Source: an uncultured Candidatus Saccharibacteria bacterium
GTDB taxonomy: Bacteria; Patescibacteriota; Saccharimonadia; Saccharimonadales; JAGQNJ01
Assembly: GCA_965231045.1 (NCBI GenBank)
Contig: OZ246406.1
Coordinates: 514,208-578,207 of the forward strand
Direction: 5' to 3'
Length of the DNA stretch: 64,000 bases
Shown here in pieces: positions 1-64,000 of the stretch; positions within the stretch are counted from its first letter, which is position 1, and each line of letters begins with the position of its first letter. The notes beneath the pieces were generated by a model that was not told where the DNA came from, did not search any database, and saw only the letters and a list, made by a program, of their open reading frames with translations. Made by a program: the position numbers and the translations under genes.

Positions 1-252
1 AAAAAAATAGGTGTAGATATTGAACTAGCCGATCCACATCGCGCATTTGTAAACGGTCCGAGCAAACTCAGGGCTGCAGATGTTGTCTGCCCTAATGGTA
101 TTCGACCAGCCGTCATGTTACTTATAGGCATGCTAGCCGCACCTGGAATATCAATGCTGCGAAATGTTTATACCATCAACCGTGGTTACGAAGACTTAGC
201 CGAGCGCCTGAACTCACTGGGCGCCAAAATCACCGTATTGCACGAACTTTAG
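1..252 (+). CDS. murA: UDP-N-acetylglucosamine 1-carboxyvinyltransferase, C-terminal fragment (5' end lies outside the window)
   Basis: Frame-1 translation ends ...PNGIRPAVMLLIGMLAAPGISMLRNVYTINRGYEDLAERLNSLGAKITVLHEL*. This matches the conserved MurA C-terminus (the ..DRGYE..(E/D)KL..LGA.. pattern). Stop TAG at 250-252. Confidence 0.8.
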   Translation, partial: KKIGVDIELADPHRAFVNGPSKLRAADVVCPNGIRPAVMLLIGMLAAPGISMLRNVYTINRGYEDLAERLNSLGAKITVLHEL

Positions 253-258
253 TAAGTG

Positions 259-753
259 CTAGCCGACTCGTTGAGTAATCTGTACTACTGCGGTAGCATC
301 ATTGACACGTGAATCATTGCAGAAACGAATTGCCGTACCACCAACTTGTACGGTAACTGGATTAAATGAGTTATTTTGAGCTACTTTAATGTTTAGCCCA
401 GCCTCCTTTGCTGGTAGCCGCAAATCAACGCAATTGTTACCATTTTGGCTTTTTGCCAAATCAACTTCTTCAGTTTCATCATAAGGGATAGTTTGACCAT
501 CTTTCATCCCCTCCGTTGGTAATGTATATAAATCACCTTGGAACTGGATTCTTACTGGATCTGGTGCATGGACAAGCGTGCCCATACTACTATCAAAATC
601 ACGTTTCATATGAGCTTGCATTTCATCTAATTCTGCCGGGCTATACTGTTTATCATATCCTGGATGAAATTCGCCGGTCCTGTCTCCACATCCAGTCACC
701 AATGCTCCAAACAATATGCTTCCACCCATAACTAATCCAGTTGCTTTTTTCAT
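259..753 (-). CDS. Putative lipoprotein, function unknown
   Basis: 164-aa ORF. N-terminus MKKATGLVMGGSILFGALVTGCGD has a signal peptide plus a lipobox (LVTG|C). Confidence 0.6.
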   Translation of the reverse strand: MKKATGLVMGGSILFGALVTGCGDRTGEFHPGYDKQYSPAELDEMQAHMKRDFDSSMGTLVHAPDPVRIQFQGDLYTLPTEGMKDGQTIPYDETEEVDLAKSQNGNNCVDLRLPAKEAGLNIKVAQNNSFNPVTVQVGGTAIRFCNDSRVNDATAVVQITQRVG

Positions 754-810
754 AATAACTCCTTAGAACAACAATAGATAAGTTAATTGTTGATTGCAAG
801 CATGTGCGTT

Positions 811-1398
811 TTATTTCTTTGTTCCGCGTTTTGAATTTGGTGGTGTGTATCGTTTTGATTTCTTTGGAGTGGTCTTTTTTCTATTTGGAATAGAGCTAAC
901 ACCCATAACTGTTTTTTGTCGCAGGAGCTGTTTGATACGCGCCTGGACTTCTGGACTTTGCTCATCTACACCAGCAAATTGACGAACTTCTTGGCAACTC
1001 AAACTTCCTTTTACAAAATCTTTGCAAACTTGTGGACGTTGTTCGTAAGCGCTACAATGCTCCCAACCGTCTTCATCTTCTTTAAGATAGCCACATTTGC
1101 CAATCAACATGTAGCGTCCAAACCCTGCGGGCAAAGGTTTATATGGATCCTTAGGATCAAGCAGAAATCTTATAGTTTCTTTAGCAGCGTCAACAATGTA
1201 ATCATAAGGGTACCTGGCTTGTTCACGATATATTGTATCAGGCTCAACCACGGTTTTAAGAATCACTCCAGGTCTACGCATAAATTCTAGTTCTTGACTA
1301 GAAAGATCCATTGTAATTGGACCCCGGCAACAAGCACCACTACAATTATGACAATTTATTTCTACAGGTTCAGAAGCTACTTCAATTGACGAGGGCAC
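811..1398 (-). CDS. YkgJ/UPF0153-type zinc/iron-chelating (CxxCxxCC) domain protein with a lysine-rich C-terminal tail
   Basis: CHNCSGACCRGP motif near the N-terminus, with further Cys residues downstream (CGYL, HCSAYEQRPQVC). GTG start at 1396-1398 preceded by AAGGAT about 9 nt upstream. Basic tail NRKKTTPKKSKRYTPPNSKRGTKK. Confidence 0.7.
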   Translation of the reverse strand: MPSSIEVASEPVEINCHNCSGACCRGPITMDLSSQELEFMRRPGVILKTVVEPDTIYREQARYPYDYIVDAAKETIRFLLDPKDPYKPLPAGFGRYMLIGKCGYLKEDEDGWEHCSAYEQRPQVCKDFVKGSLSCQEVRQFAGVDEQSPEVQARIKQLLRQKTVMGVSSIPNRKKTTPKKSKRYTPPNSKRGTKK

Positions 1399-1546
1399 TT
1401 TTTATATCCTTGGTTATTTGCTTGTAACAGCTTATGCACAGGTGAATTTTTTTGACTTCACTTTTCTTATTTGGTGGGCTAAGCAAAATTGCACCAAATT
1501 CAGTCAATTCATCTCCGCATTTGTCACACTTTGGTTTTATAGCCAT
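1382..1546 (-). CDS. Small 54-aa four-cysteine (zinc-ribbon-like) protein, below the ORF-track size cutoff
   Basis: Hand translation: MAIKPKCDKCGDELTEFGAILLSPPNKKSEVKKIHLCISCYKQITKDIKSALVN*. It carries two CxxC pairs (C7/C10, C37/C40). It overlaps the GTG start of the downstream YkgJ-like gene by 17 nt. No obvious SD. Confidence 0.45.
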   Translation of the reverse strand: MAIKPKCDKCGDELTEFGAILLSPPNKKSEVKKIHLCISCYKQITKDIKSALVN

Positions 1547-1638
1547 AACTTAACTATATCAAAATTGGAACCTGGTCATGTTAAGTAGTCTTTTACCCAT
1601 TTTGTGAGAGGATTCACGAAATAGAAAGGAGATATCAA

Positions 1639-1695
1639 AATGAGCTTGGTGAATTTTTCTGTTACTTGATCGCAGAAAAATTCACCAAGCTCATT
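1639..1695. repeat. Perfect 23-bp inverted repeat (hairpin with 11-nt loop) just downstream of tRNA-His
   Basis: 1639-1661 AATGAGCTTGGTGAATTTTTCTG is the exact reverse complement of 1673-1695 CAGAAAAATTCACCAAGCTCATT. On the minus strand it follows the tRNA-His 3' end and is followed by TTTGATATC. Confidence 0.85.
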
Positions 1696-1709
1696 GTACG
1701 ATATCGACG

Positions 1710-1787
1710 TGGGGCGAGCGATGGGACTTGAACCCACTACCTTCGGAACCACAACCCGACGCTCTAACCAGGTGAGCTACACTCGCC
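1710..1787 (-). tRNA. tRNA-His (anticodon GTG) with genome-encoded G-1 and CCA
   Basis: Reverse complement folds as G(-1) GCGAGTG TA GCTC..GAGC TCGGG TTGTGGT TCCGA AGGTA GTGGG TTCAAGT CCCAT CGCTCGC C CCA. The extra 5' G opposite discriminator C is the His identity feature. Confidence 0.9.
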
Positions 1788-1814
1788 ACAACTGTCTATT
1801 CTTTTTGAGAATAC

Positions 1815-1830
1815 AACAGGGGTGATTATA
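1815..1830 (-). promoter_or_regulatory. Putative tRNA-His promoter: -10 TATAAT followed by NN-CCCCTGTT
   Basis: The minus strand reads TTGTTA-17 nt-TATAAT-CA-CCCCTGTTG about 30 nt upstream of the tRNA 5' end. The same TATAAT/GATAAT-NN-CCCCTGTT arrangement recurs upstream of tRNA-Pro and tRNA-Lys. Confidence 0.4.
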
Positions 1831-1988
1831 CTTTAGATTATCAAAATTAACAACAAATTAATGTTTTAGGAAATCAATGCCAACAATAGCAATCACCACA
1901 GCTCCCATTACTTTCAGGAAATCTTTGGTCAGTTTATTCTTTTTCTCGGGCTGAGGCGCTTTCTCGCTCACACCTTAATTATAGCGAA

Positions 1989-2210
1989 CTATTCCCCACC
2001 TTTTTGAATGTAAGATTTCACAAATTCTTCAGCGTTTTCTTCCAGTACTTCATCAACCTCATCCAAAAGATCATCTAACTGACCTTTTATGGCCTCACCG
2101 ACAGCTTTAACACGATCAGCACGTTGGGCATCTTGCTCGACAATTGCCTGATCCACCATTGCTTCAGTTTCTTGTGGAGATGGTTTTTGTACACGTTCTT
2201 GTCCTGGCAT
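1989..2210 (-). CDS. pup: Prokaryotic ubiquitin-like protein Pup (C-terminal GGE form)
   Basis: 73 aa, acidic and disordered-looking. The C-terminal half QLDDLLDEVDEVLEENAEEFVKSYIQKGGE closely matches the Pup signature (..DDLLDEID.VLE.NAE.FV..YVQKGG[QE]). Strong SD TAAGGAGGACAT directly upstream of the ATG. Confidence 0.85.
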   Translation of the reverse strand: MPGQERVQKPSPQETEAMVDQAIVEQDAQRADRVKAVGEAIKGQLDDLLDEVDEVLEENAEEFVKSYIQKGGE

Positions 2211-2271
2211 ATGTCCTCCTTATTATATGGATGATAATACTCGTCGAGTTTTGGTTTGGATATTGTAAATT

Positions 2272-3549
2272 CTACTTAAACGGATTGGCTAGAGTTGTAT
2301 GTGGTACTATTTCGGCAATGCGCAGTAGTTCATTATATTTTGCCAGTCGCTCACTTCTAGAAAACGAACCGGTCTTGATTTGCCCACTATTTAAGCCAAC
2401 TGCTAGGTGGGCTATTGTATTATCCTCTGTTTCACCTGAACGATGAGAAACAATTGTTCGCCATCCGGCCTTCTGTGCCGTAACTACGGCTTCGATAGTT
2501 TCGCTTAGTGTCCCTATCTGATTTGGTTTTATCAAAATTGCATTACACGCCTTTTGCTCGATCGCTTTGTTCAATAAATGTGTGTTGGTAACCAGTAAGT
2601 CATCGCCAACCAGCTGAATTTTATGGCCTAGTTTTTGGTTAAGTTCCTGCCAGCCTGCCCAATCATCCTCTGCCAAACCATCTTCGATTGAAACTATCGG
2701 GAAGTCAGCACAAAGCTCACTGTACCAATCAATCAACTCACTTGCCGAGTACTTTTTATTTTCAACGGCAAAGTTATAAACTTCCCCATTTTTTAGTTCT
2801 GATGCGGCAACGTCGAGCGCAAAACTAATGTCATCACCAAGCTTATAACCAGCAACTTGTATTGCATCGGAAATTAATTCCAGAGCTTCTTTGGTACCAC
2901 CCTTGAGATTGGGCGCATAACCGCCTTCGTCCCCAACTGTGGTTGCATAACCATGTTTGTCCAATACTTTGTGCAAAGCGTGAAAAGTTTCGCTACACAT
3001 CTGGAGAGCCGTATCAATTGTTTCAGCGCCTTTTGGAATTATCATAAACTCTTGAATGTCCGTTGAGTGCGCGGCATGAGCTCCACCGTTCAATATGTTG
3101 CACATGGGCATGGGTAAAGAAATTTCATCATTGTGACTCAATCCAGCGATGTAGCGAAATAATGGTTGCTGTTTGTGTGCCGCCATGGCTTTGGCTACAG
3201 CCAGTGAAACGCCAAGAACTGCATTCGCGCCAAGGTTACTTTTATTTTCGGTTCCATCTAAGGCTATAAGATGTTTATCAAGCATGGCTTGATTTTCGGC
3301 GGGATAACCAACTAAGGCTGAAGAAATCTGTTTGTTGACATGATCAACAGCTTGTTGCACACCTTTACCTTCAAAATATTTTCCACCGTCGCGCAATTCT
3401 AAGGCTTCTTTGCTACCGGTTGACGCACCTGAGGGAACAGCGGCACGCCCCATACTGCCATCTTCTAAATAAGCATCTACTTCAAGAGTTGGAAAACCTC
3501 GTGAATCATAAATTTGGCGAGCTTTTATTTTTACGATTTTCATAAGCAT
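2272..3549 (-). CDS. eno: Enolase (phosphopyruvate hydratase)
   Basis: 425 aa, full-length match to the enolase pattern (KIKARQIYDSRGFPTLEVD.., ..SHRSGETED..IAHLAVG..GQIKTGS..RSERLAKYN). The start could also be the second ATG at 3543. Confidence 0.97.
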   Translation of the reverse strand: MLMKIVKIKARQIYDSRGFPTLEVDAYLEDGSMGRAAVPSGASTGSKEALELRDGGKYFEGKGVQQAVDHVNKQISSALVGYPAENQAMLDKHLIALDGTENKSNLGANAVLGVSLAVAKAMAAHKQQPLFRYIAGLSHNDEISLPMPMCNILNGGAHAAHSTDIQEFMIIPKGAETIDTALQMCSETFHALHKVLDKHGYATTVGDEGGYAPNLKGGTKEALELISDAIQVAGYKLGDDISFALDVAASELKNGEVYNFAVENKKYSASELIDWYSELCADFPIVSIEDGLAEDDWAGWQELNQKLGHKIQLVGDDLLVTNTHLLNKAIEQKACNAILIKPNQIGTLSETIEAVVTAQKAGWRTIVSHRSGETEDNTIAHLAVGLNSGQIKTGSFSRSERLAKYNELLRIAEIVPHTTLANPFK

Positions 3550-3575
3550 AAGGACTATCCTATAATATCACTTAA

Positions 3576-5238
3576 TATGGCCCAAATTACTTTCTATGAT
3601 GTGAGCCAAATTGATCGTCAGCAACTTGAAGCCTTGCTCAGAGATCACCCTGAGCACAGTACTCGATACGTTGTCGAATCAATTTCGGACCAAAACATTA
3701 ATCCTGACGCAGAGGTTATCAGTGTGTTTGTAACCAGCAGCGTCAACGATGCGCTTATGGCCAAAATGCCAAATCTGAAACTTATCGCCTGTCGCTCGAC
3801 TGGGTTTAATACAATTGATCTTGATGCCGCCAAAGCACGTAATATTAAAGTTGTAAATGTCCCGACTTACGGCGAAAATACAGTTGCTGAATACGCCTTT
3901 ACATTAATTCTAGCCCTGACCCGTAAACTTTTTGATACAAAATCAGCCGTTAATTCTTCAAGAATTGACCCTAGTGAATTAACTGGTATGGACTTGAGTG
4001 GAAAAACCATTGGCATAGTAGGTATGGGACACATCGGAGCTCACATGGCCAAAATCGCCAAGGGTTTTGATATGAACGTTATCGCCTACGATCCAAAACA
4101 AAATATCGAATTAGCGAAAGAGGTTGGGTTTACCTATAAATCGCTCGATGAACTTATACGCAGTAGTGATATAGTTTCGATCCATGTTCCATACATGCCT
4201 GCAACACATCATCTTATTAATGACACCCTGCTTAGGAGTGCGAAACGTGGTCAGGTGTTAATCAACACGGCTCGTGGTGAGATCATCGATACTAAAGCTT
4301 TAGTCCAAGCTTTACAGTCAAAAACAATTGCAGCCGCTGGGCTCGATGTCATTGAGGGCGAAAAACTTTTGAATATTAATGAAGAATTACTATTGCTCAG
4401 ACGCGATAAAATTCCTTTTGAAATGCTAGAGGAAAGCATGGAGATAAACATACTTAAAACCATGTCCAATGTAATAATAACGCCACATAACGCCTACAAC
4501 ACCAGTGAAGCAATTAAACGAATTAACCGTACAACTGTTGATAATATTATTGCTTTTCTTGATGACAAACCAACCAACGAAGTTAAACCTGACGCCAACG
4601 TCACTCCAGGAAAATTGTTTTTAATTCGCCATGGGGAGTCAGAGTGGAATGCACTAGGAAAGTGGACTGGCACAACTGACGTTCACTTAACTGAAAAAGG
4701 GTTCCGTGAAGCTGCAATGTTCGGGCAAAAACTACAGAATGAAAAAATTGATTTCGCTTTCACTTCAGAGCAAATTAGAGCCCTTGAAACACTTGAGGGC
4801 ATTATGGATGCCTCTCAACAATTTGATATACCTTTTGAGCGAACTAGTGCTTTTAACGAAAGAGATTACGGCGATTACACTGGAAAGAACAAATGGGAGA
4901 TGAAAGAAATTTTGGGTGAAGATGCTTTTAATCACCTCCGTCGTGATTGGGACTACCCGGTGCCAGGTGGTGAAACACTAAAGCAAGTCTTTGAACGTGC
5001 TGTACCGTTTTATAAGGACAAAGTAATGCCCTTGATTAACTATGGCAAAAACGTGCTGATAGTATCACACGGCAACTCAATGCGCGCACTCATGAAGTAC
5101 ATCGAGAAGATTGATGATAAGGAAATTTCAAATCTTGAAATGCCGTTTGGTAACATTATTATGTACCAAGTTGATAAGGATGGCTACGCTACCAAAAAAG
5201 CAATTCGCACTATAGACACTACGCCACCCAAAGCCTAA
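3576..5238 (+). CDS. Fusion protein: D-isomer-specific 2-hydroxyacid dehydrogenase (N-terminal) plus 2,3-bisphosphoglycerate-dependent phosphoglycerate mutase-type histidine phosphatase (C-terminal)
   Basis: N-terminal part has the NAD fold GIVGMGHIGAHMA and the catalytic-type NTARGE / DVIEGE / TPHNAY motifs. C-terminal part begins LFLIRHGESEWN and carries SHGNSMRAL. The ORF-track start at 3514 overlaps eno, so the ATG at 3576 (MAQITFYD) is preferred. Confidence 0.85.
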
Positions 5239-5241
5239 ATA

Positions 5242-6153
5242 TTACCAACTCTTAAAGTTACGATACTTGTAGGATTGCGGCTTAATACAAACCGCAACGA
5301 AATCCCCAGCTGAAATATGCAAAATAGGCGGAACGACCGCGTGCTTTCCGGCAATCCTTGGTCTTAAGATGCGATTATAAATTTCTTCTGAAAGTTTTGG
5401 ATCACGTTCAATTTCAGCCGTACCACTAATTTGAAGGGTTTGCATTGTTTGTGTATCGAAAATGGTTAAAGCGATCTGGTGATAGGATAATATGTCCTGT
5501 GCTTTATGAGTCTCGCTTTTGGTGACGAAAAATATTTCATCATCACTACCAAGAACATAGTAAACTACTGCTCCGTGAACGTTGCCCTTCCCGTCTACTG
5601 TCGAAACCACGCCAATATCATGTGAGGTCAGAAATATCTTGGCTTCTTGATTTAGGTTTGTAACTGGTATAGTCAGATCTTGTTCTTTTTTTATTGGTAA
5701 TTTATCGACTTTATTTTCATGATTGCGTTCAAGCTGAATGTTCTCAACAAAATGTACGAAATGATTAGCTGTTCTCACGCTTACATATCGAAGCGTAAAG
5801 TCTCCTAGTTTGGTATGCACTGTTACGGCCGCATAGTCACCTTGCTTATTGTAGCTAACTCCACTTAGGACAAAATAAGAGATTTCTTCCGTTTTCTTAA
5901 AAAATAACTTATGGTCAAGATATAGTAGTCGCATATCTGTTGCCACAAGCATGGCGCCAGTACCTTCCGCCCTACCATAAATAGCGGCACCAATATGCTC
6001 ATCCTCATGAATAATACTTGGTAAATGTCGGGTTTCTGTTTTCAGCAATCCATATTTATTCATACCGACTGCTTCAAGCTCTTTTCTAATACGGGCGCTG
6101 TGATTTTCGTCAAACTTTATTTGATTCATTAACTTAATAATACCAGAGATCAC
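5242..6153 (-). CDS. Two-domain protein: bacterial PH (YokE-like) domain plus pyridoxamine 5'-phosphate oxidase-like FMN-binding split barrel
   Basis: The N-terminal half resembles bacterial PH-domain proteins (..GRAEGTGAMLVATDMRLLYLD..). The C-terminal half (GVVSTVDGKGNVHGAVVYYVLGSDDEIFFVTKSETHKAQDI) resembles the PNPOx-like fold. Assigned from motif memory only. Confidence 0.55.
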   Translation of the reverse strand: MISGIIKLMNQIKFDENHSARIRKELEAVGMNKYGLLKTETRHLPSIIHEDEHIGAAIYGRAEGTGAMLVATDMRLLYLDHKLFFKKTEEISYFVLSGVSYNKQGDYAAVTVHTKLGDFTLRYVSVRTANHFVHFVENIQLERNHENKVDKLPIKKEQDLTIPVTNLNQEAKIFLTSHDIGVVSTVDGKGNVHGAVVYYVLGSDDEIFFVTKSETHKAQDILSYHQIALTIFDTQTMQTLQISGTAEIERDPKLSEEIYNRILRPRIAGKHAVVPPILHISAGDFVAVCIKPQSYKYRNFKSW

Positions 6154-6446
6154 TCATCAATGGTGCCGTGAATTACAGCATGCCAAACCGTGGGAAATAT
6201 TTGCCTATAGGACTTGTGTTTCATAATTGCAGCGACCTGTTTACCAACAAGCGCCAGACCAATAAGACCAACAATTGTCTGCACAATTAATATGCCAATA
6301 AGTAATCTTGATTGTCCTTGCGGGCTATTGATTGAAAAAATAACAGCAAAGAATGGTTGAAGTAGCCAGAAAGGAATCCACCACACTAACAGTAATACAA
6401 TGCCGATTCTTAGTCGCTTAGAAGATACTGTTACGCTCTGGGCCAT
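6150..6446 (-). CDS. Small integral membrane protein, unknown function
   Basis: 98 aa with 3 predicted hydrophobic helices. 4-nt overlap (ATGA type) with the downstream gene. Confidence 0.5.
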   Translation of the reverse strand: MAQSVTVSSKRLRIGIVLLLVWWIPFWLLQPFFAVIFSINSPQGQSRLLIGILIVQTIVGLIGLALVGKQVAAIMKHKSYRQIFPTVWHAVIHGTIDE

Positions 6447-6582
6447 AATAAGATGTTACCTTATTTTATGAACTTGTAACACCTAATACTAAAAAGCATG
6501 AGTACTATGGATGTTAGATAGATAATGTTGTATTATTTAAGTAGTACTCCCAAGAGAGAGACACAAATGAGGATAAAAATAA

Positions 6583-7593
6583 ATGAGTCGGGTTGTAACT
6601 TACGAGGTGCCATTTCTTGGCGGCGATCTTAAGCCTGCCAAAAGACATCATCAGTTAGATAAACATAGTCGAATATTTAGTTATGTTCTAGCTATTTTGG
6701 CATTTATTCTGATCTTGTTATGCGCTGGGGCTGTAGTGTATACACGAGCTTACCATTCTGTAGCTCCAATCAACCAAGAGGCCGTTACCAAATCTACAAG
6801 TACACTTGTTAGCAATAGTAGTTTTGCAGATACAATTCAAAAAATCGAAAACCAAAACGTTACATTAGTGATAGGCGGGAGCAATGTTGTGGTGCCAAAA
6901 CAAGATATTCAAAAGTGGATTATAACCACTCCGGCAGAGGATAGTAACCAAAAGATTACTATAAATACGCCTGGGCTACAAAATTACTTTGATCAACTTT
7001 CCCGCAGATACTTAATAAAACCTTCCGACCAAATTGTAGTTGTATATTCTAATGGCGATACAGAAGTTATGGTTCCAGGTAGTAATGGTTTTGTACTAGG
7101 CGATACTACAGCGGCGCAGTCTCAAATTGAAGCCCAGCTAGCTTTAGGCCAAGGAATGAATATAGAACTGCCTGGTTCAACCGTACCATTCAAAACATCA
7201 ACTACTGCCCAGGCAGCAAAATACATCGAAGTTGATATTACAAAAAAACGGCTTTATGCTTATGAAAATAACATCTTAGTTAAGACATTCCTTGTTACGG
7301 CCGGCGCAAATGCAACACCTACCCCAACTGGTACATATTCAATTTGGCAGAAGTTATTATCACAAGATATGCGAGGGTTAAATGCTGATGGTAGTGAGTA
7401 CTATCAACCTAGCGTTTCGTGGGTTAGTTACTTTGATCACCGAGGTGATGCAATTCATGGAAACTACTGGCGTCCAGCTAGCGTATTTGGTAACGTCAAC
7501 ACATCACATGGATGTGTTGGCCTAACAAATGCCGATGCTAAGTGGATATACAATTGGGCTCCTATTGGAACCAGGGTTACTATTCACCGCTAA
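6583..7593 (+). CDS. L,D-transpeptidase (YkuD domain) with N-terminal membrane anchor
   Basis: C-terminal domain has HGNYW...SHGCVGL, the catalytic His/Cys signature. An N-terminal TM helix is present (IFSYVLAILAFILILLCAGAVVY). Confidence 0.85.
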   Translation: MSRVVTYEVPFLGGDLKPAKRHHQLDKHSRIFSYVLAILAFILILLCAGAVVYTRAYHSVAPINQEAVTKSTSTLVSNSSFADTIQKIENQNVTLVIGGSNVVVPKQDIQKWIITTPAEDSNQKITINTPGLQNYFDQLSRRYLIKPSDQIVVVYSNGDTEVMVPGSNGFVLGDTTAAQSQIEAQLALGQGMNIELPGSTVPFKTSTTAQAAKYIEVDITKKRLYAYENNILVKTFLVTAGANATPTPTGTYSIWQKLLSQDMRGLNADGSEYYQPSVSWVSYFDHRGDAIHGNYWRPASVFGNVNTSHGCVGLTNADAKWIYNWAPIGTRVTIHR

Positions 7594-7644
7594 TGGAACT
7601 CTGAGCAGGATAATCGCACTTTAGTTATAACCTAGCCCCATTAA

Positions 7645-7672
7645 CAATGAGCCAAGGGGATTTGGCTCATTG
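7645..7672 (+). terminator. Stem-loop after the L,D-transpeptidase gene (no clear T-tract)
   Basis: CAATGAGCCAA-ggggat-TTGGCTCATTG, an 11-bp perfect stem about 50 nt after the stop codon. Confidence 0.35.
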
Positions 7673-7680
7673 CAAGGAGC

Positions 7681-7736
7681 AAAACTAAAGACCTCGCCCG
7701 ATTTTGGCAACCAGGTGGCCAAAATTGATGCGAGGT
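7681..7736 (-). terminator. Long hairpin plus T-rich tract downstream (minus orientation) of tRNA-linked element A
   Basis: The minus strand reads ACCTCGC..TTTTGGC-loop-GCCAAAA..GCGAGGT followed by CTTTAGTTTTGC. Confidence 0.45.
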
Positions 7737-7753
7737 TGTAATTATTTGCGACG

Positions 7754-7863
7754 TGGTACCCCGGGCAGGATTCGACTCACCTCCAGCGAGCCCGAAACTT
7801 CGTGATTGAAAACAAGTTTTCATCAGAAGGTTTCCTTGCGAACTGCCACCGGCAGTTCTCACC
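7754..7863 (-). ncRNA. Candidate structured RNA, copy A: an 88-nt conserved module ending in an exact copy of the 3' terminal 22 nt (with CCA) of tRNA-Arg
   Basis: 7754-7775 is identical to 7942-7963. 7776-7863 aligns to 18142-18230 with 75 of 89 columns identical in my hand alignment. The hairpins are conserved and show compensatory changes. Strand is inferred from tRNA orientation and flanking terminators. Confidence 0.5.
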
Positions 7864-7905
7864 ACGACCTTTAAGGTTCCCGAATCGAACCTTCACACAC
7901 TACAA

Positions 7906-7941
7906 TCCTCCACACTTTGCCAAAAGGCAAACAATGGAGGA
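7906..7941 (-). terminator. Hairpin abutting the CCA end of tRNA-Arg
   Basis: TCCTCCA..TTTGCC-AAAA-GGCAAA..TGGAGGA (plus-strand reading). On the minus strand it is followed by TTGTAGTGTGTG, a weak T-tract. Confidence 0.4.
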
Positions 7942-8018
7942 TGGTACCCCGGGCAGGATTCGAACCCGCGACCTTGACGTTAGAACCGTCTTGCTCTATC
8001 CAGCTGAGCTACCGGGGC
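7942..8018 (-). tRNA. tRNA-Arg (anticodon TCT), CCA encoded
   Basis: 77-nt cloverleaf: GCCCCGG TA GCTC AGCTGGATA GAGC A AGACG GTTCTAA CGTCA AGGTC GCGGG TTCGAAT CCTGC CCGGGGT A CCA. Confidence 0.9.
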
Positions 8019-8093
8019 TGGTGCGGGATGGGGTAGTCGAAACCCCATCTCAAGTTTGGAAAACTTGCATATTAGCCGTTATACGAATCCCGC
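8019..8093 (-). tRNA. tRNA-Gly (anticodon TCC), CCA encoded, directly abutting tRNA-Arg
   Basis: 75-nt cloverleaf: GCGGGAT TC GTAT AACGGCTA ATAT G CAAGT TTTCCAA ACTTG AGAT GGGGT TTCGACT ACCCC ATCCCGC A CCA. Confidence 0.9.
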
Positions 8094-8153
8094 TTGAACA
8101 CTGGGGAGGCTAGCGTATTTGCCACGCTTGCGACACCCGCATTGAACTACTAG

Positions 8154-8162
8154 ATTATACCA
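8154..8162 (-). promoter_or_regulatory. Putative extended -10 promoter (TGGTATAAT) for the tRNA-Gly/tRNA-Arg unit
   Basis: The minus strand reads AACACTTTTCAATCTGGTATAATC about 55-60 nt upstream of the tRNA-Gly 5' end. The AACACTTTTCA..TATAATC string is shared with the tRNA-Pro upstream region. Confidence 0.35.
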
Positions 8163-8189
8163 GATTGAAAAGTGTTAGATGATAAATAA

Positions 8190-8582
8190 TTGACCGCTTA
8201 TGATTACTTTGACAAAATATCTTCAATGGATTCAGAAATTTTCAAAAGCATCATTGAATTTGTTAGTACCGTACTGGATGTTATTGGTGTATTTATAATC
8301 ATCGGTGGCTTTACATTATCTACCATCCGTCTAGCCAAAAAAATATTCATTTCTAAAGATCATATACTATATAAGATATATCGACGGGGTCTGGCAAATA
8401 GTATTTTGCTCGGTCTAGAGTTTTTGGTGGCCGGTGATATTATTCGAACTGTAGCTGCAGGTAAACTATCTCTGCAGCAAGCTGGCGTGTTGGCGATTAT
8501 CGTACTTATTCGTGCTTTACTTGACTGGCAATTCAACAAAGAAACCAGCGGCGATTGGGATTTAGACGAAAGTAATAAATAA
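8190..8582 (+). CDS. DUF1622-like small membrane protein
   Basis: 130-aa ORF with a TTG start in the track; an internal ATG at 8226 is an alternative. Hydrophobic helices and an LGLEFLVAGDIIRTV motif are typical of that family (from memory). Confidence 0.55.
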   Translation: MTAYDYFDKISSMDSEIFKSIIEFVSTVLDVIGVFIIIGGFTLSTIRLAKKIFISKDHILYKIYRRGLANSILLGLEFLVAGDIIRTVAAGKLSLQQAGVLAIIVLIRALLDWQFNKETSGDWDLDESNK

Positions 8583-8583
8583 T

Positions 8584-11010
8584 CTAGTGTTCGTTTAAGA
8601 TGCGCTGTATGTCGGGTGCATCAAATTGTATTGTTGAGCCAGGTGGCACATTGCCAGCCAGCATACGCTGAGCAACTAGATTTTCAACTGCTCGTTGAAC
8701 AACACGCCTTAGTGGCCGGGCACCAAGACGAGGATCGTAGCCTGTTTGGGCTAACAGCTGCTTTGCTGCAGGCGTAAGCGATACAACGACCTTTTGGGCC
8801 GACAGTCGCTTGTTTAGTGAATTCATCAACAGATCAACAACTTGCATAAGTTCATCTGTGGTAAGTGGCCTAAATAGTATTATTTCATCAAAACGGTTTA
8901 AGAATTCTGGGCGGAATGTATTTGAATCAATTAGCTCATTAACAAACGCTTCTTCAAATTGCTCAAGTTGCTCACCCTTCTGAATGTGGGCACGAATGCG
9001 ATCCGCACCAGCGTTACTTGTCGCGATAATAATCGCATCGCGGAAACTAACCGGCTTGTTCTGGGCATCACGCAACATTCCTTCGTCGAGCATTTGCAGA
9101 AGGAGGTTCAAAACATTTGGATGGGCCTTTTCGATTTCATCCAAGAGAACAACGCTAAAAGGCTGTTTGGCGATTTGTGCACACAAACTATATGGATCAG
9201 TACCGCCAGTAGCCAACAAACGCGTTGTGTCATTGGGCTGAGAAAATTCATTGAGGTCAATCCGAACCATTCGTTCTTCACCACCAAAATAAACCGCGGC
9301 CAAAGATTTAGATAGCTCTGTCTTACCTACACCTGTTGGACCAAGGAATAAGAAAGTTCCGATGGGCTTATTCTCGTTGCGCACACCTGCACGTGCACGA
9401 CGCAGGGCATCGCTAACAAGTTTAACCGCTCGAGTCTGGTTGATCATTCTTTGGTGAATTCGATTCTCTAGTGATAGCAAGACGTCGCGCTCTTCTTGGG
9501 TATCAGCACTTTGAACTTTTACATCAAAAGTCTTTTCAACTGCCTCTTTGACCGAACGGCTACTGATGAATACTTTTTGTTCAGGAAAACCTGAGGCCGC
9601 TTCTAGTAACTTAATAGCTTTACCAGGAAAGGCTTGTTCGTGTATGAAACGGTCGGCAAGTTTGTAGGCCTCTTTTAATGTTTGGTGCATATAAACAACA
9701 TGGTGTTGAGCCTCGAGTAAAATAATCTGGTCTTCCATTATTCGAACCGTGTCGTGTAGATCGAGCGGCTTAACAATTACGCGATTCATCATTTGAGCCA
9801 GCCCAGGATTATTTTGACTGAGTCGCACCCATTCTTGATCGTTTAGCGAAAGGATAATCCTAAGTGCACCGCCCTCGATAACCGGCAACAACAAGTTTGA
9901 TAAATCTACGGCTCCCGTTCCTTCGCGCAAGAAAAGTTGTGCTTCGTCCAAAAATAGAATGACATTTTTGGCGGCAATGGCTTCATTAAACAAATGGATC
10001 AATAGTTCTTCGAGTTGTCCCCTGCCCTTGGCATTGGCAATTAAGTTAGCGGCATCGAGCTCAATAACCTGATGATACCTAAGATCTGCGGGAACGCTTT
10101 TTGGATTCTCTAACAGTCGCTGGGTCAGCGTATGTACAATCGTAGTTTTACCAACCCCAACTTCACCAACCAAAACCGCATTGCGTCTACCTGGCTGAGC
10201 CAGTAAATGAAAAACTTGATCAATAACTTGGTCATGTGCCTGAACCGAGCGGCGAAGTAATCCACCATTCTCAATGTTTTCAGTTATATTAAATCCAACG
10301 CTGTTTAGAAGTGGTGCCCAGCCAAAGGCCAAATCGCGTCCAATTCCACCGTAGCTTCGGCGTTGTTGATGATATTCGATAACTTTATTTATATGAACAA
10401 ACCAAGCTACTCCTGCAAGAATGTCTTCGCCATCGATTTGAAGTGGAGCAAGTACAGCGTCATAATTTGGTATCGCATATATAAGAGCGGCCATTGTAAT
10501 TCCGCTGTCAATTTCTGTAACTTTCAAGCTATCAGCCAAAAAGATGGCATTATGCCATATCTTAACTGTTGAGCGTTGATCATCGTTGGAAAGCTGTTGT
10601 ATAAAGTTTGCGCTAACCCCAAAACGGCTGGCATAAAAATACCCGCCTCGTTGTTTGCTCATAATCTTGGCGATATCTTTTGGCGACATATTTGGCTTAA
10701 GCAAGGCTAGTATGTGGCGGCTGATGACCTGTGAGGCATCTGTAACATTTGTCATCGGTTGAGTAGCTGGCAAGTGTTTTAGCTCTCCGTTGTACCAGAT
10801 CAACATAACAGCCAGTGGTCCAACCAAAACCAACAACAAATGAGCAACTATGACCCCTTGGAACATGGCAAACCAACCCCATGCTACGAGCAGAGTAATA
10901 ATGATCACCCCGAAGCCTATTCTCAGGGCGCGGTTATCAAATGGCGCCCCAAAGCGAGCTTTTTTAGCACGGGAAGAATTAAGATTACAAACGAGTTCTT
11001 GTTCGCTCAT
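8584..11010 (-). CDS. Membrane-anchored double-AAA+ Clp/Hsp100-family ATPase (ClpB/ClpC-like, no obvious ClpP-docking loop)
   Basis: Two Walker A sites (GEVGVGKTTIV and GPTGVGKTELSK), Walker B ILFLDEAQLF and VVLLDEIEKAH, and a sensor GARPLRR. The N-terminus carries two hydrophobic helices (IGFGVIIITLLVAWGWFAMF, VIVAHLLLVLVGPLAVMLIW) ahead of Clp-N-like repeats. No IGF/VGF tripeptide was seen after SNAG. Confidence 0.85.
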   Translation of the reverse strand: MSEQELVCNLNSSRAKKARFGAPFDNRALRIGFGVIIITLLVAWGWFAMFQGVIVAHLLLVLVGPLAVMLIWYNGELKHLPATQPMTNVTDASQVISRHILALLKPNMSPKDIAKIMSKQRGGYFYASRFGVSANFIQQLSNDDQRSTVKIWHNAIFLADSLKVTEIDSGITMAALIYAIPNYDAVLAPLQIDGEDILAGVAWFVHINKVIEYHQQRRSYGGIGRDLAFGWAPLLNSVGFNITENIENGGLLRRSVQAHDQVIDQVFHLLAQPGRRNAVLVGEVGVGKTTIVHTLTQRLLENPKSVPADLRYHQVIELDAANLIANAKGRGQLEELLIHLFNEAIAAKNVILFLDEAQLFLREGTGAVDLSNLLLPVIEGGALRIILSLNDQEWVRLSQNNPGLAQMMNRVIVKPLDLHDTVRIMEDQIILLEAQHHVVYMHQTLKEAYKLADRFIHEQAFPGKAIKLLEAASGFPEQKVFISSRSVKEAVEKTFDVKVQSADTQEERDVLLSLENRIHQRMINQTRAVKLVSDALRRARAGVRNENKPIGTFLFLGPTGVGKTELSKSLAAVYFGGEERMVRIDLNEFSQPNDTTRLLATGGTDPYSLCAQIAKQPFSVVLLDEIEKAHPNVLNLLLQMLDEGMLRDAQNKPVSFRDAIIIATSNAGADRIRAHIQKGEQLEQFEEAFVNELIDSNTFRPEFLNRFDEIILFRPLTTDELMQVVDLLMNSLNKRLSAQKVVVSLTPAAKQLLAQTGYDPRLGARPLRRVVQRAVENLVAQRMLAGNVPPGSTIQFDAPDIQRILNEH

Positions 11011-11384
11011 AACTTAACCCCCATGCTCATCATGGCAAACCCAATAACTGGCAACAGTGGAATGAACGGCCAGATAATAAGTGTACAAATCGCCACTACG
11101 AATACAACCATTAATCCCACAAGTGACATACAAATAAGAAAGAATCTAACGATAAAGCCGATCACTCGTGAAATTAAGGTGTCGAAAAAGGCTCGAAGCC
11201 TAACTTCTAATGAGCCTTTGACCTTACCGGCAAAAGTTTGTCGATACGGAGCAAACAGTGTTCTCAGCAGATCTGAGGTTGAAAATGTCTCTAGAACCCA
11301 GTTGCTACGATTCACGAGAACACTCTGCAATACCCACTGCCAGCCTGCGCCGTACCACCAGCGTAGACATAAAAAGACTACCAT
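11007..11384 (-). CDS. Small multi-pass membrane protein, translationally coupled to the AAA+ ATPase
   Basis: 125 aa, hydrophobic. Its stop overlaps the ATPase start (4-nt overlap). Confidence 0.55.
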   Translation of the reverse strand: MVVFLCLRWWYGAGWQWVLQSVLVNRSNWVLETFSTSDLLRTLFAPYRQTFAGKVKGSLEVRLRAFFDTLISRVIGFIVRFFLICMSLVGLMVVFVVAICTLIIWPFIPLLPVIGFAMMSMGVKL

Positions 11385-11467
11385 AAGCAGTATTTTAGCA
11401 TGTTATCCCTGTTATAATATATACAAGACAAATGTATTATATTAACCAACAAGGGAGTATATAAAAA

Positions 11468-13312
11468 GTGCTGAAAAAAGTTAGTGATTTCTTTAAAGAA
11501 TACCTACATTTTGGTCTGGTAGTCATCGCGATAATAATCTCCGTAATTCTAGTCCTGACAGGTTATAGTAAAGCTTCTCACATATTACTTGGAGCTACTG
11601 CCTTAATCTCTGCATTACCGATTCTTTGGGATATTTATCAATCTCTAAGGCGTGGCGAATATGGTGTGGATATTTTGGCCGCTACGGCAATTATTACATC
11701 TGTGTTATTAGGAGAAGTATGGGCGGGCATCATAATCGTCTTGATGCTAACGGGTGGCGAAGCACTCGAGGATTATGCTGAAAAACGAGCCAAGAGTGAG
11801 CTCAGTGCCTTAATGGACCGCGCGCCAAAACAAGCTCATGTAATTAAGGGCCGCAAAACTGTTGATGTCCCAGTTAAGAAAGTTCAAACTGGCGACAAGC
11901 TATTAATAAAACCTGGTGAAGTCGTCCCGGTCGATTGTGTAATTATTGAGGGTTCATCAAGTTTGGATGAATCAAGCCTAACTGGTGAGCCGCTGCCAAT
12001 CGATAAAAAGGCAGGTGATCAACTACTCAGTGGTTCAATCAATCAGGAAAGTGCCCTGACTGTAAAAGCTCTGCATACATCAGAAGACAGTCAATATGAG
12101 CAAATCATAAAGTTGGTACAGGCCGCCTCTTCTAGTCAGTCACCTTTCGTTCGACTAGCCGATCGATATAGTATTCCATTTACAATTATTGCTTTTGCCA
12201 TTGCCGGTGGCGCTTGGGCAATATCAGGCGAAGTAATTCGATTCCTTGAAGTTTTGGTTGTGGCCACACCTTGTCCACTTATTCTTGGGGCACCTATTGC
12301 TCTTATATCTGGAATGAGTCGAGCTGCAAAACAAGGAATTATTATCAAAACCGGTGGATCTCTAGAGCGACTTGCTCAAACTCAAACAATAGCTTTCGAT
12401 AAGACAGGAACATTAACTAAAGGCGAACCGGTTGTTCATAAAATTACTGCTTTTGGTAAGTCCGACCAAAATGAAGTATTAGAACTAGCTGCGTCTGTCG
12501 AACAAAACTCAACCCACATTTTAGCCAAAGCAATTGTCGACAAGGCTAAAGAACATCAATTGAAATTACCTAAAATAAAAGGCGTACAAGAAATCCCTGG
12601 ACAAGGCCTAGCAGCAACTCTAAAGGGTCAAGAAATATACGTAGGAAAGCTTTCGTTCATGAAAGAAAAAGGTGTATCTATCACCAAGATTCCAACTAGT
12701 GTCCAAACTCAAACAGCGGCATATGTCGCCAAAGGCAACACCTTGCTTGGTGTTATAAATTTTGCTGATGAAATCCGAACCGAAACCAAATCGACGATAG
12801 CAAAACTAAAAGAATTGGGAATCAAACATTTCTTAATGGTGACTGGCGATAACAAAACAACAGCCAACAATATTGCTCGCAAACTAGGTATTGACCGTAT
12901 TGAGGCCGAGTGTTTACCTGCCGACAAATTACTGGCTGTCGAAAATATCAAAGAACGCCCGGTTGCTTTTGTGGGTGACGGAGTAAATGACGCCCCTGTG
13001 TTGACTGCTTCTGATGTTGGCATTGCTCTTGGCGCTAGAGGGTCAACTGCTGCTAGTGAATCTGCGGACGTCGTAATAATGCTCGATGATATATCCCGCG
13101 TTGGTGATTCATTAGAAATTTCAAAACGAACCCTGTTTATTGCCAAACAAAGTATCCTGATTGGTATATTCATAAGTATCGGTTTAATGTTCATCTTTGC
13201 CACCGGAAAGTTTAAGCCTGTTTATGGTGCAGTTATTCAGGAATTTGTTGATGTGACGGTCATAATTAATGCTCTAAGAGCCCACGGCTCGTGGTCAAAA
13301 ACCAAGTCTTAA
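11468..13312 (+). CDS. Heavy-metal P1B-type ATPase, PCP-motif subtype, with no N-terminal metal-binding domain
   Basis: DKTGTLT, TGDN and GDGVNDAP motifs. The transmembrane metal-site motif is ATPCPL (PCP rather than CPC/SPC). GTG start preceded by AAGGGAG. Confidence 0.9.
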   Translation: MLKKVSDFFKEYLHFGLVVIAIIISVILVLTGYSKASHILLGATALISALPILWDIYQSLRRGEYGVDILAATAIITSVLLGEVWAGIIIVLMLTGGEALEDYAEKRAKSELSALMDRAPKQAHVIKGRKTVDVPVKKVQTGDKLLIKPGEVVPVDCVIIEGSSSLDESSLTGEPLPIDKKAGDQLLSGSINQESALTVKALHTSEDSQYEQIIKLVQAASSSQSPFVRLADRYSIPFTIIAFAIAGGAWAISGEVIRFLEVLVVATPCPLILGAPIALISGMSRAAKQGIIIKTGGSLERLAQTQTIAFDKTGTLTKGEPVVHKITAFGKSDQNEVLELAASVEQNSTHILAKAIVDKAKEHQLKLPKIKGVQEIPGQGLAATLKGQEIYVGKLSFMKEKGVSITKIPTSVQTQTAAYVAKGNTLLGVINFADEIRTETKSTIAKLKELGIKHFLMVTGDNKTTANNIARKLGIDRIEAECLPADKLLAVENIKERPVAFVGDGVNDAPVLTASDVGIALGARGSTAASESADVVIMLDDISRVGDSLEISKRTLFIAKQSILIGIFISIGLMFIFATGKFKPVYGAVIQEFVDVTVIINALRAHGSWSKTKS

Positions 13313-13968
13313 CTTACGCGTTGCAAAACACTAAGAATTAGTGCCACAAAAACAGGCACAGTAACATTATCGATGCCAAATATCGATATGCTCTCCAGCA
13401 ATGCCGCGGAAACGGGCATTAGAACTAAAAGTGGCGCAGCCACAATGGCAAGCTGATCGGGCAAATATGTAATAAGTGCCGATATAATTACCAATGATGT
13501 CATCCAAAATGCAATACTGCCTGCCCAACTTTTCTTTTGCCCCAAAATAGAGTAACTGTATTTTTTCCCGAATTTATTACCAATGATAGCGGCCATGCCA
13601 TCACCAATACTAAGGTGAAGTATTGCAGCCGTGAATATCCATGGAGATGACGAAACGTAAGTCGCAACCAAAATACCGATCGGGAAAAATATATCACCGA
13701 CTGTTCTTCTTTTAACACTATGGACTGATTTAAATACATGTAAATGTCGGTCAATAATAACTACAACCAAGAATGCTAAGCAAAGAATTCTAATTTGATC
13801 CCATGTTAAATATATCGGCCAGAAAGCAACAAAGGTTCCGACACTCATGTGCACAAACTTTCGCGCTAATTCCCCTTTGATGTGTTTTTTGCGACGCAGG
13901 TACTCTGCAAGTAACAGAAGTAAAAATACTGCCAGCAATGTAATCGCCATGGAAATCATGCCTAACAT
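13309..13968 (-). CDS. Polyprenol/dolichol (phytol) kinase-type CTP-dependent membrane kinase, cytidylyltransferase family
   Basis: 219 aa, multi-pass. Motifs RKFVHMSVG, RRTVGDIFFP, IGDGMAAIIGNKFGK and KSWAGS resemble the CdsA/dolichol-kinase superfamily. Confidence 0.55.
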   Translation of the reverse strand: MLGMISMAITLLAVFLLLLLAEYLRRKKHIKGELARKFVHMSVGTFVAFWPIYLTWDQIRILCLAFLVVVIIDRHLHVFKSVHSVKRRTVGDIFFPIGILVATYVSSSPWIFTAAILHLSIGDGMAAIIGNKFGKKYSYSILGQKKSWAGSIAFWMTSLVIISALITYLPDQLAIVAAPLLVLMPVSAALLESISIFGIDNVTVPVFVALILSVLQRVS

Positions 13969-14041
13969 TGTACGCCTTTTCTGTGTTTAGAAAGCAGTTT
14001 TTTCATACAATCATTCCTGTTATACTTAACTTATACTTATT

Positions 14042-15895
14042 ATGATTTTGGGGAATAAAAAATTACCGCTGGTTATTGGGATAGGGCTACTTACCTTCTC
14101 CGGGGTTTTATTATTCTCCCCGCACAAAGCCTTGGCCGCAACATTTACTGTGAATTCTACCGGCGACGCTAGTGATGCCGTTGCAGGTGATGGTAACTGT
14201 GATGATGGTGGCGGCAACTGTACATTACGCGCTGCAATTCAGGAGACCAATGCTCTTGTTGGTGCTGATACAATCAATTTCAATATTGCTGGAAGTGGCC
14301 TGCACACAATTAGTCCAGCAACAGTATATCCAGACATAGGAGACTCATTGACTATTGATGGTTCGACCCAATCTGGAGCAAGTTGTGGCACGCTTGTACC
14401 AACAAACCTACCGGCAACTTCAAACACACCTCATAACTTACTAGTAGAAATAGACCTTAGTAATTTAGTGGGCGGGAATGGGTTTACCTTAAATGGCAAT
14501 GCAGGCAATACAACAATTCGTGGACTAATTTTAAACGGCATAGTGAATGGTGGCGCAATAGTTAATAATGGTGCGCCAGTCACAACTATAGAGTGTAATT
14601 ATTTTGGCACCAATGCATCAGGCACTACGGCTGTACCAAATAATTATTCCGCAATAATCTTTAACTCAATAAATGTTACCACTATTCAAAATAATCTTAT
14701 TTCAGGATCAGGCTCTGCCATCAATGGAAGCGGTTCAAATCTTACTATTAGTAATAACCTTATAGGTACAAACGCTGCCGGCACAAGTTCTCTTGGCGCT
14801 AATGCAAGTGGAATATCTGGTACTTTTAGCACCGCTCTTATACAACATAATGTTGTCGTTGGTAGTGTAAATGATGGCCTGTTCATAGTCGGTGACAATT
14901 TTGATATCAAAGGTAATTACATTGGTGCTGGTCTATCTGGTAATGCGCTTGGTAATGGTGGCTCAGGTATAACCGTTTACTCTAGCAGTAACTTCAGGAT
15001 AGGCGGCACGACTGACGCTGATAGAAACATCATATCTGCAAATACCGGGGATGGTATACACATTTACTCCAACTGTGGTGGAGGGGCTGTTTACTTGTCG
15101 ATGATATTTGGTAATTATGTTGGGACAAAGACCGACGGGACAGTTGCCAATGGCTATGGTAATCATCAAGCAGGTATAGAAGTTAATGAATACCAAGGTT
15201 CATGCGGGTCTGTTTACCAGCATCAAATTGGTGGCGATAATGCCGGTGAGGCAAATATTATTGCTGGGAATGATCAACAAGGAGTATTAATTCATCAAGA
15301 TAATAATCACGATGTATTTAGCATTGCGGTTTTACACAATAAAATATTTGGAAATGGCCAGATCGGAATTGATCTTGCTAATGATGCAGGTGGTGATGGA
15401 GTTGCAACCGATGATTTAGGGCCAAACCCACTTAATGGTCTGCACATTACATATCCAACCGCCAACAGCAATAACTACTTAAACCGACCGACTGTAAACT
15501 CTTCGGTCTATAGCTCTGGAAAGCTTACAGTAAACTATAACTTCATAGCAAACTTAGTTGATGATAGCGGTGATGGTTTCAGTATGCTAGCAAAAGATCT
15601 TGTCGGGTACCGTTTAGATTTTTATATAAATGATAATGCAACTGATGGTGCCTTTCCAGGTTATGCCCAGCAGCAAACCTATTTAGGAAGCTTCATTATT
15701 GACGGAAATGCAACAAATGCAACTCATACATTTGATTTGCCATCATACAAGAATGGTCAAACGATTACCGCAACTGCAACTCTGCTTTGGACAAAAACAC
15801 CAGGTGACGCAACAATACCGCAAGGTTGTAACGGTACATCTGAGAGAACTGGGAATAGTCCACCATATAGTTATCTTAATAGTTGCCCGAATTAA
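14042..15895 (+). CDS. Secreted right-handed parallel beta-helix repeat protein with an N-terminal CSLREA-type motif
   Basis: Signal peptide (..LLFSPHKALA|AT), motif GNCTLRAAIQETNA, and many G/N/I-rich pseudo-repeats (NNLISGSGSAINGSGSNLTISNNLIGTN..). No C-terminal anchor. Confidence 0.7.
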   Translation: MILGNKKLPLVIGIGLLTFSGVLLFSPHKALAATFTVNSTGDASDAVAGDGNCDDGGGNCTLRAAIQETNALVGADTINFNIAGSGLHTISPATVYPDIGDSLTIDGSTQSGASCGTLVPTNLPATSNTPHNLLVEIDLSNLVGGNGFTLNGNAGNTTIRGLILNGIVNGGAIVNNGAPVTTIECNYFGTNASGTTAVPNNYSAIIFNSINVTTIQNNLISGSGSAINGSGSNLTISNNLIGTNAAGTSSLGANASGISGTFSTALIQHNVVVGSVNDGLFIVGDNFDIKGNYIGAGLSGNALGNGGSGITVYSSSNFRIGGTTDADRNIISANTGDGIHIYSNCGGGAVYLSMIFGNYVGTKTDGTVANGYGNHQAGIEVNEYQGSCGSVYQHQIGGDNAGEANIIAGNDQQGVLIHQDNNHDVFSIAVLHNKIFGNGQIGIDLANDAGGDGVATDDLGPNPLNGLHITYPTANSNNYLNRPTVNSSVYSSGKLTVNYNFIANLVDDSGDGFSMLAKDLVGYRLDFYINDNATDGAFPGYAQQQTYLGSFIIDGNATNATHTFDLPSYKNGQTITATATLLWTKTPGDATIPQGCNGTSERTGNSPPYSYLNSCPN

Positions 15896-15913
15896 GGGAA
15901 TTAAGGAGAACCT

Positions 15914-16207
15914 ATGTATAGATTGAAACAATTCATCAGATTATCAGTCACTCCTATGTTGATAATTGCCATCCTCCTACTAATTGGAGGTGGTACTGTA
16001 GCCGCCGCAGAGATAACACCGGATCCGACTTCATACAGTTATGGTTCAACGTCTGAAATTTCACCATCATCTACAATAACTACTAACCCTAGTTCATTGG
16101 CAAGTACGGGCGACCCAGCAAATATTATAAAGATTGCTGCGGTAGTTCTAATATTAACTGGCGTTGGTTTTGGGGCTCGAGCTATCCTGAAAAAACGTAA
16201 GGCCTAG
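15914..16207 (+). CDS. Minimal sortase-substrate-like protein (signal peptide, about 40-aa S/T-rich stalk, LASTG motif, TM helix, KKRKA tail)
   Basis: The C-terminus SSLASTGDPANIIKIAAVVLILTGVGFGARAILKKRKA has the tripartite cell-wall sorting signal layout, with LASTG in place of LPXTG. Confidence 0.6.
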   Translation: MYRLKQFIRLSVTPMLIIAILLLIGGGTVAAAEITPDPTSYSYGSTSEISPSSTITTNPSSLASTGDPANIIKIAAVVLILTGVGFGARAILKKRKA

Positions 16208-17079
16208 GCTTTTTTTGCCTGAACTTTGTGCCGAATATTTGGAACTATTAGTAACACTCCTCCGACTGCTAGTACTAACACGGCAACTACAATTAGTATT
16301 TGAGTCTGGTTATTAAAAGTACCGATAAAGGCATTGTAGAGATTGCTAACAACCGTTCGGGCATCCGGGCTTGGTACTTTTGATAGCACTGGCGGTCGGA
16401 ACAATGGACCTAATAGTAGCGCTAGCAGCCCAGCCCCAAGTAAAGCGCCCGCCTGTATCATCATTATGACCTTGTAGTTCTTGTGCCATTTTACGTATGG
16501 GTAAGCTACCAGAACAATTGCACCAATAAGCGCGATTGGGCCAAGCCATAAGAACACAATTCCATACTTATAAAAATCAGGAATATTATCTTTATTAACT
16601 AGTACAATTTCTGAAGGAATATTATCGGGATTAATTTTTACTTGTCGCTGTGTGCTCACCACATCAACAACTTTAGTAATAAATTCTTTTGGTCCTTGTA
16701 GATCAATAGTCAGTGACTGTGGATCGCTTGATGTGAACGAAACTTGAAGTTTGCTAATTGCCTTTCCTAGTACATTCTCAACTTGATCGGTGCCCAAAAC
16801 ACCACTTACTACTTTGGTAATGGTATTGCCGGCAATATTCTTAGCCGTAGGATAATCTGCTAAAAGCTTATCGGTAATTTCTGAGGCAATGGCATCGCGG
16901 CTACTTTCTGACGTCAATGATGTTGTTGCGACACTGCTAAAGTTGTTTGTATCAAAAATATAGTTGTTAACCCAAAAGGCCGAATTAGCAATTACAAAAA
17001 GTATGGCGGCAAAAATTGCCGAGACAATTGTTGGCCTTAGCCATGTGTGTTTAGTTTGAGATTTAACTTGTGTAGGCAT
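16204..17079 (-). CDS. Membrane protein, unknown function
   Basis: 291 aa with an N-terminal TM helix, a soluble middle part and C-terminal TM helices. 4-nt overlap with the convergent upstream gene end. Confidence 0.55.
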   Translation of the reverse strand: MPTQVKSQTKHTWLRPTIVSAIFAAILFVIANSAFWVNNYIFDTNNFSSVATTSLTSESSRDAIASEITDKLLADYPTAKNIAGNTITKVVSGVLGTDQVENVLGKAISKLQVSFTSSDPQSLTIDLQGPKEFITKVVDVVSTQRQVKINPDNIPSEIVLVNKDNIPDFYKYGIVFLWLGPIALIGAIVLVAYPYVKWHKNYKVIMMIQAGALLGAGLLALLLGPLFRPPVLSKVPSPDARTVVSNLYNAFIGTFNNQTQILIVVAVLVLAVGGVLLIVPNIRHKVQAKKA

Positions 17080-17131
17080 AATAAACTCCTCTTATAAGGA
17101 TATTGTATGCCCATGAGCTCAGACTGCAAGC

Positions 17132-18007
17132 TTAAGGGTTACCTAATGGGTTTGGATGAGGAGGTAAAGGACGTGGCGGTGTTGTTGTGGTTGCTACTTG
17201 CTGAACCGGTAGATTGGCCTGTGGTGCTGGAGCCAAGCTTGGGGTCTGCAATACGGTTGTGGTTGGAAGTTGAGTCGCAGGGCCTGTAGCCTCAACCACA
17301 ACTGGTGTGTGCTGCGGTACGTGAGATAGTCTTTCTTTGTCGAGTTTAACTGCCTTATTAAAGTATATGAATAGAGCTACGTTAAGTCCTATGCCAATTG
17401 CTACTCCAGTTAAGATTAGTATTGACTCACTCATTAAACAAAAATCATAAAACCCATGAATACCTGCAATGATAAAGAATGGCCCGAGTATCTTATAAAG
17501 TGGTTTCCCTTTTATATTGTTACCGGCAAAATAAAATCCGAGTATACCGGTAAGTGCAGCATGGAAGTAAAGTGCAATTATTATCCGAGCAAAGCCAGTC
17601 CCAGGACCTAGAATAGATAAATACATCACGTCTTCAATCAGCCCAAAAAATAGACCGATAAAACCAAAATAAATCATTCCGTCAGTGTACTGATCGAAGT
17701 AGCTTTTCTTGTGCAAAAAAAATGCTGCAGGCCAAAACTTGCATGCTTCTTCAATAATCCCAACACCAATTGTCGCAACAAATAATCCTGCAATGGGTAA
17801 AGTTATTTTATCCGCACTTGTTGGATCCAATGGTATAAAGATCTCGTTAAGAATTGACCCGGCTATTATTGCTAATAGACCAAAGCCGATAGGCACTCCC
17901 CAGAGTGCTTTTTTGGGTTCTCTAGAGCCTGGATGTCTCTTTAGAAAAAATACTGGCAAAAAGATGGCCGACGCTAAAAAAAGATATAAACAAATAAGTG
18001 TTAGCAT
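17132..18007 (-). CDS. PrsW-family intramembrane protease with a proline-rich C-terminal tail
   Basis: Multi-pass protein with EEACKF, HAALTG and HGFYDF motifs (the PrsW-type E-E..H..H arrangement). C-terminal tail PPRPLPPHPNPLGNP. Confidence 0.75.
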   Translation of the reverse strand: MLTLICLYLFLASAIFLPVFFLKRHPGSREPKKALWGVPIGFGLLAIIAGSILNEIFIPLDPTSADKITLPIAGLFVATIGVGIIEEACKFWPAAFFLHKKSYFDQYTDGMIYFGFIGLFFGLIEDVMYLSILGPGTGFARIIIALYFHAALTGILGFYFAGNNIKGKPLYKILGPFFIIAGIHGFYDFCLMSESILILTGVAIGIGLNVALFIYFNKAVKLDKERLSHVPQHTPVVVEATGPATQLPTTTVLQTPSLAPAPQANLPVQQVATTTTPPRPLPPHPNPLGNP

Positions 18008-18090
18008 ATTTTTGTATTAATGTAATTAACTCAATAAACATAAGTATAGTTTATATACGGTAATAAATCACTCTAACTACTTTCTAAACC

Positions 18091-18113
18091 AAAAAAGACC
18101 CGAAAAGGGTCTT
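18091..18113 (-). terminator. Intrinsic terminator immediately after tRNA-linked element B
   Basis: The minus strand reads AAGACCC-TTTTC-GGGTCTT followed by a T run (TTTTTTGG). No plus-strand gene is nearby to use it. Confidence 0.6.
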
Positions 18114-18120
18114 CTTTGGT

Positions 18121-18230
18121 TGGTCGGGGTGAAAGGACTCGGTCACCTCCGGCGACCCCGAAACTTCGTCTTTGAAAACAAGTTTTCAAGAGAAGATTTC
18201 CTTGCGGATTGCCATCAGGCAATCCTCACC
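18121..18230 (-). ncRNA. Candidate structured RNA, copy B: an 89-nt conserved module ending in an exact copy of the 3' terminal 21 nt (with CCA) of tRNA-Pro
   Basis: 18121-18141 is identical to 18301-18321. 18142-18230 is homologous to 7776-7863. It is bracketed by a promoter-like TTGGTT-17-TTAGAT and an intrinsic terminator, both on the minus strand. Confidence 0.5.
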
Positions 18231-18237
18231 TTCGCCC

Positions 18238-18266
18238 ATCTAAGCTCGATACATCGCTCAAACCAA
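18238..18266 (-). promoter_or_regulatory. Putative promoter for element B (TTGGTT-17 nt-TTAGAT)
   Basis: -35 lies at 18261-18266 and -10 at 18238-18243 (minus-strand reading). The predicted start falls within a few nt of the first conserved base of the element (18230). Confidence 0.35.
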
Positions 18267-18268
18267 CT

Positions 18269-18291
18269 AAAAAACCGGAGACAAGCTCCGG
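18269..18291 (-). terminator. Intrinsic terminator of tRNA-Pro
   Basis: The minus strand reads CCGGAG-CTTGT-CTCCGG followed by TTTTTTAG, beginning about 10 nt after the tRNA CCA end. Confidence 0.65.
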
Positions 18292-18300
18292 CATTTTAGT

Positions 18301-18377
18301 TGGTCGGGGTGAAAGGACTCGAACCTTCGACCTCACGGTCCCAAACCGCGCGCGCTAGCCAACTGCGCCACACCCCG
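18301..18377 (-). tRNA. tRNA-Pro (anticodon TGG), CCA encoded
   Basis: 77-nt cloverleaf: CGGGGTG TG GCGC AGTTGGCTA GCGC G CGCGG TTTGGGA CCGTG AGGTC GAAGG TTCGAGT CCTTT CACCCCG A CCA. The C1-G72 pair is typical of bacterial tRNA-Pro. Confidence 0.9.
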
Positions 18378-18483
18378 ATTGTATGAGACAAACCTACGGT
18401 TTTTCTCATCGCTCGGTCAGCTAAGCTGAGTTTTCCAAAAGCAAACCAAGCCTCGCTGCTCTTTTCCCTAAATGACCATTAAG

Positions 18484-18499
18484 AACAGGGGAGATTATA
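18484..18499 (-). promoter_or_regulatory. Putative tRNA-Pro promoter -10 (TATAAT-CT-CCCCTGTT)
   Basis: The minus strand reads AACACTTTTCAGTTATAATCTCCCCTGTTC. This implies a leader of about 110 nt before the tRNA. Confidence 0.35.
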
Positions 18500-18564
18500 A
18501 CTGAAAAGTGTTGTTAATACCAGTACTAAACATCGTATTTATATGCTAGATATGCAATAATTGT

Positions 18565-18729
18565 ATGAATATGAGGTATGCGTCAATTTTTGCCACCATA
18601 TTACTGATCTGGGTTGCAGTAATAATCATGGCTTTGACACGTAAAAACGCCAATGAAATTTTTGAACTATACCTTGGGGCAGTGTGCTCAACCGCGATCT
18701 TGTTCTTGATCGGTTTCGCCAGGAAATAG
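18565..18729 (+). CDS. Small 54-aa two-helix membrane protein (below the ORF-track cutoff)
   Basis: Hand translation: MNMRYASIFATILLIWVAVIIMALTRKNANEIFELYLGAVCSTAILFLIGFARK*. It ends 4 nt before the ABC1 kinase start. Confidence 0.4.
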   Translation: MNMRYASIFATILLIWVAVIIMALTRKNANEIFELYLGAVCSTAILFLIGFARK

Positions 18730-18733
18730 GTTT

Positions 18734-20263
18734 ATGCGAAACATTGCCGCGATAAAGCGCTACCGTACCCGCAAAATGGCTAGTCTCGGAACAAGAGCTT
18801 ACTATTTGTACCGTCGTGGCAAAATGGATAAAATGGCAACCTTAATATGCGAAGAATTCATTGATCTTGGTGGTGTATATGTAAAGTTTCTACAAGGCGT
18901 AATGCTTAAAAGCAAGCTAATGAAGGGCTGGAAGACCAATAACCGCCTAAAAGTTTTTGAAAATCTTGATAGTGAACATATAAATGTACGCGCCATTCTC
19001 AAGCATGAGCTTGGAACTGATGTGGTGGAACAAAACTTTAGAATCATACAGCCTGAGCCGTTTGCTGCTGGAAGTTTTGGACAAGTCTACTTTGGGGAGC
19101 TTAATGACGGTAGTCAAGTAATTATTAAGGTTTTGCGTCCAATGATTCGTGAACTTCTAAAATATGATTTGACTCTACTCAGTTGGTTCAGCCGTCGATT
19201 CATGAAGTATTACACCTCAATGGAAGTTAATATGCAGCAAGCAGTTCAAGACTTCCGAAAAGCAACGCTGCGTGAAACCGACTACATCGCCGAAGCAGAA
19301 TTTGCAGCCGAGATGCATGAAGAGTACAAAGATCACCCGACTATGTTTATACCAAAAACCTATCTAGAATTCTGCTCACCAAATGTTATCGTCCAGGAAT
19401 ATGTCGGCGGAATATCGGCCGCGCAATTATTAGCACTCAAAGAACAAGGAATTGACCCCCGGCAATATGTTTGGGAACAACTTGGATCAGATATTGATGT
19501 CCAACTAGAGTCTCTTGGTGTCGAAGGCTTAAAGTCAATATTCACCTTGGAACGAATACAGGGCGATCCTCACCCAGGTAATGTTCGGTTTCTATCAAAT
19601 AATAAAGTTGGTCTTATCGATTTTGGTATCTCTGCCCAAACCCCCAAAAACAAAGCTGCGTTTTTTGGGCTGCTCGAAGAATGGAGTCGACTATACAATG
19701 ATAGCCAGAATATAAGTAAACTCTTCGAACAATTTATGCGGTTTTTTGTAAGCGATCTCTATCGAGCGTTGCAACGACTTGGGTCACTATATTCATCGAG
19801 TGATCTTAACTTTACTGAGAAAGTCGGTAAGATTGCCCAAGAGTCATTTTCGCGTATTACAGGTCAGCAGGATATTATGCCACTTGTGCAAGATGGGCGA
19901 GCACTTATTATTATCAACCAAATGATAAACAAAAATAACCGCTTTGGTTTAATAGTAAAGGTTGAGGCATCCGACATACTAAGGGCTGCTCAAACTTACT
20001 TTACACTTATTGAGAGTTTTGGAAGACGAAATACCGTTATGCCAAGAGTTTTGATGCGCGTTGTTAACGAAATATCTACCGAGCATCCAGAGATACGCCA
20101 CCATAACGAAGAAACTATGAGTATTCACGACGCGGTACAGACTGTTACTTCTTGGCTAGAAAGAGTTGCCGAGCGTGACCCTTCCCTCTTTTCTCAGTTG
20201 ATCGCACGTATTAAAATAAAACCAGATGTAACACCACCCCCAGTAGGAGGACAAAATGCTTAA
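18734..20263 (+). CDS. ABC1/UbiB-family atypical protein kinase
   Basis: 509 aa with FAAGSFGQVYFGEL..VIIKVLRP (glycine-rich loop plus Lys), GDPHPGNV and LIDFG motifs characteristic of the ABC1/ADCK family. Confidence 0.85.
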   Translation: MRNIAAIKRYRTRKMASLGTRAYYLYRRGKMDKMATLICEEFIDLGGVYVKFLQGVMLKSKLMKGWKTNNRLKVFENLDSEHINVRAILKHELGTDVVEQNFRIIQPEPFAAGSFGQVYFGELNDGSQVIIKVLRPMIRELLKYDLTLLSWFSRRFMKYYTSMEVNMQQAVQDFRKATLRETDYIAEAEFAAEMHEEYKDHPTMFIPKTYLEFCSPNVIVQEYVGGISAAQLLALKEQGIDPRQYVWEQLGSDIDVQLESLGVEGLKSIFTLERIQGDPHPGNVRFLSNNKVGLIDFGISAQTPKNKAAFFGLLEEWSRLYNDSQNISKLFEQFMRFFVSDLYRALQRLGSLYSSSDLNFTEKVGKIAQESFSRITGQQDIMPLVQDGRALIIINQMINKNNRFGLIVKVEASDILRAAQTYFTLIESFGRRNTVMPRVLMRVVNEISTEHPEIRHHNEETMSIHDAVQTVTSWLERVAERDPSLFSQLIARIKIKPDVTPPPVGGQNA

Positions 20264-20444
20264 AGAAGTCGTACTATTTATCAAATACCCATACACGGCT
20301 GGAATTATTGCCACAATATGGCTAGGTAGTGCTATCCTTTTGGCAATAAATCATAACATTCCATTTGTTAGAGTCATGCTAATTAATATGTTCTGTAGTG
20401 TACTCATTGCCGCTATCGGTTTTAGCGGAAAACACGAAGTTTAG
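20256..20444 (+). CDS. Small membrane protein
   Basis: 62 aa with two hydrophobic helices. It overlaps the kinase stop by 8 nt. Confidence 0.4.
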   Translation: MLKEVVLFIKYPYTAGIIATIWLGSAILLAINHNIPFVRVMLINMFCSVLIAAIGFSGKHEV

Positions 20445-20992
20445 AGAATTTCGCTTTTTATTATTTCTAGCAACTCCGGAAACTGATTAAATCTAGGGTC
20501 GAGTCCATAGCTAAAATGTCCCATGCCATGAAATATTTTTAGGCTAGCATTCAACTCATCGGCAATCCACTTTGCCCCATCAAGTGGACAATATGGATCA
20601 TCATCAGAATGAACCACTACAAATTTGTCAGCTTTACTCTTTATTTTTGCGTAGTCAAACTCCTTATTAACACCTTTTAGTGATTTCCAGCCCAAGTCCC
20701 CGCGAAATGTTCCAACCAAAACACCAGCTTTTATACGAACATTTTCTGGCAATACTTCCATAAGTGCCATGACTTCAACTGACCCAGAGGAGTGTCCAAT
20801 CAAAAGATTGTCGGAAAAATCCCAACCACTAGCTAGCAAAAATTCATTGTATTTATCGATGTGTGGTTCTTCTGCCCCAGGAAGATCTGGCACCCAAACT
20901 TCGTGCCCAAGTTTTTCAAGTTCTGACTTTAGCCAAGGAAACCAGTTTTGAGTATGATCTGCACTAGTACCGTGCAGAATAACTACTTTCAT
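20441..20992 (-). CDS. Alpha/beta hydrolase, YdeN/RBBP9-like serine hydrolase
   Basis: 183 aa with the nucleophile elbow GHSSG, a conserved HSDDDP and a GMGHF tail typical of this small esterase family. Confidence 0.75.
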   Translation of the reverse strand: MKVVILHGTSADHTQNWFPWLKSELEKLGHEVWVPDLPGAEEPHIDKYNEFLLASGWDFSDNLLIGHSSGSVEVMALMEVLPENVRIKAGVLVGTFRGDLGWKSLKGVNKEFDYAKIKSKADKFVVVHSDDDPYCPLDGAKWIADELNASLKIFHGMGHFSYGLDPRFNQFPELLEIIKSEIL

Positions 20993-20996
20993 GTTG

Positions 20997-21641
20997 TTAT
21001 TCTACCAGCTTTAAAAATTCATCCCAACTATTGGCTACCATTGTTGGTTTGGTATTTAGTAGATCCTGTTTGTGATAATACTCCGATCTTTCGTCCATCC
21101 AGAACAAACATGAGTCCACTCCTGCATTATGGGCCGCTTGTATATCACCAATACCATCACCAATCATAATACATTCACTTCTATCGGCACCTAATTCTTC
21201 CATGGCTTTAAACAGCGGTTCAGGATGAGGTTTGTGCTCTTTGACATCTTCGTAGCAAATCACTGCATCAAAACCGCCGATAAGATCGTGGGCTTCTAGC
21301 ATATTTCCGACAACTTCTCTAAATGCTCTTGTTACTAGCGCCGATTTACACCCATTTTCATGAAGCACTTTTAGCATATCCAAAACGCCAGGAAATAGCG
21401 GAAGGTTTTTGATATATTTTGGTGCAATTTTTTCACCATGTTTTCTCATGCTAAGCCACTTATCTTCAGAAATATCGACATAATTTCGCAAATATACCCA
21501 GTGATTCATGCATCTCAACTGTTGGGCTTTAGTGAGTTTTACTTCGCCATATCGAAGAATTTCTTCGAATACCTCAAACCATGCAGGCGTTGAGTCCAGT
21601 AGTGTTCCATCCCAGTCAAAAAGAAATGTATTGTATTTCAT
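20997..21641 (-). CDS. HAD-superfamily phosphatase
   Basis: Motif I FDWDGTLLDS and motif IV GDGIGDIQAA. Confidence 0.8.
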   Translation of the reverse strand: MKYNTFLFDWDGTLLDSTPAWFEVFEEILRYGEVKLTKAQQLRCMNHWVYLRNYVDISEDKWLSMRKHGEKIAPKYIKNLPLFPGVLDMLKVLHENGCKSALVTRAFREVVGNMLEAHDLIGGFDAVICYEDVKEHKPHPEPLFKAMEELGADRSECIMIGDGIGDIQAAHNAGVDSCLFWMDERSEYYHKQDLLNTKPTMVANSWDEFLKLVE

Positions 21642-22168
21642 AATTCGAATTCATAAATTTCAGTATTTTTGAAGCCCTCAAACTTGTACATGTCACCATG
21701 ATGCATATCTTTATCAACAATTCTTATCATACGACCTGTTGAGCCGTGACTAACTAATACTACGTTATTTGCATCTAGTTTTTTTAGCCACTCGAAGCCA
21801 TCAGCTACACGTTTTTTCATATGTTCCGCAGACTCCATACCTTCCTCATTACCAGCCAGAACTGCCGCTCGATATTCGGAATGTGGCCGTCCTGAATATT
21901 TACCAAACTCGCGTTCAATAAACGCTTCGTTTTGGAGAATACTGTTCGGATTAATACCAAGTTCTTTAGCAATAATTTGAGCAGTTTCTACGGTGCGGCC
22001 AAGTGGAGAACAAACTATTAAATCAATCGACTTATCCTTAAGATCCTTACCAACTTTTCGGGCTTGCTCACGACCATTCTCGGTCAACTGTGTTATGTGC
22101 TCGCCACCCGAAGCAATACCGGCAACATTCGCTTCACTTTCACCATGTCTTACGTAGTAAACTTTCAT
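21638..22168 (-). CDS. Histidine phosphatase (phosphoglycerate-mutase-like) family protein
   Basis: YYVRHGESEAN catalytic motif and LVSHGSTGR. 4-nt overlaps on both sides. Confidence 0.8.
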   Translation of the reverse strand: MKVYYVRHGESEANVAGIASGGEHITQLTENGREQARKVGKDLKDKSIDLIVCSPLGRTVETAQIIAKELGINPNSILQNEAFIEREFGKYSGRPHSEYRAAVLAGNEEGMESAEHMKKRVADGFEWLKKLDANNVVLVSHGSTGRMIRIVDKDMHHGDMYKFEGFKNTEIYEFEL

Positions 22169-22722
22169 ATCTCAAACTCCCATCCTGGCATCCATTCATA
22201 GCCGGATTGTATCTTTTCCTCTATAGGGATTCCCCGTATATGGAAGTCCAGACCGTAGTGAACAGCATGTCCGCCAATAATAACTACTCTATTGAAACTC
22301 GATTTAGACAAGTCATCAATAAAACTTCCTATGCGATCAACGGCATGATCATAACTCTCGCCTTGATAGAAGCCACCCAGAGGGCTTTCTCCAGCAGGAA
22401 ATGCGCTATGTATACGGTTGGGTTTTTCTGCCTCTACCTTATCTTTGGCCCAACCAGTCATAGCACCATAATCACATTCTCTTAAGCGATGATCGATGAA
22501 TAGTGTTCTCGGGGTGATGCCCACAAAAGCCCTGGTAGCAGTTTGTATTCCTCGTTGTAGATCGGGCACAAATACGGCATCCGTATCCGGGTAATCATGT
22601 CTGCGTCCAATGCGCTCAGCCTGCTTTCGACCGTTTCTTGTGAGTGACGGGTCGCTCCAGCCTGAAGCTATATTTCTCCTACTGTGATGTGTTTCACCAT
22701 GTGTTTCAAAAAAAATTTGCAT
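22165..22722 (-). CDS. Divergent histidine-phosphatase-like protein (RHG motif replaced by THG)
   Basis: The N-terminus FFETHGETHHSRRNIASGW aligns to the L.RHGET..N motif but has Thr for the first Arg. GGHAVH lies near the C-terminus. Confidence 0.6.
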   Translation of the reverse strand: MQIFFETHGETHHSRRNIASGWSDPSLTRNGRKQAERIGRRHDYPDTDAVFVPDLQRGIQTATRAFVGITPRTLFIDHRLRECDYGAMTGWAKDKVEAEKPNRIHSAFPAGESPLGGFYQGESYDHAVDRIGSFIDDLSKSSFNRVVIIGGHAVHYGLDFHIRGIPIEEKIQSGYEWMPGWEFEI

Positions 22723-22798
22723 ATGAATATAGTTAATAATTGCTTGGCATATCCTAATTATTCTATAAGGGTTTAGTATTTTACCGCAACTTAAAAGG

Positions 22799-25258
22799 TT
22801 ACTTTGTATTTTTTTGTATTACTGTTTTTCGGACTAATCCTAATGAACCAGCCAGCAATAGAAGTATTGCCAGCAAATAGAGTGGCTTTGTATCCTCACC
22901 GGTCGATGCCAAAGTAGAGCTACTCGTCCCAGAAGAAGTAGACGCGTTAGCAGTAGCTAGGCCAATTGGGTCAACTATTGTTCCGTTGGCAACCCCATCC
23001 TGATCTAAAGATCCCCCGTCCGTAATTGAGTAGGTTAGCTGTAGAGCGTGGTGACCGCTAGCTGATGTTTCTGTAAGCGTGTAACTTGGTATGGTGCTAT
23101 AGCCATGTGTAGTGCTGTTATATTTTCGTGGAGTAACCTGTGATGGCGTAAGATCAGTTACAAAAGTTAAGGATACTTGGTTAGTGGAACCATTGCTAAC
23201 TGAAAAACAGAAATTCACAACACCTAGGGGATAGCTGTAATTAGAGTCTTGGCTGGATAGGCTAGATGCCGACACAGAGTTTGCACAAGTTATATCAGTG
23301 CTATTTGGCACTGATAGAGTGACATTAGCTGGACTGCCTGTAACTGGAGCATTGTTGAAAGTATAGCTAGTTGTAGAAGGATAGGTGAATTTCTGGATCC
23401 TAGAGTTATTACTTTCATTTGTATATAACTGCCCAAACCTATCAATATGCACCCCATTTACAAAAAAGAATTGCCCATTTGCTCGGCCAAAAGAGCCCCA
23501 TTTAGTTATGAAATTACCACTGGAGTCGAATTTTTGAATACGGTTATTAGAGGAGTCAGCCACATATAGATTATTCAATACATCCATGGAAATACCACCG
23601 GCTCCATTAAATTGTCCGTCGCCAGATCCAAAAGAGCCCCATTTAGTTATGAAATTACCACTGGAGTCGAATTTTTGGATACGGTTATTGTCTGATACAT
23701 ATACGTTATTGTAGGAATCTATAGCCAACCCACCAATGGTTGAAAATTGGCCGTCGCCAGATCCAAAAGAGCCCCACTTAGTTATGAAATTACCACTAGA
23801 GTCGAATTTTTGGATACGATAGTTATAGTAATCAACAATGTAAATATTATTGCTAGAATCAGAAGCAACATAAGATGGTAAATTAAACTGGCCGTCGCCC
23901 GCACCAGCTGTTCCCCACTTAGTTATGAAATTACCGTTACTGTCGAATTTTTGGATACGGTTATTATTAGTTTCATTAACATAGATGTAATCGTTCGAGT
24001 CAACTGTGACACTATTTGGATAATCAAATTGGCCGTCGCCCGCACCAGTTGTTCCCCAATGCATAAGATGAACACCATTTTTGTCGAATTTTTGGATACG
24101 GTTATTATTACTATCTGGAGCATAAATATTGCCTAGTGAATCAGTCCCCAGTTCTGCGATACCACTTATCGAGTCTTCAGGCAAGGTAATAGTATTAAAC
24201 TGCGACTGGTAAGTTCCGGATGTGTTAAATTTTTGAACTCGCGAATTGCTTGGCGGCGCTTGATCAGCGACATATACATTATTAGAGCTATCAATAGCAA
24301 CACCAACTGCATAGGTAAATTGTCCGTTGCCTGTTCCGTATGAACCCCATTGTGACGTGTATACGCCACTATTGGTAAATTTCTGGATTCTTTTATTACC
24401 ACTTGAGCCAGAGTTACCGGTATCAGACACATACACATTATTTGAGCTGTCCAAAGCAATACCCGTAGGGTTAGTAAATTGTCCGTTACCAGTGCCTGAC
24501 GAGCCCCATTTAGTAATGTAGTTACCACTTGAGTCGAATTTTTGTACACGCTTATTTCCCTTCTCAGCAACATATATATTACCGGATGAATCGAAGGCAA
24601 TTCCCTGTGGATTATTAAACTGGCCATTGCCAGATCCAAAAGTTCCCCATTTAGTTATGAAATTACCACTGGAGTCGAATTTTTGGATACGGTTAGACGA
24701 ATCTGAAATATAAACATTCCCGCTAGAATCAACAGCAAGCCCTCTTGGGGTATTGAGTTGACCATCTGAAAAGCCATACGAACTCCACTCACCTAGAAAA
24801 GTGCCGGAATTTGAAAATACGCTTACTGGCGACTGAACATCATAGGCGTTACACCCATCAGCAATGTACACATTCCCGTTTGATTGATTGACAGCAATTG
24901 GAAATAGTGACGGAGGATTTCCTCCACAGGTAACATAGAAAAACCATTCCTTTACATATGCGCCACTTGAGTTATATTTAACAACTCGATTATTAGAGTA
25001 GTCCAAAACAAATACATTCCCACTGGCATCTGTAGCAATGCCTTGTGCAGTGCTTAGTGTCGATGGAATTGCCGCAAAACTCCCGGTAAAACTCCCGACT
25101 GTATTGGAGTAGCTTGGTACATCAGTTGACCCAGGAATTGAGGCATAAGCGTTTCTTATTGGAATCAAAGATAGAAGTAGAATAAATCCAAAACTAGCTA
25201 AACTGAAAAGCCAAGGTCTAAAATAACTAATCTTTTTGTTTCCCAAAACCTTATACAC
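22799..25258 (-). CDS. Large NHL-repeat (beta-propeller) surface protein with a LASTG cell-wall sorting signal
   Basis: 819 aa with a signal peptide and about 18-20 repeats of the ..NRIQKFDSSGNFITKWGS.G.G.GQF..P.G.A.DS.GN.YV.D.. type. The C-terminus is TLASTGEDTKPLYLLAILLLLAGSLGLVRKTVIQKNTK. Confidence 0.85.
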   Translation of the reverse strand: MYKVLGNKKISYFRPWLFSLASFGFILLLSLIPIRNAYASIPGSTDVPSYSNTVGSFTGSFAAIPSTLSTAQGIATDASGNVFVLDYSNNRVVKYNSSGAYVKEWFFYVTCGGNPPSLFPIAVNQSNGNVYIADGCNAYDVQSPVSVFSNSGTFLGEWSSYGFSDGQLNTPRGLAVDSSGNVYISDSSNRIQKFDSSGNFITKWGTFGSGNGQFNNPQGIAFDSSGNIYVAEKGNKRVQKFDSSGNYITKWGSSGTGNGQFTNPTGIALDSSNNVYVSDTGNSGSSGNKRIQKFTNSGVYTSQWGSYGTGNGQFTYAVGVAIDSSNNVYVADQAPPSNSRVQKFNTSGTYQSQFNTITLPEDSISGIAELGTDSLGNIYAPDSNNNRIQKFDKNGVHLMHWGTTGAGDGQFDYPNSVTVDSNDYIYVNETNNNRIQKFDSNGNFITKWGTAGAGDGQFNLPSYVASDSSNNIYIVDYYNYRIQKFDSSGNFITKWGSFGSGDGQFSTIGGLAIDSYNNVYVSDNNRIQKFDSSGNFITKWGSFGSGDGQFNGAGGISMDVLNNLYVADSSNNRIQKFDSSGNFITKWGSFGRANGQFFFVNGVHIDRFGQLYTNESNNSRIQKFTYPSTTSYTFNNAPVTGSPANVTLSVPNSTDITCANSVSASSLSSQDSNYSYPLGVVNFCFSVSNGSTNQVSLTFVTDLTPSQVTPRKYNSTTHGYSTIPSYTLTETSASGHHALQLTYSITDGGSLDQDGVANGTIVDPIGLATANASTSSGTSSSTLASTGEDTKPLYLLAILLLLAGSLGLVRKTVIQKNTK
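23487..24710 (-). repeat. Near-identical in-frame DNA repeats inside the NHL gene (periods 135-141 bp)
   Basis: The 62-nt stretch 23487-23548 recurs at 23628-23689 with one mismatch. Related copies begin near 23763, 23898 and 24638. Confidence 0.8.
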
Positions 25259-25310
25259 TTCTTGATTTACCCCTCTTACCTACATTTTAGCATAAGAAGT
25301 ACGGTGTAGA

Positions 25311-26825
25311 TTATTTAGCAAATTCGATAGCTCTGGTCTCGCGAATTACGTTAACTTTTATAGTTCCAGGATACTGCATGGTTGACTCAATCTTGTTTGC
25401 AATATCACGAGCAATTTTAATAGCTGTGAGATCATCAACTTGGTGTGGTCGAACAAATACACGAACCTCTCGACCAGCACTAATGGCATATGATTTCTCA
25501 ATACCTTCAAAACTATTTGCAACGTTTTCAAGATCTTTCATTCGTTCCATATAGTTTTCGGCACTTATGTTCCTGGCACCTGGGCGTGATGCACTCATGG
25601 CATCAACAACTCGTACGATCAAAGCTTCAACAGTAGTAGCTTCAACATCATCGTGATGCTGTTCAGCGGCTAACGCTACCTCTTCTGGTGCACCATACTT
25701 ACGAAGAACTTCGCCACTAATATGGTGGTGCTTACCTTCCATCTTGTGTGTTAAAGCCTTACCTAGATCATGAACCAGGGCGGCATACTTAGTTGTCTTA
25801 ACATCAGCGCCGACTTCTTCAGCAATCATACCGGCAATATGCGCCATCTCCGTACTATGCTTCAAAACGTTTTGGCCATAGCTGGTTCGGAAACGAAGCT
25901 CACCGAGTAGTTGTAAAATCTCTTTTGGAATACCAATAATTCCAGCTTCTCGAGCAGCATCTTCACCTGCCCTAACAACATCTTTTTGGACATTCTTTTG
26001 AGCCTTTTCGACAACTTCCTCAATTCGTCCTGGATGAACACGTCCATCTTTTAATAGCATCTCAAGGGCTTGTCGGGCAACCTCGCGACGGACAGGGTCA
26101 AAACTGCTAAGCACAATGTATCCCGGTGTATCATCAACCAAAATATCAACACCAGTTGCTTTTTGGAGAGCCTGAATATTTCGGCCTTCTTTACCGATAA
26201 TTCGGCCTTTCATTTCTTCGTCTTCAAGCTTGATACTGGTAATAGTTCGCTCGGCAGTTACTTCACTAGCCATACGCTCCATGGCGCTTGTGATAATAAG
26301 TGCAGCTTGCTCCTCGGCGTTTTCCTTGGCTTCGTTTTGAAGCTTTGCAACAAGTCCAGTCAAATCACCACGTATGTCTCGCTCAGTCATTTGCATAAGC
26401 TTATCAACGGCGTCGCCTTTGCTTAGCTTAGCAATTTTCTCTAGTTTCTCTTGTTGTTTTGTTCGTATCGCGCGAATCTCGTCTTTCAGACCTTCAACCT
26501 CATCCTCTGACTTGCGTAGAGCTTCGGCTCGTTTATCGAGTTGGTCTAATTTTTTATCAAGTGTTTCTTCGCGATCAAGCAGACGTTGCTCAATTGTCTT
26601 TAGCTCCTTGCGACGTGTTTGTTCATCTCTTCGTGCCTCTTCGGCTAACTGAGCTGCTTCTTCACGAGCCTTAGCAAGTTGTTTTTCGGCCTCTTTTTTT
26701 GCTTTATCAAGTTCTTTTTGAGCGTTAGCCTCGCTATTGCCTAGCTTCTTTTTTGTTACTGCGGTGCTAGCACCAAAACCTACAGCAATACCCAGCACAG
26801 CCAGCACTATGGTTATTGGATCCAT
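25311..26825 (-). CDS. rny: Ribonuclease Y
   Basis: N-terminal TM helix, long K/E-rich coiled coil, KH domain (IGKEGRNIQAL) and HD domain (HSTEMAHIAGMIA..VHDLGK). Confidence 0.93.
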   Translation of the reverse strand: MDPITIVLAVLGIAVGFGASTAVTKKKLGNSEANAQKELDKAKKEAEKQLAKAREEAAQLAEEARRDEQTRRKELKTIEQRLLDREETLDKKLDQLDKRAEALRKSEDEVEGLKDEIRAIRTKQQEKLEKIAKLSKGDAVDKLMQMTERDIRGDLTGLVAKLQNEAKENAEEQAALIITSAMERMASEVTAERTITSIKLEDEEMKGRIIGKEGRNIQALQKATGVDILVDDTPGYIVLSSFDPVRREVARQALEMLLKDGRVHPGRIEEVVEKAQKNVQKDVVRAGEDAAREAGIIGIPKEILQLLGELRFRTSYGQNVLKHSTEMAHIAGMIAEEVGADVKTTKYAALVHDLGKALTHKMEGKHHHISGEVLRKYGAPEEVALAAEQHHDDVEATTVEALIVRVVDAMSASRPGARNISAENYMERMKDLENVANSFEGIEKSYAISAGREVRVFVRPHQVDDLTAIKIARDIANKIESTMQYPGTIKVNVIRETRAIEFAK

Positions 26826-26994
26826 GATGTTTTCCTCTCTTTGCTGAAGTAGATTCTACTTGGCGATCACTATCACTTCATTAGCCAATTGATCACTCCA
26901 GAAGTTCAAATAAATTAAGTTTGGATTCACTCCCAAATCGACGAAAATCCTAACTTAATAATAGTCGAGATTTTACAAATCCACAATGCAAATA

Positions 26995-27387
26995 TTATCG
27001 TTTTTGCTTGGTTATGTGAGCTTCCTGCCCATATTCTGGCAAAACAATTTTGTCATCTCCGTGATCAAGTAATCGATTGATACCGTCTTGAATCCAGTCA
27101 GCACCATTGCTGCCAACAATTGGTATTTCTAAAGTAGTTGATACTGTATTAGCCACTGTCAGCCCAATTCTAAGACCGGTAAAGCTACCGGGACCTCGAT
27201 AGCAAACTATGCCATTTATGTCTTGCCAAGATTTTTCTTTTTCCTTTAGCAATGCTTCAATTTTGGAATGTATAGTTGTTGAAAGCTGTCGGTGACCTTC
27301 CCACTTGGTGTAGGCCAATTGGGTTTGACCATCGTACAAACCAATTTCAGCTTCGGGCTTGTCTGTCCGAATTATCAGAACTATCAT
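26995..27387 (-). CDS. tsaB: tRNA t6A biosynthesis protein TsaB, short form (N-terminal domain only)
   Basis: 130 aa with GPGSFTGLRIGLTVANT. Only about half the usual TsaB length. Confidence 0.7.
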   Translation of the reverse strand: MIVLIIRTDKPEAEIGLYDGQTQLAYTKWEGHRQLSTTIHSKIEALLKEKEKSWQDINGIVCYRGPGSFTGLRIGLTVANTVSTTLEIPIVGSNGADWIQDGINRLLDHGDDKIVLPEYGQEAHITKQKR

Positions 27388-27420
27388 GCAGCTATTGTAG
27401 CAGTTATAAATCTTTGGTTT

Positions 27421-27900
27421 TTAATTAGTGATACCTTGGCTTACGTAATTTAGTGCTTCTGGCCTTGAAAAAGTTATGGCTCGATCATCCTCTGAAATGG
27501 TCTTTATACTAATTGTCACCTTTTGTTCAGGAAGTACATGGGTCACAACATCAGACCACTCAACTATTACCACATCTTTAGGATCTTCTAGCTTTTCTTT
27601 TAGCTCATGCTCAATAAGCCCAGCTTCCGGTAAACGATAAAAATCAAAATGATGAATATCAAAATCTTTTGTCTTATATATATTACTTATAGTGTAGGTC
27701 GGACTAGAAACATGATCACCGCTTCCAGCACCCTTAACCAATCCCCGGACAAAAGTAGTTTTGCCGCCGCCTAAATCACTAACAAGTTCAATTACTTCAC
27801 CGCCCTTAAGATGAGCTCCCAGTTGTTGGCCGATCTTTTCGGTTTCTTCTGAACTTTTGGATATGATTTGCAATGTCTGATCTGTACTCATATGCTGCAT
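27421..27900 (-). CDS. tsaE: tRNA t6A biosynthesis ATPase TsaE
   Basis: GDLGGGKTTFVRGL P-loop, SPTYTI, and the HFDFYRL motif. Confidence 0.85.
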   Translation of the reverse strand: MQHMSTDQTLQIISKSSEETEKIGQQLGAHLKGGEVIELVSDLGGGKTTFVRGLVKGAGSGDHVSSPTYTISNIYKTKDFDIHHFDFYRLPEAGLIEHELKEKLEDPKDVVIVEWSDVVTHVLPEQKVTISIKTISEDDRAITFSRPEALNYVSQGITN

Positions 27901-29218
27901 ATCCTAACGCAAGAGTAGCCACTCCAGCAAGCAGTAATGGGCTGGTGTGTAATTTTTTATTCTCATTTGTTGCCACACTGCCACCAACATCCGATCTTTT
28001 TGATTTTGGGGTAGATTTAGGTTTGGTCGTCTTGGCACTAGCCACTTTTGTAGTACTAACTTTAGCTGTCTTTGGTTTTGTTGGTGATCTTTTAGGACTT
28101 TTACTTACAGGTGTAGCCATTGCAGACAAAGTGGTGATATTTGGCGCTCCAGGAGTTGGCGTTAAACTCCATATCCATGTATTGCCATTATATATCCACG
28201 CTTTGTCATCATCAGCTTGATCATATAAGTCTGTTTCGCTTATTACTTCCCCGCCTGGGTTAAGTATCCTGGCCTTGCCGCCAGAATTCGCAAGAACTAG
28301 ATTAGTATCTTTAGAGTAAAAAGCAACGTATGCTTGAGGTGCAATTGTCTGTGTGGCAAAAGTGTAATGATAGCTAAAGTCGTTACCAGTTTCTAATCTA
28401 TACCCTTCAAGCTGTACTTCAATATTGTTTGGATTATAAACTTCTATAAACTCATCATCAGAGTCCGTTTTAGGAGAACCTGGATTTGGTAACAACTCGG
28501 TTATTTGAACAGCAAGGTAACTTGGTGGCTGGCTTATGTCTTCATCTCCGCCTGTTGGCAATGGATCCTCTACTGGTATTGGCTTTGGATCGCTTGGTAA
28601 TTCAGGCAGCGTAACATCAGGAGGGGTTATTGGCTCGTTTGTTGACTCAGGTGTAGGACTTATCGATACTTCAAAATCATCAAAATTATTCCCGGTATCA
28701 ACGTACGTGCCATCGCTTAATATTTTGCGCGCTAAACTTTCACCACCATTTGGTGCTGGAGAGGCAAGCCCATTTGGCTTAGTGGCAGTTCCCCACCCTA
28801 CTAAATCGTGAACAATTGTCTGGTTAGATTGATCTTCTACAAGCCTTATATGTCCACCAGTCTTAGCAAGAGTAGCCGCATATGAACTGCTCGCCTGAGA
28901 TGACAAATATCCTGTGCTGGCAAGAAGGTATCTGCCCCCGGGGTAAAGAGTGCCGCTAAGTGCAATGTTACGGCTTGGGGTTGAAAAGTTAGTCGTACCT
29001 GCTGAAAAGTACTCAACGCGATAACTAGCAAGATTAAGCGTTAGGGAGCTTTGATTATAAAGTTCGATGAATTCTTCGCTTGCTGAGTTTGTGCTGCCAG
29101 TTTGAATTTCGCAAATCAAGAGTCCGCGCTGATTTTGTTCGGCACGGACTTGAATAACTGGGGTAAAAATAATAGTGAGCACTCCTACGAGCACCCACAC
29201 CAACTTTTTCATGGCCAA
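27806..29218 (-). CDS. Secreted, membrane-tethered protein with two lamin-tail-domain (LTD) modules
   Basis: Signal peptide, two LTD-like starts (LLICEIQTGS..EFIELYN and ITELLPNPGS..DEFIEVYNP), P/T/K-rich linkers and a C-terminal TM helix. The 3' end overlaps the annotated tsaE start by about 95 nt. Confidence 0.7.
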   Translation of the reverse strand: MAMKKLVWVLVGVLTIIFTPVIQVRAEQNQRGLLICEIQTGSTNSASEEFIELYNQSSLTLNLASYRVEYFSAGTTNFSTPSRNIALSGTLYPGGRYLLASTGYLSSQASSSYAATLAKTGGHIRLVEDQSNQTIVHDLVGWGTATKPNGLASPAPNGGESLARKILSDGTYVDTGNNFDDFEVSISPTPESTNEPITPPDVTLPELPSDPKPIPVEDPLPTGGDEDISQPPSYLAVQITELLPNPGSPKTDSDDEFIEVYNPNNIEVQLEGYRLETGNDFSYHYTFATQTIAPQAYVAFYSKDTNLVLANSGGKARILNPGGEVISETDLYDQADDDKAWIYNGNTWIWSLTPTPGAPNITTLSAMATPVSKSPKRSPTKPKTAKVSTTKVASAKTTKPKSTPKSKRSDVGGSVATNENKKLHTSPLLLAGVATLALGYAAYEYRSDIANHIQKFRRNRKDRPTTGSSS

Positions 29219-29328
29219 AATTGTATACCCAAAATTTGGGGTTGCAAGGGTTTTTTATACATCAATTTTTGCATCAGTGGTATAGTGTATCGTACCTAAA
29301 TACCTTCTCTGAATTTGTTATAATATAA

Positions 29329-29859
29329 GTGATTATGCTAACTCTTGGGCAAGCATTACTAAATAAGAAAGTTTTAAGCCTACGCAATAGTGCACCGATT
29401 GGGCTTATTATGGGCGTGCTAATTGATCCTAATAGTCTTAAGATCGAAGGTTGGTTTGCAAAAGATAGTTTTAATAAAGATACTAGAGTACTTCTTTCTA
29501 AGGAGATCCGCGATATCATCCCGCAGGGCTTTGTAGTAGATGATGATAATGCCTTGAGCATCCCTCATGACCTTGTTCGGCTTCAGCCAATTCTTCAGTT
29601 AAACTTCACCTTGATTGATAAACCAGTACTAACCGAAGATAAGCATCGCCTGGGTAAAGTAACCGATTTTGCCTTTGATCGAGATAGCTACTTTATACAA
29701 AAGATTTACGCCAGCCAATCTGTTCTCAAAAGTTTTAGTGGTGCCACACTCCCGATCGATCGTACACAAATTGTTGAAGTAACAAACCGAAAAATTGTCG
29801 TAAAGGATGCGACCGTACCTGATCGATCACCCGTACCAGTGGCGCAGTTGGCTAATTAG
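29329..29859 (+). CDS. PRC-barrel-like domain protein (two copies), unknown function
   Basis: 176 aa. The weak pattern ..KVLSLRNSAPIGLIMGVLIDPNSLKIEGWF.. repeats later in the protein (..DKHRLGKVTDFAFDRDSYFIQKIY..). Confidence 0.45.
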   Translation: MIMLTLGQALLNKKVLSLRNSAPIGLIMGVLIDPNSLKIEGWFAKDSFNKDTRVLLSKEIRDIIPQGFVVDDDNALSIPHDLVRLQPILQLNFTLIDKPVLTEDKHRLGKVTDFAFDRDSYFIQKIYASQSVLKSFSGATLPIDRTQIVEVTNRKIVVKDATVPDRSPVPVAQLAN

Positions 29860-30454
29860 TTTCTTTAACTACTGATTTGACATCATCGTAGTTAAAGCCT
29901 TGCCGCATCAAATACTGCATGAGCTTTGTGTCGTCTTGATAGCGTGATTGTTGCCGCTTTTTGATAACTAAATCCCTAAGTACTTGCTGCTCATCTGTTT
30001 GATCATCAGCTAGCACCTCAGAAATTACTTCTTGATTAACTCGTTTTTGGCGGAGTTCCATAATGAGTTTACGTTTACTTGTAGATTTCAATAAACGCCG
30101 ATTATTTACCCAGGCTTCCGCAAACTTCTTATCATCTACATAACCTGCTCGGCTAAGTTTTTCTAGGATTTTTTCGATGACATCGGGTTCGTAGTCTTTA
30201 CGTTTCAAATAATCACGGACTTCCCACTCACTTCTTTGACGCCGCATAATTAAGTCCAAGCTCCGCATATAAGCTTTGTCTTCTATGGAAGTTTTTTTGA
30301 GCTTTTCTAATTCGCCATCATTAAATTCCTGGCCCACCCGCAGGCCTAGATCAAGCAGTTCATTTTCGGAGAAACTAAATACATATTTGCCATCAACATA
30401 AATCGAGTAGCGATCCTGCCGCTTAACTTGTTGCTTGATGTCAGTAATTTTCAT
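29852..30454 (-). CDS. recX: Recombination regulator RecX
   Basis: 200 aa of helical repeats with the typical RecX pattern (RYSIYVDG.., ..AL..L..R..SE.E....L). It lies downstream of recA. Confidence 0.8.
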   Translation of the reverse strand: MKITDIKQQVKRQDRYSIYVDGKYVFSFSENELLDLGLRVGQEFNDGELEKLKKTSIEDKAYMRSLDLIMRRQRSEWEVRDYLKRKDYEPDVIEKILEKLSRAGYVDDKKFAEAWVNNRRLLKSTSKRKLIMELRQKRVNQEVISEVLADDQTDEQQVLRDLVIKKRQQSRYQDDTKLMQYLMRQGFNYDDVKSVVKETN

Positions 30455-30969
30455 ACAAAATTGCAGTCAATAAGAACTTTTCTAAGGCTTGGGGTCATTA
30501 ATTCAGGTTGCTTTTCAATCATTTCTACAATTTCAGCTTTTGTAAACCATCTTAGTTCAGTGACTTCTTCGTCTTGTTTTTTAAGTTTTATATTCCTATC
30601 TAGTTTTACGACATATACTTTATTAAAACGTTTTAACTGGTAGCCCTTATATTCATCAATAGTTTGGTAGTACTTAATCTCTTCTAGCTTAACGCCTGTT
30701 ACACCCGCTTCTTCGGCAAGTTCTCGTGTGGCAGATTCGTCATAATTTTCGCCTTCATCAACATGCCCGGCCGCTGAGTGGTCCCAATGATTTGGGTAGA
30801 TTTTCATTTTGGATGAGCGCAGCTGAAGTAACACTGAGCCGTCGTCTGCTTGAGCCATAACCCTAACAATTCTGTGCCATTTACCATTTTTCCAAGCTTC
30901 TTCCATTGCGGCACCGCCGATTGGATTATCGTTTTCATCAACTATTTGAATCTTAGGATAACCACTCAA
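30451..30969 (-). CDS. NUDIX hydrolase
   Basis: Nudix box GHVDEGENYDESATRELAEEAGV. Confidence 0.85.
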   Translation of the reverse strand: MSGYPKIQIVDENDNPIGGAAMEEAWKNGKWHRIVRVMAQADDGSVLLQLRSSKMKIYPNHWDHSAAGHVDEGENYDESATRELAEEAGVTGVKLEEIKYYQTIDEYKGYQLKRFNKVYVVKLDRNIKLKKQDEEVTELRWFTKAEIVEMIEKQPELMTPSLRKVLIDCNFV

Positions 30970-30971
30970 AA

Positions 30972-32015
30972 CTATTCCTTAGCAGCGTTTGCTCGAACTT
31001 GCTTAGAGATTTCTTCTAGGACTTTCGGATTTTCCTCTAGATACCTTTTGGCAGCTTCACGGCCCTGAGCAATCTTTTCGTCTTTGTAGGCAAACCAAGC
31101 ACCAGATTTTTCAACAATTCCTTGCTCGGTGGCGAGGTCTAATACATCACCCGATTTACTAATACCTTGGTTATACATAATATCGAATTCGGCCACTCGA
31201 AACGGTGGAGCAATTTTGTTCTTAACAACTTTTACGCGGGTTCGGTTACCGATAATCTCCTCGCCTTGCTTGATTTGCGATATTCGGCGAATGTCCATAC
31301 GAACTGATGCGTAGAATTTCAAAGCGTTTCCACCAGTGGTTGTTTCTGGGTTACCAAACATCACACCAATCTTCATACGAATCTGATTAATAAAGATCAC
31401 TGTGGCATTTGAACGACTAATCACACCCGTAAGTTTTCGCAGCGCTTGACTCATAAGACGAGCTTGTAAGCCCATGTGGCTATCGCCCATATCACCTTCT
31501 ATTTCAGCTCGTGGTACTAATGCCGCAACGGAGTCAACAACAATAAGATCAACCGCATTGGAACGAACCAATGTTTCAGTGATTTCAAGTGCTTGCTCAC
31601 CATTGTCTGGTTGGCTTAAAAGAAGATTTTCGACATTTACACCAATTCGTTTGGCATAGGCTGGATCAAGAGCATGCTCAGCATCGATGAATGCTGCTGT
31701 GCCACCTTGTTTTTGGATCTCGGCAATCGCATGGAGTGTCAGCGTCGTTTTACCGCTAGATTCAGGACCATAAATCTCAATGACGCGACCCTTTGGGATA
31801 CCCCCACCAAGGGCAATATCTAACGACAGGCTACCCGTTGGTATGCACTCAACGTTGACCTTGTGGGCTTCGCCTAACTTCATAATTGAACCTTTACCAA
31901 ATTGTTTTTCAATCTGGTCTAAGGCTAATCCAAGGGCTTTTGATTTACCGCCTTGCTCCCCACTCGTGCCTTTGTCTGCAGCCTTTGATTGCGCCATAAC
32001 TCCTCCTATTGCCAC
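30972..32015 (-). CDS. recA: Recombinase RecA
   Basis: [10 protein letters not shown] Walker [10 protein letters not shown], and a full-length RecA pattern. Confidence 0.97.
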
Positions 32016-32168
32016 CCGATCCCTTATTTAGTGCTCTACAGTATATCAATATCTTGCTAAGTGTACAGTGAAATATGTAGTGAAATTTGCCTATCTATAT
32101 TCTAACAACTTATAGGTTGTGTTGCCAAAGATCTGTAACCGAGTAAACTATTTAATAGGAATACGCTT

Positions 32169-32738
32169 ATGATAAAAAATAAACAAGGCTTCACGATTGT
32201 CGAACTATGCGTTGTCATGGTTGTTATAGGTATTCTAGCGGCACTAACTTACAGTATTATCGTCCCTCACTACAGAGAAAAGACCTACTATACTCGCTCT
32301 GTAACTGAAATGAATGCTATGTCAAATGCAACTAAATTATACGTTGCAAAATATAATGATTACCCTGCTGATGTAAGTCGTGACGTGCCTGCTGGGATTA
32401 AGGAATTTGTTCAAGGGCAACAGGATGCCGATAATTGGCCGAGTGCGCCATGGCCCGGCAGTGTTTATGACTGGGACAACTGGCCGCCCGACAGTAATGG
32501 TCCAATCCAAACATATCAAATCAGTGTTCGTATGTGTAACCCTGGAGACAATGCAACATGCAAGAAAAACGCTCAAAAATATCTTAAAGATTATGTTCCA
32601 CAATCTACCTTGGATAATTGGGATAGCTACAGTGCTGTGTACTATTGTATATCTGGTTCATGCCGATCTCATCAGAGCAAGCCAATGACTTGGCCAGGCT
32701 ACTGTGTTAACTGTGGCGGCAAAAGTACAATTTATTAG
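32169..32738 (+). CDS. Type IV pilin-like protein (class III signal, G|FTIVE)
   Basis: The N-terminus MIKNKQGFTIVELCVVMVVIGILAAL has the prepilin cleavage motif and Glu5. Cysteines are present in the C-terminal part. Confidence 0.8.
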   Translation: MIKNKQGFTIVELCVVMVVIGILAALTYSIIVPHYREKTYYTRSVTEMNAMSNATKLYVAKYNDYPADVSRDVPAGIKEFVQGQQDADNWPSAPWPGSVYDWDNWPPDSNGPIQTYQISVRMCNPGDNATCKKNAQKYLKDYVPQSTLDNWDSYSAVYYCISGSCRSHQSKPMTWPGYCVNCGGKSTIY

Positions 32739-32877
32739 TATCTATCAAAAGTGGTTATGTCTATATTTTTTCTATATAATACATATATAAGCGTTTATGC
32801 ACGCGCATTAAACCAATGGGGAAAAATATATAAAGATGCAACAAAACAATGGTTGATATTAAAGGTAAACTAATCTG

Positions 32878-34698
32878 ATGCAAATATCTGATACTCTTCT
32901 AGTTAAACTTCTGACTGAGTCAGGAAAAGTCAAAAAAGAGCAACTCGCTCAATTAAAAGACCAGGCTGCGGCAGAAAAAAAGAAACTACAGGACATGGTT
33001 ATAAAAGCCAACGTAATTTCTGAAAAAGACCTTACTAAGCTTTATGCCAAAGAAATTGATGCCCCTTATGTTGAGCTAAATCCTAAAGAGATCGAAAGAG
33101 AAGTTCTTAGGCTTATACCTGAACGTATCGCACGCCAGTATAATGTAGTTGTTTTTGGAGTTGATGAGAAGAGCAAGAAACTCCTAGCCATGGAAGATCC
33201 AGATGATGTTCAGGCAGTGGGTTTCCTGCAAAAGCAACTTGGCAATGACGTCAAGATATATATTGCTCCTGCCTCTAATATTCAATCTGCTATCGAACAA
33301 TATCATGGCAATAATATTAATAGTGAGCTAACGAAGGTAATCTCCGGCGAAGATGAGGATGAGAACAAGGAAGAAGAGGAAGTATCAGAAGAGGATTTAG
33401 CCGAAGATTCACCAATTGCTCAAACAGTAAACTTAATTATCGAATATGCCGTAAAAGCTGGTGCAAGTGATATTCATATAGAACCTCGCGAAGGCTATGT
33501 TTCTGTTCGATATCGTGTGGATGGTGTTTTACGAGAAGCAAACAAACTTCCAAAAAAAGTCATGGGGGCTCTAATATCACGCATAAAAATCCTGGCTAAT
33601 CTTAAGATTGATGAACACCGAGCCCCACAAGATGGTCGATTTAAAATTAGCGCATCGGGGGGCGCCTTCGCCTTGCGTGTATCAACACTGCCAATTATGG
33701 ATGGTGAAAAAGTTGTCATGCGTATTCTAAATGAATCCTCTCAGGCATTAACTCTTGAAGATCTTGGATACTGGGGCCATTCTAAAGAAACTATTCAAAG
33801 AGCAATAGTTCAGCCCTACGGCATGATCCTTGTTACAGGGCCTACAGGTTCAGGAAAATCAACTAGCCTCTTTAGCGTTCTAAGTATGTTAAATCGCCCA
33901 GATGTTAACATCTCTACCGTAGAAGACCCGGTTGAGTACCGTGTTGTCGGTGCTAATCAAACACAAGTTAACCCGGTAGCCGGGATGACGTTTGTTAATG
34001 GCCTCCGAGCTTTGCTACGACAAGATCCAAACGTAATTATGGTTGGTGAGATTCGAGATGGTGAAACTGCCAACCTTGCAATTCAAGCAGCCTTAACTGG
34101 ACACTTAGTCTTCTCTACCCTTCACACAAATAATGCTGCAACCTGCTTACCGCGTTTGCTTGACATGGGTGTTGAGCCATTCCTTATAGCAAGCACAGTT
34201 CGTGCCGTAGTTGGACAACGGCTTGTACGTCGTCTTTGCGTCGATTGCCGTGAGTCTTTCAATCCAGACGAAGCAACTTTGAAGCAAGTTAATCATATAT
34301 TCCACACCGATCAGGCTGAAATGATGAAAACCATTCATAAGCTCGAACAAGAAGCTCTTGAAGCTGGAATTGGTAAAGCTAACCCATCCAAGAAAGGCAA
34401 AGAATCGACTTCAGAACTCTCCACAACAGATGCAAAGATCGCTAAACTCTGGAAAGCCCATGACGGGGGATGCGACAGCTGTAACCATACTGGCTATAAA
34501 GGTAGAATGGGTATCTACGAAGTTTTGGAAAATAGTTCGGAGATCCAAAAACTTATTGTTTCTAATGAGACGAGTGAAAATATTCAGCAACAGGCAATTA
34601 AAGAAAATATGGTTACCATGCAGACCGATGGATTTATTAAAGCCCTTCGTGGTCAAACAAGTATTGAAGAAATTCTAAGAGTTACAACAGAAACCTAG
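32878..34698 (+). CDS. pilB: Type IV pilus assembly ATPase PilB (GspE family)
   Basis: Walker A GPTGSGKST, Asp/His boxes, and the tetracysteine CVDC...CDSC. Confidence 0.93.
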   Translation: MQISDTLLVKLLTESGKVKKEQLAQLKDQAAAEKKKLQDMVIKANVISEKDLTKLYAKEIDAPYVELNPKEIEREVLRLIPERIARQYNVVVFGVDEKSKKLLAMEDPDDVQAVGFLQKQLGNDVKIYIAPASNIQSAIEQYHGNNINSELTKVISGEDEDENKEEEEVSEEDLAEDSPIAQTVNLIIEYAVKAGASDIHIEPREGYVSVRYRVDGVLREANKLPKKVMGALISRIKILANLKIDEHRAPQDGRFKISASGGAFALRVSTLPIMDGEKVVMRILNESSQALTLEDLGYWGHSKETIQRAIVQPYGMILVTGPTGSGKSTSLFSVLSMLNRPDVNISTVEDPVEYRVVGANQTQVNPVAGMTFVNGLRALLRQDPNVIMVGEIRDGETANLAIQAALTGHLVFSTLHTNNAATCLPRLLDMGVEPFLIASTVRAVVGQRLVRRLCVDCRESFNPDEATLKQVNHIFHTDQAEMMKTIHKLEQEALEAGIGKANPSKKGKESTSELSTTDAKIAKLWKAHDGGCDSCNHTGYKGRMGIYEVLENSSEIQKLIVSNETSENIQQQAIKENMVTMQTDGFIKALRGQTSIEEILRVTTET

Positions 34699-34706
34699 GG
34701 TGGAAC

Positions 34707-35984
34707 ATGGCTCAATTTAGTTATACAGCATTAAAAGGAAGTAAGAAGGTCACCGGGGCTCTTGAGGCCCCAAGTCAAGAGGCAGCTATGGCCACGTTGC
34801 GCAAACAGGAGCTTCACCCGTTAGTCGTTAAAGTTCAGGGTGGTCATTTCCTATCAAAGCTACACAAAAGTAGGAAGGTAAAGCTAAAAGACCTTGCTAT
34901 CTTTACTAGACAGTTATCAACAATGGTTTCGGCAGGTGTACCTTTAAATCGCTCTTTAAATACCTTGCAGGCTCAGACAGATAGTAAATACTTTCAAAAA
35001 GTAATCCTTAACATTAGTAAGGATGTTGAGAGCGGTAAACCACTGGCTGATAGTTTTGCTAAATACCCAAACATTTTCTCAGATGTGTATGTAAATATGG
35101 TCCGAGCTGGAGAAGCTGGTGGAATTTTAGACGAAATCCTCAAACGTATTGCCTCGCAAGTTGAACAAGATTCTACCATGCGTAAAAAAATAAAAAGCGC
35201 TATGATGTACCCGATTGTGATTTTGAGCATCACTGTTATCGCCTTCTTTGGAATTATGCTATTTATTATCCCTAAGATCGGAAAAATTCTGACTGACCTT
35301 GGCGGCCCAGATGCAAAGTTACCAATTTATACCCAAGTAATGCTTAGTATTAGTGGATTTTTGGTGAGCAACAGTATCATCAACCTGATTCCTGGCATCA
35401 ATTTGATCCCACTTATCAACAAAATACCGAACGCCTTCTTTATTGGTATTATACTTGCCATAGCGCTATTCTTTGTACGTCGTTATATTAAGACGGCTAA
35501 AGGCAAATACAAATTTCATAGTTTACTTCTTAGAATACCGGTATTAAAAACTGTACTGATTAAGATTGCGATCGCTCGTTTTGCGCGAACCTTTGCATCT
35601 TTGATGTCTGCTGGCGTTGGTGTCCTTGATGCCCTTGAAGTCACCGGCGGTGCAATTGGTAATAAGGTGATCGAAAAAGAACTTCAAGATGCAGCCAAAG
35701 AAGTTAAGAATGGTAAGCAACTATCACAGCCTCTGAATGGGAGTAAATACTTTCCGCCTATTGTTTCTCAAATGCTTGCTGTTGGCGAAGAAACAGGCCA
35801 GATTGATACGATACTGGTCAAAGTTGCTGATTTTTACGAAGAAGAGGTTGAAACCACCATTGACGGCCTCAGCTCAATAATTGAGCCACTAATGATTGTG
35901 ATACTTGGTAGCATTGTTGGCCTGATTGCCGCGAGTGTTATGGGGCCAATTAGCTCTTTGAGCAAGAATATTGGCAACCAATAG
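34707..35984 (+). CDS. pilC: Type IV pilus platform protein PilC (GspF family)
   Basis: 425 aa with the duplicated GspF domain pattern (..FTRQLSTMVSAGVPL.., ..FARTFASLMSAGVGVL..). Confidence 0.92.
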   Translation: MAQFSYTALKGSKKVTGALEAPSQEAAMATLRKQELHPLVVKVQGGHFLSKLHKSRKVKLKDLAIFTRQLSTMVSAGVPLNRSLNTLQAQTDSKYFQKVILNISKDVESGKPLADSFAKYPNIFSDVYVNMVRAGEAGGILDEILKRIASQVEQDSTMRKKIKSAMMYPIVILSITVIAFFGIMLFIIPKIGKILTDLGGPDAKLPIYTQVMLSISGFLVSNSIINLIPGINLIPLINKIPNAFFIGIILAIALFFVRRYIKTAKGKYKFHSLLLRIPVLKTVLIKIAIARFARTFASLMSAGVGVLDALEVTGGAIGNKVIEKELQDAAKEVKNGKQLSQPLNGSKYFPPIVSQMLAVGEETGQIDTILVKVADFYEEEVETTIDGLSSIIEPLMIVILGSIVGLIAASVMGPISSLSKNIGNQ

Positions 35985-36030
35985 CCCTATCTTTATATCC
36001 ACAGGTGTTATGTAGCAATAAATTTCAGAC

Positions 36031-36058
36031 TTGACCGAGAGATGCTTATGTTTATAAT
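36031..36058 (+). promoter_or_regulatory. Near-consensus promoter for the major pilin gene (TTGACC-16 nt-TATAAT)
   Basis: -35 at 36031-36036 and -10 at 36053-36058, with a strong SD AAGGAGGGTGGG before the ATG at 36138. Confidence 0.55.
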
Positions 36059-36137
36059 GATACCTAGCTAGAACCTATAGAAGTAGGATCTTAGTAATTG
36101 TTAAATAATAAAAAGTAACTAAGGAGGGTGGGTCCCT

Positions 36138-36584
36138 ATGACTTCACTAAAACTTAAACAACGCGGTTTTACGATCGTTGAACTTTTGATCGTAATCGTC
36201 GTTATCGGTATCTTGGCAGCACTTGTCATTACAACATTTACCGGTATTCAACAAAAAGCTCGAAACACAGAGCGACAAACAGACATTAAGGCTATTCACG
36301 GCCAGGTTGAGGCATACTATGCTCAAAACGGTCGTTATCCAACTTTGGGTAACCTAAATGACTCTGCATGGCGCGGAAGCAACATGAAAGGTCTTGATCC
36401 AGAAGCTTTGAAAGATCCTAAGGGAGCTGCTCAAACACTTGCTGACACAGCTGGTGCTAACGTTTACTCTTACGTAGTAACCCCAGCTAACTGTGACAAC
36501 GGTGCTAACGGTGACTGTACTGGCTACACCTTGACTGCTACATATGAAGGTGGTGGTACATTTAGCAAGACAAACCTTAACTAA
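36138..36584 (+). CDS. pilA: Major type IV pilin
   Basis: MTSLKLKQRGFTIVELLIVIVVIGILAAL. It has its own strong promoter, SD and terminator, and a C-terminal Cys pair (CDNGANGDC). Confidence 0.85.
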   Translation: MTSLKLKQRGFTIVELLIVIVVIGILAALVITTFTGIQQKARNTERQTDIKAIHGQVEAYYAQNGRYPTLGNLNDSAWRGSNMKGLDPEALKDPKGAAQTLADTAGANVYSYVVTPANCDNGANGDCTGYTLTATYEGGGTFSKTNLN

Positions 36585-36602
36585 GACTTAAAGTTTTAGG
36601 AG

Positions 36603-36631
36603 AAAGAGCGCTCAACAACGAGCGCTCTTTT
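36603..36631 (+). terminator. Intrinsic terminator after pilA
   Basis: AAAGAGCGCTC-AACAAC-GAGCGCTCTTT followed by T(A)ATT. The stem is GC-rich and perfect. Confidence 0.75.
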
Positions 36632-36675
36632 AATTGTGGCAGAAGTGGTTTAACAGCGTATAATAGTTAGTAAGC

Positions 36676-37098
36676 ATGAGCAAGTTAATTAGAAACGAAA
36701 CTGGCTTTAGTATTGTTGAGCTTTTAATCACGCTTATTATTATTGCTGTGGCTTTTGGTGCATTTATGGTTACATTTACCAGCATTCAAGGTATTAACAA
36801 GAAATCTATAGATATAAACAATGCAACTGAGTCTGCTTACACAAAGCTTCAGGAATACGAAAATAAAAGCTTCTCCACCCTACCTACCACATCACCCTCA
36901 GGAACACTTGTGCAAGTTGAAGATTTTAGCAGCAGTGTACCTGCAGGTCTTGAAAAACCATATACAGCACTCGTATATGTCAATACTCAGTCACCAACCC
37001 TCAAGCAAGTTGTGGTAAGTATTAAGTTTGGTAGTGGATCAGGCCAACGTGTTATTGAGTTTGGGACTTTAATACAAAAGAATGGGCTTGGACGATGA
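36676..37098 (+). CDS. Minor pilin / pseudopilin
   Basis: The N-terminus NETGFSIVELLITLIIIAVAFG has the prepilin motif. Confidence 0.7.
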   Translation: MSKLIRNETGFSIVELLITLIIIAVAFGAFMVTFTSIQGINKKSIDINNATESAYTKLQEYENKSFSTLPTTSPSGTLVQVEDFSSSVPAGLEKPYTALVYVNTQSPTLKQVVVSIKFGSGSGQRVIEFGTLIQKNGLGR

Positions 37099-37811
37099 AA
37101 GATCAACATGGCTTTACACTTGTCGAAGTTCTAATCATGGCTCCGATTATGATTCTAACAATTGTGTTTTTGATGAGTTTCTTGTTTTCTCAATATGGGG
37201 ACCTCACCAAGCAAGGTGCTCAAATTAACTTACAGACAGAGGCTCAAGTTATTACCTTCAGTATGGAAGATGATGTATTTTTCTCAAATGCATTTGTCCA
37301 AGATCTAAATGCCGGTCTTATTGATACCTACCAGCCATCTGGTGGCTGGAAGTACAATACCACACCACAAACCTTAATTATCTCTGAACCTGCAATAACA
37401 AAAAATCGACGAGATCCAGATAGACAGCCAGTTTTTATTAATACAGTGGGATGCGATACAAGTGTTATTGAAGATAATTCTCCCTTGTATAACAACATAA
37501 TTTACTTTGTAAGTGGCACAAACTTGTACAAAAGAGTAGTAAGTGCGCCGGCAACAATGTCAACTTGTGGAACCAGCTTTATGAAACAAACATGTCCTCA
37601 GGCACATGCCAGCACTAGTTGCCCGGCTGATAAATTACTCACTGATAAGCTTGATACATTCGCTGTTACTTACTTAGATACAAATAACAATGCTGTAAGT
37701 GATCCTGAACAAGCTGAACGGCTTAAGGTTGTATTGACGCTCAAAGATAGGGCATACGCTGAGGATATACACAGCACTTCAACAATAACCCTAAGAAAGC
37801 TTAACCAATGA
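37095..37811 (+). CDS. Minor pilin / pseudopilin
   Basis: The N-terminus KDQHGFTLVEVLIMAPIMIL has the prepilin motif. 4-nt overlaps with both neighbours. Confidence 0.7.
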   Translation: MKDQHGFTLVEVLIMAPIMILTIVFLMSFLFSQYGDLTKQGAQINLQTEAQVITFSMEDDVFFSNAFVQDLNAGLIDTYQPSGGWKYNTTPQTLIISEPAITKNRRDPDRQPVFINTVGCDTSVIEDNSPLYNNIIYFVSGTNLYKRVVSAPATMSTCGTSFMKQTCPQAHASTSCPADKLLTDKLDTFAVTYLDTNNNAVSDPEQAERLKVVLTLKDRAYAEDIHSTSTITLRKLNQ

Positions 37812-39718
37812 TCCACAAGAATCTAAAACACTTAAACATAATGAACGAGCAAGGCTTTGCAATGCCTATGGTGATAATGCTAATGGTCATTATGACTTTT
37901 ATCGCATATGCGGCCCTGCTTCAAGCAAATAATGGCCTTAACCTAGCCTATAAACAGGCCTATATTCAAATGGCACGTACAGCTTCAAAAGCATCTATCG
38001 ATTATGCTCAGGAGCAATTTGATAATTCCTTATGTGGTAATTACAATGGCTCATCTGAAAAAGACCTAGTAAATAACAGCCGCTATCGAGTTACTTATAA
38101 AGCTGAGGTACTCAGCACTTCAGCTGACGGCCTTGAGAAGACTATAAAGGGAACGGGTAGTGTTTATTTACCTAAGGTATCCAATACCGCCCAATATGTA
38201 TTCGATATTCGATCTGAAGTCGTTAGAACTTTTGCAGCATGTAAAACGCCAGATAATTATAGTCCTACTCTTTGGCTTGACAGTAGTGATTTAACAACCC
38301 TATTTAAACCCGGTAGTACTTCTTCAGCCACAATCACTCCAACCACTACTTTTGGTTCTGCCGGTGGAACGTCACGCGACACTCTTGAGGAGCGGGCCGA
38401 TAATGGTGCTCAAACAACTAATTCATGGCAAAGCACTGATCTTGAAATGCACACCTGTGATTCAACCGAATTTACTAGTACAGTATGTTCAAGCAACACA
38501 ACAAAATACCTGTATGACGGAATAATCTTCCAAAACGTAAACCTTCCAAAAAACTCGACAATTACTTCAGCAATAATTAACTACGACTGTGGTGCTGGTG
38601 GAACCTCCGGTCCATTAACACATCAAATATTTGGCATCTATAAATCAGCTACTAACTTACACCCTGATTTATTTACTAGCACCGGTAGTAATCAACTTAA
38701 AACTCCAATGACAACAAATGGTTTACATACTTCTAGTTCAGCCACACTTTCCACCAACAATTGTCCCCCAGGAAATGGCAACACTATGGACATAACAAGT
38801 GTTGTTCAAGAGATTGTTAATAATTCAAACTGGGATCCGTCCACAGGTGGTGGCCGTATGGGTTTCGCTATGCAGCGAACGAGTGGTAATGGTGCTCGAA
38901 AATTCAACAAAGATAATATTCGCCTAGCAATTACCTACAGTAGTACCGGTGGACCAACACCAACTACCGCAAATAACGATTCGATTGCAGAGTGGCATGA
39001 CAAATCAGGCAACGGAAATAATGCTATATCAACTTACGGTAATATCCCGACTCGTATTGATGGTCAAATAAATAATAAGCCGATCGTCAGATTTAATAAC
39101 GGAGCTATGCTCAGTGCACTAAATACAGCCCTTGCTAACAAGCGTGAGATGACGGTTTTTGCAGTTATGAAAGCTAATTATGGTACAAGTAGTAGTGACG
39201 GCCGTGTAATAAGTGGCATGACCAACACAACAAGTGACGACACTACCGGTACATCGACGATAATACCGCTCCTCAGAAATGGAACAAATTCAGGGTTTAG
39301 CAATATTTATGCAAGTAGTACTGCTTCCAACCGTACAGACTACATCTGTAATGCAACATGTGCTAGCAATCCTTATATATATACCTCGGTATTCACGAAT
39401 CAAGACGCAAACCACACGACTTCTACACTTAAAGGCCAGGGGGCTCCCGCTACATCGAAAACCGGCATTAGTCCTTCAGGATCCAGTACCTATGTGTATG
39501 GCATTAATCAGCTATATATTGCAGGTCGCAGAACTGGAACTTCGCCAGGAAGTGGTACCAATTACTTTAATGGTGACTATGCTGAGTTAGTAGTTTACGA
39601 TCATGCATTAACTTGTCGGCAAGTTGAATCAATTGAGGAGTATTTGCGGGCCAAGTGGAATATCACTGCTTCAGCCTATGAAACAACCTGTCCACCAGAC
39701 ACCGTTCCAACACTATAA
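37808..39718 (+). CDS. Large pilus-associated protein: pilin-like N-terminus lacking Glu5, plus a C-terminal LamG/concanavalin-like domain (candidate tip adhesin)
   Basis: The N-terminus NEQGFAMPMVIMLMVIMTFIAYAAL is PilX/GspK-like. The C-terminal part ends ..NYFNGDYAELVVYDHALTCRQVESIEEYLRAKW, typical of LamG-type jelly-roll domains. Confidence 0.6.
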   Translation: MIHKNLKHLNIMNEQGFAMPMVIMLMVIMTFIAYAALLQANNGLNLAYKQAYIQMARTASKASIDYAQEQFDNSLCGNYNGSSEKDLVNNSRYRVTYKAEVLSTSADGLEKTIKGTGSVYLPKVSNTAQYVFDIRSEVVRTFAACKTPDNYSPTLWLDSSDLTTLFKPGSTSSATITPTTTFGSAGGTSRDTLEERADNGAQTTNSWQSTDLEMHTCDSTEFTSTVCSSNTTKYLYDGIIFQNVNLPKNSTITSAIINYDCGAGGTSGPLTHQIFGIYKSATNLHPDLFTSTGSNQLKTPMTTNGLHTSSSATLSTNNCPPGNGNTMDITSVVQEIVNNSNWDPSTGGGRMGFAMQRTSGNGARKFNKDNIRLAITYSSTGGPTPTTANNDSIAEWHDKSGNGNNAISTYGNIPTRIDGQINNKPIVRFNNGAMLSALNTALANKREMTVFAVMKANYGTSSSDGRVISGMTNTTSDDTTGTSTIIPLLRNGTNSGFSNIYASSTASNRTDYICNATCASNPYIYTSVFTNQDANHTTSTLKGQGAPATSKTGISPSGSSTYVYGINQLYIAGRRTGTSPGSGTNYFNGDYAELVVYDHALTCRQVESIEEYLRAKWNITASAYETTCPPDTVPTL

Positions 39719-39774
39719 GCAATGAATGCAATCTGTTATACTAACATTAACCCGCTTACGTTTAAATAACGCAT

Positions 39775-40839
39775 ATGAACAAAACATATTTCTACAAAGA
39801 TAAACCCATATTCGGCCTTGACATTGGCTTTACCAGCGTCAAGATCATGCAAGCCGCCCCAGGCCCAAAAAAATACACCGTAACAGGTTACGGCGTAAAC
39901 AATTTTGATCCAAAAGCAGTGGATAACGGAACTATAGTTGATATCGAAAATATTGCTAGTTCAATTCATGATTTATTCAAGAATCACCTTGTAGGCGACA
40001 TTACAACTCACCGGGTGGCAATGTCAGTACCCGCCGCCCGAACCTTTACGCGTATTCTCACCCTACCAAATCTTGATGAAAAAGATACAACTGAAGCTGT
40101 AAAATTAGAAGCAGAACAATATATACCCGTACCTATTGATGATCTGTATATAGACTTTCAACAAATAAGAAAGACTGAAAAAGATCAAGATTTCCTTGTT
40201 GTAGCCGTTCCCAAAAAGATAATTAACTCTTACCTTGATCTAGCTAATATCCTTGGCTTAGAGGTTATCGCAATGGAGACAACACTCGGTTCCACAGGTC
40301 GTTTGTTCCAACATACCGATCAACAAAATCTTCCGACCGTAATTATTGATTTTGGGTCGGTGTCAGCAGATGTAACAATTTATGATAACAAAAGTCTCGT
40401 TGTAACTGGTACTGTTCCTGGTGGTGGAGATGATTTTACTAACCTAATTGCACAAAATCTAAACGTAACAAACCAAGAGGCACACGTCATTAAGACAAAA
40501 TATGGTCTAGGAGTAAGTAAAAAACAGAAAGAGATCATAAAAGCACTTGAGCCAAAACTAGATGTTATCGTTAAAGAAATTAAGCGCATGCTTCGTTACT
40601 ATGAAGAGCGAACTGATGCCAACAAAAAAATTGGACAAATTATTACCCTTGGTGGTGGTGCAAATATGCCTGGACTCAGCGAGTACCTTACCGATACACT
40701 ACGCGTCCCAGTGCGTGCATGTAACCCATGGGATAATCTAAGTTTTGATCATCTGCAGCCACCAAGTACCCTAGAAAAGTCTATTTATCTTACTGCTGCA
40801 GGGCTTGCACTTATTAATCCTCGGGAGATATTTTCATGA
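39775..40839 (+). CDS. pilM: Type IV pilus assembly protein PilM (actin-like ATPase fold)
   Basis: FGLDIGFTSVKIM N-terminus, ..IIDFGS..T.., and ..LGGGANMPGL. Confidence 0.88.
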   Translation: MNKTYFYKDKPIFGLDIGFTSVKIMQAAPGPKKYTVTGYGVNNFDPKAVDNGTIVDIENIASSIHDLFKNHLVGDITTHRVAMSVPAARTFTRILTLPNLDEKDTTEAVKLEAEQYIPVPIDDLYIDFQQIRKTEKDQDFLVVAVPKKIINSYLDLANILGLEVIAMETTLGSTGRLFQHTDQQNLPTVIIDFGSVSADVTIYDNKSLVVTGTVPGGGDDFTNLIAQNLNVTNQEAHVIKTKYGLGVSKKQKEIIKALEPKLDVIVKEIKRMLRYYEERTDANKKIGQIITLGGGANMPGLSEYLTDTLRVPVRACNPWDNLSFDHLQPPSTLEKSIYLTAAGLALINPREIFS

Positions 40840-41426
40840 TAAATTTACTACCTCCCGAAGAAAAATCAAACATATTATACGCAAGACGTAATACTGTATT
40901 GCGTCATTGGGTTTTCGCATTATTAGCTGTACTGGCTGGGTCTATTGTATTTTTAGCCGCGGGCCAGGTATATATTGCGCAAACCACCTCCCACCTAAAC
41001 AAGCAGGTAACTGCTCAGCGTGAATCATTGAAAGAACAAAAACTTGATGAAACTCAGAAGCGACTATCTGACCTGTCCAACAACCTTAAGCTCATTATTC
41101 AAGTCCTTTCTAGAGAAGTCTTATTTTCTAAACTACTACGTCAAGTTGGTGCAGTCATGCCTCAAGGATCCGTTCTATCTTCTATTGAGTTAAGCAAAGT
41201 TGAAGGTGGGATCGATTTAAGTGCAGAGGCTGCTGATTATAATACTGCAACACAAATCCAGGTTAACCTTCAAGATCCCAGTAATAAGTTGTTTGATAAA
41301 GTTGATATAATTCAGGTTAGTTGTGCGCAAGCAAAAGGTGACCCCTATCCTTGTAAGGTAACCTTACGAGCCTTGTTTGCAAAGAACAATCCTTTCCTAT
41401 TCATTAATAATGGAGCTAAGCAATGA
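40836..41426 (+). CDS. pilN: PilN-like bitopic protein
   Basis: MINLLPPE start motif, a single TM helix and a coiled-coil segment. Its position after pilM, with a 4-nt overlap, supports the call. Confidence 0.7.
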   Translation: MINLLPPEEKSNILYARRNTVLRHWVFALLAVLAGSIVFLAAGQVYIAQTTSHLNKQVTAQRESLKEQKLDETQKRLSDLSNNLKLIIQVLSREVLFSKLLRQVGAVMPQGSVLSSIELSKVEGGIDLSAEAADYNTATQIQVNLQDPSNKLFDKVDIIQVSCAQAKGDPYPCKVTLRALFAKNNPFLFINNGAKQ

Positions 41427-42079
41427 GTCCAAAACGCGCATATTACATGATGATTGGGCTTGTAGTGTTGCTCAGCACAGCTGTAATTGGCAGCCTTATT
41501 GGTGGAAACATATTCTTAGAAAATCAAGCAAAAAAGCTAAACTCACTTAAGGTTGAGGATAAGGTGTTGGAGGAGCAACAGAATGCACTTAATCAAGCAA
41601 ATAAAGATATCGTGAAATATGCTGAGCTTGAAAAGGATGCCAAATCAGTAGTACCACAGGACAAGGATCAAGCAAAGGCTGTGTTGGAAATAATTCAAAT
41701 TGCAAAAGCTAGTAATATATCCATAAAAAGCATAACGTTTCCTAGTTCAAACCTTGGGGCCAAAGCTGCCCCAACAACAAACTCTAGTGATTCTAGCGAA
41801 AAAAGTGGCTCAAGCAGTACCCCGGTAACACCGCCAATTAGTCAAGCAAAACCTGTTGATGGTATTAAAGGTGTATACAGTTTAGAAATGAATATTGTGC
41901 CTGAATCCGATAATGGTAACGTGATAAGCTACTATCAGTTCCTAGACTTTTTGCAAAGGCTTGAAAACAACCGTCGAACTGCCCAGGTAACTCAAATTAG
42001 AATATCTCCTAAAACTAGCGATAAACAAAGCCCCATTATCACTTTCACATTAACACTTAATATATTTGTAAAGCCGTAA
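41423..42079 (+). CDS. pilO: PilO-like bitopic protein
   Basis: Single TM helix, a coiled coil, then an alpha/beta domain. Assigned by position after pilN and by architecture. Confidence 0.55.
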   Translation: MSPKRAYYMMIGLVVLLSTAVIGSLIGGNIFLENQAKKLNSLKVEDKVLEEQQNALNQANKDIVKYAELEKDAKSVVPQDKDQAKAVLEIIQIAKASNISIKSITFPSSNLGAKAAPTTNSSDSSEKSGSSSTPVTPPISQAKPVDGIKGVYSLEMNIVPESDNGNVISYYQFLDFLQRLENNRRTAQVTQIRISPKTSDKQSPIITFTLTLNIFVKP

Positions 42080-42083
42080 TATC

Positions 42084-42383
42084 ATGAAGTTAGATATTAA
42101 ATCTATACCAAAGAAAGCCACAAGTATACTTAAAAAATTAAGTAAGTATTCTGTGTTCATTTTTGTCATTTTTGTATTACTAGCTTATGGGTTTATAGTG
42201 GTTAGAATCCGAACTCTAGCAAGTACTGAACCAAGTGACGACGCAGTTTCTGAACAGTTAAATACCTTGAGTAAGCCAAAGATTGATAAGCAAACTATTG
42301 ATAAAATACAAAAGCTTCAAGACAGTAATGTCCAGGTTAAGGCCCTATTTGATCAAGCTCGCGATAATCCATTCCAAGATTAA
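42084..42383 (+). CDS. Small bitopic protein ending the pilus operon
   Basis: 99 aa with one TM helix (VFIFVIFVLLAYGFIVV). No recognisable family. Confidence 0.45.
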   Translation: MKLDIKSIPKKATSILKKLSKYSVFIFVIFVLLAYGFIVVRIRTLASTEPSDDAVSEQLNTLSKPKIDKQTIDKIQKLQDSNVQVKALFDQARDNPFQD

Positions 42384-42384
42384 G

Positions 42385-42954
42385 CTATGGATTTGTGTTG
42401 GTAGTTTGAATAGCATTATTATTAAATGCTTGTTCGCAATCAGAAATTTGCTTGGCAACATAGTTTGCATCTGGACAATAATCAAAATGGAAGTTGGCCT
42501 GTTCTCCAGCTGTTTCTACATAAACTGTCCCATACTTTAATAAAGAAGCAAAAATACCTTTTTGTACAGCACTAACGTCCTCAACGTCACCTAGACTTAA
42601 TTGAGAAATTTTTCGATTGAATAGCCCAATTTGGTTAACTTGGGTGATATTAGTATGTGTTACTACTAGCTGGCTTCTTCTGTAAACAAAAGTGGCCAAT
42701 GCCAGCACTACGGCAGTTAAGGCCAAGATTAAAATAAGTACCAAACTTCCAATGCCATATACTTGTGTCTTGTTATTTCCAGCCAACGACGGTACTAAAA
42801 ACGCAAATAGTGCAAAAACTGCAATTATTCCTAACAGCGCTTCTATATAAAGAACAATTAACCCAAATATATGTTTATGCACAGAAATAACAATTTGGTC
42901 AGGTGGTTTTGGGTTTGTGTTTCCAACTACAGGCCCTTTCGGTACTTGATCCAT
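42385..42954 (-). CDS. Membrane protein with a bacterial PH (YdbS/YdbT-like) domain
   Basis: Two TM helices followed by ..QLVVTHTNITQVNQIGLFNRKISQLSLGDVEDV.., typical of the DUF304/bPH family. Confidence 0.55.
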   Translation of the reverse strand: MDQVPKGPVVGNTNPKPPDQIVISVHKHIFGLIVLYIEALLGIIAVFALFAFLVPSLAGNNKTQVYGIGSLVLILILALTAVVLALATFVYRRSQLVVTHTNITQVNQIGLFNRKISQLSLGDVEDVSAVQKGIFASLLKYGTVYVETAGEQANFHFDYCPDANYVAKQISDCEQAFNNNAIQTTNTNP

Positions 42955-42961
42955 GACGATA

Positions 42962-43996
42962 TTATAACAGTTTCGATTGATCGTTAGATGATAATTTTTT
43001 GCCTAAGTGTTTATAGGCTTTGTGCGTAGCTTTTCGCCCGCGCGGGGTTCTTTCGAGCATGCCTATTTGCAGTAAATATGGTTCCACAAAATCTTCAATA
43101 GTGACTTTTTCTTCGGCGGTCAAGGCGGCAAGAGTATCAAGACCAACCGGACCACCATTATAGTTTTCGATGATTGCATTTAAGAGCATTCTGTCGGCAG
43201 GGTCTAGACCAAGTTCATCAATCTCTAACAGCTTAAGTGCCTTGTGGCTTGTTGGCTGATCAATAATACCGTCACCATTTATATCAGCATAATCACGAAC
43301 TCGTTTTAGTAAGCGATTAGCAATCCTTGGTGTAAGCCTGGAACGTCGTGCCAACTCCTGTGCAGCTTTAGTATCAACCTTAACACCCAAAATCCCAGCA
43401 GCACGTTTAACAATTTGAGAAATTTCTTCTGGACTATAGAACTCCAACCTATGAATCATTCCAAAACGATCACGCAACGGTGCGGCTAGTGAACCAGTAC
43501 GAGTAGTAGCACCAATAATCGTAAATTGTGGTAGATCAAGGCGCAGACTTTTAGCACTTGGCCCTTTGCCGAGCATTATATCCAATTTGAAATCTTCCAT
43601 GGCACTATATAGAACTTCTTCGACTGAACGATGTAGTCGGTGTATTTCATCAATAAACAAAATGTCCCCATCCTGCAAATTAGTCAGAAGACTTGCTAGA
43701 TCCCCTGCCCGCTCTACAGCCGGGCCTGAAGTAATTCTGATCTGGGCACCCATCTCGTTAGCAATTACAGTGGCCATTGTCGTCTTACCGAGCCCAGGCG
43801 GGCCATAAAGCAATATGTGATCAATTGGCTCGCCACGTTTTTTGGCAGCAGCAATTGCAAGTTTAAGGTTTTGTTTTATTCTCTCTTGGCCAATGTAACT
43901 AGAAAAATCCTTTGGGCGTAGAGTGTTTTCAAACTGCTCTTCTTCTTTATTGTCTTCAGAACTAGTTTGTATAATTCGCTCAATCGCCATATTCAA
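42962..43996 (-). CDS. ruvB: Holliday junction helicase RuvB
   Basis: [12 protein letters not shown] Walker [11 protein letters not shown], and the RuvB C-terminal winged helix. Confidence 0.96.
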
Positions 43997-44562
43997 CCTT
44001 TAAGAGCCTGTCTTATGCGATCTTCGGTTGGCAGTTTTGTATCAACTCCAGCCAGTGCAGTTTGTGCGTCTTGCAAACTATAACCAAGTGCAACAAGCCC
44101 CTGAACAGCCTCGTCTTTTATACCTGCACTACTACTAAATATGTGATCAGTGTCACCTGCCACTAGTCCAACCTTATCTTTAAGATCAACTACTACTCGT
44201 TCAGCAACGCGTTTACCAACACCACTGGCTGTCTGTATGAATTTGGTATCGCCACCGGCGATTGCTGATCTTACTTCACCAGCATTGCCGAGATTAAGAA
44301 TAGCTATGGCCATTCTTGGACCAACCCCATTCACATTTAAAAGTTGCTCAAAGAGCTGCTTAGTATCAGCTTTACAAAAACCAAAAAGATCATGTGAGTT
44401 CTCGCGAATGTGCTCATAAATGTATAGCTTATTTTTGCCGCCGTTTTTCAGCACACTATGATCTTCGAGGGCAATACTAATCCCATAGCCAACTCCATTA
44501 ACGTCCAAGACTACCTGGTCGCCCAATACTTCACTAACTATTCCCTCTAGAGTTGCAATCAT
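43993..44562 (-). CDS. ruvA: Holliday junction DNA-binding protein RuvA
   Basis: MIATLEGIV start and a helix-hairpin-helix pair ([12 protein letters not shown].., ..[12 protein letters not shown]). Confidence 0.9.
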
Positions 44563-44577
44563 ACAGTTTCAATTATC

Positions 44578-45045
44578 TCATATGCTCATGCTGCAACAAA
44601 TAGCAGCCGCTAAAGCATCAGCTGCGTCGTCTGGCTTAGGCGTTTCTTTAAGCTTTAGATGTAATCGAACCATTTCTTGCATTTGGGCCTTGGTAGCACT
44701 TCCATAGCCAGTAATCGCTTGTTTGATTTGGTTTGGCGTGTACTCATGAAGCTCTAGGCCATGTTGTTTGCCAAGCAATAAGACAACTCCACGAGCTTGG
44801 CTTACCGACATAGCTGTTGTAACGTTTTTGGAAAAAAACAATTTTTCGACTGCCATTACCTCTGGCTTTATTTCTTTGATTAGTGAGTTTAGCTCGTCAA
44901 AGATTGTTTTAAGCCGATCACTGTCTTCTTGTTTAACTGGAGTTTTAATAACGCCGGCATCGATCAAAACATTGTTGCCGTTTTTTACCTCAATAGCACC
45001 AAAACCTAATATTCCCGTTCCTGGATCAATCCCTAAAATTCTCAT
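44578..45045 (-). CDS. ruvC: Holliday junction resolvase RuvC
   Basis: MRILGIDPG.., ..AVEKLFF.., and ..DAADALAAAIC catalytic acidic residues. Confidence 0.92.
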   Translation of the reverse strand: MRILGIDPGTGILGFGAIEVKNGNNVLIDAGVIKTPVKQEDSDRLKTIFDELNSLIKEIKPEVMAVEKLFFSKNVTTAMSVSQARGVVLLLGKQHGLELHEYTPNQIKQAITGYGSATKAQMQEMVRLHLKLKETPKPDDAADALAAAICCSMSI

Positions 45046-45518
45046 AATTTTTCAACTATTTTTCGCCAGTCAAAACTAGATTTGACTTTTATCCTTGGCA
45101 AATCTTCAAGCGGTATCCATTCAGGCATTTCGGCGTATTCTTTTTCTTGTTCATCAAAACCGTCAATTGAAAATTCACCATCAATAAATTCACACTCATA
45201 ATAAAACAAAAGTGACTGGTGACACGCTCCATTATCGTGCGTCATTTTGAAAAAGTTTGATTTTACATCTAGTAATTTTGGGCTAGAAACGTTGATGCCT
45301 GTTTCTTCTTTAACTTCACGGACCACTGCTTCTTCAAGGCTCTCACCTAAATCAATGCCCCCTCCAGGCAAATCATACCCATCGACGAACTGTTTTGAGA
45401 GCAAAATCTTTTTATCTTTAATAACAATTCCGTATGCTGAAGGTCGCCATGTTAAATCACTAACTGACACATCATATTTTTTGCCATTTATATCTACACA
45501 TGTAACCGTCTTGGCCAT
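45042..45518 (-). CDS. NUDIX hydrolase
   Basis: Nudix box GGGIDLGESLEEAVVREVKEETGI. Confidence 0.8.
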   Translation of the reverse strand: MAKTVTCVDINGKKYDVSVSDLTWRPSAYGIVIKDKKILLSKQFVDGYDLPGGGIDLGESLEEAVVREVKEETGINVSSPKLLDVKSNFFKMTHDNGACHQSLLFYYECEFIDGEFSIDGFDEQEKEYAEMPEWIPLEDLPRIKVKSSFDWRKIVEKL

Positions 45519-45521
45519 CAG

Positions 45522-46238
45522 CTATTCCTTAATATCAAAGTTAGTATGGGTGTTTACGACATCATCACAATCCTCGAGCGCATCCATAACTCGCATGAGC
45601 TTGCCGATTGTTGCTTCGTCGGTAATTTCTACTGTATTGTTTGGTACAAATGTTAGCTCAGCTTCTTTTATCTTCAAACCCTGCTTGTTAAGTTCATCTC
45701 GAACTTTATTTAGCTCCTTGGGTTCAGTGTATACAATCGTTTCATTATCTTCTTCTACGGCATCATCGGCACCAGCATCCAAAACTTGTAAAAGTAAATC
45801 TTCGCCCGTACCTTCAACTCTGATCATACCTTTTCTATCAAACTGAAAGGCTACTGCGCCTTTTTCGGCAATGCTTCCACCATGTTTGCTAAAGGCTAAT
45901 TTTACTTCTGGGTAAGTTCGGTTAACATTATCAGTTGCACACTCAACTAAAACTGCTGCGCCACCGGGCCCGTAACCTTCATACATAACTTCCTGGATTT
46001 GATCACCACCAAGTTTACCGGAGCCACGATCGATTGAGCGTTGAATATTAGCATTGGGTACATTTGCAGCCTTAGCTTTATCAATCGCCAAACGAAGCGC
46101 AAAGTTAGTATCAGGATCGGCCCCACCACGAGCGGCAACTGCAATAGTATTGCCAAGTTTTGTAAACAAAGCACCACGCTTTGCATCATTAGCGCCTTTT
46201 TGTCGTTTAATGGTTTCCCATTTGCTATGTCCGGACAT
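45522..46238 (-). CDS. yebC: YebC/PmpR-family DNA-binding transcriptional regulator
   Basis: MSGHSKWETIKRQKGANDAKRG N-terminus is diagnostic. Confidence 0.93.
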   Translation of the reverse strand: MSGHSKWETIKRQKGANDAKRGALFTKLGNTIAVAARGGADPDTNFALRLAIDKAKAANVPNANIQRSIDRGSGKLGGDQIQEVMYEGYGPGGAAVLVECATDNVNRTYPEVKLAFSKHGGSIAEKGAVAFQFDRKGMIRVEGTGEDLLLQVLDAGADDAVEEDNETIVYTEPKELNKVRDELNKQGLKIKEAELTFVPNNTVEITDEATIGKLMRVMDALEDCDDVVNTHTNFDIKE

Positions 46239-47689
46239 TAAAAACTCTCTTTCTTATCTGTTATTATATCATCGTTTGGTTTATTTTTAAGCGTCAATAT
46301 TATTACGATGATACCTATTAAGGCATAGATGCAGAGCAACATAACATTGCTAATTGGATAGTTAATAATGCTGTGGGGGAGGTTGCTGAAATATTTAGCC
46401 ACATCAAGCATGTATGCAAGAACAATTTTGGCTGGTAATGCTATGATCCCAGAAACCTGAGCGAACAGCATACCAGCAAGGCCTGCAAAAAGCGATAAAA
46501 GCATAGCCAACGGAACAAAAGGTACAACCAGAAGATTTGCAAAAATACTAAACAAGGACATTTGCCCAAAAACATACAAAATAATTGGCATCGTCATAAC
46601 TTGAGCGGCCAACGTTTCGGCCAGTAAGTAAACAATAATTGGTGGTTTAGATTTCTTAGAAAACTTCTTAACTAGCAACGGGGCAATAACTAGTACGCCA
46701 AAGAATGCCAAAAACGAAAGATACCAACTTATATCAGACCAAATATAAATCGGATAATATCCAGCCGTTAATGCAGCAACTAGGGCAATAAGAACCATTG
46801 GCCTGATTTTCCGACCATAGTACCAGGCCACAATACTTAAGCCACTAACCATTGCAGCTCTAAAAATCGAGGGACTATTGCCGACTAACAGCACGAACAA
46901 AAATATCAAGCTTAGTGAAAAAATGACAGCTTGATATCTGGATTTTTTAGCTATAAGTTTTTTAACCGAGTCAATAATTATGGTGAGATTGTAGCCAGAT
47001 ACAGCCACGATGTGCGTTAGTCCGGCTGCGGTTAGCGCCAAGGTTACCTCACTTGGCAATGTACTTCGCTGGCCGATCAACAAACCTAGTGCAAACGAAC
47101 CCAGTGGCTCAGGCAAGGCTGTAAACACCCCAGCAATAAACCTATGACGTACTTTACTTATTAGGTCTTCGTGATGATCAAGCACTTTGGTTGTGCTGTA
47201 CTGCATGCTTCCCTGTTTGCCTCCTCTAATCGGGAAAATCTTACCACTTACTTCAACTCGATCCCCTCTATAAACCATCGATGCGCCGAAACCGGAAACC
47301 GAAATCTGACCGGCTAGTTTTTTATTCGATTCTCTAATAACAACATGATCAACTACAAAATCTAGTTGGGAATGATCACCATATGCACCGTCTTGTACTA
47401 CCGTGCCAGTTATAACAATTGGCTTTTTATAAATCGAATCGTACTCTTTCAGACGGTTCATAAACTGAGACCCACGAAAAATGCCAAACAAAAAACACGA
47501 GGCCAATAATATTGTTACGGAGATTGTTCGAAACTTTTTCCTTATCAGAACACCAAACCCGGCAAGAAGCACCGGGCAGATTAGTTCAATACTAAGTCCG
47601 GCCCTTGCTACAGCTATTCCAGCCAATAACAAAAGTAAGGCCCAAAGAATAATCGTTGTTCGCCTTACTCGACTTAACATGTTTGCCAT
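46238..47689 (-). CDS. comEC: ComEC/Rec2-family DNA internalisation channel (competence domain only, no metallo-beta-lactamase domain)
   Basis: 483 aa, polytopic, with GLTHIVAVSGYNLTII and an N-terminal OB-like segment. Confidence 0.8.
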   Translation of the reverse strand: MANMLSRVRRTTIILWALLLLLAGIAVARAGLSIELICPVLLAGFGVLIRKKFRTISVTILLASCFLFGIFRGSQFMNRLKEYDSIYKKPIVITGTVVQDGAYGDHSQLDFVVDHVVIRESNKKLAGQISVSGFGASMVYRGDRVEVSGKIFPIRGGKQGSMQYSTTKVLDHHEDLISKVRHRFIAGVFTALPEPLGSFALGLLIGQRSTLPSEVTLALTAAGLTHIVAVSGYNLTIIIDSVKKLIAKKSRYQAVIFSLSLIFLFVLLVGNSPSIFRAAMVSGLSIVAWYYGRKIRPMVLIALVAALTAGYYPIYIWSDISWYLSFLAFFGVLVIAPLLVKKFSKKSKPPIIVYLLAETLAAQVMTMPIILYVFGQMSLFSIFANLLVVPFVPLAMLLSLFAGLAGMLFAQVSGIIALPAKIVLAYMLDVAKYFSNLPHSIINYPISNVMLLCIYALIGIIVIILTLKNKPNDDIITDKKESF

Positions 47690-47741
47690 GTTGGTTCGGT
47701 ATTATTCCATACCTCAGCAATTTAACAAATTGTAATTTTGA

Positions 47742-49571
47742 CTATTTGTTATTAGCGCCTATATACCCACCGCTTTGGTGAGCCCAAAGCTTGGCATAAA
47801 TGCCTTTTGTATCTTTTAGTAACTCGTAGTGAGTTCCAACTTGTACTACTTTGCCTTTGTCCATAACAACTATTCGATCCATTCTCTGAATTGTGCTAAG
47901 TCTATGCGCAATCACAAGTGCTGTGCGCCCCTTCATTAATTGCCAAAGAGCTTTTTGAATATATTTCTCACTCTTACTATCCAGTGAGCTAGTGGCTTCA
48001 TCCAGAATAAGTATCGGGGAGTTTTTAAGTAGAGCCCTAGCAATAGCTACCCGCTGTCTTTGGCCACCACTTAACTTGATACCACGCTCGCCCACGAATG
48101 TACTATAACCATCAAGCAAAACCTTAACGAATTCATCTACGTAGGCTGCTTTGCCAGCTTTTTCAATTTCGGATTTTTTAGCACTTGGTTTACCGTATGC
48201 AATGTTCTCCTCAATACTGCGATGAAATAACAATGGTTCCTGAGGAACATAAGCTATGTGCTTGCGTAAATCTTTTTGGGCGACATCGCGGATATCTAAT
48301 CCCCCGATTTTAATTGCGCCTTCAGTAACATCCATAAAACGTAGCAATAATTTTGTTAACGTTGTTTTGCCACTACCCGAATATCCAACCAAACCAATCT
48401 TTTCACCTGGCTTAATATCTAAGGTAAATTTTTTGATAGCCGAAATATTATTGGCGGCATCATTATATTTGAAAGTTACGTTATCAAAAGAAATTGTCGG
48501 TTCTGTAGTTTTTGATAGTTTCTTTACTTCTTTTTTGTCGACAACTTTTGGTTGAATAAGCATGGTCTTCATTGATTCATGTGCGGCACTCATTATTGAT
48601 TCATAGCTTTTAATCAAATCAGCTATATCAAAAGTAGAGATGATTAATTTAATAACGTAGAGCTGGACTAAAATAACAATCGCAATAGATATTGAATTAT
48701 TTTGATAAAGTCGAGCCGTAAGTACTAATAGAAAGAAGGTTGCGATTGAGGCAAGAAGCATTCTTCCAAGATCAACGGGAATTGATGACATCCAAGTCCA
48801 GTATTGTGCGTTAGCATGTCTTTTAACAACTTTGTCCAATCGATTTTTTTCGTATGCCTCGGCACCAAAACTTTTTACTGTTGTTCCATGCCCGAGCGCA
48901 TCTCCAACTACTCCAGCAGTCTCACTACTCGTTTCGCTCAGCAGTCGTCTGTACTTTAGTCGCCAGGTAGTACTTAACATTGTAAATGCCAGTACCAAAC
49001 CCATAGAGGCTATTGTAACCACAGCCAACGAAACCGACTGCCAAGCAATAATTGCGATGCTGCTAACAACAATAATAAGTTGTTTTGTAACACCATTAGT
49101 AAGAACGACCTCGTATTCATTAAATGCTTCTCGTATACGAGTTGCTTGTGAGCCAAGACTACCAAGATAAGTATTGTTAAAAAACTCGTAGTCCTTATCT
49201 AAGTAATTACTGAACACCGTCTTCTGCAAGTACTCTGTTCCAATGCGCCCATTGCGACAAATTGCTAATCCGCCTAATCCCCACAGAACACAATAAGCAA
49301 TCGCCAAAAAGATTACATTAATTGCATAATGACTAACTTGGTCGAACTTACGAGTCACAATTGCTTGTAGGCTATAAGCTATAGCAAAAGGAATTAGGAT
49401 GTTATAAATAAACAGAGCTGGTGGACGAGTAAATAACCAAATAACAAACGTTGGCCAATCAGCAAGATTAGCTCGCCAGAATAGAATGTGAGTTGCTCGT
49501 GATGCCTCCCGATCCCTTGCAGTAAAAGTTTTAGACATGACAAGTATTATTCCACGAAAAAAGTCATCCAC
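47742..49571 (-). CDS. ABC exporter, fused permease/ATPase (MsbA-like half transporter)
   Basis: 6-TM domain plus GYSGSGKTT Walker A, LSGGQRQRVAIARAL signature and ILILDEATS Walker B. The track start is GTG at 49571; an ATG at 49538 is an alternative. Confidence 0.9.
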   Translation of the reverse strand: MDDFFRGIILVMSKTFTARDREASRATHILFWRANLADWPTFVIWLFTRPPALFIYNILIPFAIAYSLQAIVTRKFDQVSHYAINVIFLAIAYCVLWGLGGLAICRNGRIGTEYLQKTVFSNYLDKDYEFFNNTYLGSLGSQATRIREAFNEYEVVLTNGVTKQLIIVVSSIAIIAWQSVSLAVVTIASMGLVLAFTMLSTTWRLKYRRLLSETSSETAGVVGDALGHGTTVKSFGAEAYEKNRLDKVVKRHANAQYWTWMSSIPVDLGRMLLASIATFFLLVLTARLYQNNSISIAIVILVQLYVIKLIISTFDIADLIKSYESIMSAAHESMKTMLIQPKVVDKKEVKKLSKTTEPTISFDNVTFKYNDAANNISAIKKFTLDIKPGEKIGLVGYSGSGKTTLTKLLLRFMDVTEGAIKIGGLDIRDVAQKDLRKHIAYVPQEPLLFHRSIEENIAYGKPSAKKSEIEKAGKAAYVDEFVKVLLDGYSTFVGERGIKLSGGQRQRVAIARALLKNSPILILDEATSSLDSKSEKYIQKALWQLMKGRTALVIAHRLSTIQRMDRIVVMDKGKVVQVGTHYELLKDTKGIYAKLWAHQSGGYIGANNK

Positions 49572-49596
49572 AAAGGATGACCGTTTTGCAAAATTT

Positions 49597-49673
49597 TGGA
49601 GGGCCCAGTGAGACTCGAACTCACGACACCCTGCTTAAAAGGCAGGTGCTCTAACCGACTGAGCTATGGGCCC
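49597..49673 (-). tRNA. tRNA-Lys (anticodon TTT), CCA encoded
   Basis: GGGCCCA TA GCTC AGTCGGTTA GAGC A CCTGC CTTTTAA GCAGG GTGTC GTGAG TTCGAGT CTCAC TGGGCCC T CCA. Confidence 0.9.
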
Positions 49674-49677
49674 GCAA

Positions 49678-49716
49678 AACAGGGGTTATTATCTCTGTTT
49701 TAGGTGAAAAAGTCAA
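49678..49716 (-). promoter_or_regulatory. tRNA-Lys promoter (TTGACT-17 nt-GATAAT-AA-CCCCTGTT)
   Basis: -35 at 49711-49716 and -10 at 49688-49693 (minus reading). The CCCCTGTT block at 49678-49685 lies immediately before the tRNA. Confidence 0.5.
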
Positions 49717-49745
49717 CGTTTTAATAGTCTGTTACAATTAAGCAT

Positions 49746-49916
49746 ATGAAGATTATGATTTACGTTGGTGCTAGCATCGGTGGCCTAGTGGGTGCATATA
49801 TACCTATTTTGTTCATGCACGCTAATGGTTTATCGGGCTGGAGTTTGCTGGGCGGATTTATTGGAACTATTGTTGGTATCTGGCCAGGTTATAAAATCGG
49901 TCAATATTTTGAATGA
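49746..49916 (+). CDS. Small 56-aa glycine-rich two-helix membrane protein (below the ORF-track cutoff)
   Basis: Hand translation: MKIMIYVGASIGGLVGAYIPILFMHANGLSGWSLLGGFIGTIVGIWPGYKIGQYFE*. ATGA overlap with the next ORF. Confidence 0.45.
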   Translation: MKIMIYVGASIGGLVGAYIPILFMHANGLSGWSLLGGFIGTIVGIWPGYKIGQYFE

Positions 49917-50191
49917 AAAAAGTTGAAAGATCTTTTTGGAATCGCTTTTGGTACGATTCTACAGGTAAATTGTCAGTGTTTGAATCACCAAACATACCCC
50001 TGTTGCTTGGTCTAGGGTTTTTAGCACTAAGTAAATTAGCTGAACACACAAGCTTAGGTAAAACTTTGTCTAATCTTGAGTTTGGGCTCTTATTTGTTTG
50101 GTGCTGGCTAGAGATTACTGAAGGTAACAGTTACTTCCGTAGGCTTTTGGGTTTGTTTGTTCTAATAGTTTTGCTCTATAGCCGAGTTTAA
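49913..50191 (+). CDS. Small membrane protein
   Basis: 92 aa with 2-3 hydrophobic helices, coupled to the preceding small ORF. Confidence 0.45.
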   Translation: MKKVERSFWNRFWYDSTGKLSVFESPNIPLLLGLGFLALSKLAEHTSLGKTLSNLEFGLLFVWCWLEITEGNSYFRRLLGLFVLIVLLYSRV

Positions 50192-50680
50192 CTATTTCTT
50201 GCGCTTTTTGCTGCGCTTTTCGCCACCACTATTGAGAATCCACAATGCGATAAGTTGCAAGAATACAATAGCTCCAATTACTATGCTGTCCATCCCAATG
50301 AACTTAGCAGTTAACTGATTATTTTGGATAATTTCTTGGACTGATCCAGGCAACACCGCAAGCATAAACGACGCATAAACTACTCCTGTAACAATTAAGG
50401 GGACAATGTGCAGAATAGTTTTACCACGGCTAAGTGATCCTTTTAGAAAAACAGCCGTTAAAATCATTGGCAAAGTTAGCAATATAGCCTGACCATATCC
50501 AGCGAATTGAGTACTTCGAGTAAATGATTCAATCACTGAAAAGGCATCAGTTCCAAAATATCTGGCCAGCAACTCGCCGGCCATAACACTAAAAAATATG
50601 TGTGACGCACTAACGCGCATGAAAAGTCCAAGCAGTAGCGGTAGGGCAATTAAAGCGCCGATAATAATGAATGCTGTCAT
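50192..50680 (-). CDS. Multi-pass membrane protein, unknown function
   Basis: 162 aa with about 5 hydrophobic helices and a KRSKKRKK tail. Confidence 0.5.
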   Translation of the reverse strand: MTAFIIIGALIALPLLLGLFMRVSASHIFFSVMAGELLARYFGTDAFSVIESFTRSTQFAGYGQAILLTLPMILTAVFLKGSLSRGKTILHIVPLIVTGVVYASFMLAVLPGSVQEIIQNNQLTAKFIGMDSIVIGAIVFLQLIALWILNSGGEKRSKKRKK

Positions 50681-50704
50681 TAGCTAAATAATACCATGAG
50701 CAGT

Positions 50705-51232
50705 TTAAAAATAGAGCTGTTGACCTTCTGATAGACCAAGTTTTTGAGCTCTGTCAGCATTGATCTCCAAAACATACTGAGCTGGACTACTAGGACAAAA
50801 AGATGTCGGGTATGATGATGGTGATACATTGGGCTCAACATGCACAATCTTTTTTTCTTTACTAAGCCAAACTATATCTAGGTTAAACTTCATATCTTTC
50901 ATCCAAAAACATCGGTCACCTTCGCTTTCAAATACAAACATCATACCTTCGTTACTAGGCAATGAATTACGGTTTCCCAACCCCTTTTCCTGCGAGGCTT
51001 GGTCAAGTGCAAAGTCTAGCCTAACTATGCATTCACTTGAGGTTAACTTTCTCAAACACGGTTTATGCTCTTGTAGTTTTTGTTGCCCTAAAATAACCAA
51101 CCAAAATAAAGTGGTTAGTAGTACAACCAATATAATTCCAACCACAATTCTGTTAGTGAGGAGAGGTTTGTTGGGCCGCTTAGGCGCCAACTCGATCTTT
51201 TCGGTGTTGTTTTTTGGCGTTTTGTTCGACAT
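50705..51232 (-). CDS. DUF192-family protein with an N-terminal membrane anchor
   Basis: ..GLGNRNSLPSNEGMMFVFE..FWMKDMKFNLDIVWL..YVLEINA.. matches the DUF192 pattern (from memory). The annotated start overlaps the rimK 3' end by 53 nt. Confidence 0.65.
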   Translation of the reverse strand: MSNKTPKNNTEKIELAPKRPNKPLLTNRIVVGIILVVLLTTLFWLVILGQQKLQEHKPCLRKLTSSECIVRLDFALDQASQEKGLGNRNSLPSNEGMMFVFESEGDRCFWMKDMKFNLDIVWLSKEKKIVHVEPNVSPSSYPTSFCPSSPAQYVLEINADRAQKLGLSEGQQLYF

Positions 51233-52082
51233 ACTCGATTATTTTTTCTGCTACATTTCGGCCAGTAACTTTTTCAATTCCAAAACCGGGGCTAGCATTA
51301 ACCTCTAGCACTAGTGGCCCACGATCTGAACGCATCATATCAACACCACAGATTGGCAGTCCCATAGCCTTGGCTGCTTTTTGAGCCGTCTTACGTTCCT
51401 CGTCAGTTAATTTAATCGAGCTGCCTTCACCACCTTGGTGTAAGTTTGAGCGAAAGTCATCGTCCAAGCTCTGACGCTTCATACTAGCTACAACTTTACC
51501 CCCAACAACAAAGGCACGGATGTCAGTACCGGCCGATTCCTTAACAAATTCTTGTACTAAAAAGTTCACGCCCTCAACATAGAAGGCCTGCATTACAGCC
51601 TCAGCCGCTTTTTGAGTTTCTGCCAACACGACACCTTTACCGTGCGTTCCTCGGGCAACCTTAATAATTAGCGGAACCCCGCCAGCCTGAGTTATAACGT
51701 CATCCAGATCAGCAGTTTCACGAGCAAACACGGTTTTTGGAATACCAACACCGGCTCTTGCTAGTAATTGTGTAGCGCGCAACTTGTCTCGTGTTCTGTT
51801 AATTGCCAGCGAACTAGCCGTTGAGTAGACACCTTGCATTTCAAATTGTCGAACTACAGAGCTACCATATTTGGTCAAACTTGTAGCAATACGAGGAATT
51901 ATTACATCAACATCACTAAGGTTTTCCCCTTTGTAACGAACTACTGGCGTACTGCTCTCTAGTGTTACGTAGCACTTGGCGTAGTTAATAACCCGGACAT
52001 TATGGCCACGTTCGGTTGCCACCTCTTTAAGGCGTCTTGTTGAGTAGTTGGCTGATCCCTTTGATAGAATTACGATATTCAT
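51180..52082 (-). CDS. rimK: RimK-family ATP-grasp alpha-L-glutamate ligase
   Basis: 300 aa. MNIVILS..NYSTRRL..HNVRVIN.. N-terminus, ATP-grasp core (..RGTHGKGVVL.., ..QEFVKES.GTDIRAFVVGGKVV.., ..GVDMM....GPLVLEVNASPG). Confidence 0.88.
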   Translation of the reverse strand: MNIVILSKGSANYSTRRLKEVATERGHNVRVINYAKCYVTLESSTPVVRYKGENLSDVDVIIPRIATSLTKYGSSVVRQFEMQGVYSTASSLAINRTRDKLRATQLLARAGVGIPKTVFARETADLDDVITQAGGVPLIIKVARGTHGKGVVLAETQKAAEAVMQAFYVEGVNFLVQEFVKESAGTDIRAFVVGGKVVASMKRQSLDDDFRSNLHQGGEGSSIKLTDEERKTAQKAAKAMGLPICGVDMMRSDRGPLVLEVNASPGFGIEKVTGRNVAEKIIEYVEQNAKKQHRKDRVGA

Positions 52083-52084
52083 GG

Positions 52085-53329
52085 TTAAATCCTCTGTAAC
52101 TTATTATTGAATGTCTTGTAAAGAAGCTGTAGTGATATCTTAGGATTATTTCCTTGCACATAGATTATAACGTCCTCTGGTCGTGCAAGGGAAGCAGCTT
52201 TTTTCAGTGCCGCCTCTTCCTCGATAATATGAAAAACATCTGACTTTGTCTCCACCTTAAGCATATCTGCAAATAACTTAGAAACATAGCCTACTTTTTC
52301 TTGGCGGAATGGATTATGCTTATCACTTGGCAAGCGGGTTTTGCCATCGATCTTGTCATAAATTACGAACGTGTCGAAGTCATTGGCAATGGCTTTAGCC
52401 GTCTCGGTAACTAAATCATCTGTGCGAGTTGGTGAAAGCCTTAAAACACCTATTATTTTTCCTTCTGGTGACAGGTGTTTGGCAAGTTTTGTTATTTCTT
52501 TCAATGATTCTTTTTCGTGGGCAAAATCAAATATTACATATCTGCCATCTTCTGTCTTAAAGGTAACTAACCGCCCACTTTCTTCTGTTGGTTCATAGGT
52601 CTTTAGGCTGTCTATTGCTGACTCTGGTAATTTGTCGTCAAAGTAGCCAATTAATGCTCCGATCACCAAAAGAACATTGTATGCACTTGGCTCAAAGCCT
52701 GGTTTGTACATTTTATAATCGGCAACTTGGCCTAGGTCATATTTTGTCTTTGAACCGTTACAAACGATCTCACCTGCTTCGTTTACATATAGATTAATAT
52801 CACCTGTTTTAACTTCATTTAATGAGCAGGCAATTTTGGTTACCATCTTTTTTGATGGCAAACGCTTTAGCTGAGCAGTAATAAGTGAATCGTCAGCATT
52901 ATAGACAGCATAACCTTCGTTCCCTATCCGAGAAAAAATGAAACTCTTGGCACTAGCAATATCTTCTTTAGTTTGGAGTGTCGCGTCTGCCCCTTTATGA
53001 TCTTCAAAAACATTCGTGAATACTCCGACTTTGTGGGTACTATAACCTAAACCACATGCCTTTGAACAAAATAGATTAGCTTCTAAGACCGCGCAGCGTT
53101 TGCCAGCCTTTTTAGCCAAAAGTGTAATGAACCTGCCTGGTGCATTGGCTGGGGCTAAGCCCCAAATAAGCTTGCTATCATCATGAGTTAATTCATGCTG
53201 ACCGTTTACCCACGCGCCCTCTGTATCAACGCGTAATAAATAATCAACGGTGGGCATTAAAACATGGTCTAACGCCCTCACTACCGAGGTCTTACCCTTT
53301 GTACCAGTTACGCTAAGTATAGGCAGCAT
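52085..53329 (-). CDS. Mur-ligase-family protein resembling the M domain of cyanophycin synthetase
   Basis: It starts directly at the P-loop (SVTGTKGKTS). It aligns by eye to CphA M-domain blocks (VLEAN..GLG, GVFTNVFEDH, YAVYNADD, SGRL, VIFDFAHEKESL, and an R.D-rich segment before FDTFVIYDK). Confidence 0.75.
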   Translation of the reverse strand: MLPILSVTGTKGKTSVVRALDHVLMPTVDYLLRVDTEGAWVNGQHELTHDDSKLIWGLAPANAPGRFITLLAKKAGKRCAVLEANLFCSKACGLGYSTHKVGVFTNVFEDHKGADATLQTKEDIASAKSFIFSRIGNEGYAVYNADDSLITAQLKRLPSKKMVTKIACSLNEVKTGDINLYVNEAGEIVCNGSKTKYDLGQVADYKMYKPGFEPSAYNVLLVIGALIGYFDDKLPESAIDSLKTYEPTEESGRLVTFKTEDGRYVIFDFAHEKESLKEITKLAKHLSPEGKIIGVLRLSPTRTDDLVTETAKAIANDFDTFVIYDKIDGKTRLPSDKHNPFRQEKVGYVSKLFADMLKVETKSDVFHIIEEEAALKKAASLARPEDVIIYVQGNNPKISLQLLYKTFNNKLQRI

Positions 53330-53338
53330 GGTTGTACC

Positions 53339-53737
53339 TTACTTTTTAAGCACCCCTGCTGGATCAACAATAAATTCATGACGCTTCAAAAATCTACGAC
53401 CAATAAGTACTGGGTATTTCATGTGTGAGCGATTAGCGAGTGTAATGCGGATTCTGTAAGCTTCTTTCTTAATAACTATGTCGGTCAATATAGAAAATCG
53501 TTGCTCTTCTGTGCCGTTTGAACTTCTAACTATAAGAACCCTGAATCGATTAGTAGAGTAATGCTTGTCGGTTCCGTGAATTTTGAAGTATAAGTGCTGA
53601 ATGCCGTTTTCCTCTTTGATAAACATTTCATCACAAAAAAGAGAGCCTGAATAAGCCCCAGTATCAACTTTTGCTCGCATCTCGAGGTTATCAAATTGCG
53701 GAAAAGTAACTTTAACTAGTGATCCGACTGTTCGCAT
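53339..53737 (-). CDS. Retropepsin-like aspartic protease of the RimK-associated type (annotated in databases as putative ATP-dependent zinc protease; RimB-like)
   Basis: 132 aa with KVDTGAYSGS (a D-T/S-G signature) and a ..PVLIGRRFL.. tail typical of the family found next to rimK. Confidence 0.7.
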   Translation of the reverse strand: MRTVGSLVKVTFPQFDNLEMRAKVDTGAYSGSLFCDEMFIKEENGIQHLYFKIHGTDKHYSTNRFRVLIVRSSNGTEEQRFSILTDIVIKKEAYRIRITLANRSHMKYPVLIGRRFLKRHEFIVDPAGVLKK

Positions 53738-53775
53738 GTGTTTATTATACCATATATTAAGTATTTATACAATGT

Positions 53776-53889
53776 TTAATGAGCTGCTCTGACTCTTAAG
53801 TAAACAAGCACAATTGCGGCTACAATCAGTACAATTAATAAAATAATCATTGGTATAAAGCCTTTTTGGTTTTGCTTAAGCTTCTTCAT
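53776..53889 (-). CDS. Possible 37-aa single-helix membrane peptide
   Basis: Hand translation: MKKLKQNQKGFIPMIILLIVLIVAAIVLVYLRVRAAH*. No clear SD. It lies between the GGDEF gene and the protease gene. Confidence 0.3.
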   Translation of the reverse strand: MKKLKQNQKGFIPMIILLIVLIVAAIVLVYLRVRAAH

Positions 53890-53943
53890 GTTTTTACTCT
53901 AATCTATTGGGCCAAAATTGTATACCTTACCCACTCAACATTT

Positions 53944-54858
53944 TTAAATACGACTATCTTTAAAATCAATTCCTTGCTCTTTAAGAAGTGCTCTTCGTTC
54001 ATTTTTGGCTGTGATCATGTCCCTGTCGACTCGACTGACAAACTCCTGCCAGGTTTCGCCGGGTGTAAGAACACCCCCTGCTATGCTAATACCTAAACCT
54101 AATTCATCAACGGGCAACCCAGCGCCTCGGTATGCGGAAACAATTGTTTCTTGAATAACCTGGGCACGAATATCAATATATTTATCTGGGGGAATATTTT
54201 CAGGGGACTTAAAATTCTGGAGTACGACCACAAACTCATCACCACCATACCTATATATAAGATCAATACCCGAACGAACTTGATCTTGCAGTTTTGCACC
54301 AGTAAGTGAAAGTACCTCGTCACCTTTTGCATGAGAAACGTTATCATTTAAACGCTTAAATCCATCTAGATCTGCAAATAATATCGCCAGAGGTTGTTGC
54401 CTATTAAGTGCTGCCTCTACCATCTCAGGAAACTCAGCACTAAAGGCGTTTCTATTACGGGCTTGGGTCAACAAGTCTATACGGCTTTCGTGACGTAATC
54501 TTTCGGTTAGGCGTGCATCCAGTTTGCGTTGCATTTTATGTGTATCATGAAGTTCGTCAATTTGAGCATGAAGTTCGTTTGCATGATCAACAAGTTCTTG
54601 TTTTTCTGCTGCATTAGTTACGGCATTACCGGCTAGAATTCGTCGAAAGGTACGACCTTCAACAGTATTAACTCTTTTGGTCGGGTCAAAAATAACATCG
54701 TTATTTTCGCCCTGCAAATGCCCACCTTCGCTTACTGGCTTTAATGAGTCTTCAGGATAATCAGCAAATATTCGGTTCGCAGCGTCAGAAGCATCATGGA
54801 TTAAAGCATCCTCGTCTGGATGCCCATCATGGCTTTGATTTAATTCCGCTTTATTCAT
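53944..54858 (-). CDS. GGDEF-domain diguanylate cyclase with an N-terminal coiled-coil region
   Basis: LAILFADLDGFKRLND..GD..L, and RYGGDEFVVVL with an intact GGDEF. The track start (TTG at 54924) overlaps dnaJ, so the ATG at 54858 (MNKAELNQ) is preferred. No canonical RxxD I-site lies 5 residues upstream (the sequence is RSGID). Confidence 0.8.
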   Translation of the reverse strand: MNKAELNQSHDGHPDEDALIHDASDAANRIFADYPEDSLKPVSEGGHLQGENNDVIFDPTKRVNTVEGRTFRRILAGNAVTNAAEKQELVDHANELHAQIDELHDTHKMQRKLDARLTERLRHESRIDLLTQARNRNAFSAEFPEMVEAALNRQQPLAILFADLDGFKRLNDNVSHAKGDEVLSLTGAKLQDQVRSGIDLIYRYGGDEFVVVLQNFKSPENIPPDKYIDIRAQVIQETIVSAYRGAGLPVDELGLGISIAGGVLTPGETWQEFVSRVDRDMITAKNERRALLKEQGIDFKDSRI

Positions 54859-54914
54859 GTTTATTGTTTTCTCTATCTGTATGTATAGTAACCGCCGTAA
54901 GGGATGTGTGCAAG

Positions 54915-56009
54915 TTATTGCCAAAAGCCTTTGTGCTTTTCGAACTCTTCTAGTATCTCGCGTTGTCGCTTACTAAGTTTTTGTGGAATATCAACAATGA
55001 CCGTAACAATATGAGCCCCCCTAGACTTTGATCTTAGATGCGGGACACCATGTCCAGATAATTTAAAGTCCGTTCCACTCTGTGTACCACTTGGTATTTT
55101 GATTGTTATAGGGCCGTCAACCGTATCAACCTCTTTTTCACTACCAAGTGCCGCATCAATCATGCTGACGTGTTCTTCACTAAGTATCAAATCACCTTCG
55201 CGAGTAAATTTCTTGTGTGGTTTTACACGTATATTTACATAAAGATCACCCTTAGGACCATTAGCCACAGCCTCGCCACGTTCACGCAAGCGAATCGTTG
55301 CACCATCATCAATTCCGGCAGGAACCTTGAGTTTAATTTCTTGTTTCTTTGGTTGAACGCCTTTGCCATGGCAAACTGAACAAACCTTTTCTGGAATCTT
55401 ACCTTTGCCCCGGCAAGTACTACAAACCACTGCTTGTTGAATATTACCGAAGACTGTACGCGTAACTGTCATTACTTGGCCCGAACCTTTGCATGTTTCA
55501 CAAGTCTTAAGTTCATAGCCTGGCTCAGTTGTCGTGCCCTTGCAGTGTTCACAGTTATCCTCAATGTTGAGTGATAGGTCAATGTCAGTTCCAAAAACAG
55601 CTTGTTCGAAAGTTAGATCAACGTTTGTTTGAACATCGTGCCCACGGGATTGTCTTTGGCCACGTTGACCACCAGCACCACCAAAAAAACTACTAAAAAT
55701 ATCGCCAAGGCCTAGATCACCAAAATCGAAGTGGACATTTTGCCCTTGGCCACCAAAGCCAGCAAACGGGTCACCGCCATCACTTGCGGCGCTACTACCA
55801 ACACCCGCGTGACCAAACTGATCGTAACGCTGACGTTTACGCTCATCTTTCAACACTTCGTACGCTTCGTTTATTTCTTTAAATTTGGCCTCGTCGCCAC
55901 CTTTATCTGGGTGATGTTCAATAGCCGCCTTGCGAAATGCTTTTTTGATTTCATCAGGGCTAGCACTTTTACCTACGCCTAGTACTTCATAATAATCACG
56001 CTTGCTCAT
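54915..56009 (-). CDS. dnaJ: Chaperone DnaJ (type I: J domain, G/F region, four CxxCxGxG zinc-finger repeats)
   Basis: HPDK J-domain motif, a GG/F-rich linker, and CEHCKGTT, CETCKGSG, CSTCRGKG, CSVCHGKG. Confidence 0.96.
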   Translation of the reverse strand: MSKRDYYEVLGVGKSASPDEIKKAFRKAAIEHHPDKGGDEAKFKEINEAYEVLKDERKRQRYDQFGHAGVGSSAASDGGDPFAGFGGQGQNVHFDFGDLGLGDIFSSFFGGAGGQRGQRQSRGHDVQTNVDLTFEQAVFGTDIDLSLNIEDNCEHCKGTTTEPGYELKTCETCKGSGQVMTVTRTVFGNIQQAVVCSTCRGKGKIPEKVCSVCHGKGVQPKKQEIKLKVPAGIDDGATIRLRERGEAVANGPKGDLYVNIRVKPHKKFTREGDLILSEEHVSMIDAALGSEKEVDTVDGPITIKIPSGTQSGTDFKLSGHGVPHLRSKSRGAHIVTVIVDIPQKLSKRQREILEEFEKHKGFWQ

Positions 56010-56250
56010 AGGGATCTCCGTTATTCATCGAATGGCTTATACGCAATGCCTTTAGAACTTCTTCTGGTGAGAGATCAAATTCGCTACCAACATGTGCTAA
56101 TCGCTCGGCAACTTCTTCTATATCTGTAAATTCATACTTACGAAAATCCGTAATATAAGGATGTTCTGCGGCATGTTCAACCGGATCAACTCTGTTTGAG
56201 ACGTATGCGATCCCAAGACATTCTACATTTGTTTGAATAATATCAGCCAT
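55996..56250 (-). CDS. Small acidic hypothetical protein
   Basis: 84-aa ORF in the heat-shock unit. It overlaps the dnaJ start by 14 nt and the upstream gene by 8 nt. Confidence 0.45.
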   Translation of the reverse strand: MADIIQTNVECLGIAYVSNRVDPVEHAAEHPYITDFRKYEFTDIEEVAERLAHVGSEFDLSPEEVLKALRISHSMNNGDPYEQA

Positions 56251-56512
56251 ATATCAATATTCCTATAACAACGCTTAGTTGCAATGTGAACCATAAAATT
56301 TGCGTTATCCATACTGGTTTTAAATTATGTGCCAGGCCATAAGCCAGAAATGCCAGACCAAGAATACAGTAACCCGCCCAAGTAATTATTGATAGTCCTG
56401 AGACACTATGGGTTGAGTAGACTTTCCATACTTGCGGTACGGTCATTAATGGCTGTAAAACACCTGCAATTAAGGCAATCTTCTCAGTTGTTTTTTTATA
56501 ATCTTTAGCCAT
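56243..56512 (-). CDS. SemiSWEET (PQ-loop) three-helix transporter
   Basis: From MAKDYKK: IALIAGVLQPLMTVPQVWKVYSTHSVSGLSIITW.. carries the PQ-loop motif followed by K..S..G.S. About 89 aa with 3 TM helices. The track ORF extends to 56608, but the ATG at 56512 fits the family length. Confidence 0.65.
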   Translation of the reverse strand: MAKDYKKTTEKIALIAGVLQPLMTVPQVWKVYSTHSVSGLSIITWAGYCILGLAFLAYGLAHNLKPVWITQILWFTLQLSVVIGILIYG

Positions 56513-56759
56513 TATTTTCTCCAAGTAATTCTTGATCAAGTGCATTAATAATAGCATTAGCGCCCATTTCCGGATCAATGTCATACGCATTCTGAATGGC
56601 CATAGCAACCTTTATTGCACGTGAGGCGATGTAGGGTACTGGCTCATCGGCTAGTGAGGCAGTCTGGTCGATCATAAACTTATAAGCTTTCAGGCCTTGA
56701 TCCCTACCAAATGCTTCGCTTGGATTTAGATCTCCCGACAATGCATCTGGTGTAAGCAT
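56505..56759 (-). CDS. Small acidic hypothetical protein
   Basis: 84-aa ORF, tightly packed (1-nt junction with the SRPBCC gene). Confidence 0.45.
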   Translation of the reverse strand: MLTPDALSGDLNPSEAFGRDQGLKAYKFMIDQTASLADEPVPYIASRAIKVAMAIQNAYDIDPEMGANAIINALDQELLGENNG

Positions 56760-57193
56760 TATTTCTTGCCTTCTACATATTTTTTAACGGCTTTATGCTG
56801 ATCAGGTAATGTGTCGGCGATTTGTTTTTGAAAAAATTTCTTGGCAAACAGGTTGGCAAATGGACCCGTTGCTACGACTTCTTCTTCAAACAGTATTTTA
56901 TTACCTTTTGGCACTAAACGCTTAGTCAAAGTTAATGCCCCGAAAGGCAAGCCAGATTTTGTCACAACTTCGTGGTTTGATTCGTCAACTTTTGTTACTT
57001 TGAAACCAAAGGCACCTGGAGAATCTTCAGTTTTCATCTTACCTTTTATTCCAACATCCAGCTTATCAACCGGAAAGATAACTTCTCGGTAGTGCTTTGG
57101 ATCAGCCTTAGCCCAAAACTTTGGCGTTATCAATAATTCCCAAGCTTTGTTTATTGAACCATCGATTATTGAGCTATGTTCTGTTTTCCACAT
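56759..57193 (-). CDS. SRPBCC (START/polyketide-cyclase-like) ligand-binding domain protein
   Basis: 144 aa. The pattern ..INKAWELLITPKFWAK.. is typical of SRPBCC family N-termini. Beta-rich middle and a C-terminal helix. Confidence 0.6.
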   Translation of the reverse strand: MWKTEHSSIIDGSINKAWELLITPKFWAKADPKHYREVIFPVDKLDVGIKGKMKTEDSPGAFGFKVTKVDESNHEVVTKSGLPFGALTLTKRLVPKGNKILFEEEVVATGPFANLFAKKFFQKQIADTLPDQHKAVKKYVEGKK

Positions 57194-57206
57194 TTAGTTA
57201 GTCTTT

Positions 57207-57467
57207 CTATTTATCTTCTGTCTCAGCTATTGATCCATCACGACCTTCTTGAAGTTCAGCAAGTTTGGCTTCCACCCGACTTACGTAGTCATCAACATCT
57301 CTAGCACGACCTGCTGCTTCAGCACGTGTAAGTCTCATGCCCGATCCTTTCATTATATCGTCAACTCTTTGCTCAAATTCTGGATCGTAGCCTTGGCTTA
57401 CAAGAGCTTGGTCGGCGTGTGGTCTTATTTCTGGAGAACCGCCATCAAGACCCTCAGCGCCTGGCAT
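57207..57467 (-). CDS. Small acidic hypothetical protein
   Basis: 86-aa ORF directly abutting the dnaK stop. Confidence 0.45.
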   Translation of the reverse strand: MPGAEGLDGGSPEIRPHADQALVSQGYDPEFEQRVDDIMKGSGMRLTRAEAAGRARDVDDYVSRVEAKLAELQEGRDGSIAETEDK

Positions 57468-59368
57468 TACTTTTCTTCCTTGTCTTTATCGTCGACGACT
57501 TCGCCCTCCACCGGTTCGTCTTTGGCTTCTGTTTTTTCTTCGCCGTCTTCACTTGGCTTCTCGGCAGATTCGTACATCTTGGCACCAATCGGCATGATTT
57601 TGTCATTAAGCTCTTTGGCCGCAGCTTCAAGGGCTTCCTTGTCTGACTTCTCATCGGCCACAACTTTTTTAGCTGCTTCAACGGCCTCGTCTAGAGTCTT
57701 GGCGTCTTCTTCACTAATCTTGTCCTTGTTATCGTTCTTGAGTTTTTCAGCTTGGTATATTGCACTATCCAGCTGATTTCGGACTTCGATTGCCTCACGC
57801 TTTTTCTTGTCTTCATCAGCATGAGCTTCAGCTTCTTTGGCAGCTTTTTCAATATCTTCTTTGCTCAAATTACCACTGTTTTGGATAGTAATACTTTGCT
57901 CTTTGCCGGTACCTTTGTCCTTAGCAGTCACGTTCAAAATACCATTGGCATCAAGGTTAAATGTTACCTCGATTTGTGGTACACCGCGCGGTGCTGGTGG
58001 AATACCATCAAGTACAAAGCGACCCAGGCTCTTGTTGTCGGTAACCATTTCGCGCTCACCTTGAACTACGTGAATTTCAACTTGATTCTGATTATCGGCT
58101 GCCGTTGAGAACACTTCACTCTTGCTAGTTGGAATAGTTGTATTGCGCTCAATCAACTTAGTCGCAACTCCACCAAGCGTCTCAATACCAAGACTTAGTG
58201 GTGTAACGTCTAGTAGCAAAACGTCTTTGACGTCACCTTGTAGAACTCCACCTTGAATAGCAGCACCAACGGCTACTACTTCGTCTGGGTTTACACCTTG
58301 TTTTGGATCTTTACCAAAAATTTTCTTAACTTTCTCGATCACGGCTGGCATACGAGTCATACCACCAACCAAGATTACTTCGTTTATGTCCTTGGCCTCT
58401 AGCTTGGCATCTTTCAAAGCTTTTTTGCATGGATCTTCGGTCTTATCGATCATGTCCTGAACAAGTTCAACAAGTTTAGCACGAGTAAGTTTGTACTCGA
58501 AGTGCTTTGGACCTTCTGCATCAGCCGTCAAGAATGGCAGGTTAATATCGGCAACTTCAGTTGTTGAAAGTTCCTTCTTGGCTTTTTCGGCCTCTTCTTT
58601 AAGTCGCTGCATAGCGGCTTTGTCTTTCTTGATGTCAATGCCGTGTTCACTCTTGAACTCATCAACAAAGTGATTAACGATCTTGAGGTCAAAATCTTCA
58701 CCACCAAGATGCGTATCACCATTGGTTGCAAGCACTTCAAAGACACCATCGCCTAACTGCAGAATTGAAACATCGAACGTTCCACCACCAAGGTCGAAAA
58801 CAGCAATCTTTTCTTCCTTACCTTTATCAAGTCCGTAAGCAAGTGCGGCTGCGGTTGGCTCATTAATGATTCGCTTCACTTCAAGCCCGGCAATTTTACC
58901 AGCATCTTTAGTTGCTTGGCGCTGAGCATCATCAAAGTAAGCCGGCACGGTAATTACCGCCTCAGTTACTGGTTCACCCAAGAACGCTTCGGCATCAGTT
59001 TTGAGTTTTCCAAGAATCATGGCGCTGACTTCTTCTGGGCTGTATTCCTTATCGCCCATTTTGACCTTAACGCCATTGCCACTCTTAACGATTTCGTATG
59101 GCATAAGTTCAATATCTTTTTGAACTTCTTTGTCATTAAACTTGCGGCCAATCAATCGTTTAACACCAAAGATTGTGTTTGTAGCATTGGTAACACGTTG
59201 ACGGTTAGCCACTTGGCCAACCAAGCGTTCACCGTTTTTATTGATCGCAACTACACTTGGCGTTGTACGATTACCCTCACTGTTGGCAATAATCTCAGGT
59301 TTACCTGATTGCATTACTGCCATTGCAGAGTTTGTTGTTCCTAAATCAATTCCAATAATTTTTCCCAT
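57467..59368 (-). CDS. dnaK: Chaperone DnaK (Hsp70)
   Basis: [28 protein letters not shown], and an acidic EEK tail. Confidence 0.98.
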
Positions 59369-59371
59369 TTA

Positions 59372-59596
59372 TTATTCTCCTTCCCCTTCAACTGCTAAAC
59401 CCATTCCAACAAAAGCATCATCAATAGCATCATCAATCCTACGCAGTGCTGCAGATGGTACAGTAATAGTTTTCCTATAATCTTCTGGCTTATCCTCAAA
59501 CTTTGGAAGTTGGAAGCCTGCCTTTTGCAAGGCGTCACCTTCTTGGTTTACAAGTGTCTCCATATCTTGTCGACTATTTGCGTGATATTGTGTCAT
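59372..59596 (-). CDS. Small acidic hypothetical protein
   Basis: 74-aa ORF between grpE and dnaK, 3 nt from the dnaK start. Confidence 0.45.
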   Translation of the reverse strand: MTQYHANSRQDMETLVNQEGDALQKAGFQLPKFEDKPEDYRKTITVPSAALRRIDDAIDDAFVGMGLAVEGEGE

Positions 59597-59608
59597 ATTA
59601 TTTCTCCT

Positions 59609-59836
59609 TTAACTTACTCTTTTTCTCGAATTAACTTCTTTATCAGATGGTCCTAAAATTACCTTAAAAAGTAATATCATCCCCTGGACGATCATCGATA
59701 AACCGATTATCAGCCCAATAGATGCCTGGCCCCATTTAAAATGTCCGTAACTGCCAAACGCCCCCATAAACCAACCAAACCACGAAACAATTATGCCGCC
59801 AGCAATCAATAATATAGCTCCAATAAAGCGTGTCAT
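59609..59836 (-). CDS. Small two-helix membrane protein
   Basis: 75 aa: [28 protein letters not shown].. Its start overlaps the grpE stop codon by 1 nt (both at 59836). Confidence 0.5.
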   Translation of the reverse strand: MTRFIGAILLIAGGIIVSWFGWFMGAFGSYGHFKWGQASIGLIIGLSMIVQGMILLFKVILGPSDKEVNSRKRVS

Positions 59837-60303
59837 TATTTATTACTCTCCATTTTTACTTTAACCATGGCATGCCGGATAACTTCGCCATCAACGACGT
59901 AGCCTGGTTGAAGTTCCTCGCAAACAATTTCAACCTCACCGTCACCATCTTCCATGCCAACTGCCTCATGTAAGGCAGGGTCAAACACTTCGCCAGTCGT
60001 TTTGATCTTGGTCACACCAAGGTCGCCTAAGACTTTGTCGAACTGCTTGACTGTGCCTTCCACGCCTTTTACATAATCATTGCCGATCAATTCTTTGGGG
60101 ACATGTTTCAGCGCCCGTTCCAAGTTATCAATCGCTGGCAAAAGCTCACGAATAACTTTAGCTTTTACTAAATTCTGCAGTTGGGCATATTGTTCATCAT
60201 GACGTCGACGAATATTCTCAGCATCAGCACGTTCACGTTGCAAAGCTTCGGTCAGCTCGTCAATTCGATCAGCAAGCTCCTCAAGTGTTGGCTTTTTACT
60301 CAT
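59836..60303 (-). CDS. grpE: Nucleotide exchange factor GrpE
   Basis: The coiled-coil N-terminus ([12 protein letters not shown]) and the C-terminal beta domain (..FDPALHEAV.., ..V.EE.Q.GY...G.VIR.A.V.V) are both present. Confidence 0.93.
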
Positions 60304-61016
60304 ACCAGCATCCTTTCGAGTGATTTACTTACATAGTCAACAAGTCCTATAACTTGGCTGTAATTCTGTCTGGTTGGTCCGATAACCGCAATAAACCCCT
60401 GGCCATCAGGAGTCTTTACTCTACCGATAATAGAACTCGCACCGGCAGATTGAAACATAGGGTTCTCCTGACCGATACAAACAGTCACGCGATTGTTGTC
60501 ATCATAAATTTGCTTAATAACTTCCGGCAAACTTTCGACCAAACGGGCGATTTCCAGCGCTTCAGGGCCACCAAAAAATTCGGGGTGACCAAGTAAGCCA
60601 GCTAAACCATACTGGTAAATACGATTGTTCCAAATGCCAATGCTAAAATTATCTGTTGTCACTGCTAAAGCATGAATAGCATTAGTAATTGCTTGCTCAA
60701 TTTCGCCAGAATCCTTAATCTGCCGCTCTATGGCGTATGCCTGTCTAGAAACTCTGTCATCATCATTCTGGCCCAAGCTGTTTACATAGTGACGATAACC
60801 CTTGTCGGTCGGTATACGACCAGCACTAGTGTGTGGCTGAGTTATAAAGCCTTTTCGCTCCAATTCGGCCATTTCCGACCGAATGGTCGCCGAGCTAACA
60901 TTAAAAACTTTAGCCAATAAACTAGAACCAACAGGGCTAGCAACTTCAGCATATTGCTCAACAATTGCCTGTAATATCTTTTCTTGACGTGGAGTTAAAA
61001 TGGCACTGTCACTCAT
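60300..61016 (-). CDS. hrcA: Heat-inducible repressor HrcA, short form
   Basis: [21 protein letters not shown]......SSATIR.EMA.LE..G...[16 protein letters not shown]. 238 aa against the usual length of roughly 340. A CIRCE operator lies immediately upstream. Confidence 0.88.
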
Positions 61017-61024
61017 ATAGTGCT

Positions 61025-61054
61025 AGTATAAACCACTTGGCACTCATGGGTCAA
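61025..61054 (-). promoter_or_regulatory. Putative hrcA promoter embedded in CIRCE (TTGACC-18 nt-TATACT), with a very short or absent leader
   Basis: The minus strand reads TTAGCACTCTTGACCCATGAGTGCCAAGTGGTTTATACTAGCACTATATG. The -35 lies in the CIRCE spacer, the -10 ends 8 nt before the ATG, and no SD is present. Confidence 0.4.
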
Positions 61055-61063
61055 GAGTGCTAA
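61037..61063. promoter_or_regulatory. CIRCE operator (HrcA binding site)
   Basis: TTGGCACTC-N9-GAGTGCTAA against the consensus TTAGCACTC-N9-GAGTGCTAA (one mismatch). It sits about 20 nt upstream of the hrcA start. Confidence 0.85.
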
Positions 61064-61509
61064 TTACCTTGTAGAGGAAGTTTTGAGATTGCACTTAGCG
61101 CCTCTGTTATAATGCGAGGGACACCAGCGTGTTCAGCCGTTCCGTAACTTTCTCCCAAATTTAGTGATGTTCCTTGCCATGGCGATCTGTCATCTGGATC
61201 TATATAAGCATTAACTGTAGCATTAAACATATCTGCAGAAACTTGTACACATATAGTTTTCCGGATGTCATCCGTCCCATCATCTTCCCAAATTTCAACT
61301 GTAGTGCATGCGTCATCGATGCTAGACGAAGAAGTCACATTTGCTGAAAAACGACTTCTGTACATGTCCGAATAAACTCCAGGTTGTAATTTTGCTACTT
61401 GGCTCGTAATTCTCCAGTGATAATATATTTGTCTTAATTTCCCAAGCTGTATGTGCCTTGCTGGTTCTATACTTTCTGGCCCACCTTCTGTAAATTTTTC
61501 AATTGTCAT
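61060..61509 (-). CDS. Hypothetical protein
   Basis: 149-aa ORF with no recognised motifs. Its stop codon lies inside the CIRCE element. Confidence 0.5.
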   Translation of the reverse strand: MTIEKFTEGGPESIEPARHIQLGKLRQIYYHWRITSQVAKLQPGVYSDMYRSRFSANVTSSSSIDDACTTVEIWEDDGTDDIRKTICVQVSADMFNATVNAYIDPDDRSPWQGTSLNLGESYGTAEHAGVPRIITEALSAISKLPLQGN

Positions 61510-61558
61510 ATATTAAAGCTACTCTTTGGTAGGCATGGATGCAAGCGCTAGCAGTTTA

Positions 61559-62296
61559 CTAAAGAGTGCTGAGGTATTCTTCGGTTTTTTCGAGTAATTC
61601 CTCAAGGACTTTGCGATTTTTGGCTTGTCGCTCTTCACTAGTAGGGGTGTTTCTCATAGAAAGCCGTTCGATATACGAAACGGTATCATCGAGCTTGTCG
61701 TTAACAATTATCCAGTAATGGTCTTTTGATAGGGCGACTTTGAATTCTTTAGCCGCACTTTTTAGACGCCGGTTGTACTCTGATAATTCCAGACGACCTC
61801 TGTGTTTTAGACGCTTTTGCCATTCTTCAAAGCTTGGTGGAATTATAAATAAACACAGTGTGTCAGGTTTTGCTCTGATGATATTCTCCGAACCAACAAC
61901 TTCAATATCAGTTATGGCAATTTTGCCATTGTCCTGCGCCTTCTTAAGCTCAGTAATGCTTATTCCTGACACTTGTTGTTCATGGATAATTGCTGCTTCT
62001 AACATTTTGCCAGCACGCAAATTATCAAGCATTTCCTCTTCAGTCTTAAACCAATACTCAACACCATCCTTCTCTATTACGCCATCGTTTTCTCGAGGTT
62101 TACGCGTAGTGTCAGAAACGATGTAATGATAATGTCCCGTTTTAAGCAGTTCTCTAAAGATTGTGTTTCGACCAGCAGAAGTTGCGGCTGCAAAAAGCAT
62201 TAAATTTGTATCATCCAGAATTTCTCTGTTTTCATCAGATACATGATAATCTGCTAGGATTTTCTTAAATTCGTCTAGGTGTTTTAATGCATTCAT
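61559..62296 (-). CDS. Guanylate-kinase-like protein with a degenerate P-loop
   Basis: Core ..SDTTRKPRENDGVIEKDGVEYWF.. and later blocks align to Gmk (S.TTR.PR..E..G..Y.F). The Walker A position reads AAATSAGRNT instead of G/SPSGxGKS/T. It also has a 40-aa N-terminal extension. Confidence 0.65.
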   Translation of the reverse strand: MNALKHLDEFKKILADYHVSDENREILDDTNLMLFAAATSAGRNTIFRELLKTGHYHYIVSDTTRKPRENDGVIEKDGVEYWFKTEEEMLDNLRAGKMLEAAIIHEQQVSGISITELKKAQDNGKIAITDIEVVGSENIIRAKPDTLCLFIIPPSFEEWQKRLKHRGRLELSEYNRRLKSAAKEFKVALSKDHYWIIVNDKLDDTVSYIERLSMRNTPTSEERQAKNRKVLEELLEKTEEYLSTL

Positions 62297-62351
62297 AGCT
62301 CTATTGGAATACTACATTATAGCCCACATTAAAGTAAGCGCAAGTAAGATA

Positions 62352-64000
62352 TCAGTCTCGTTTTAGCATTACTGTGAATGCCTCGCTTGGAATCTCTACA
62401 TTGCCAAACATTTTGGCACGAGCTTTACCGCGTTTTTGTTTCTCTAACAGTTTTTTACGCCGCGTTACATCACCACCATAAAGTTTTGCTGTTACGTCTT
62501 TTCTATATGCACTGATGTCTTCACGGGCAATAAACTTCCCGCCGATTCCGGCCTGTAAACTGACTTTAAAGTTTTGACGTGGGATAACGTCTTTTAGTTT
62601 TTCGACAATTTGCCTGCCTAAGCTCGGTGCTTCACTCCGATGCACCATAATACTTAGTGCTTCTACAATCTCGCCAGCTACATAGAAATCAACACGCACT
62701 AGATCTTCTGCGCGATAATCAGCCAACTCATAATTAAATGAGCCGTATCCAGAAGTTACACTTTTAAGTTGATCATAAAAGTCAGTAAGTAAGTTGGCCA
62801 ATGGTGCCTCAAAATTAAGAACGGCTAATTCATCGACATAGCTAGTATTTTTTTGCAATCCCCGTTTGCTTGAAACCAGCTGAATCACAGCACCTAGAAA
62901 TTGTTTTGGTACTACAACCTCGCCTTTTATCCACGGTTCTTTTATTTCAGCAATTGTTGCAGGATCTGGTAAATCACTTGCCGATCGAATATCTAAATCT
63001 TCACCATTTTGCAACACCACATGATAGTCCGTTGATGGGTTGGTAATTATAAGGCCAATGTTATATTCACGTTCCAGGCGTTCTTTAATAATGTCCATGT
63101 GCAGTAAGCCAAGGAAACCAACGCGCATACCAAAACCAAGAACTGGGGAATTTTCTGGCTCAAATCTAAGAGCAGAATCACTCAGGCTTAGTTTTTCGAT
63201 CGCATCCTTTAGTAAATTGTAGTTTTCGTTGCTGTCCGGGAAAAACCCTGCATAAACAAAAGGCTGAACGTCTTTATAACCAGGCAGCGGCTCAGTAGCC
63301 TTATCCTTGGTCAGGGTAACTGTGTCGCCAACTTTAGCTTCGCGTGTTGACTTAAGGTTAGTAACCACATACCCGATCTCGCCTTGCTCTAAACCAGACA
63401 TGGCCTGCATATTTGGTTTTAGGGCACCGACTTCAAGCGCAATTCCATCAGTATGTGTTGCCATCATAGTAATTTCGCTATTTTTAGAAATTTGCCCGCC
63501 AAAAACTCTTACATACAAAATAACTCCTCGGTAATCGTCATAATAACTGTCAAAAATTAAAGCTCTAGTTTGGCTTGTATCTACCGCCTTTGGCGCTGGT
63601 ATCTTTGCAACAATTCTTTCCAGGACGTCTTCTACTCCTTGACCGGTCTTGGCTGAAATCATCAAGATATCTTCCTTCTTGCACCCTAGAAGTGATATAA
63701 CTTCAGCACTTACTTTTTCAACATCAGCCGCTGGCAAATCAATTTTGTTCAGCACCGGAATAATAGTTAGGTCTTGTTCCATTGCTAAGTAAACATTTGC
63801 CAGGGTTTGGGCTTGAATACCTTGGCTAGCATCCACAACTAATAATGCACCTTCGCAAGCTTGTAAGCTACGTGAAACTTCATAACTAAAATCAACATGG
63901 CCAGGAGTGTCGATCAAGTTTAGCTCATAATCTTTGTATTGCATGCGCACAGGAGCAAGCTTAATGGTTATGCCCTTTTCGCGTTCCAAATCCATACGAT
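62352..64000 (-). CDS. lepA: Translation elongation factor 4 (LepA), N-terminus outside the window
   Basis: ..DLEREKGITIK..LIDTPGHVDFSYEV..NKIDLP.. GTPase motifs and the LepA-specific C-terminal domain. The ORF runs off the window edge. Confidence 0.95.
   Translation of the reverse strand, partial: RMDLEREKGITIKLAPVRMQYKDYELNLIDTPGHVDFSYEVSRSLQACEGALLVVDASQGIQAQTLANVYLAMEQDLTIIPVLNKIDLPAADVEKVSAEVISLLGCKKEDILMISAKTGQGVEDVLERIVAKIPAPKAVDTSQTRALIFDSYYDDYRGVILYVRVFGGQISKNSEITMMATHTDGIALEVGALKPNMQAMSGLEQGEIGYVVTNLKSTREAKVGDTVTLTKDKATEPLPGYKDVQPFVYAGFFPDSNENYNLLKDAIEKLSLSDSALRFEPENSPVLGFGMRVGFLGLLHMDIIKERLEREYNIGLIITNPSTDYHVVLQNGEDLDIRSASDLPDPATIAEIKEPWIKGEVVVPKQFLGAVIQLVSSKRGLQKNTSYVDELAVLNFEAPLANLLTDFYDQLKSVTSGYGSFNYELADYRAEDLVRVDFYVAGEIVEALSIMVHRSEAPSLGRQIVEKLKDVIPRQNFKVSLQAGIGGKFIAREDISAYRKDVTAKLYGGDVTRRKKLLEKQKRGKARAKMFGNVEIPSEAFTVMLKRD

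Follow-up and report, generated by a model that had tools for sequence, protein, structure and literature searches.

An accessory ligase resembling the CphA M domain in a Saccharibacterial rimBK locus suggests a modified glutamate polymer

A RimK/RimB operon for the addition and trimming of glutamate tails in an uncultured Candidatus Saccharibacteria bacterium contains the gene of an extra, hitherto uncharacterised ligase, which is related to the part of cyanophycin synthetase (CphA) that adds arginine. Its presence suggests that a glutamate polymer is modified or branched in a way that has so far not been described. The operon is located in the analysed stretch of contig OZ246406.1 (64,000 nucleotides, hereafter the window). 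The region represents a rimBK locus of the Saccharibacterial type. Its core encodes a RimB-like retropepsin and a canonical RimK, together with a micro-ORF, a 162-aa membrane protein and, often, a DUF192 protein. In the lineage of the window, an accessory ligase of the CphA M-domain type is inserted between rimB and rimK. Literature searches found neither an earlier description of a ligase-bearing rimBK locus nor, in agreement with the preliminary description of this DNA, a characterised system of such composition.

Based on the ORF reading of the window, four minus-strand genes encode the RimB-like protein, the Mur-type ligase, RimK and the DUF192 protein, with the content and positions initially proposed. 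The same gene set was found in public gene calls for eight other contigs carrying an identical ligase. The genes are tightly packed: rimB and the ligase gene are 9 nt apart, the ligase gene and rimK 2 nt, and rimK and the DUF192 gene overlap by 53 nt. However, the protease gene starts at position 53737 and not at 53889; the latter position, the upper bound given for the region, opens a separate 37-aa micro-ORF. This membrane micro-ORF (53776-53889) and the gene of the 162-aa membrane protein (50192-50680) are two further conserved members of the cluster.

The micro-ORF (minus strand; MKKLKQNQKGFIPMIILLIVLIVAAIVLVYLRVRAAH) encodes a single-TM peptide with the motif NQxGFIPM, according to the sequence reading and public gene calls. 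At least 35 related loci have a homologous ORF of 36-41 aa upstream of rimB/rimK, whether or not they carry the Mur-like gene. The DUF192 protein (50705-51232, minus strand; 175 aa; PF02643, 2e-28, 98.8 bits against a cutoff of 27) is anchored in the membrane by a TM helix near its N-terminus (about residues 28-50), and its PDB relatives, 3m7a and 3pjy, are both uncharacterised. The reported overlap of its start with rimK is exactly 53 nt from the ATG; an alternative TTG start at 51190 would shrink it to 11 nt, but gene callers use the ATG. The 162-aa protein (minus strand), recognised by its recurrence in related loci and by alignment, has about four TM helices and ends in a polybasic tail rich in K and H. 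It follows rimK or the DUF192 gene in most related loci having sequence downstream of rimK. No Pfam family was found for it, and an hhalign comparison of its family with a PgsC sequence gave a probability of 0.2%. Roughly half the related rimBK loci encode a DUF192 protein, irrespective of the Mur-like gene. The view of the four genes as a quartet is not supported: DUF192 and the membrane protein encoded downstream accompany rimBK and not the ligase.

The locus adjoins dnaJ and often also a gene for a GGDEF diguanylate cyclase. In the window, the latter (53944-54924, minus strand; PF00990, 4e-26) has an intact GGDEF motif, and its true start is likely the ATG at 54858, giving 304 aa, the length called in locus L153. 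In many related loci this gene lies between dnaJ and rimB in either orientation. An extended -10-like element, TGGTATAAT (53744-53752, minus strand), ends 6 nt before the ATG of the rimB-like gene, a position that, judged from sequence, would leave the transcript with little or no leader; TATAAT is found at the same place in L151. The element was not listed by the promoter-consensus scan because it has no good -35. The anti-phage defence models of PADLOC gave no matches to any of six proteins.

The rimK gene (51180-52082, minus strand) starts 2 nt after the stop codon of the Mur-like gene and encodes a canonical, highly conserved alpha-L-glutamate ligase of 300 aa with PF18030 and PF08443, an enzyme of the kind that glutamylates S6 and makes poly-alpha-Glu. 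Its product exceeds both the equivalog cutoff for the S6-glutamate ligase (PRK10446, 333.7 against 331 bits) and the subfamily cutoff (TIGR00768, 254.5 against 143.4), while scoring only 84 bits against the CphA model. Metagenomic RimK relatives, including those from loci without the ligase, are 75-84% identical to it. The rimB-like gene (53339-53737, minus strand) encodes a retropepsin-type aspartic peptidase of 132 aa (PF05618, 5.6e-16, 59 bits against a cutoff of 27), with the catalytic D25-T26-G27 within KVDTGAYS and with neither a signal peptide nor a hydrophobic N-terminus. The domain, the DTG motif, the location in the rimK operon and the lack of a signal peptide agree with RimB; it was filed only as RimB-like because its NF052261 score of 56.3 bits is far below the cutoff of 200. 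RimB is known to cleave poly-Glu and to stimulate poly-alpha-Glu synthesis (PMC11957791). The rpsF gene is absent from the window, and S6 proteins of related organisms end in -EE in 18 of 21 cases, among them that of L014, in which S6 is encoded 3 kb from the Mur-like/RimK cluster. Because S6 of the relatives mostly ends in -EE, ordinary S6 glutamylation is plausible.

The accessory gene (52085-53329, minus strand) encodes a stand-alone Mur-type amide ligase of 414 aa that is a homologue of the CphA M domain. Its P-loop, GTKGKT, occupies residues 9-14, so that only eight residues precede it; with the end of rimB just 9 nt upstream, an N-terminal domain would not fit. Matches to PF08245 (57.5 bits) and PF02875 (39.5 bits), both over the cutoffs, place it in the Mur ligase superfamily. 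These are its only Pfam domains; it has neither the CphA N domain (PF18921) nor a fused ATP-grasp G domain. The best NCBIfam match was cyanophycin synthetase (TIGR02068 positions 479-850, 2e-39; MurE, 1.5e-17), although the score of 135.3 bits is far from the 850 set for full-length CphA1. PgsB/CapB models were absent from its NCBIfam match list. A housekeeping MurC-F or FolC enzyme was rejected, as the scores were 52-63 bits against MurE models (cutoffs 257-373) and 20.8 against FolC (cutoff 162.65), and the N-terminal UDP-binding domain is absent. For comparison, a true Saccharibacterial MurE (L036) scored 335.7 bits. MurT was rejected as well: there was no match to NF045635 at E<0.01, no DUF1727, and no amidotransferase gene in the window cluster.

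The nearest PDB sequence match was CphA1 (7wac, residues 488-861). With the AF2 model of the ligase (pLDDT 94), the top five Foldseek matches were all CphA1, with a TMq of 0.80 for 7wae compared with about 0.65-0.70 for MurE. HMM, PDB sequence and fold all support the initial impression of a ligase closest to the CphA M domain rather than to a housekeeping enzyme. Residues K13/T14, T36, E83 and D110-H111 are invariant or nearly so across the ligase family; the first four correspond to Te K499/T500/T522/E558 and the last pair to Su D585/H586, counterparts shown to be essential in CphA1 (PMC9427784; PMC9262961). The ligase combines the M-domain fold with the P-loop Lys/Thr, the Mg-binding Thr/Glu and the catalytic Asp-His of CphA1. 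The C-terminal amino-acid-binding motif of the family (YDKxDG plus an insert) differs from those of CphA and MurE. The family forms a clade of its own, with its own substrate-region motifs and inserts, and identity in kind with the CphA M domain is not supported.

This stand-alone family comprises roughly 100 clusters at 50% identity, and its named members are mostly candidate phyla radiation (CPR) bacteria. An ATP-grasp ligase was encoded within a few kb in 25 of 30 family loci, and a RimB-like domain adjoined the ligase in about 20 of the 30. The ATP-grasp partners were canonical RimK, RimK-like, ATP-grasp_3, an ATPgrasp_ST::RimB fusion with 7TM_transglut, and ATP-grasp_4. The five loci without an adjacent partner were L008, two with tandem ligase pairs (L016 and L018) and two at contig edges (L017 and L020). 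Two gene orders were found, rimB-ligase-rimK in the window clade and ligase-rimB-rimK elsewhere, and one fragment (P0166) is a fusion of a RimB-like domain with the Mur-like ligase. The same linkage is found in MAGs that bear the labels Moranbacteria, Nomurabacteria and 'Bdellovibrionales', among others. In the neighbourhood survey, several CPR lineages thus had the ligase beside ATP-grasp ligases and RimB-like peptidases, in varied orders and in fusions. Among close RimK relatives, only 3 of 45 informative loci carry the ligase, and the ligase-positive loci are scattered over the RimK tree. It follows that the ligase is an accessory of a conserved rimB-rimK-membrane-protein locus and not one half of a split CphA. 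The gene has been gained or lost repeatedly and, when present, stands at the rimBK locus.

Based on the gene content, we suggest, with about even confidence, that the ligase decorates, caps or amidates the poly-alpha-glutamate of RimK as an accessory to the rimBK locus. RimK would produce oligo- or poly-glutamate with alpha linkages, whether attached to the S6 C-terminus (-EE) or in the form of free chains, and RimB would stimulate and trim this product, as in Pseudomonas. The acid acted on by the ligase would be the gamma-carboxyl of Glu, to which it would then join an amine, either an amino acid or, in lineages with an adjacent glutamine amidotransferase, ammonia. This would yield a polyglutamate that is branched, capped or charge-neutralised and that differs in its charge and in its susceptibility to RimB. 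A more tentative proposal, made by analogy, is that the RimB-like peptidase and the two ligases (RimK and the CphA-M-like enzyme) may form a three-enzyme machine for a gamma-decorated poly-alpha-glutamate or for a branched, reversible tail on S6 in ultrasmall CPR bacteria. Such a machine would mirror the three activities of CphA, in that it would extend a backbone, ligate side chains and generate primers by hydrolysis. If the proposal is true, the decorated polyglutamate would be a branched poly-amino acid not known before. Anchoring or export of the product might fall to the conserved membrane proteins.

It is unlikely that several ligases build a defined short non-ribosomal peptide, in which the Mur-like enzyme and each ATP-grasp would be responsible for a specific residue, in the way that MurC-F and Ddl assemble the peptidoglycan stem peptide. 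The RimB-like peptidase would then process or recycle the product, and the membrane proteins would export or anchor it. Two or three ATP-grasps accompany the Mur-like ligase in L001, L014 and L069, which suggests a defined multi-residue peptide and speaks against a decorated homopolymer. An ATP-grasp of the L-amino-acid-ligase type neighbours the ligase in L012, the slot upstream of rimB is taken either by a second ATP-grasp gene or by the Mur-like gene, and the tandem Mur-like pairs of L016 and L018 fit this reading as well. So do the membrane or extracytoplasmic partners (DUF192, the 162-aa protein and, in Rlo-like loci, 7TM_transglut). On the other hand, the sole ATP-grasp of the window is a canonical RimK, known for processive Glu addition, the RimB-type peptidases characterised so far recognise poly-Glu, and a precursor or carrier is not evident.

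Since RimK works without the ligase in most relatives, the ligase could also act on something else and merely share location or regulation with rimBK, for instance in MurT/GatD-like amidation or in cell-wall or cofactor modification. We consider this rather improbable. Reminiscent of MurT-GatD, a class-I glutamine amidotransferase is encoded directly upstream of the ligase in three lineages (L010, L066/L067 and L152). In L004, L009 and L019 the gene after the cluster encodes a class A PBP, and 5 of the 30 loci have no visible ATP-grasp partner. However, the ligase is linked to at least three ATP-grasp subfamilies; it also occurs with RimB-like domains in gene orders that are unrelated, and is fused to one in P0166; it lacks the MurT match, DUF1727 and the UDP-binding domain, its FolC score is far under the threshold, and Saccharibacteria have a separate bona fide MurE.

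The split cyanophycin synthetase framing of the preliminary description is not supported. A true split enzyme, in which RimK as the G domain would make poly-Asp and the ligase would add Arg to give genuine cyanophycin, is very improbable. It is implied by database annotation, with JGI labelling family members 'cyanophycin synthetase', and by a 2026 preprint that reports this enzyme in 5 of 21 Saccharimonadia MAGs, and the best HMM, PDB and fold matches are indeed to the CphA1 M domain. Against this, RimK passes the S6-glutamate ligase threshold and scores only 84 bits against CphA, it is 75-84% identical to RimKs of ligase-free loci, most rimBK loci of its close relatives lack the ligase, there is no CphA N domain, and the ligase has its own motifs, inserts and a TIGR02068 score far under the cutoff. 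The automatic annotation of the family as cyanophycin synthetase is probably misleading. A chance or purely syntenic adjacency is just as doubtful and already disfavoured: co-occurrence in Saccharibacteria is partly plain synteny within one conserved dnaJ-rimBK neighbourhood, but the association recurs in the other MAGs named above with other ATP-grasp types and orders and in one gene fusion, and the ligase, repeatedly gained or lost, is at the rimBK locus when present.

One of the closest known systems is the S6 glutamylation system RimBK/RimABK of Pseudomonas (Little et al. 2016, Grenga et al. 2020, Little et al. 2025). As there, a rimB-like retropepsin gene (DTG) adjoins a canonical rimK, a c-di-GMP enzyme gene is close by, and S6 of the relatives ends in -EE; a RimB::RimK fusion in the relative L011 resembles the hybrids reported. 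Unlike that system, the window has the Mur-type ligase between rimB and rimK and the conserved membrane partners (micro-ORF, DUF192 and 162-aa protein). Its c-di-GMP gene encodes a GGDEF cyclase, whereas RimA is an EAL phosphodiesterase, and its peptidase is well below the RimB equivalog cutoff.

CphA1 (N, G and M domains; PDB 7LG5, 7WAC) shares its whole M domain (Te 488-861), fold, P-loop, Mg ligands and catalytic Asp-His with the ligase. The ATP-grasp and polymer-cleaving hydrolase partners parallel its G and primer-generating N domains by analogy, not homology. In contrast to CphA1, the polypeptides are separate, the N domain is missing, the ATP-grasp partner is a Glu-specific RimK, and the ligase family has the insert S52...PGR66 and YDKxDG in place of the 'D..RGR' region of CphA; moreover, most relatives of the locus do without the ligase.

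RloABC of Pseudomonas aeruginosa consists of a secreted retropepsin (RloA), a 7TM inactive transglutaminase (RloB) and an ATP-grasp (RloC). The same three domain types occur in L004, L007, L009 and L022, where the ligase adjoins 7TM_transglut and an ATPgrasp_ST::retropepsin fusion, but no Mur-type ligase has been described for Rlo, the CPR peptidase is fused and not secreted, and the window carries the Rim-type version. MurT-GatD, the lipid II isoglutamine synthase, likewise contains a Mur-superfamily ligase without a UDP-binding domain, and amidation chemistry is conceivable because a glutamine amidotransferase adjoins the ligase in three lineages; that amidotransferase, however, is of class I (PF00117), unlike GatD, and is missing from the window, whose ligase differs from MurT in its domains. 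Finally, PgsBCAE/CapBCAE, the poly-gamma-glutamate synthase, also combines a Mur-superfamily amide ligase with small membrane proteins in the context of a glutamate polymer. It differs from the locus in that the ligase does not match PgsB/CapB (NCBIfam), the 162-aa protein is not similar to PgsC, and the membrane genes stay with RimK even in ligase-free loci.

Genes for a RimB-like peptidase (53339-53737; 132 aa, PF05618, with DTG at residues 25-27), a Mur-type ligase (52085-53329; 414 aa, PF08245 and PF02875), RimK (51180-52082; 300 aa, PRK10446 with 333.7 bits against a cutoff of 331) and a DUF192 protein (50705-51232; 175 aa, PF02643) were found on the minus strand of the window. Based on the six-frame ORF listing, these four core genes are co-directed, with gaps of 9 nt and 2 nt followed by a 53-nt overlap. 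Strand, spacing and Pfam/NCBIfam matches bear out the four genes of the preliminary description, but its upper bound, 53889, is not the protease start; it is the start of a separate gene (53889..53776, minus) encoding a single-TM micro-ORF of 37 aa. The next gene downstream, which is conserved together with the cluster, encodes a four-TM protein of 162 aa (50192-50680, minus); on the upstream side, the immediate neighbour encodes a diguanylate cyclase whose GGDEF motif is intact (53944-54924, minus). There is no room to extend the ligase ORF, whose start lies only 8 residues before the P-loop and 9 nt from the end of the preceding gene. Eight other public contigs carry an identical ligase with the same neighbours. 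An extended -10 element, TGGTATAAT, is found at 53744-53752 (minus), its end lying 6 nt upstream of the rimB-like ATG. This position and the lack of a Shine-Dalgarno sequence suggest a leaderless transcript.

The wider surroundings include dnaK, grpE, dnaJ and type IV pilus genes, clusters of which are typical of Saccharibacteria. The pilus cluster (about 32100-42400, plus strand) contains several prepilin-type ORFs with 'GFT(I/L)VE' N-termini, ORFs of 606 and 425 aa encoding a putative PilB-like ATPase and PilC-like platform protein, and a possible PilM/N/O-like set. Together with the protein matches, the surrounding genes point to a Saccharibacteria-like organism. A PADLOC search of six proteins gave no match, and the reading as a defence system was rejected.

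The top curated model for the ligase was cyanophycin synthetase (CphA; NCBIfam TIGR02068, 2e-39), matched at positions 479-850, which is exactly the M-domain region. MurE was the next NCBIfam match (1.5e-17), FolC was negligible, and the MurT and PgsB models were absent among the matches; HMM scores and domain content exclude a housekeeping Mur ligase, FolC, MurT or CapB. Among PDB sequences, good scores were obtained for CphA1 entries only (7wac residues 488-861, 3.8e-16); the M domain of TeCphA1 comprises residues 488-876 (PMC9427784). The AlphaFold model, obtained from 26 family members, had a pLDDT of 94, and its top five Foldseek matches in the PDB were all CphA1 (TMq 0.77-0.80 for four and 0.69 for the fifth), with MurE at about 0.65-0.70. 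The alignment with the CphA M domain, made by eye in the preliminary description, thus stands in profile and structure comparison. Residues K13/T14, T36 and E83 correspond to K499/T500, T522 and E558 of TeCphA1, and D110-H111 to D585-H586 of SuCphA1, whose mutation kills M-domain activity (PMC9262961); across the family H111 is invariant and D110 nearly so.

When 1.84 billion representatives were searched exhaustively, the ligase had 808 matches. Of the first 100 or so, most were stand-alone proteins some 400-435 aa long and the others were shorter fragments; below these stood CphA-type proteins of 600-950 aa matching from about residue 480. CphA was the top NCBIfam match of every family member tested, and a genuine Saccharibacterial MurE (in locus L036) is a distinct protein. 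In a neighbour-joining tree, the stand-alone ligases were monophyletic in a clade of their own, from which we draw no sister-group claim relative to CphA M domains or MurE. The family has its own insert (S52, P64 and G65 invariant, R66 nearly invariant), a 'DxAHExxS' motif, and 'YDKxDG' with an insert of about 12 aa at the place of 'D..RGR' in CphA and DNPR in MurE. The ligase is therefore related to the CphA M domain without being a member of CphA, and its specificity for the incoming amine is not transferable from CphA.

To describe the surroundings of the family, 30 loci encoding its members were surveyed (21 from species-representative genomes, plus others). An ATP-grasp ligase was found within a few kb in 25 of them and a RimB-like domain in about 20. 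The ATP-grasp partner is canonical RimK in Saccharibacteria and in one Nomurabacteria-labelled MAG, a divergent RimK-like protein in L006, L019 and L021, and of the L-amino-acid-ligase type in L012, while L004, L007, L009 and L022 combine ATP-grasp_3 with an ATPgrasp_ST::retropepsin fusion and a 7TM_transglut protein. Fusions between partners (RimB-like::Mur-like, RimB::RimK, ATP-grasp::RimB-like) occur in P0166, a 299-aa fragment with RimB-like (31-161) and Mur_ligase_M (174-285) domains, in L011 (6050-7453, RimB::RimK), and in L014 (4641-5969), L069 (8252-9742) and L004 (3632-5038). In the window clade the genes run micro-ORF, RimB, ligase, RimK, and in other lineages ligase, RimB, RimK. The exceptions are L008 with the ligase alone, L017 and L020 at contig edges, and L016 and L018 with tandem ligase pairs. 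These pairs (5974-8516 and 5974-8510, respectively) are paralogous stand-alone CphA-M-like ligases with no ATP-grasp in view, and their MAGs are labelled Gammaproteobacteria, possibly by mis-binning. In three CPR loci from outside Saccharibacteria (L004, 7350-9905; L009, 7345-9906; L019, 2202-4859), the cluster of ligase and ATP-grasp genes is followed by a gene for a class A penicillin-binding protein (transglycosylase and transpeptidase), which could reflect synteny or a cell-wall link.

In a reverse survey, a scan of metagenomes with the window RimK yielded 80 loci whose RimK shares 75-84% identity with it. These loci typically run from dnaJ through an optional GGDEF gene, the micro-ORF, rimB, rimK and an optional DUF192 gene to the gene for the 162-aa protein. 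Among the 45 loci with enough upstream sequence, the ligase was present in three, a second ATP-grasp took its place in 11 and the other 31 had neither; on the RimK tree ligase-positive loci were scattered among ligase-negative ones. The ligase is therefore an accessory, repeatedly gained or lost at a conserved rimBK locus, and it is with rimBK rather than with the ligase that the micro-ORF, the DUF192 protein and the 162-aa protein go. Such a distribution speaks against the preliminary description's split cyanophycin synthetase and against its 'quartet' as a unit, and is consistent with a ligase that depends functionally on the ATP-grasp/RimB module. What survives of that interpretation is the partnership itself, which is real, recurrent and uncharacterised.

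Homologues of the micro-ORF (36-41 aa) precede rimB/rimK in at least 35 loci (the window, L003, L010, L066, L070-L152). These peptides share the motif NQxGFIPM(L/I)I and a single TM helix; their N-terminal part is basic, and they terminate in, for example, ...RV..AQH. Between G and F, the motif resembles a prepilin-peptidase (class III signal) site, except that Glu at +5 is lacking. Every homologue in the alignment of the 162-aa protein has a polybasic, Lys/His-rich C-terminal tail, and we speculate that this tail, beside a poly-glutamate-making enzyme, could bind a polyanion. The protein matched no Pfam family and had no similarity to PgsC (compared with an approximate sequence), which speaks against PgsBCAE-like export machinery. 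For DUF192, literature and PDB entries offer no function. In many relatives a GGDEF gene lies between dnaJ and rimB in either orientation.

The gene for ribosomal protein S6 (rpsF) is not among the genes of the window. In L014, rpsF-ssb-rpsR and the cluster of ligase and RimK are a few kb apart, and the S6 gene (165-500, about 3 kb away) encodes a protein ending in ...KAKEE. S6 of Saccharibacteria-like organisms nearly always has an -EE terminus, which was present in 18 of 21 close S6 homologues (P0235-P0255; one named Candidatus Saccharibacteria). A Glu-Glu end of S6 is needed by RimK in E. coli, and canonical S6 glutamylation by the core system is thus plausible from these termini. In Pseudomonas, RimB removes Glu tails and stimulates the synthesis of free poly-alpha-Glu by RimK (PMC11957791).

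Taking the data as a whole, we suggest as the best reading, with roughly an even chance of being right, that the ligase modifies the poly-alpha-glutamate product of RimK. RimK would add alpha-linked Glu onto S6 or build free chains, and the RimB-like peptidase would trim these chains and may generate primers. Then, like the CphA M domain, whose target is the beta-carboxyl of the terminal Asp, the ligase would phosphorylate a carboxylate of the RimK product and join an amine to it. This carboxylate is most likely the gamma-carboxyl of the terminal Glu. The product could be a branched polymer resembling cyanophycin, a cap halting elongation or blocking RimB, or an amidated chain. Amidation is conceivable in three Saccharibacterial lineages, since a stand-alone class-I glutamine amidotransferase (PF00117, weaker Peptidase_C26) is encoded directly upstream of the ligase there (L010, 5385-5951; L066/L067, 5390-5941; L152, 1149-1715); the window cluster has no such gene. 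The top match of this amidotransferase, GMP synthase subunit A, is far below cutoff, with no clear orthology. The enzyme could be a source of ammonia like the amidotransferase of MurT/GatD, or a gamma-glutamyl hydrolase.

First in our ranking of rivals is the joint assembly of one defined peptide by several ligases, which is unlikely but would fit L001, L014 and L069, where two or three ATP-grasps stand beside the ligase. Slightly less probable still is a ligase with an unrelated substrate that is only co-regulated with rimBK. True cyanophycin from a genuine split CphA is very improbable, given the canonical RimK and the lack of the ligase in most closely related rimBK loci, and we likewise give hardly any credence to chance adjacency.

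Family members carry the JGI name 'cyanophycin synthetase', and cyanophycin synthesis in some Saccharimonadia was inferred from such annotation (bioRxiv 10.64898/2026.09.16.751625). For an M-domain-only family this label is probably an over-annotation, by which cyanophycin storage may be wrongly read into metabolic reconstructions of Saccharibacteria; if the gene of that preprint belongs to this family, its conclusion is doubtful. We found no description of the family or arrangement in literature on RimK with Mur ligase or cyanophycin, on split or stand-alone CphA, and on CPR with RimK or cyanophycin, a scope outside which the key 2009 amidoligase survey falls. To our knowledge, cyanophycin is the only natural polymer made by a pair of ATP-grasp and Mur-type ligases. 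Its side-chain ligase has stand-alone relatives that were drawn into RimK/RimB loci again and again, which points to a new ligase-made peptide chemistry, either a polymer or a protein tail, in a bacterial radiation from which very few enzymes have been characterised. Being small and soluble, the enzymes of the locus lend themselves to a direct test of this idea. Furthermore, the conservation of rimBK with its own membrane partners across the sampled Saccharibacteria-type loci extends the RimK/RimB story far beyond Proteobacteria.

The rim operon of Pseudomonas, where RimK is under c-di-GMP regulation, includes the EAL protein RimA, whereas in the window a GGDEF diguanylate cyclase is encoded directly upstream. 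The ATP-grasp, retropepsin and 7TM_transglut domains that make up the Rlo system of Pseudomonas (PMC12239564) recur together beside the ligase in L004, L007, L009 and L022. Finally, the G, M and primer-generating N-domain hydrolytic activities of CphA1 (PMC9262961) are paralleled, by analogy only, by RimK, the ligase and RimB.
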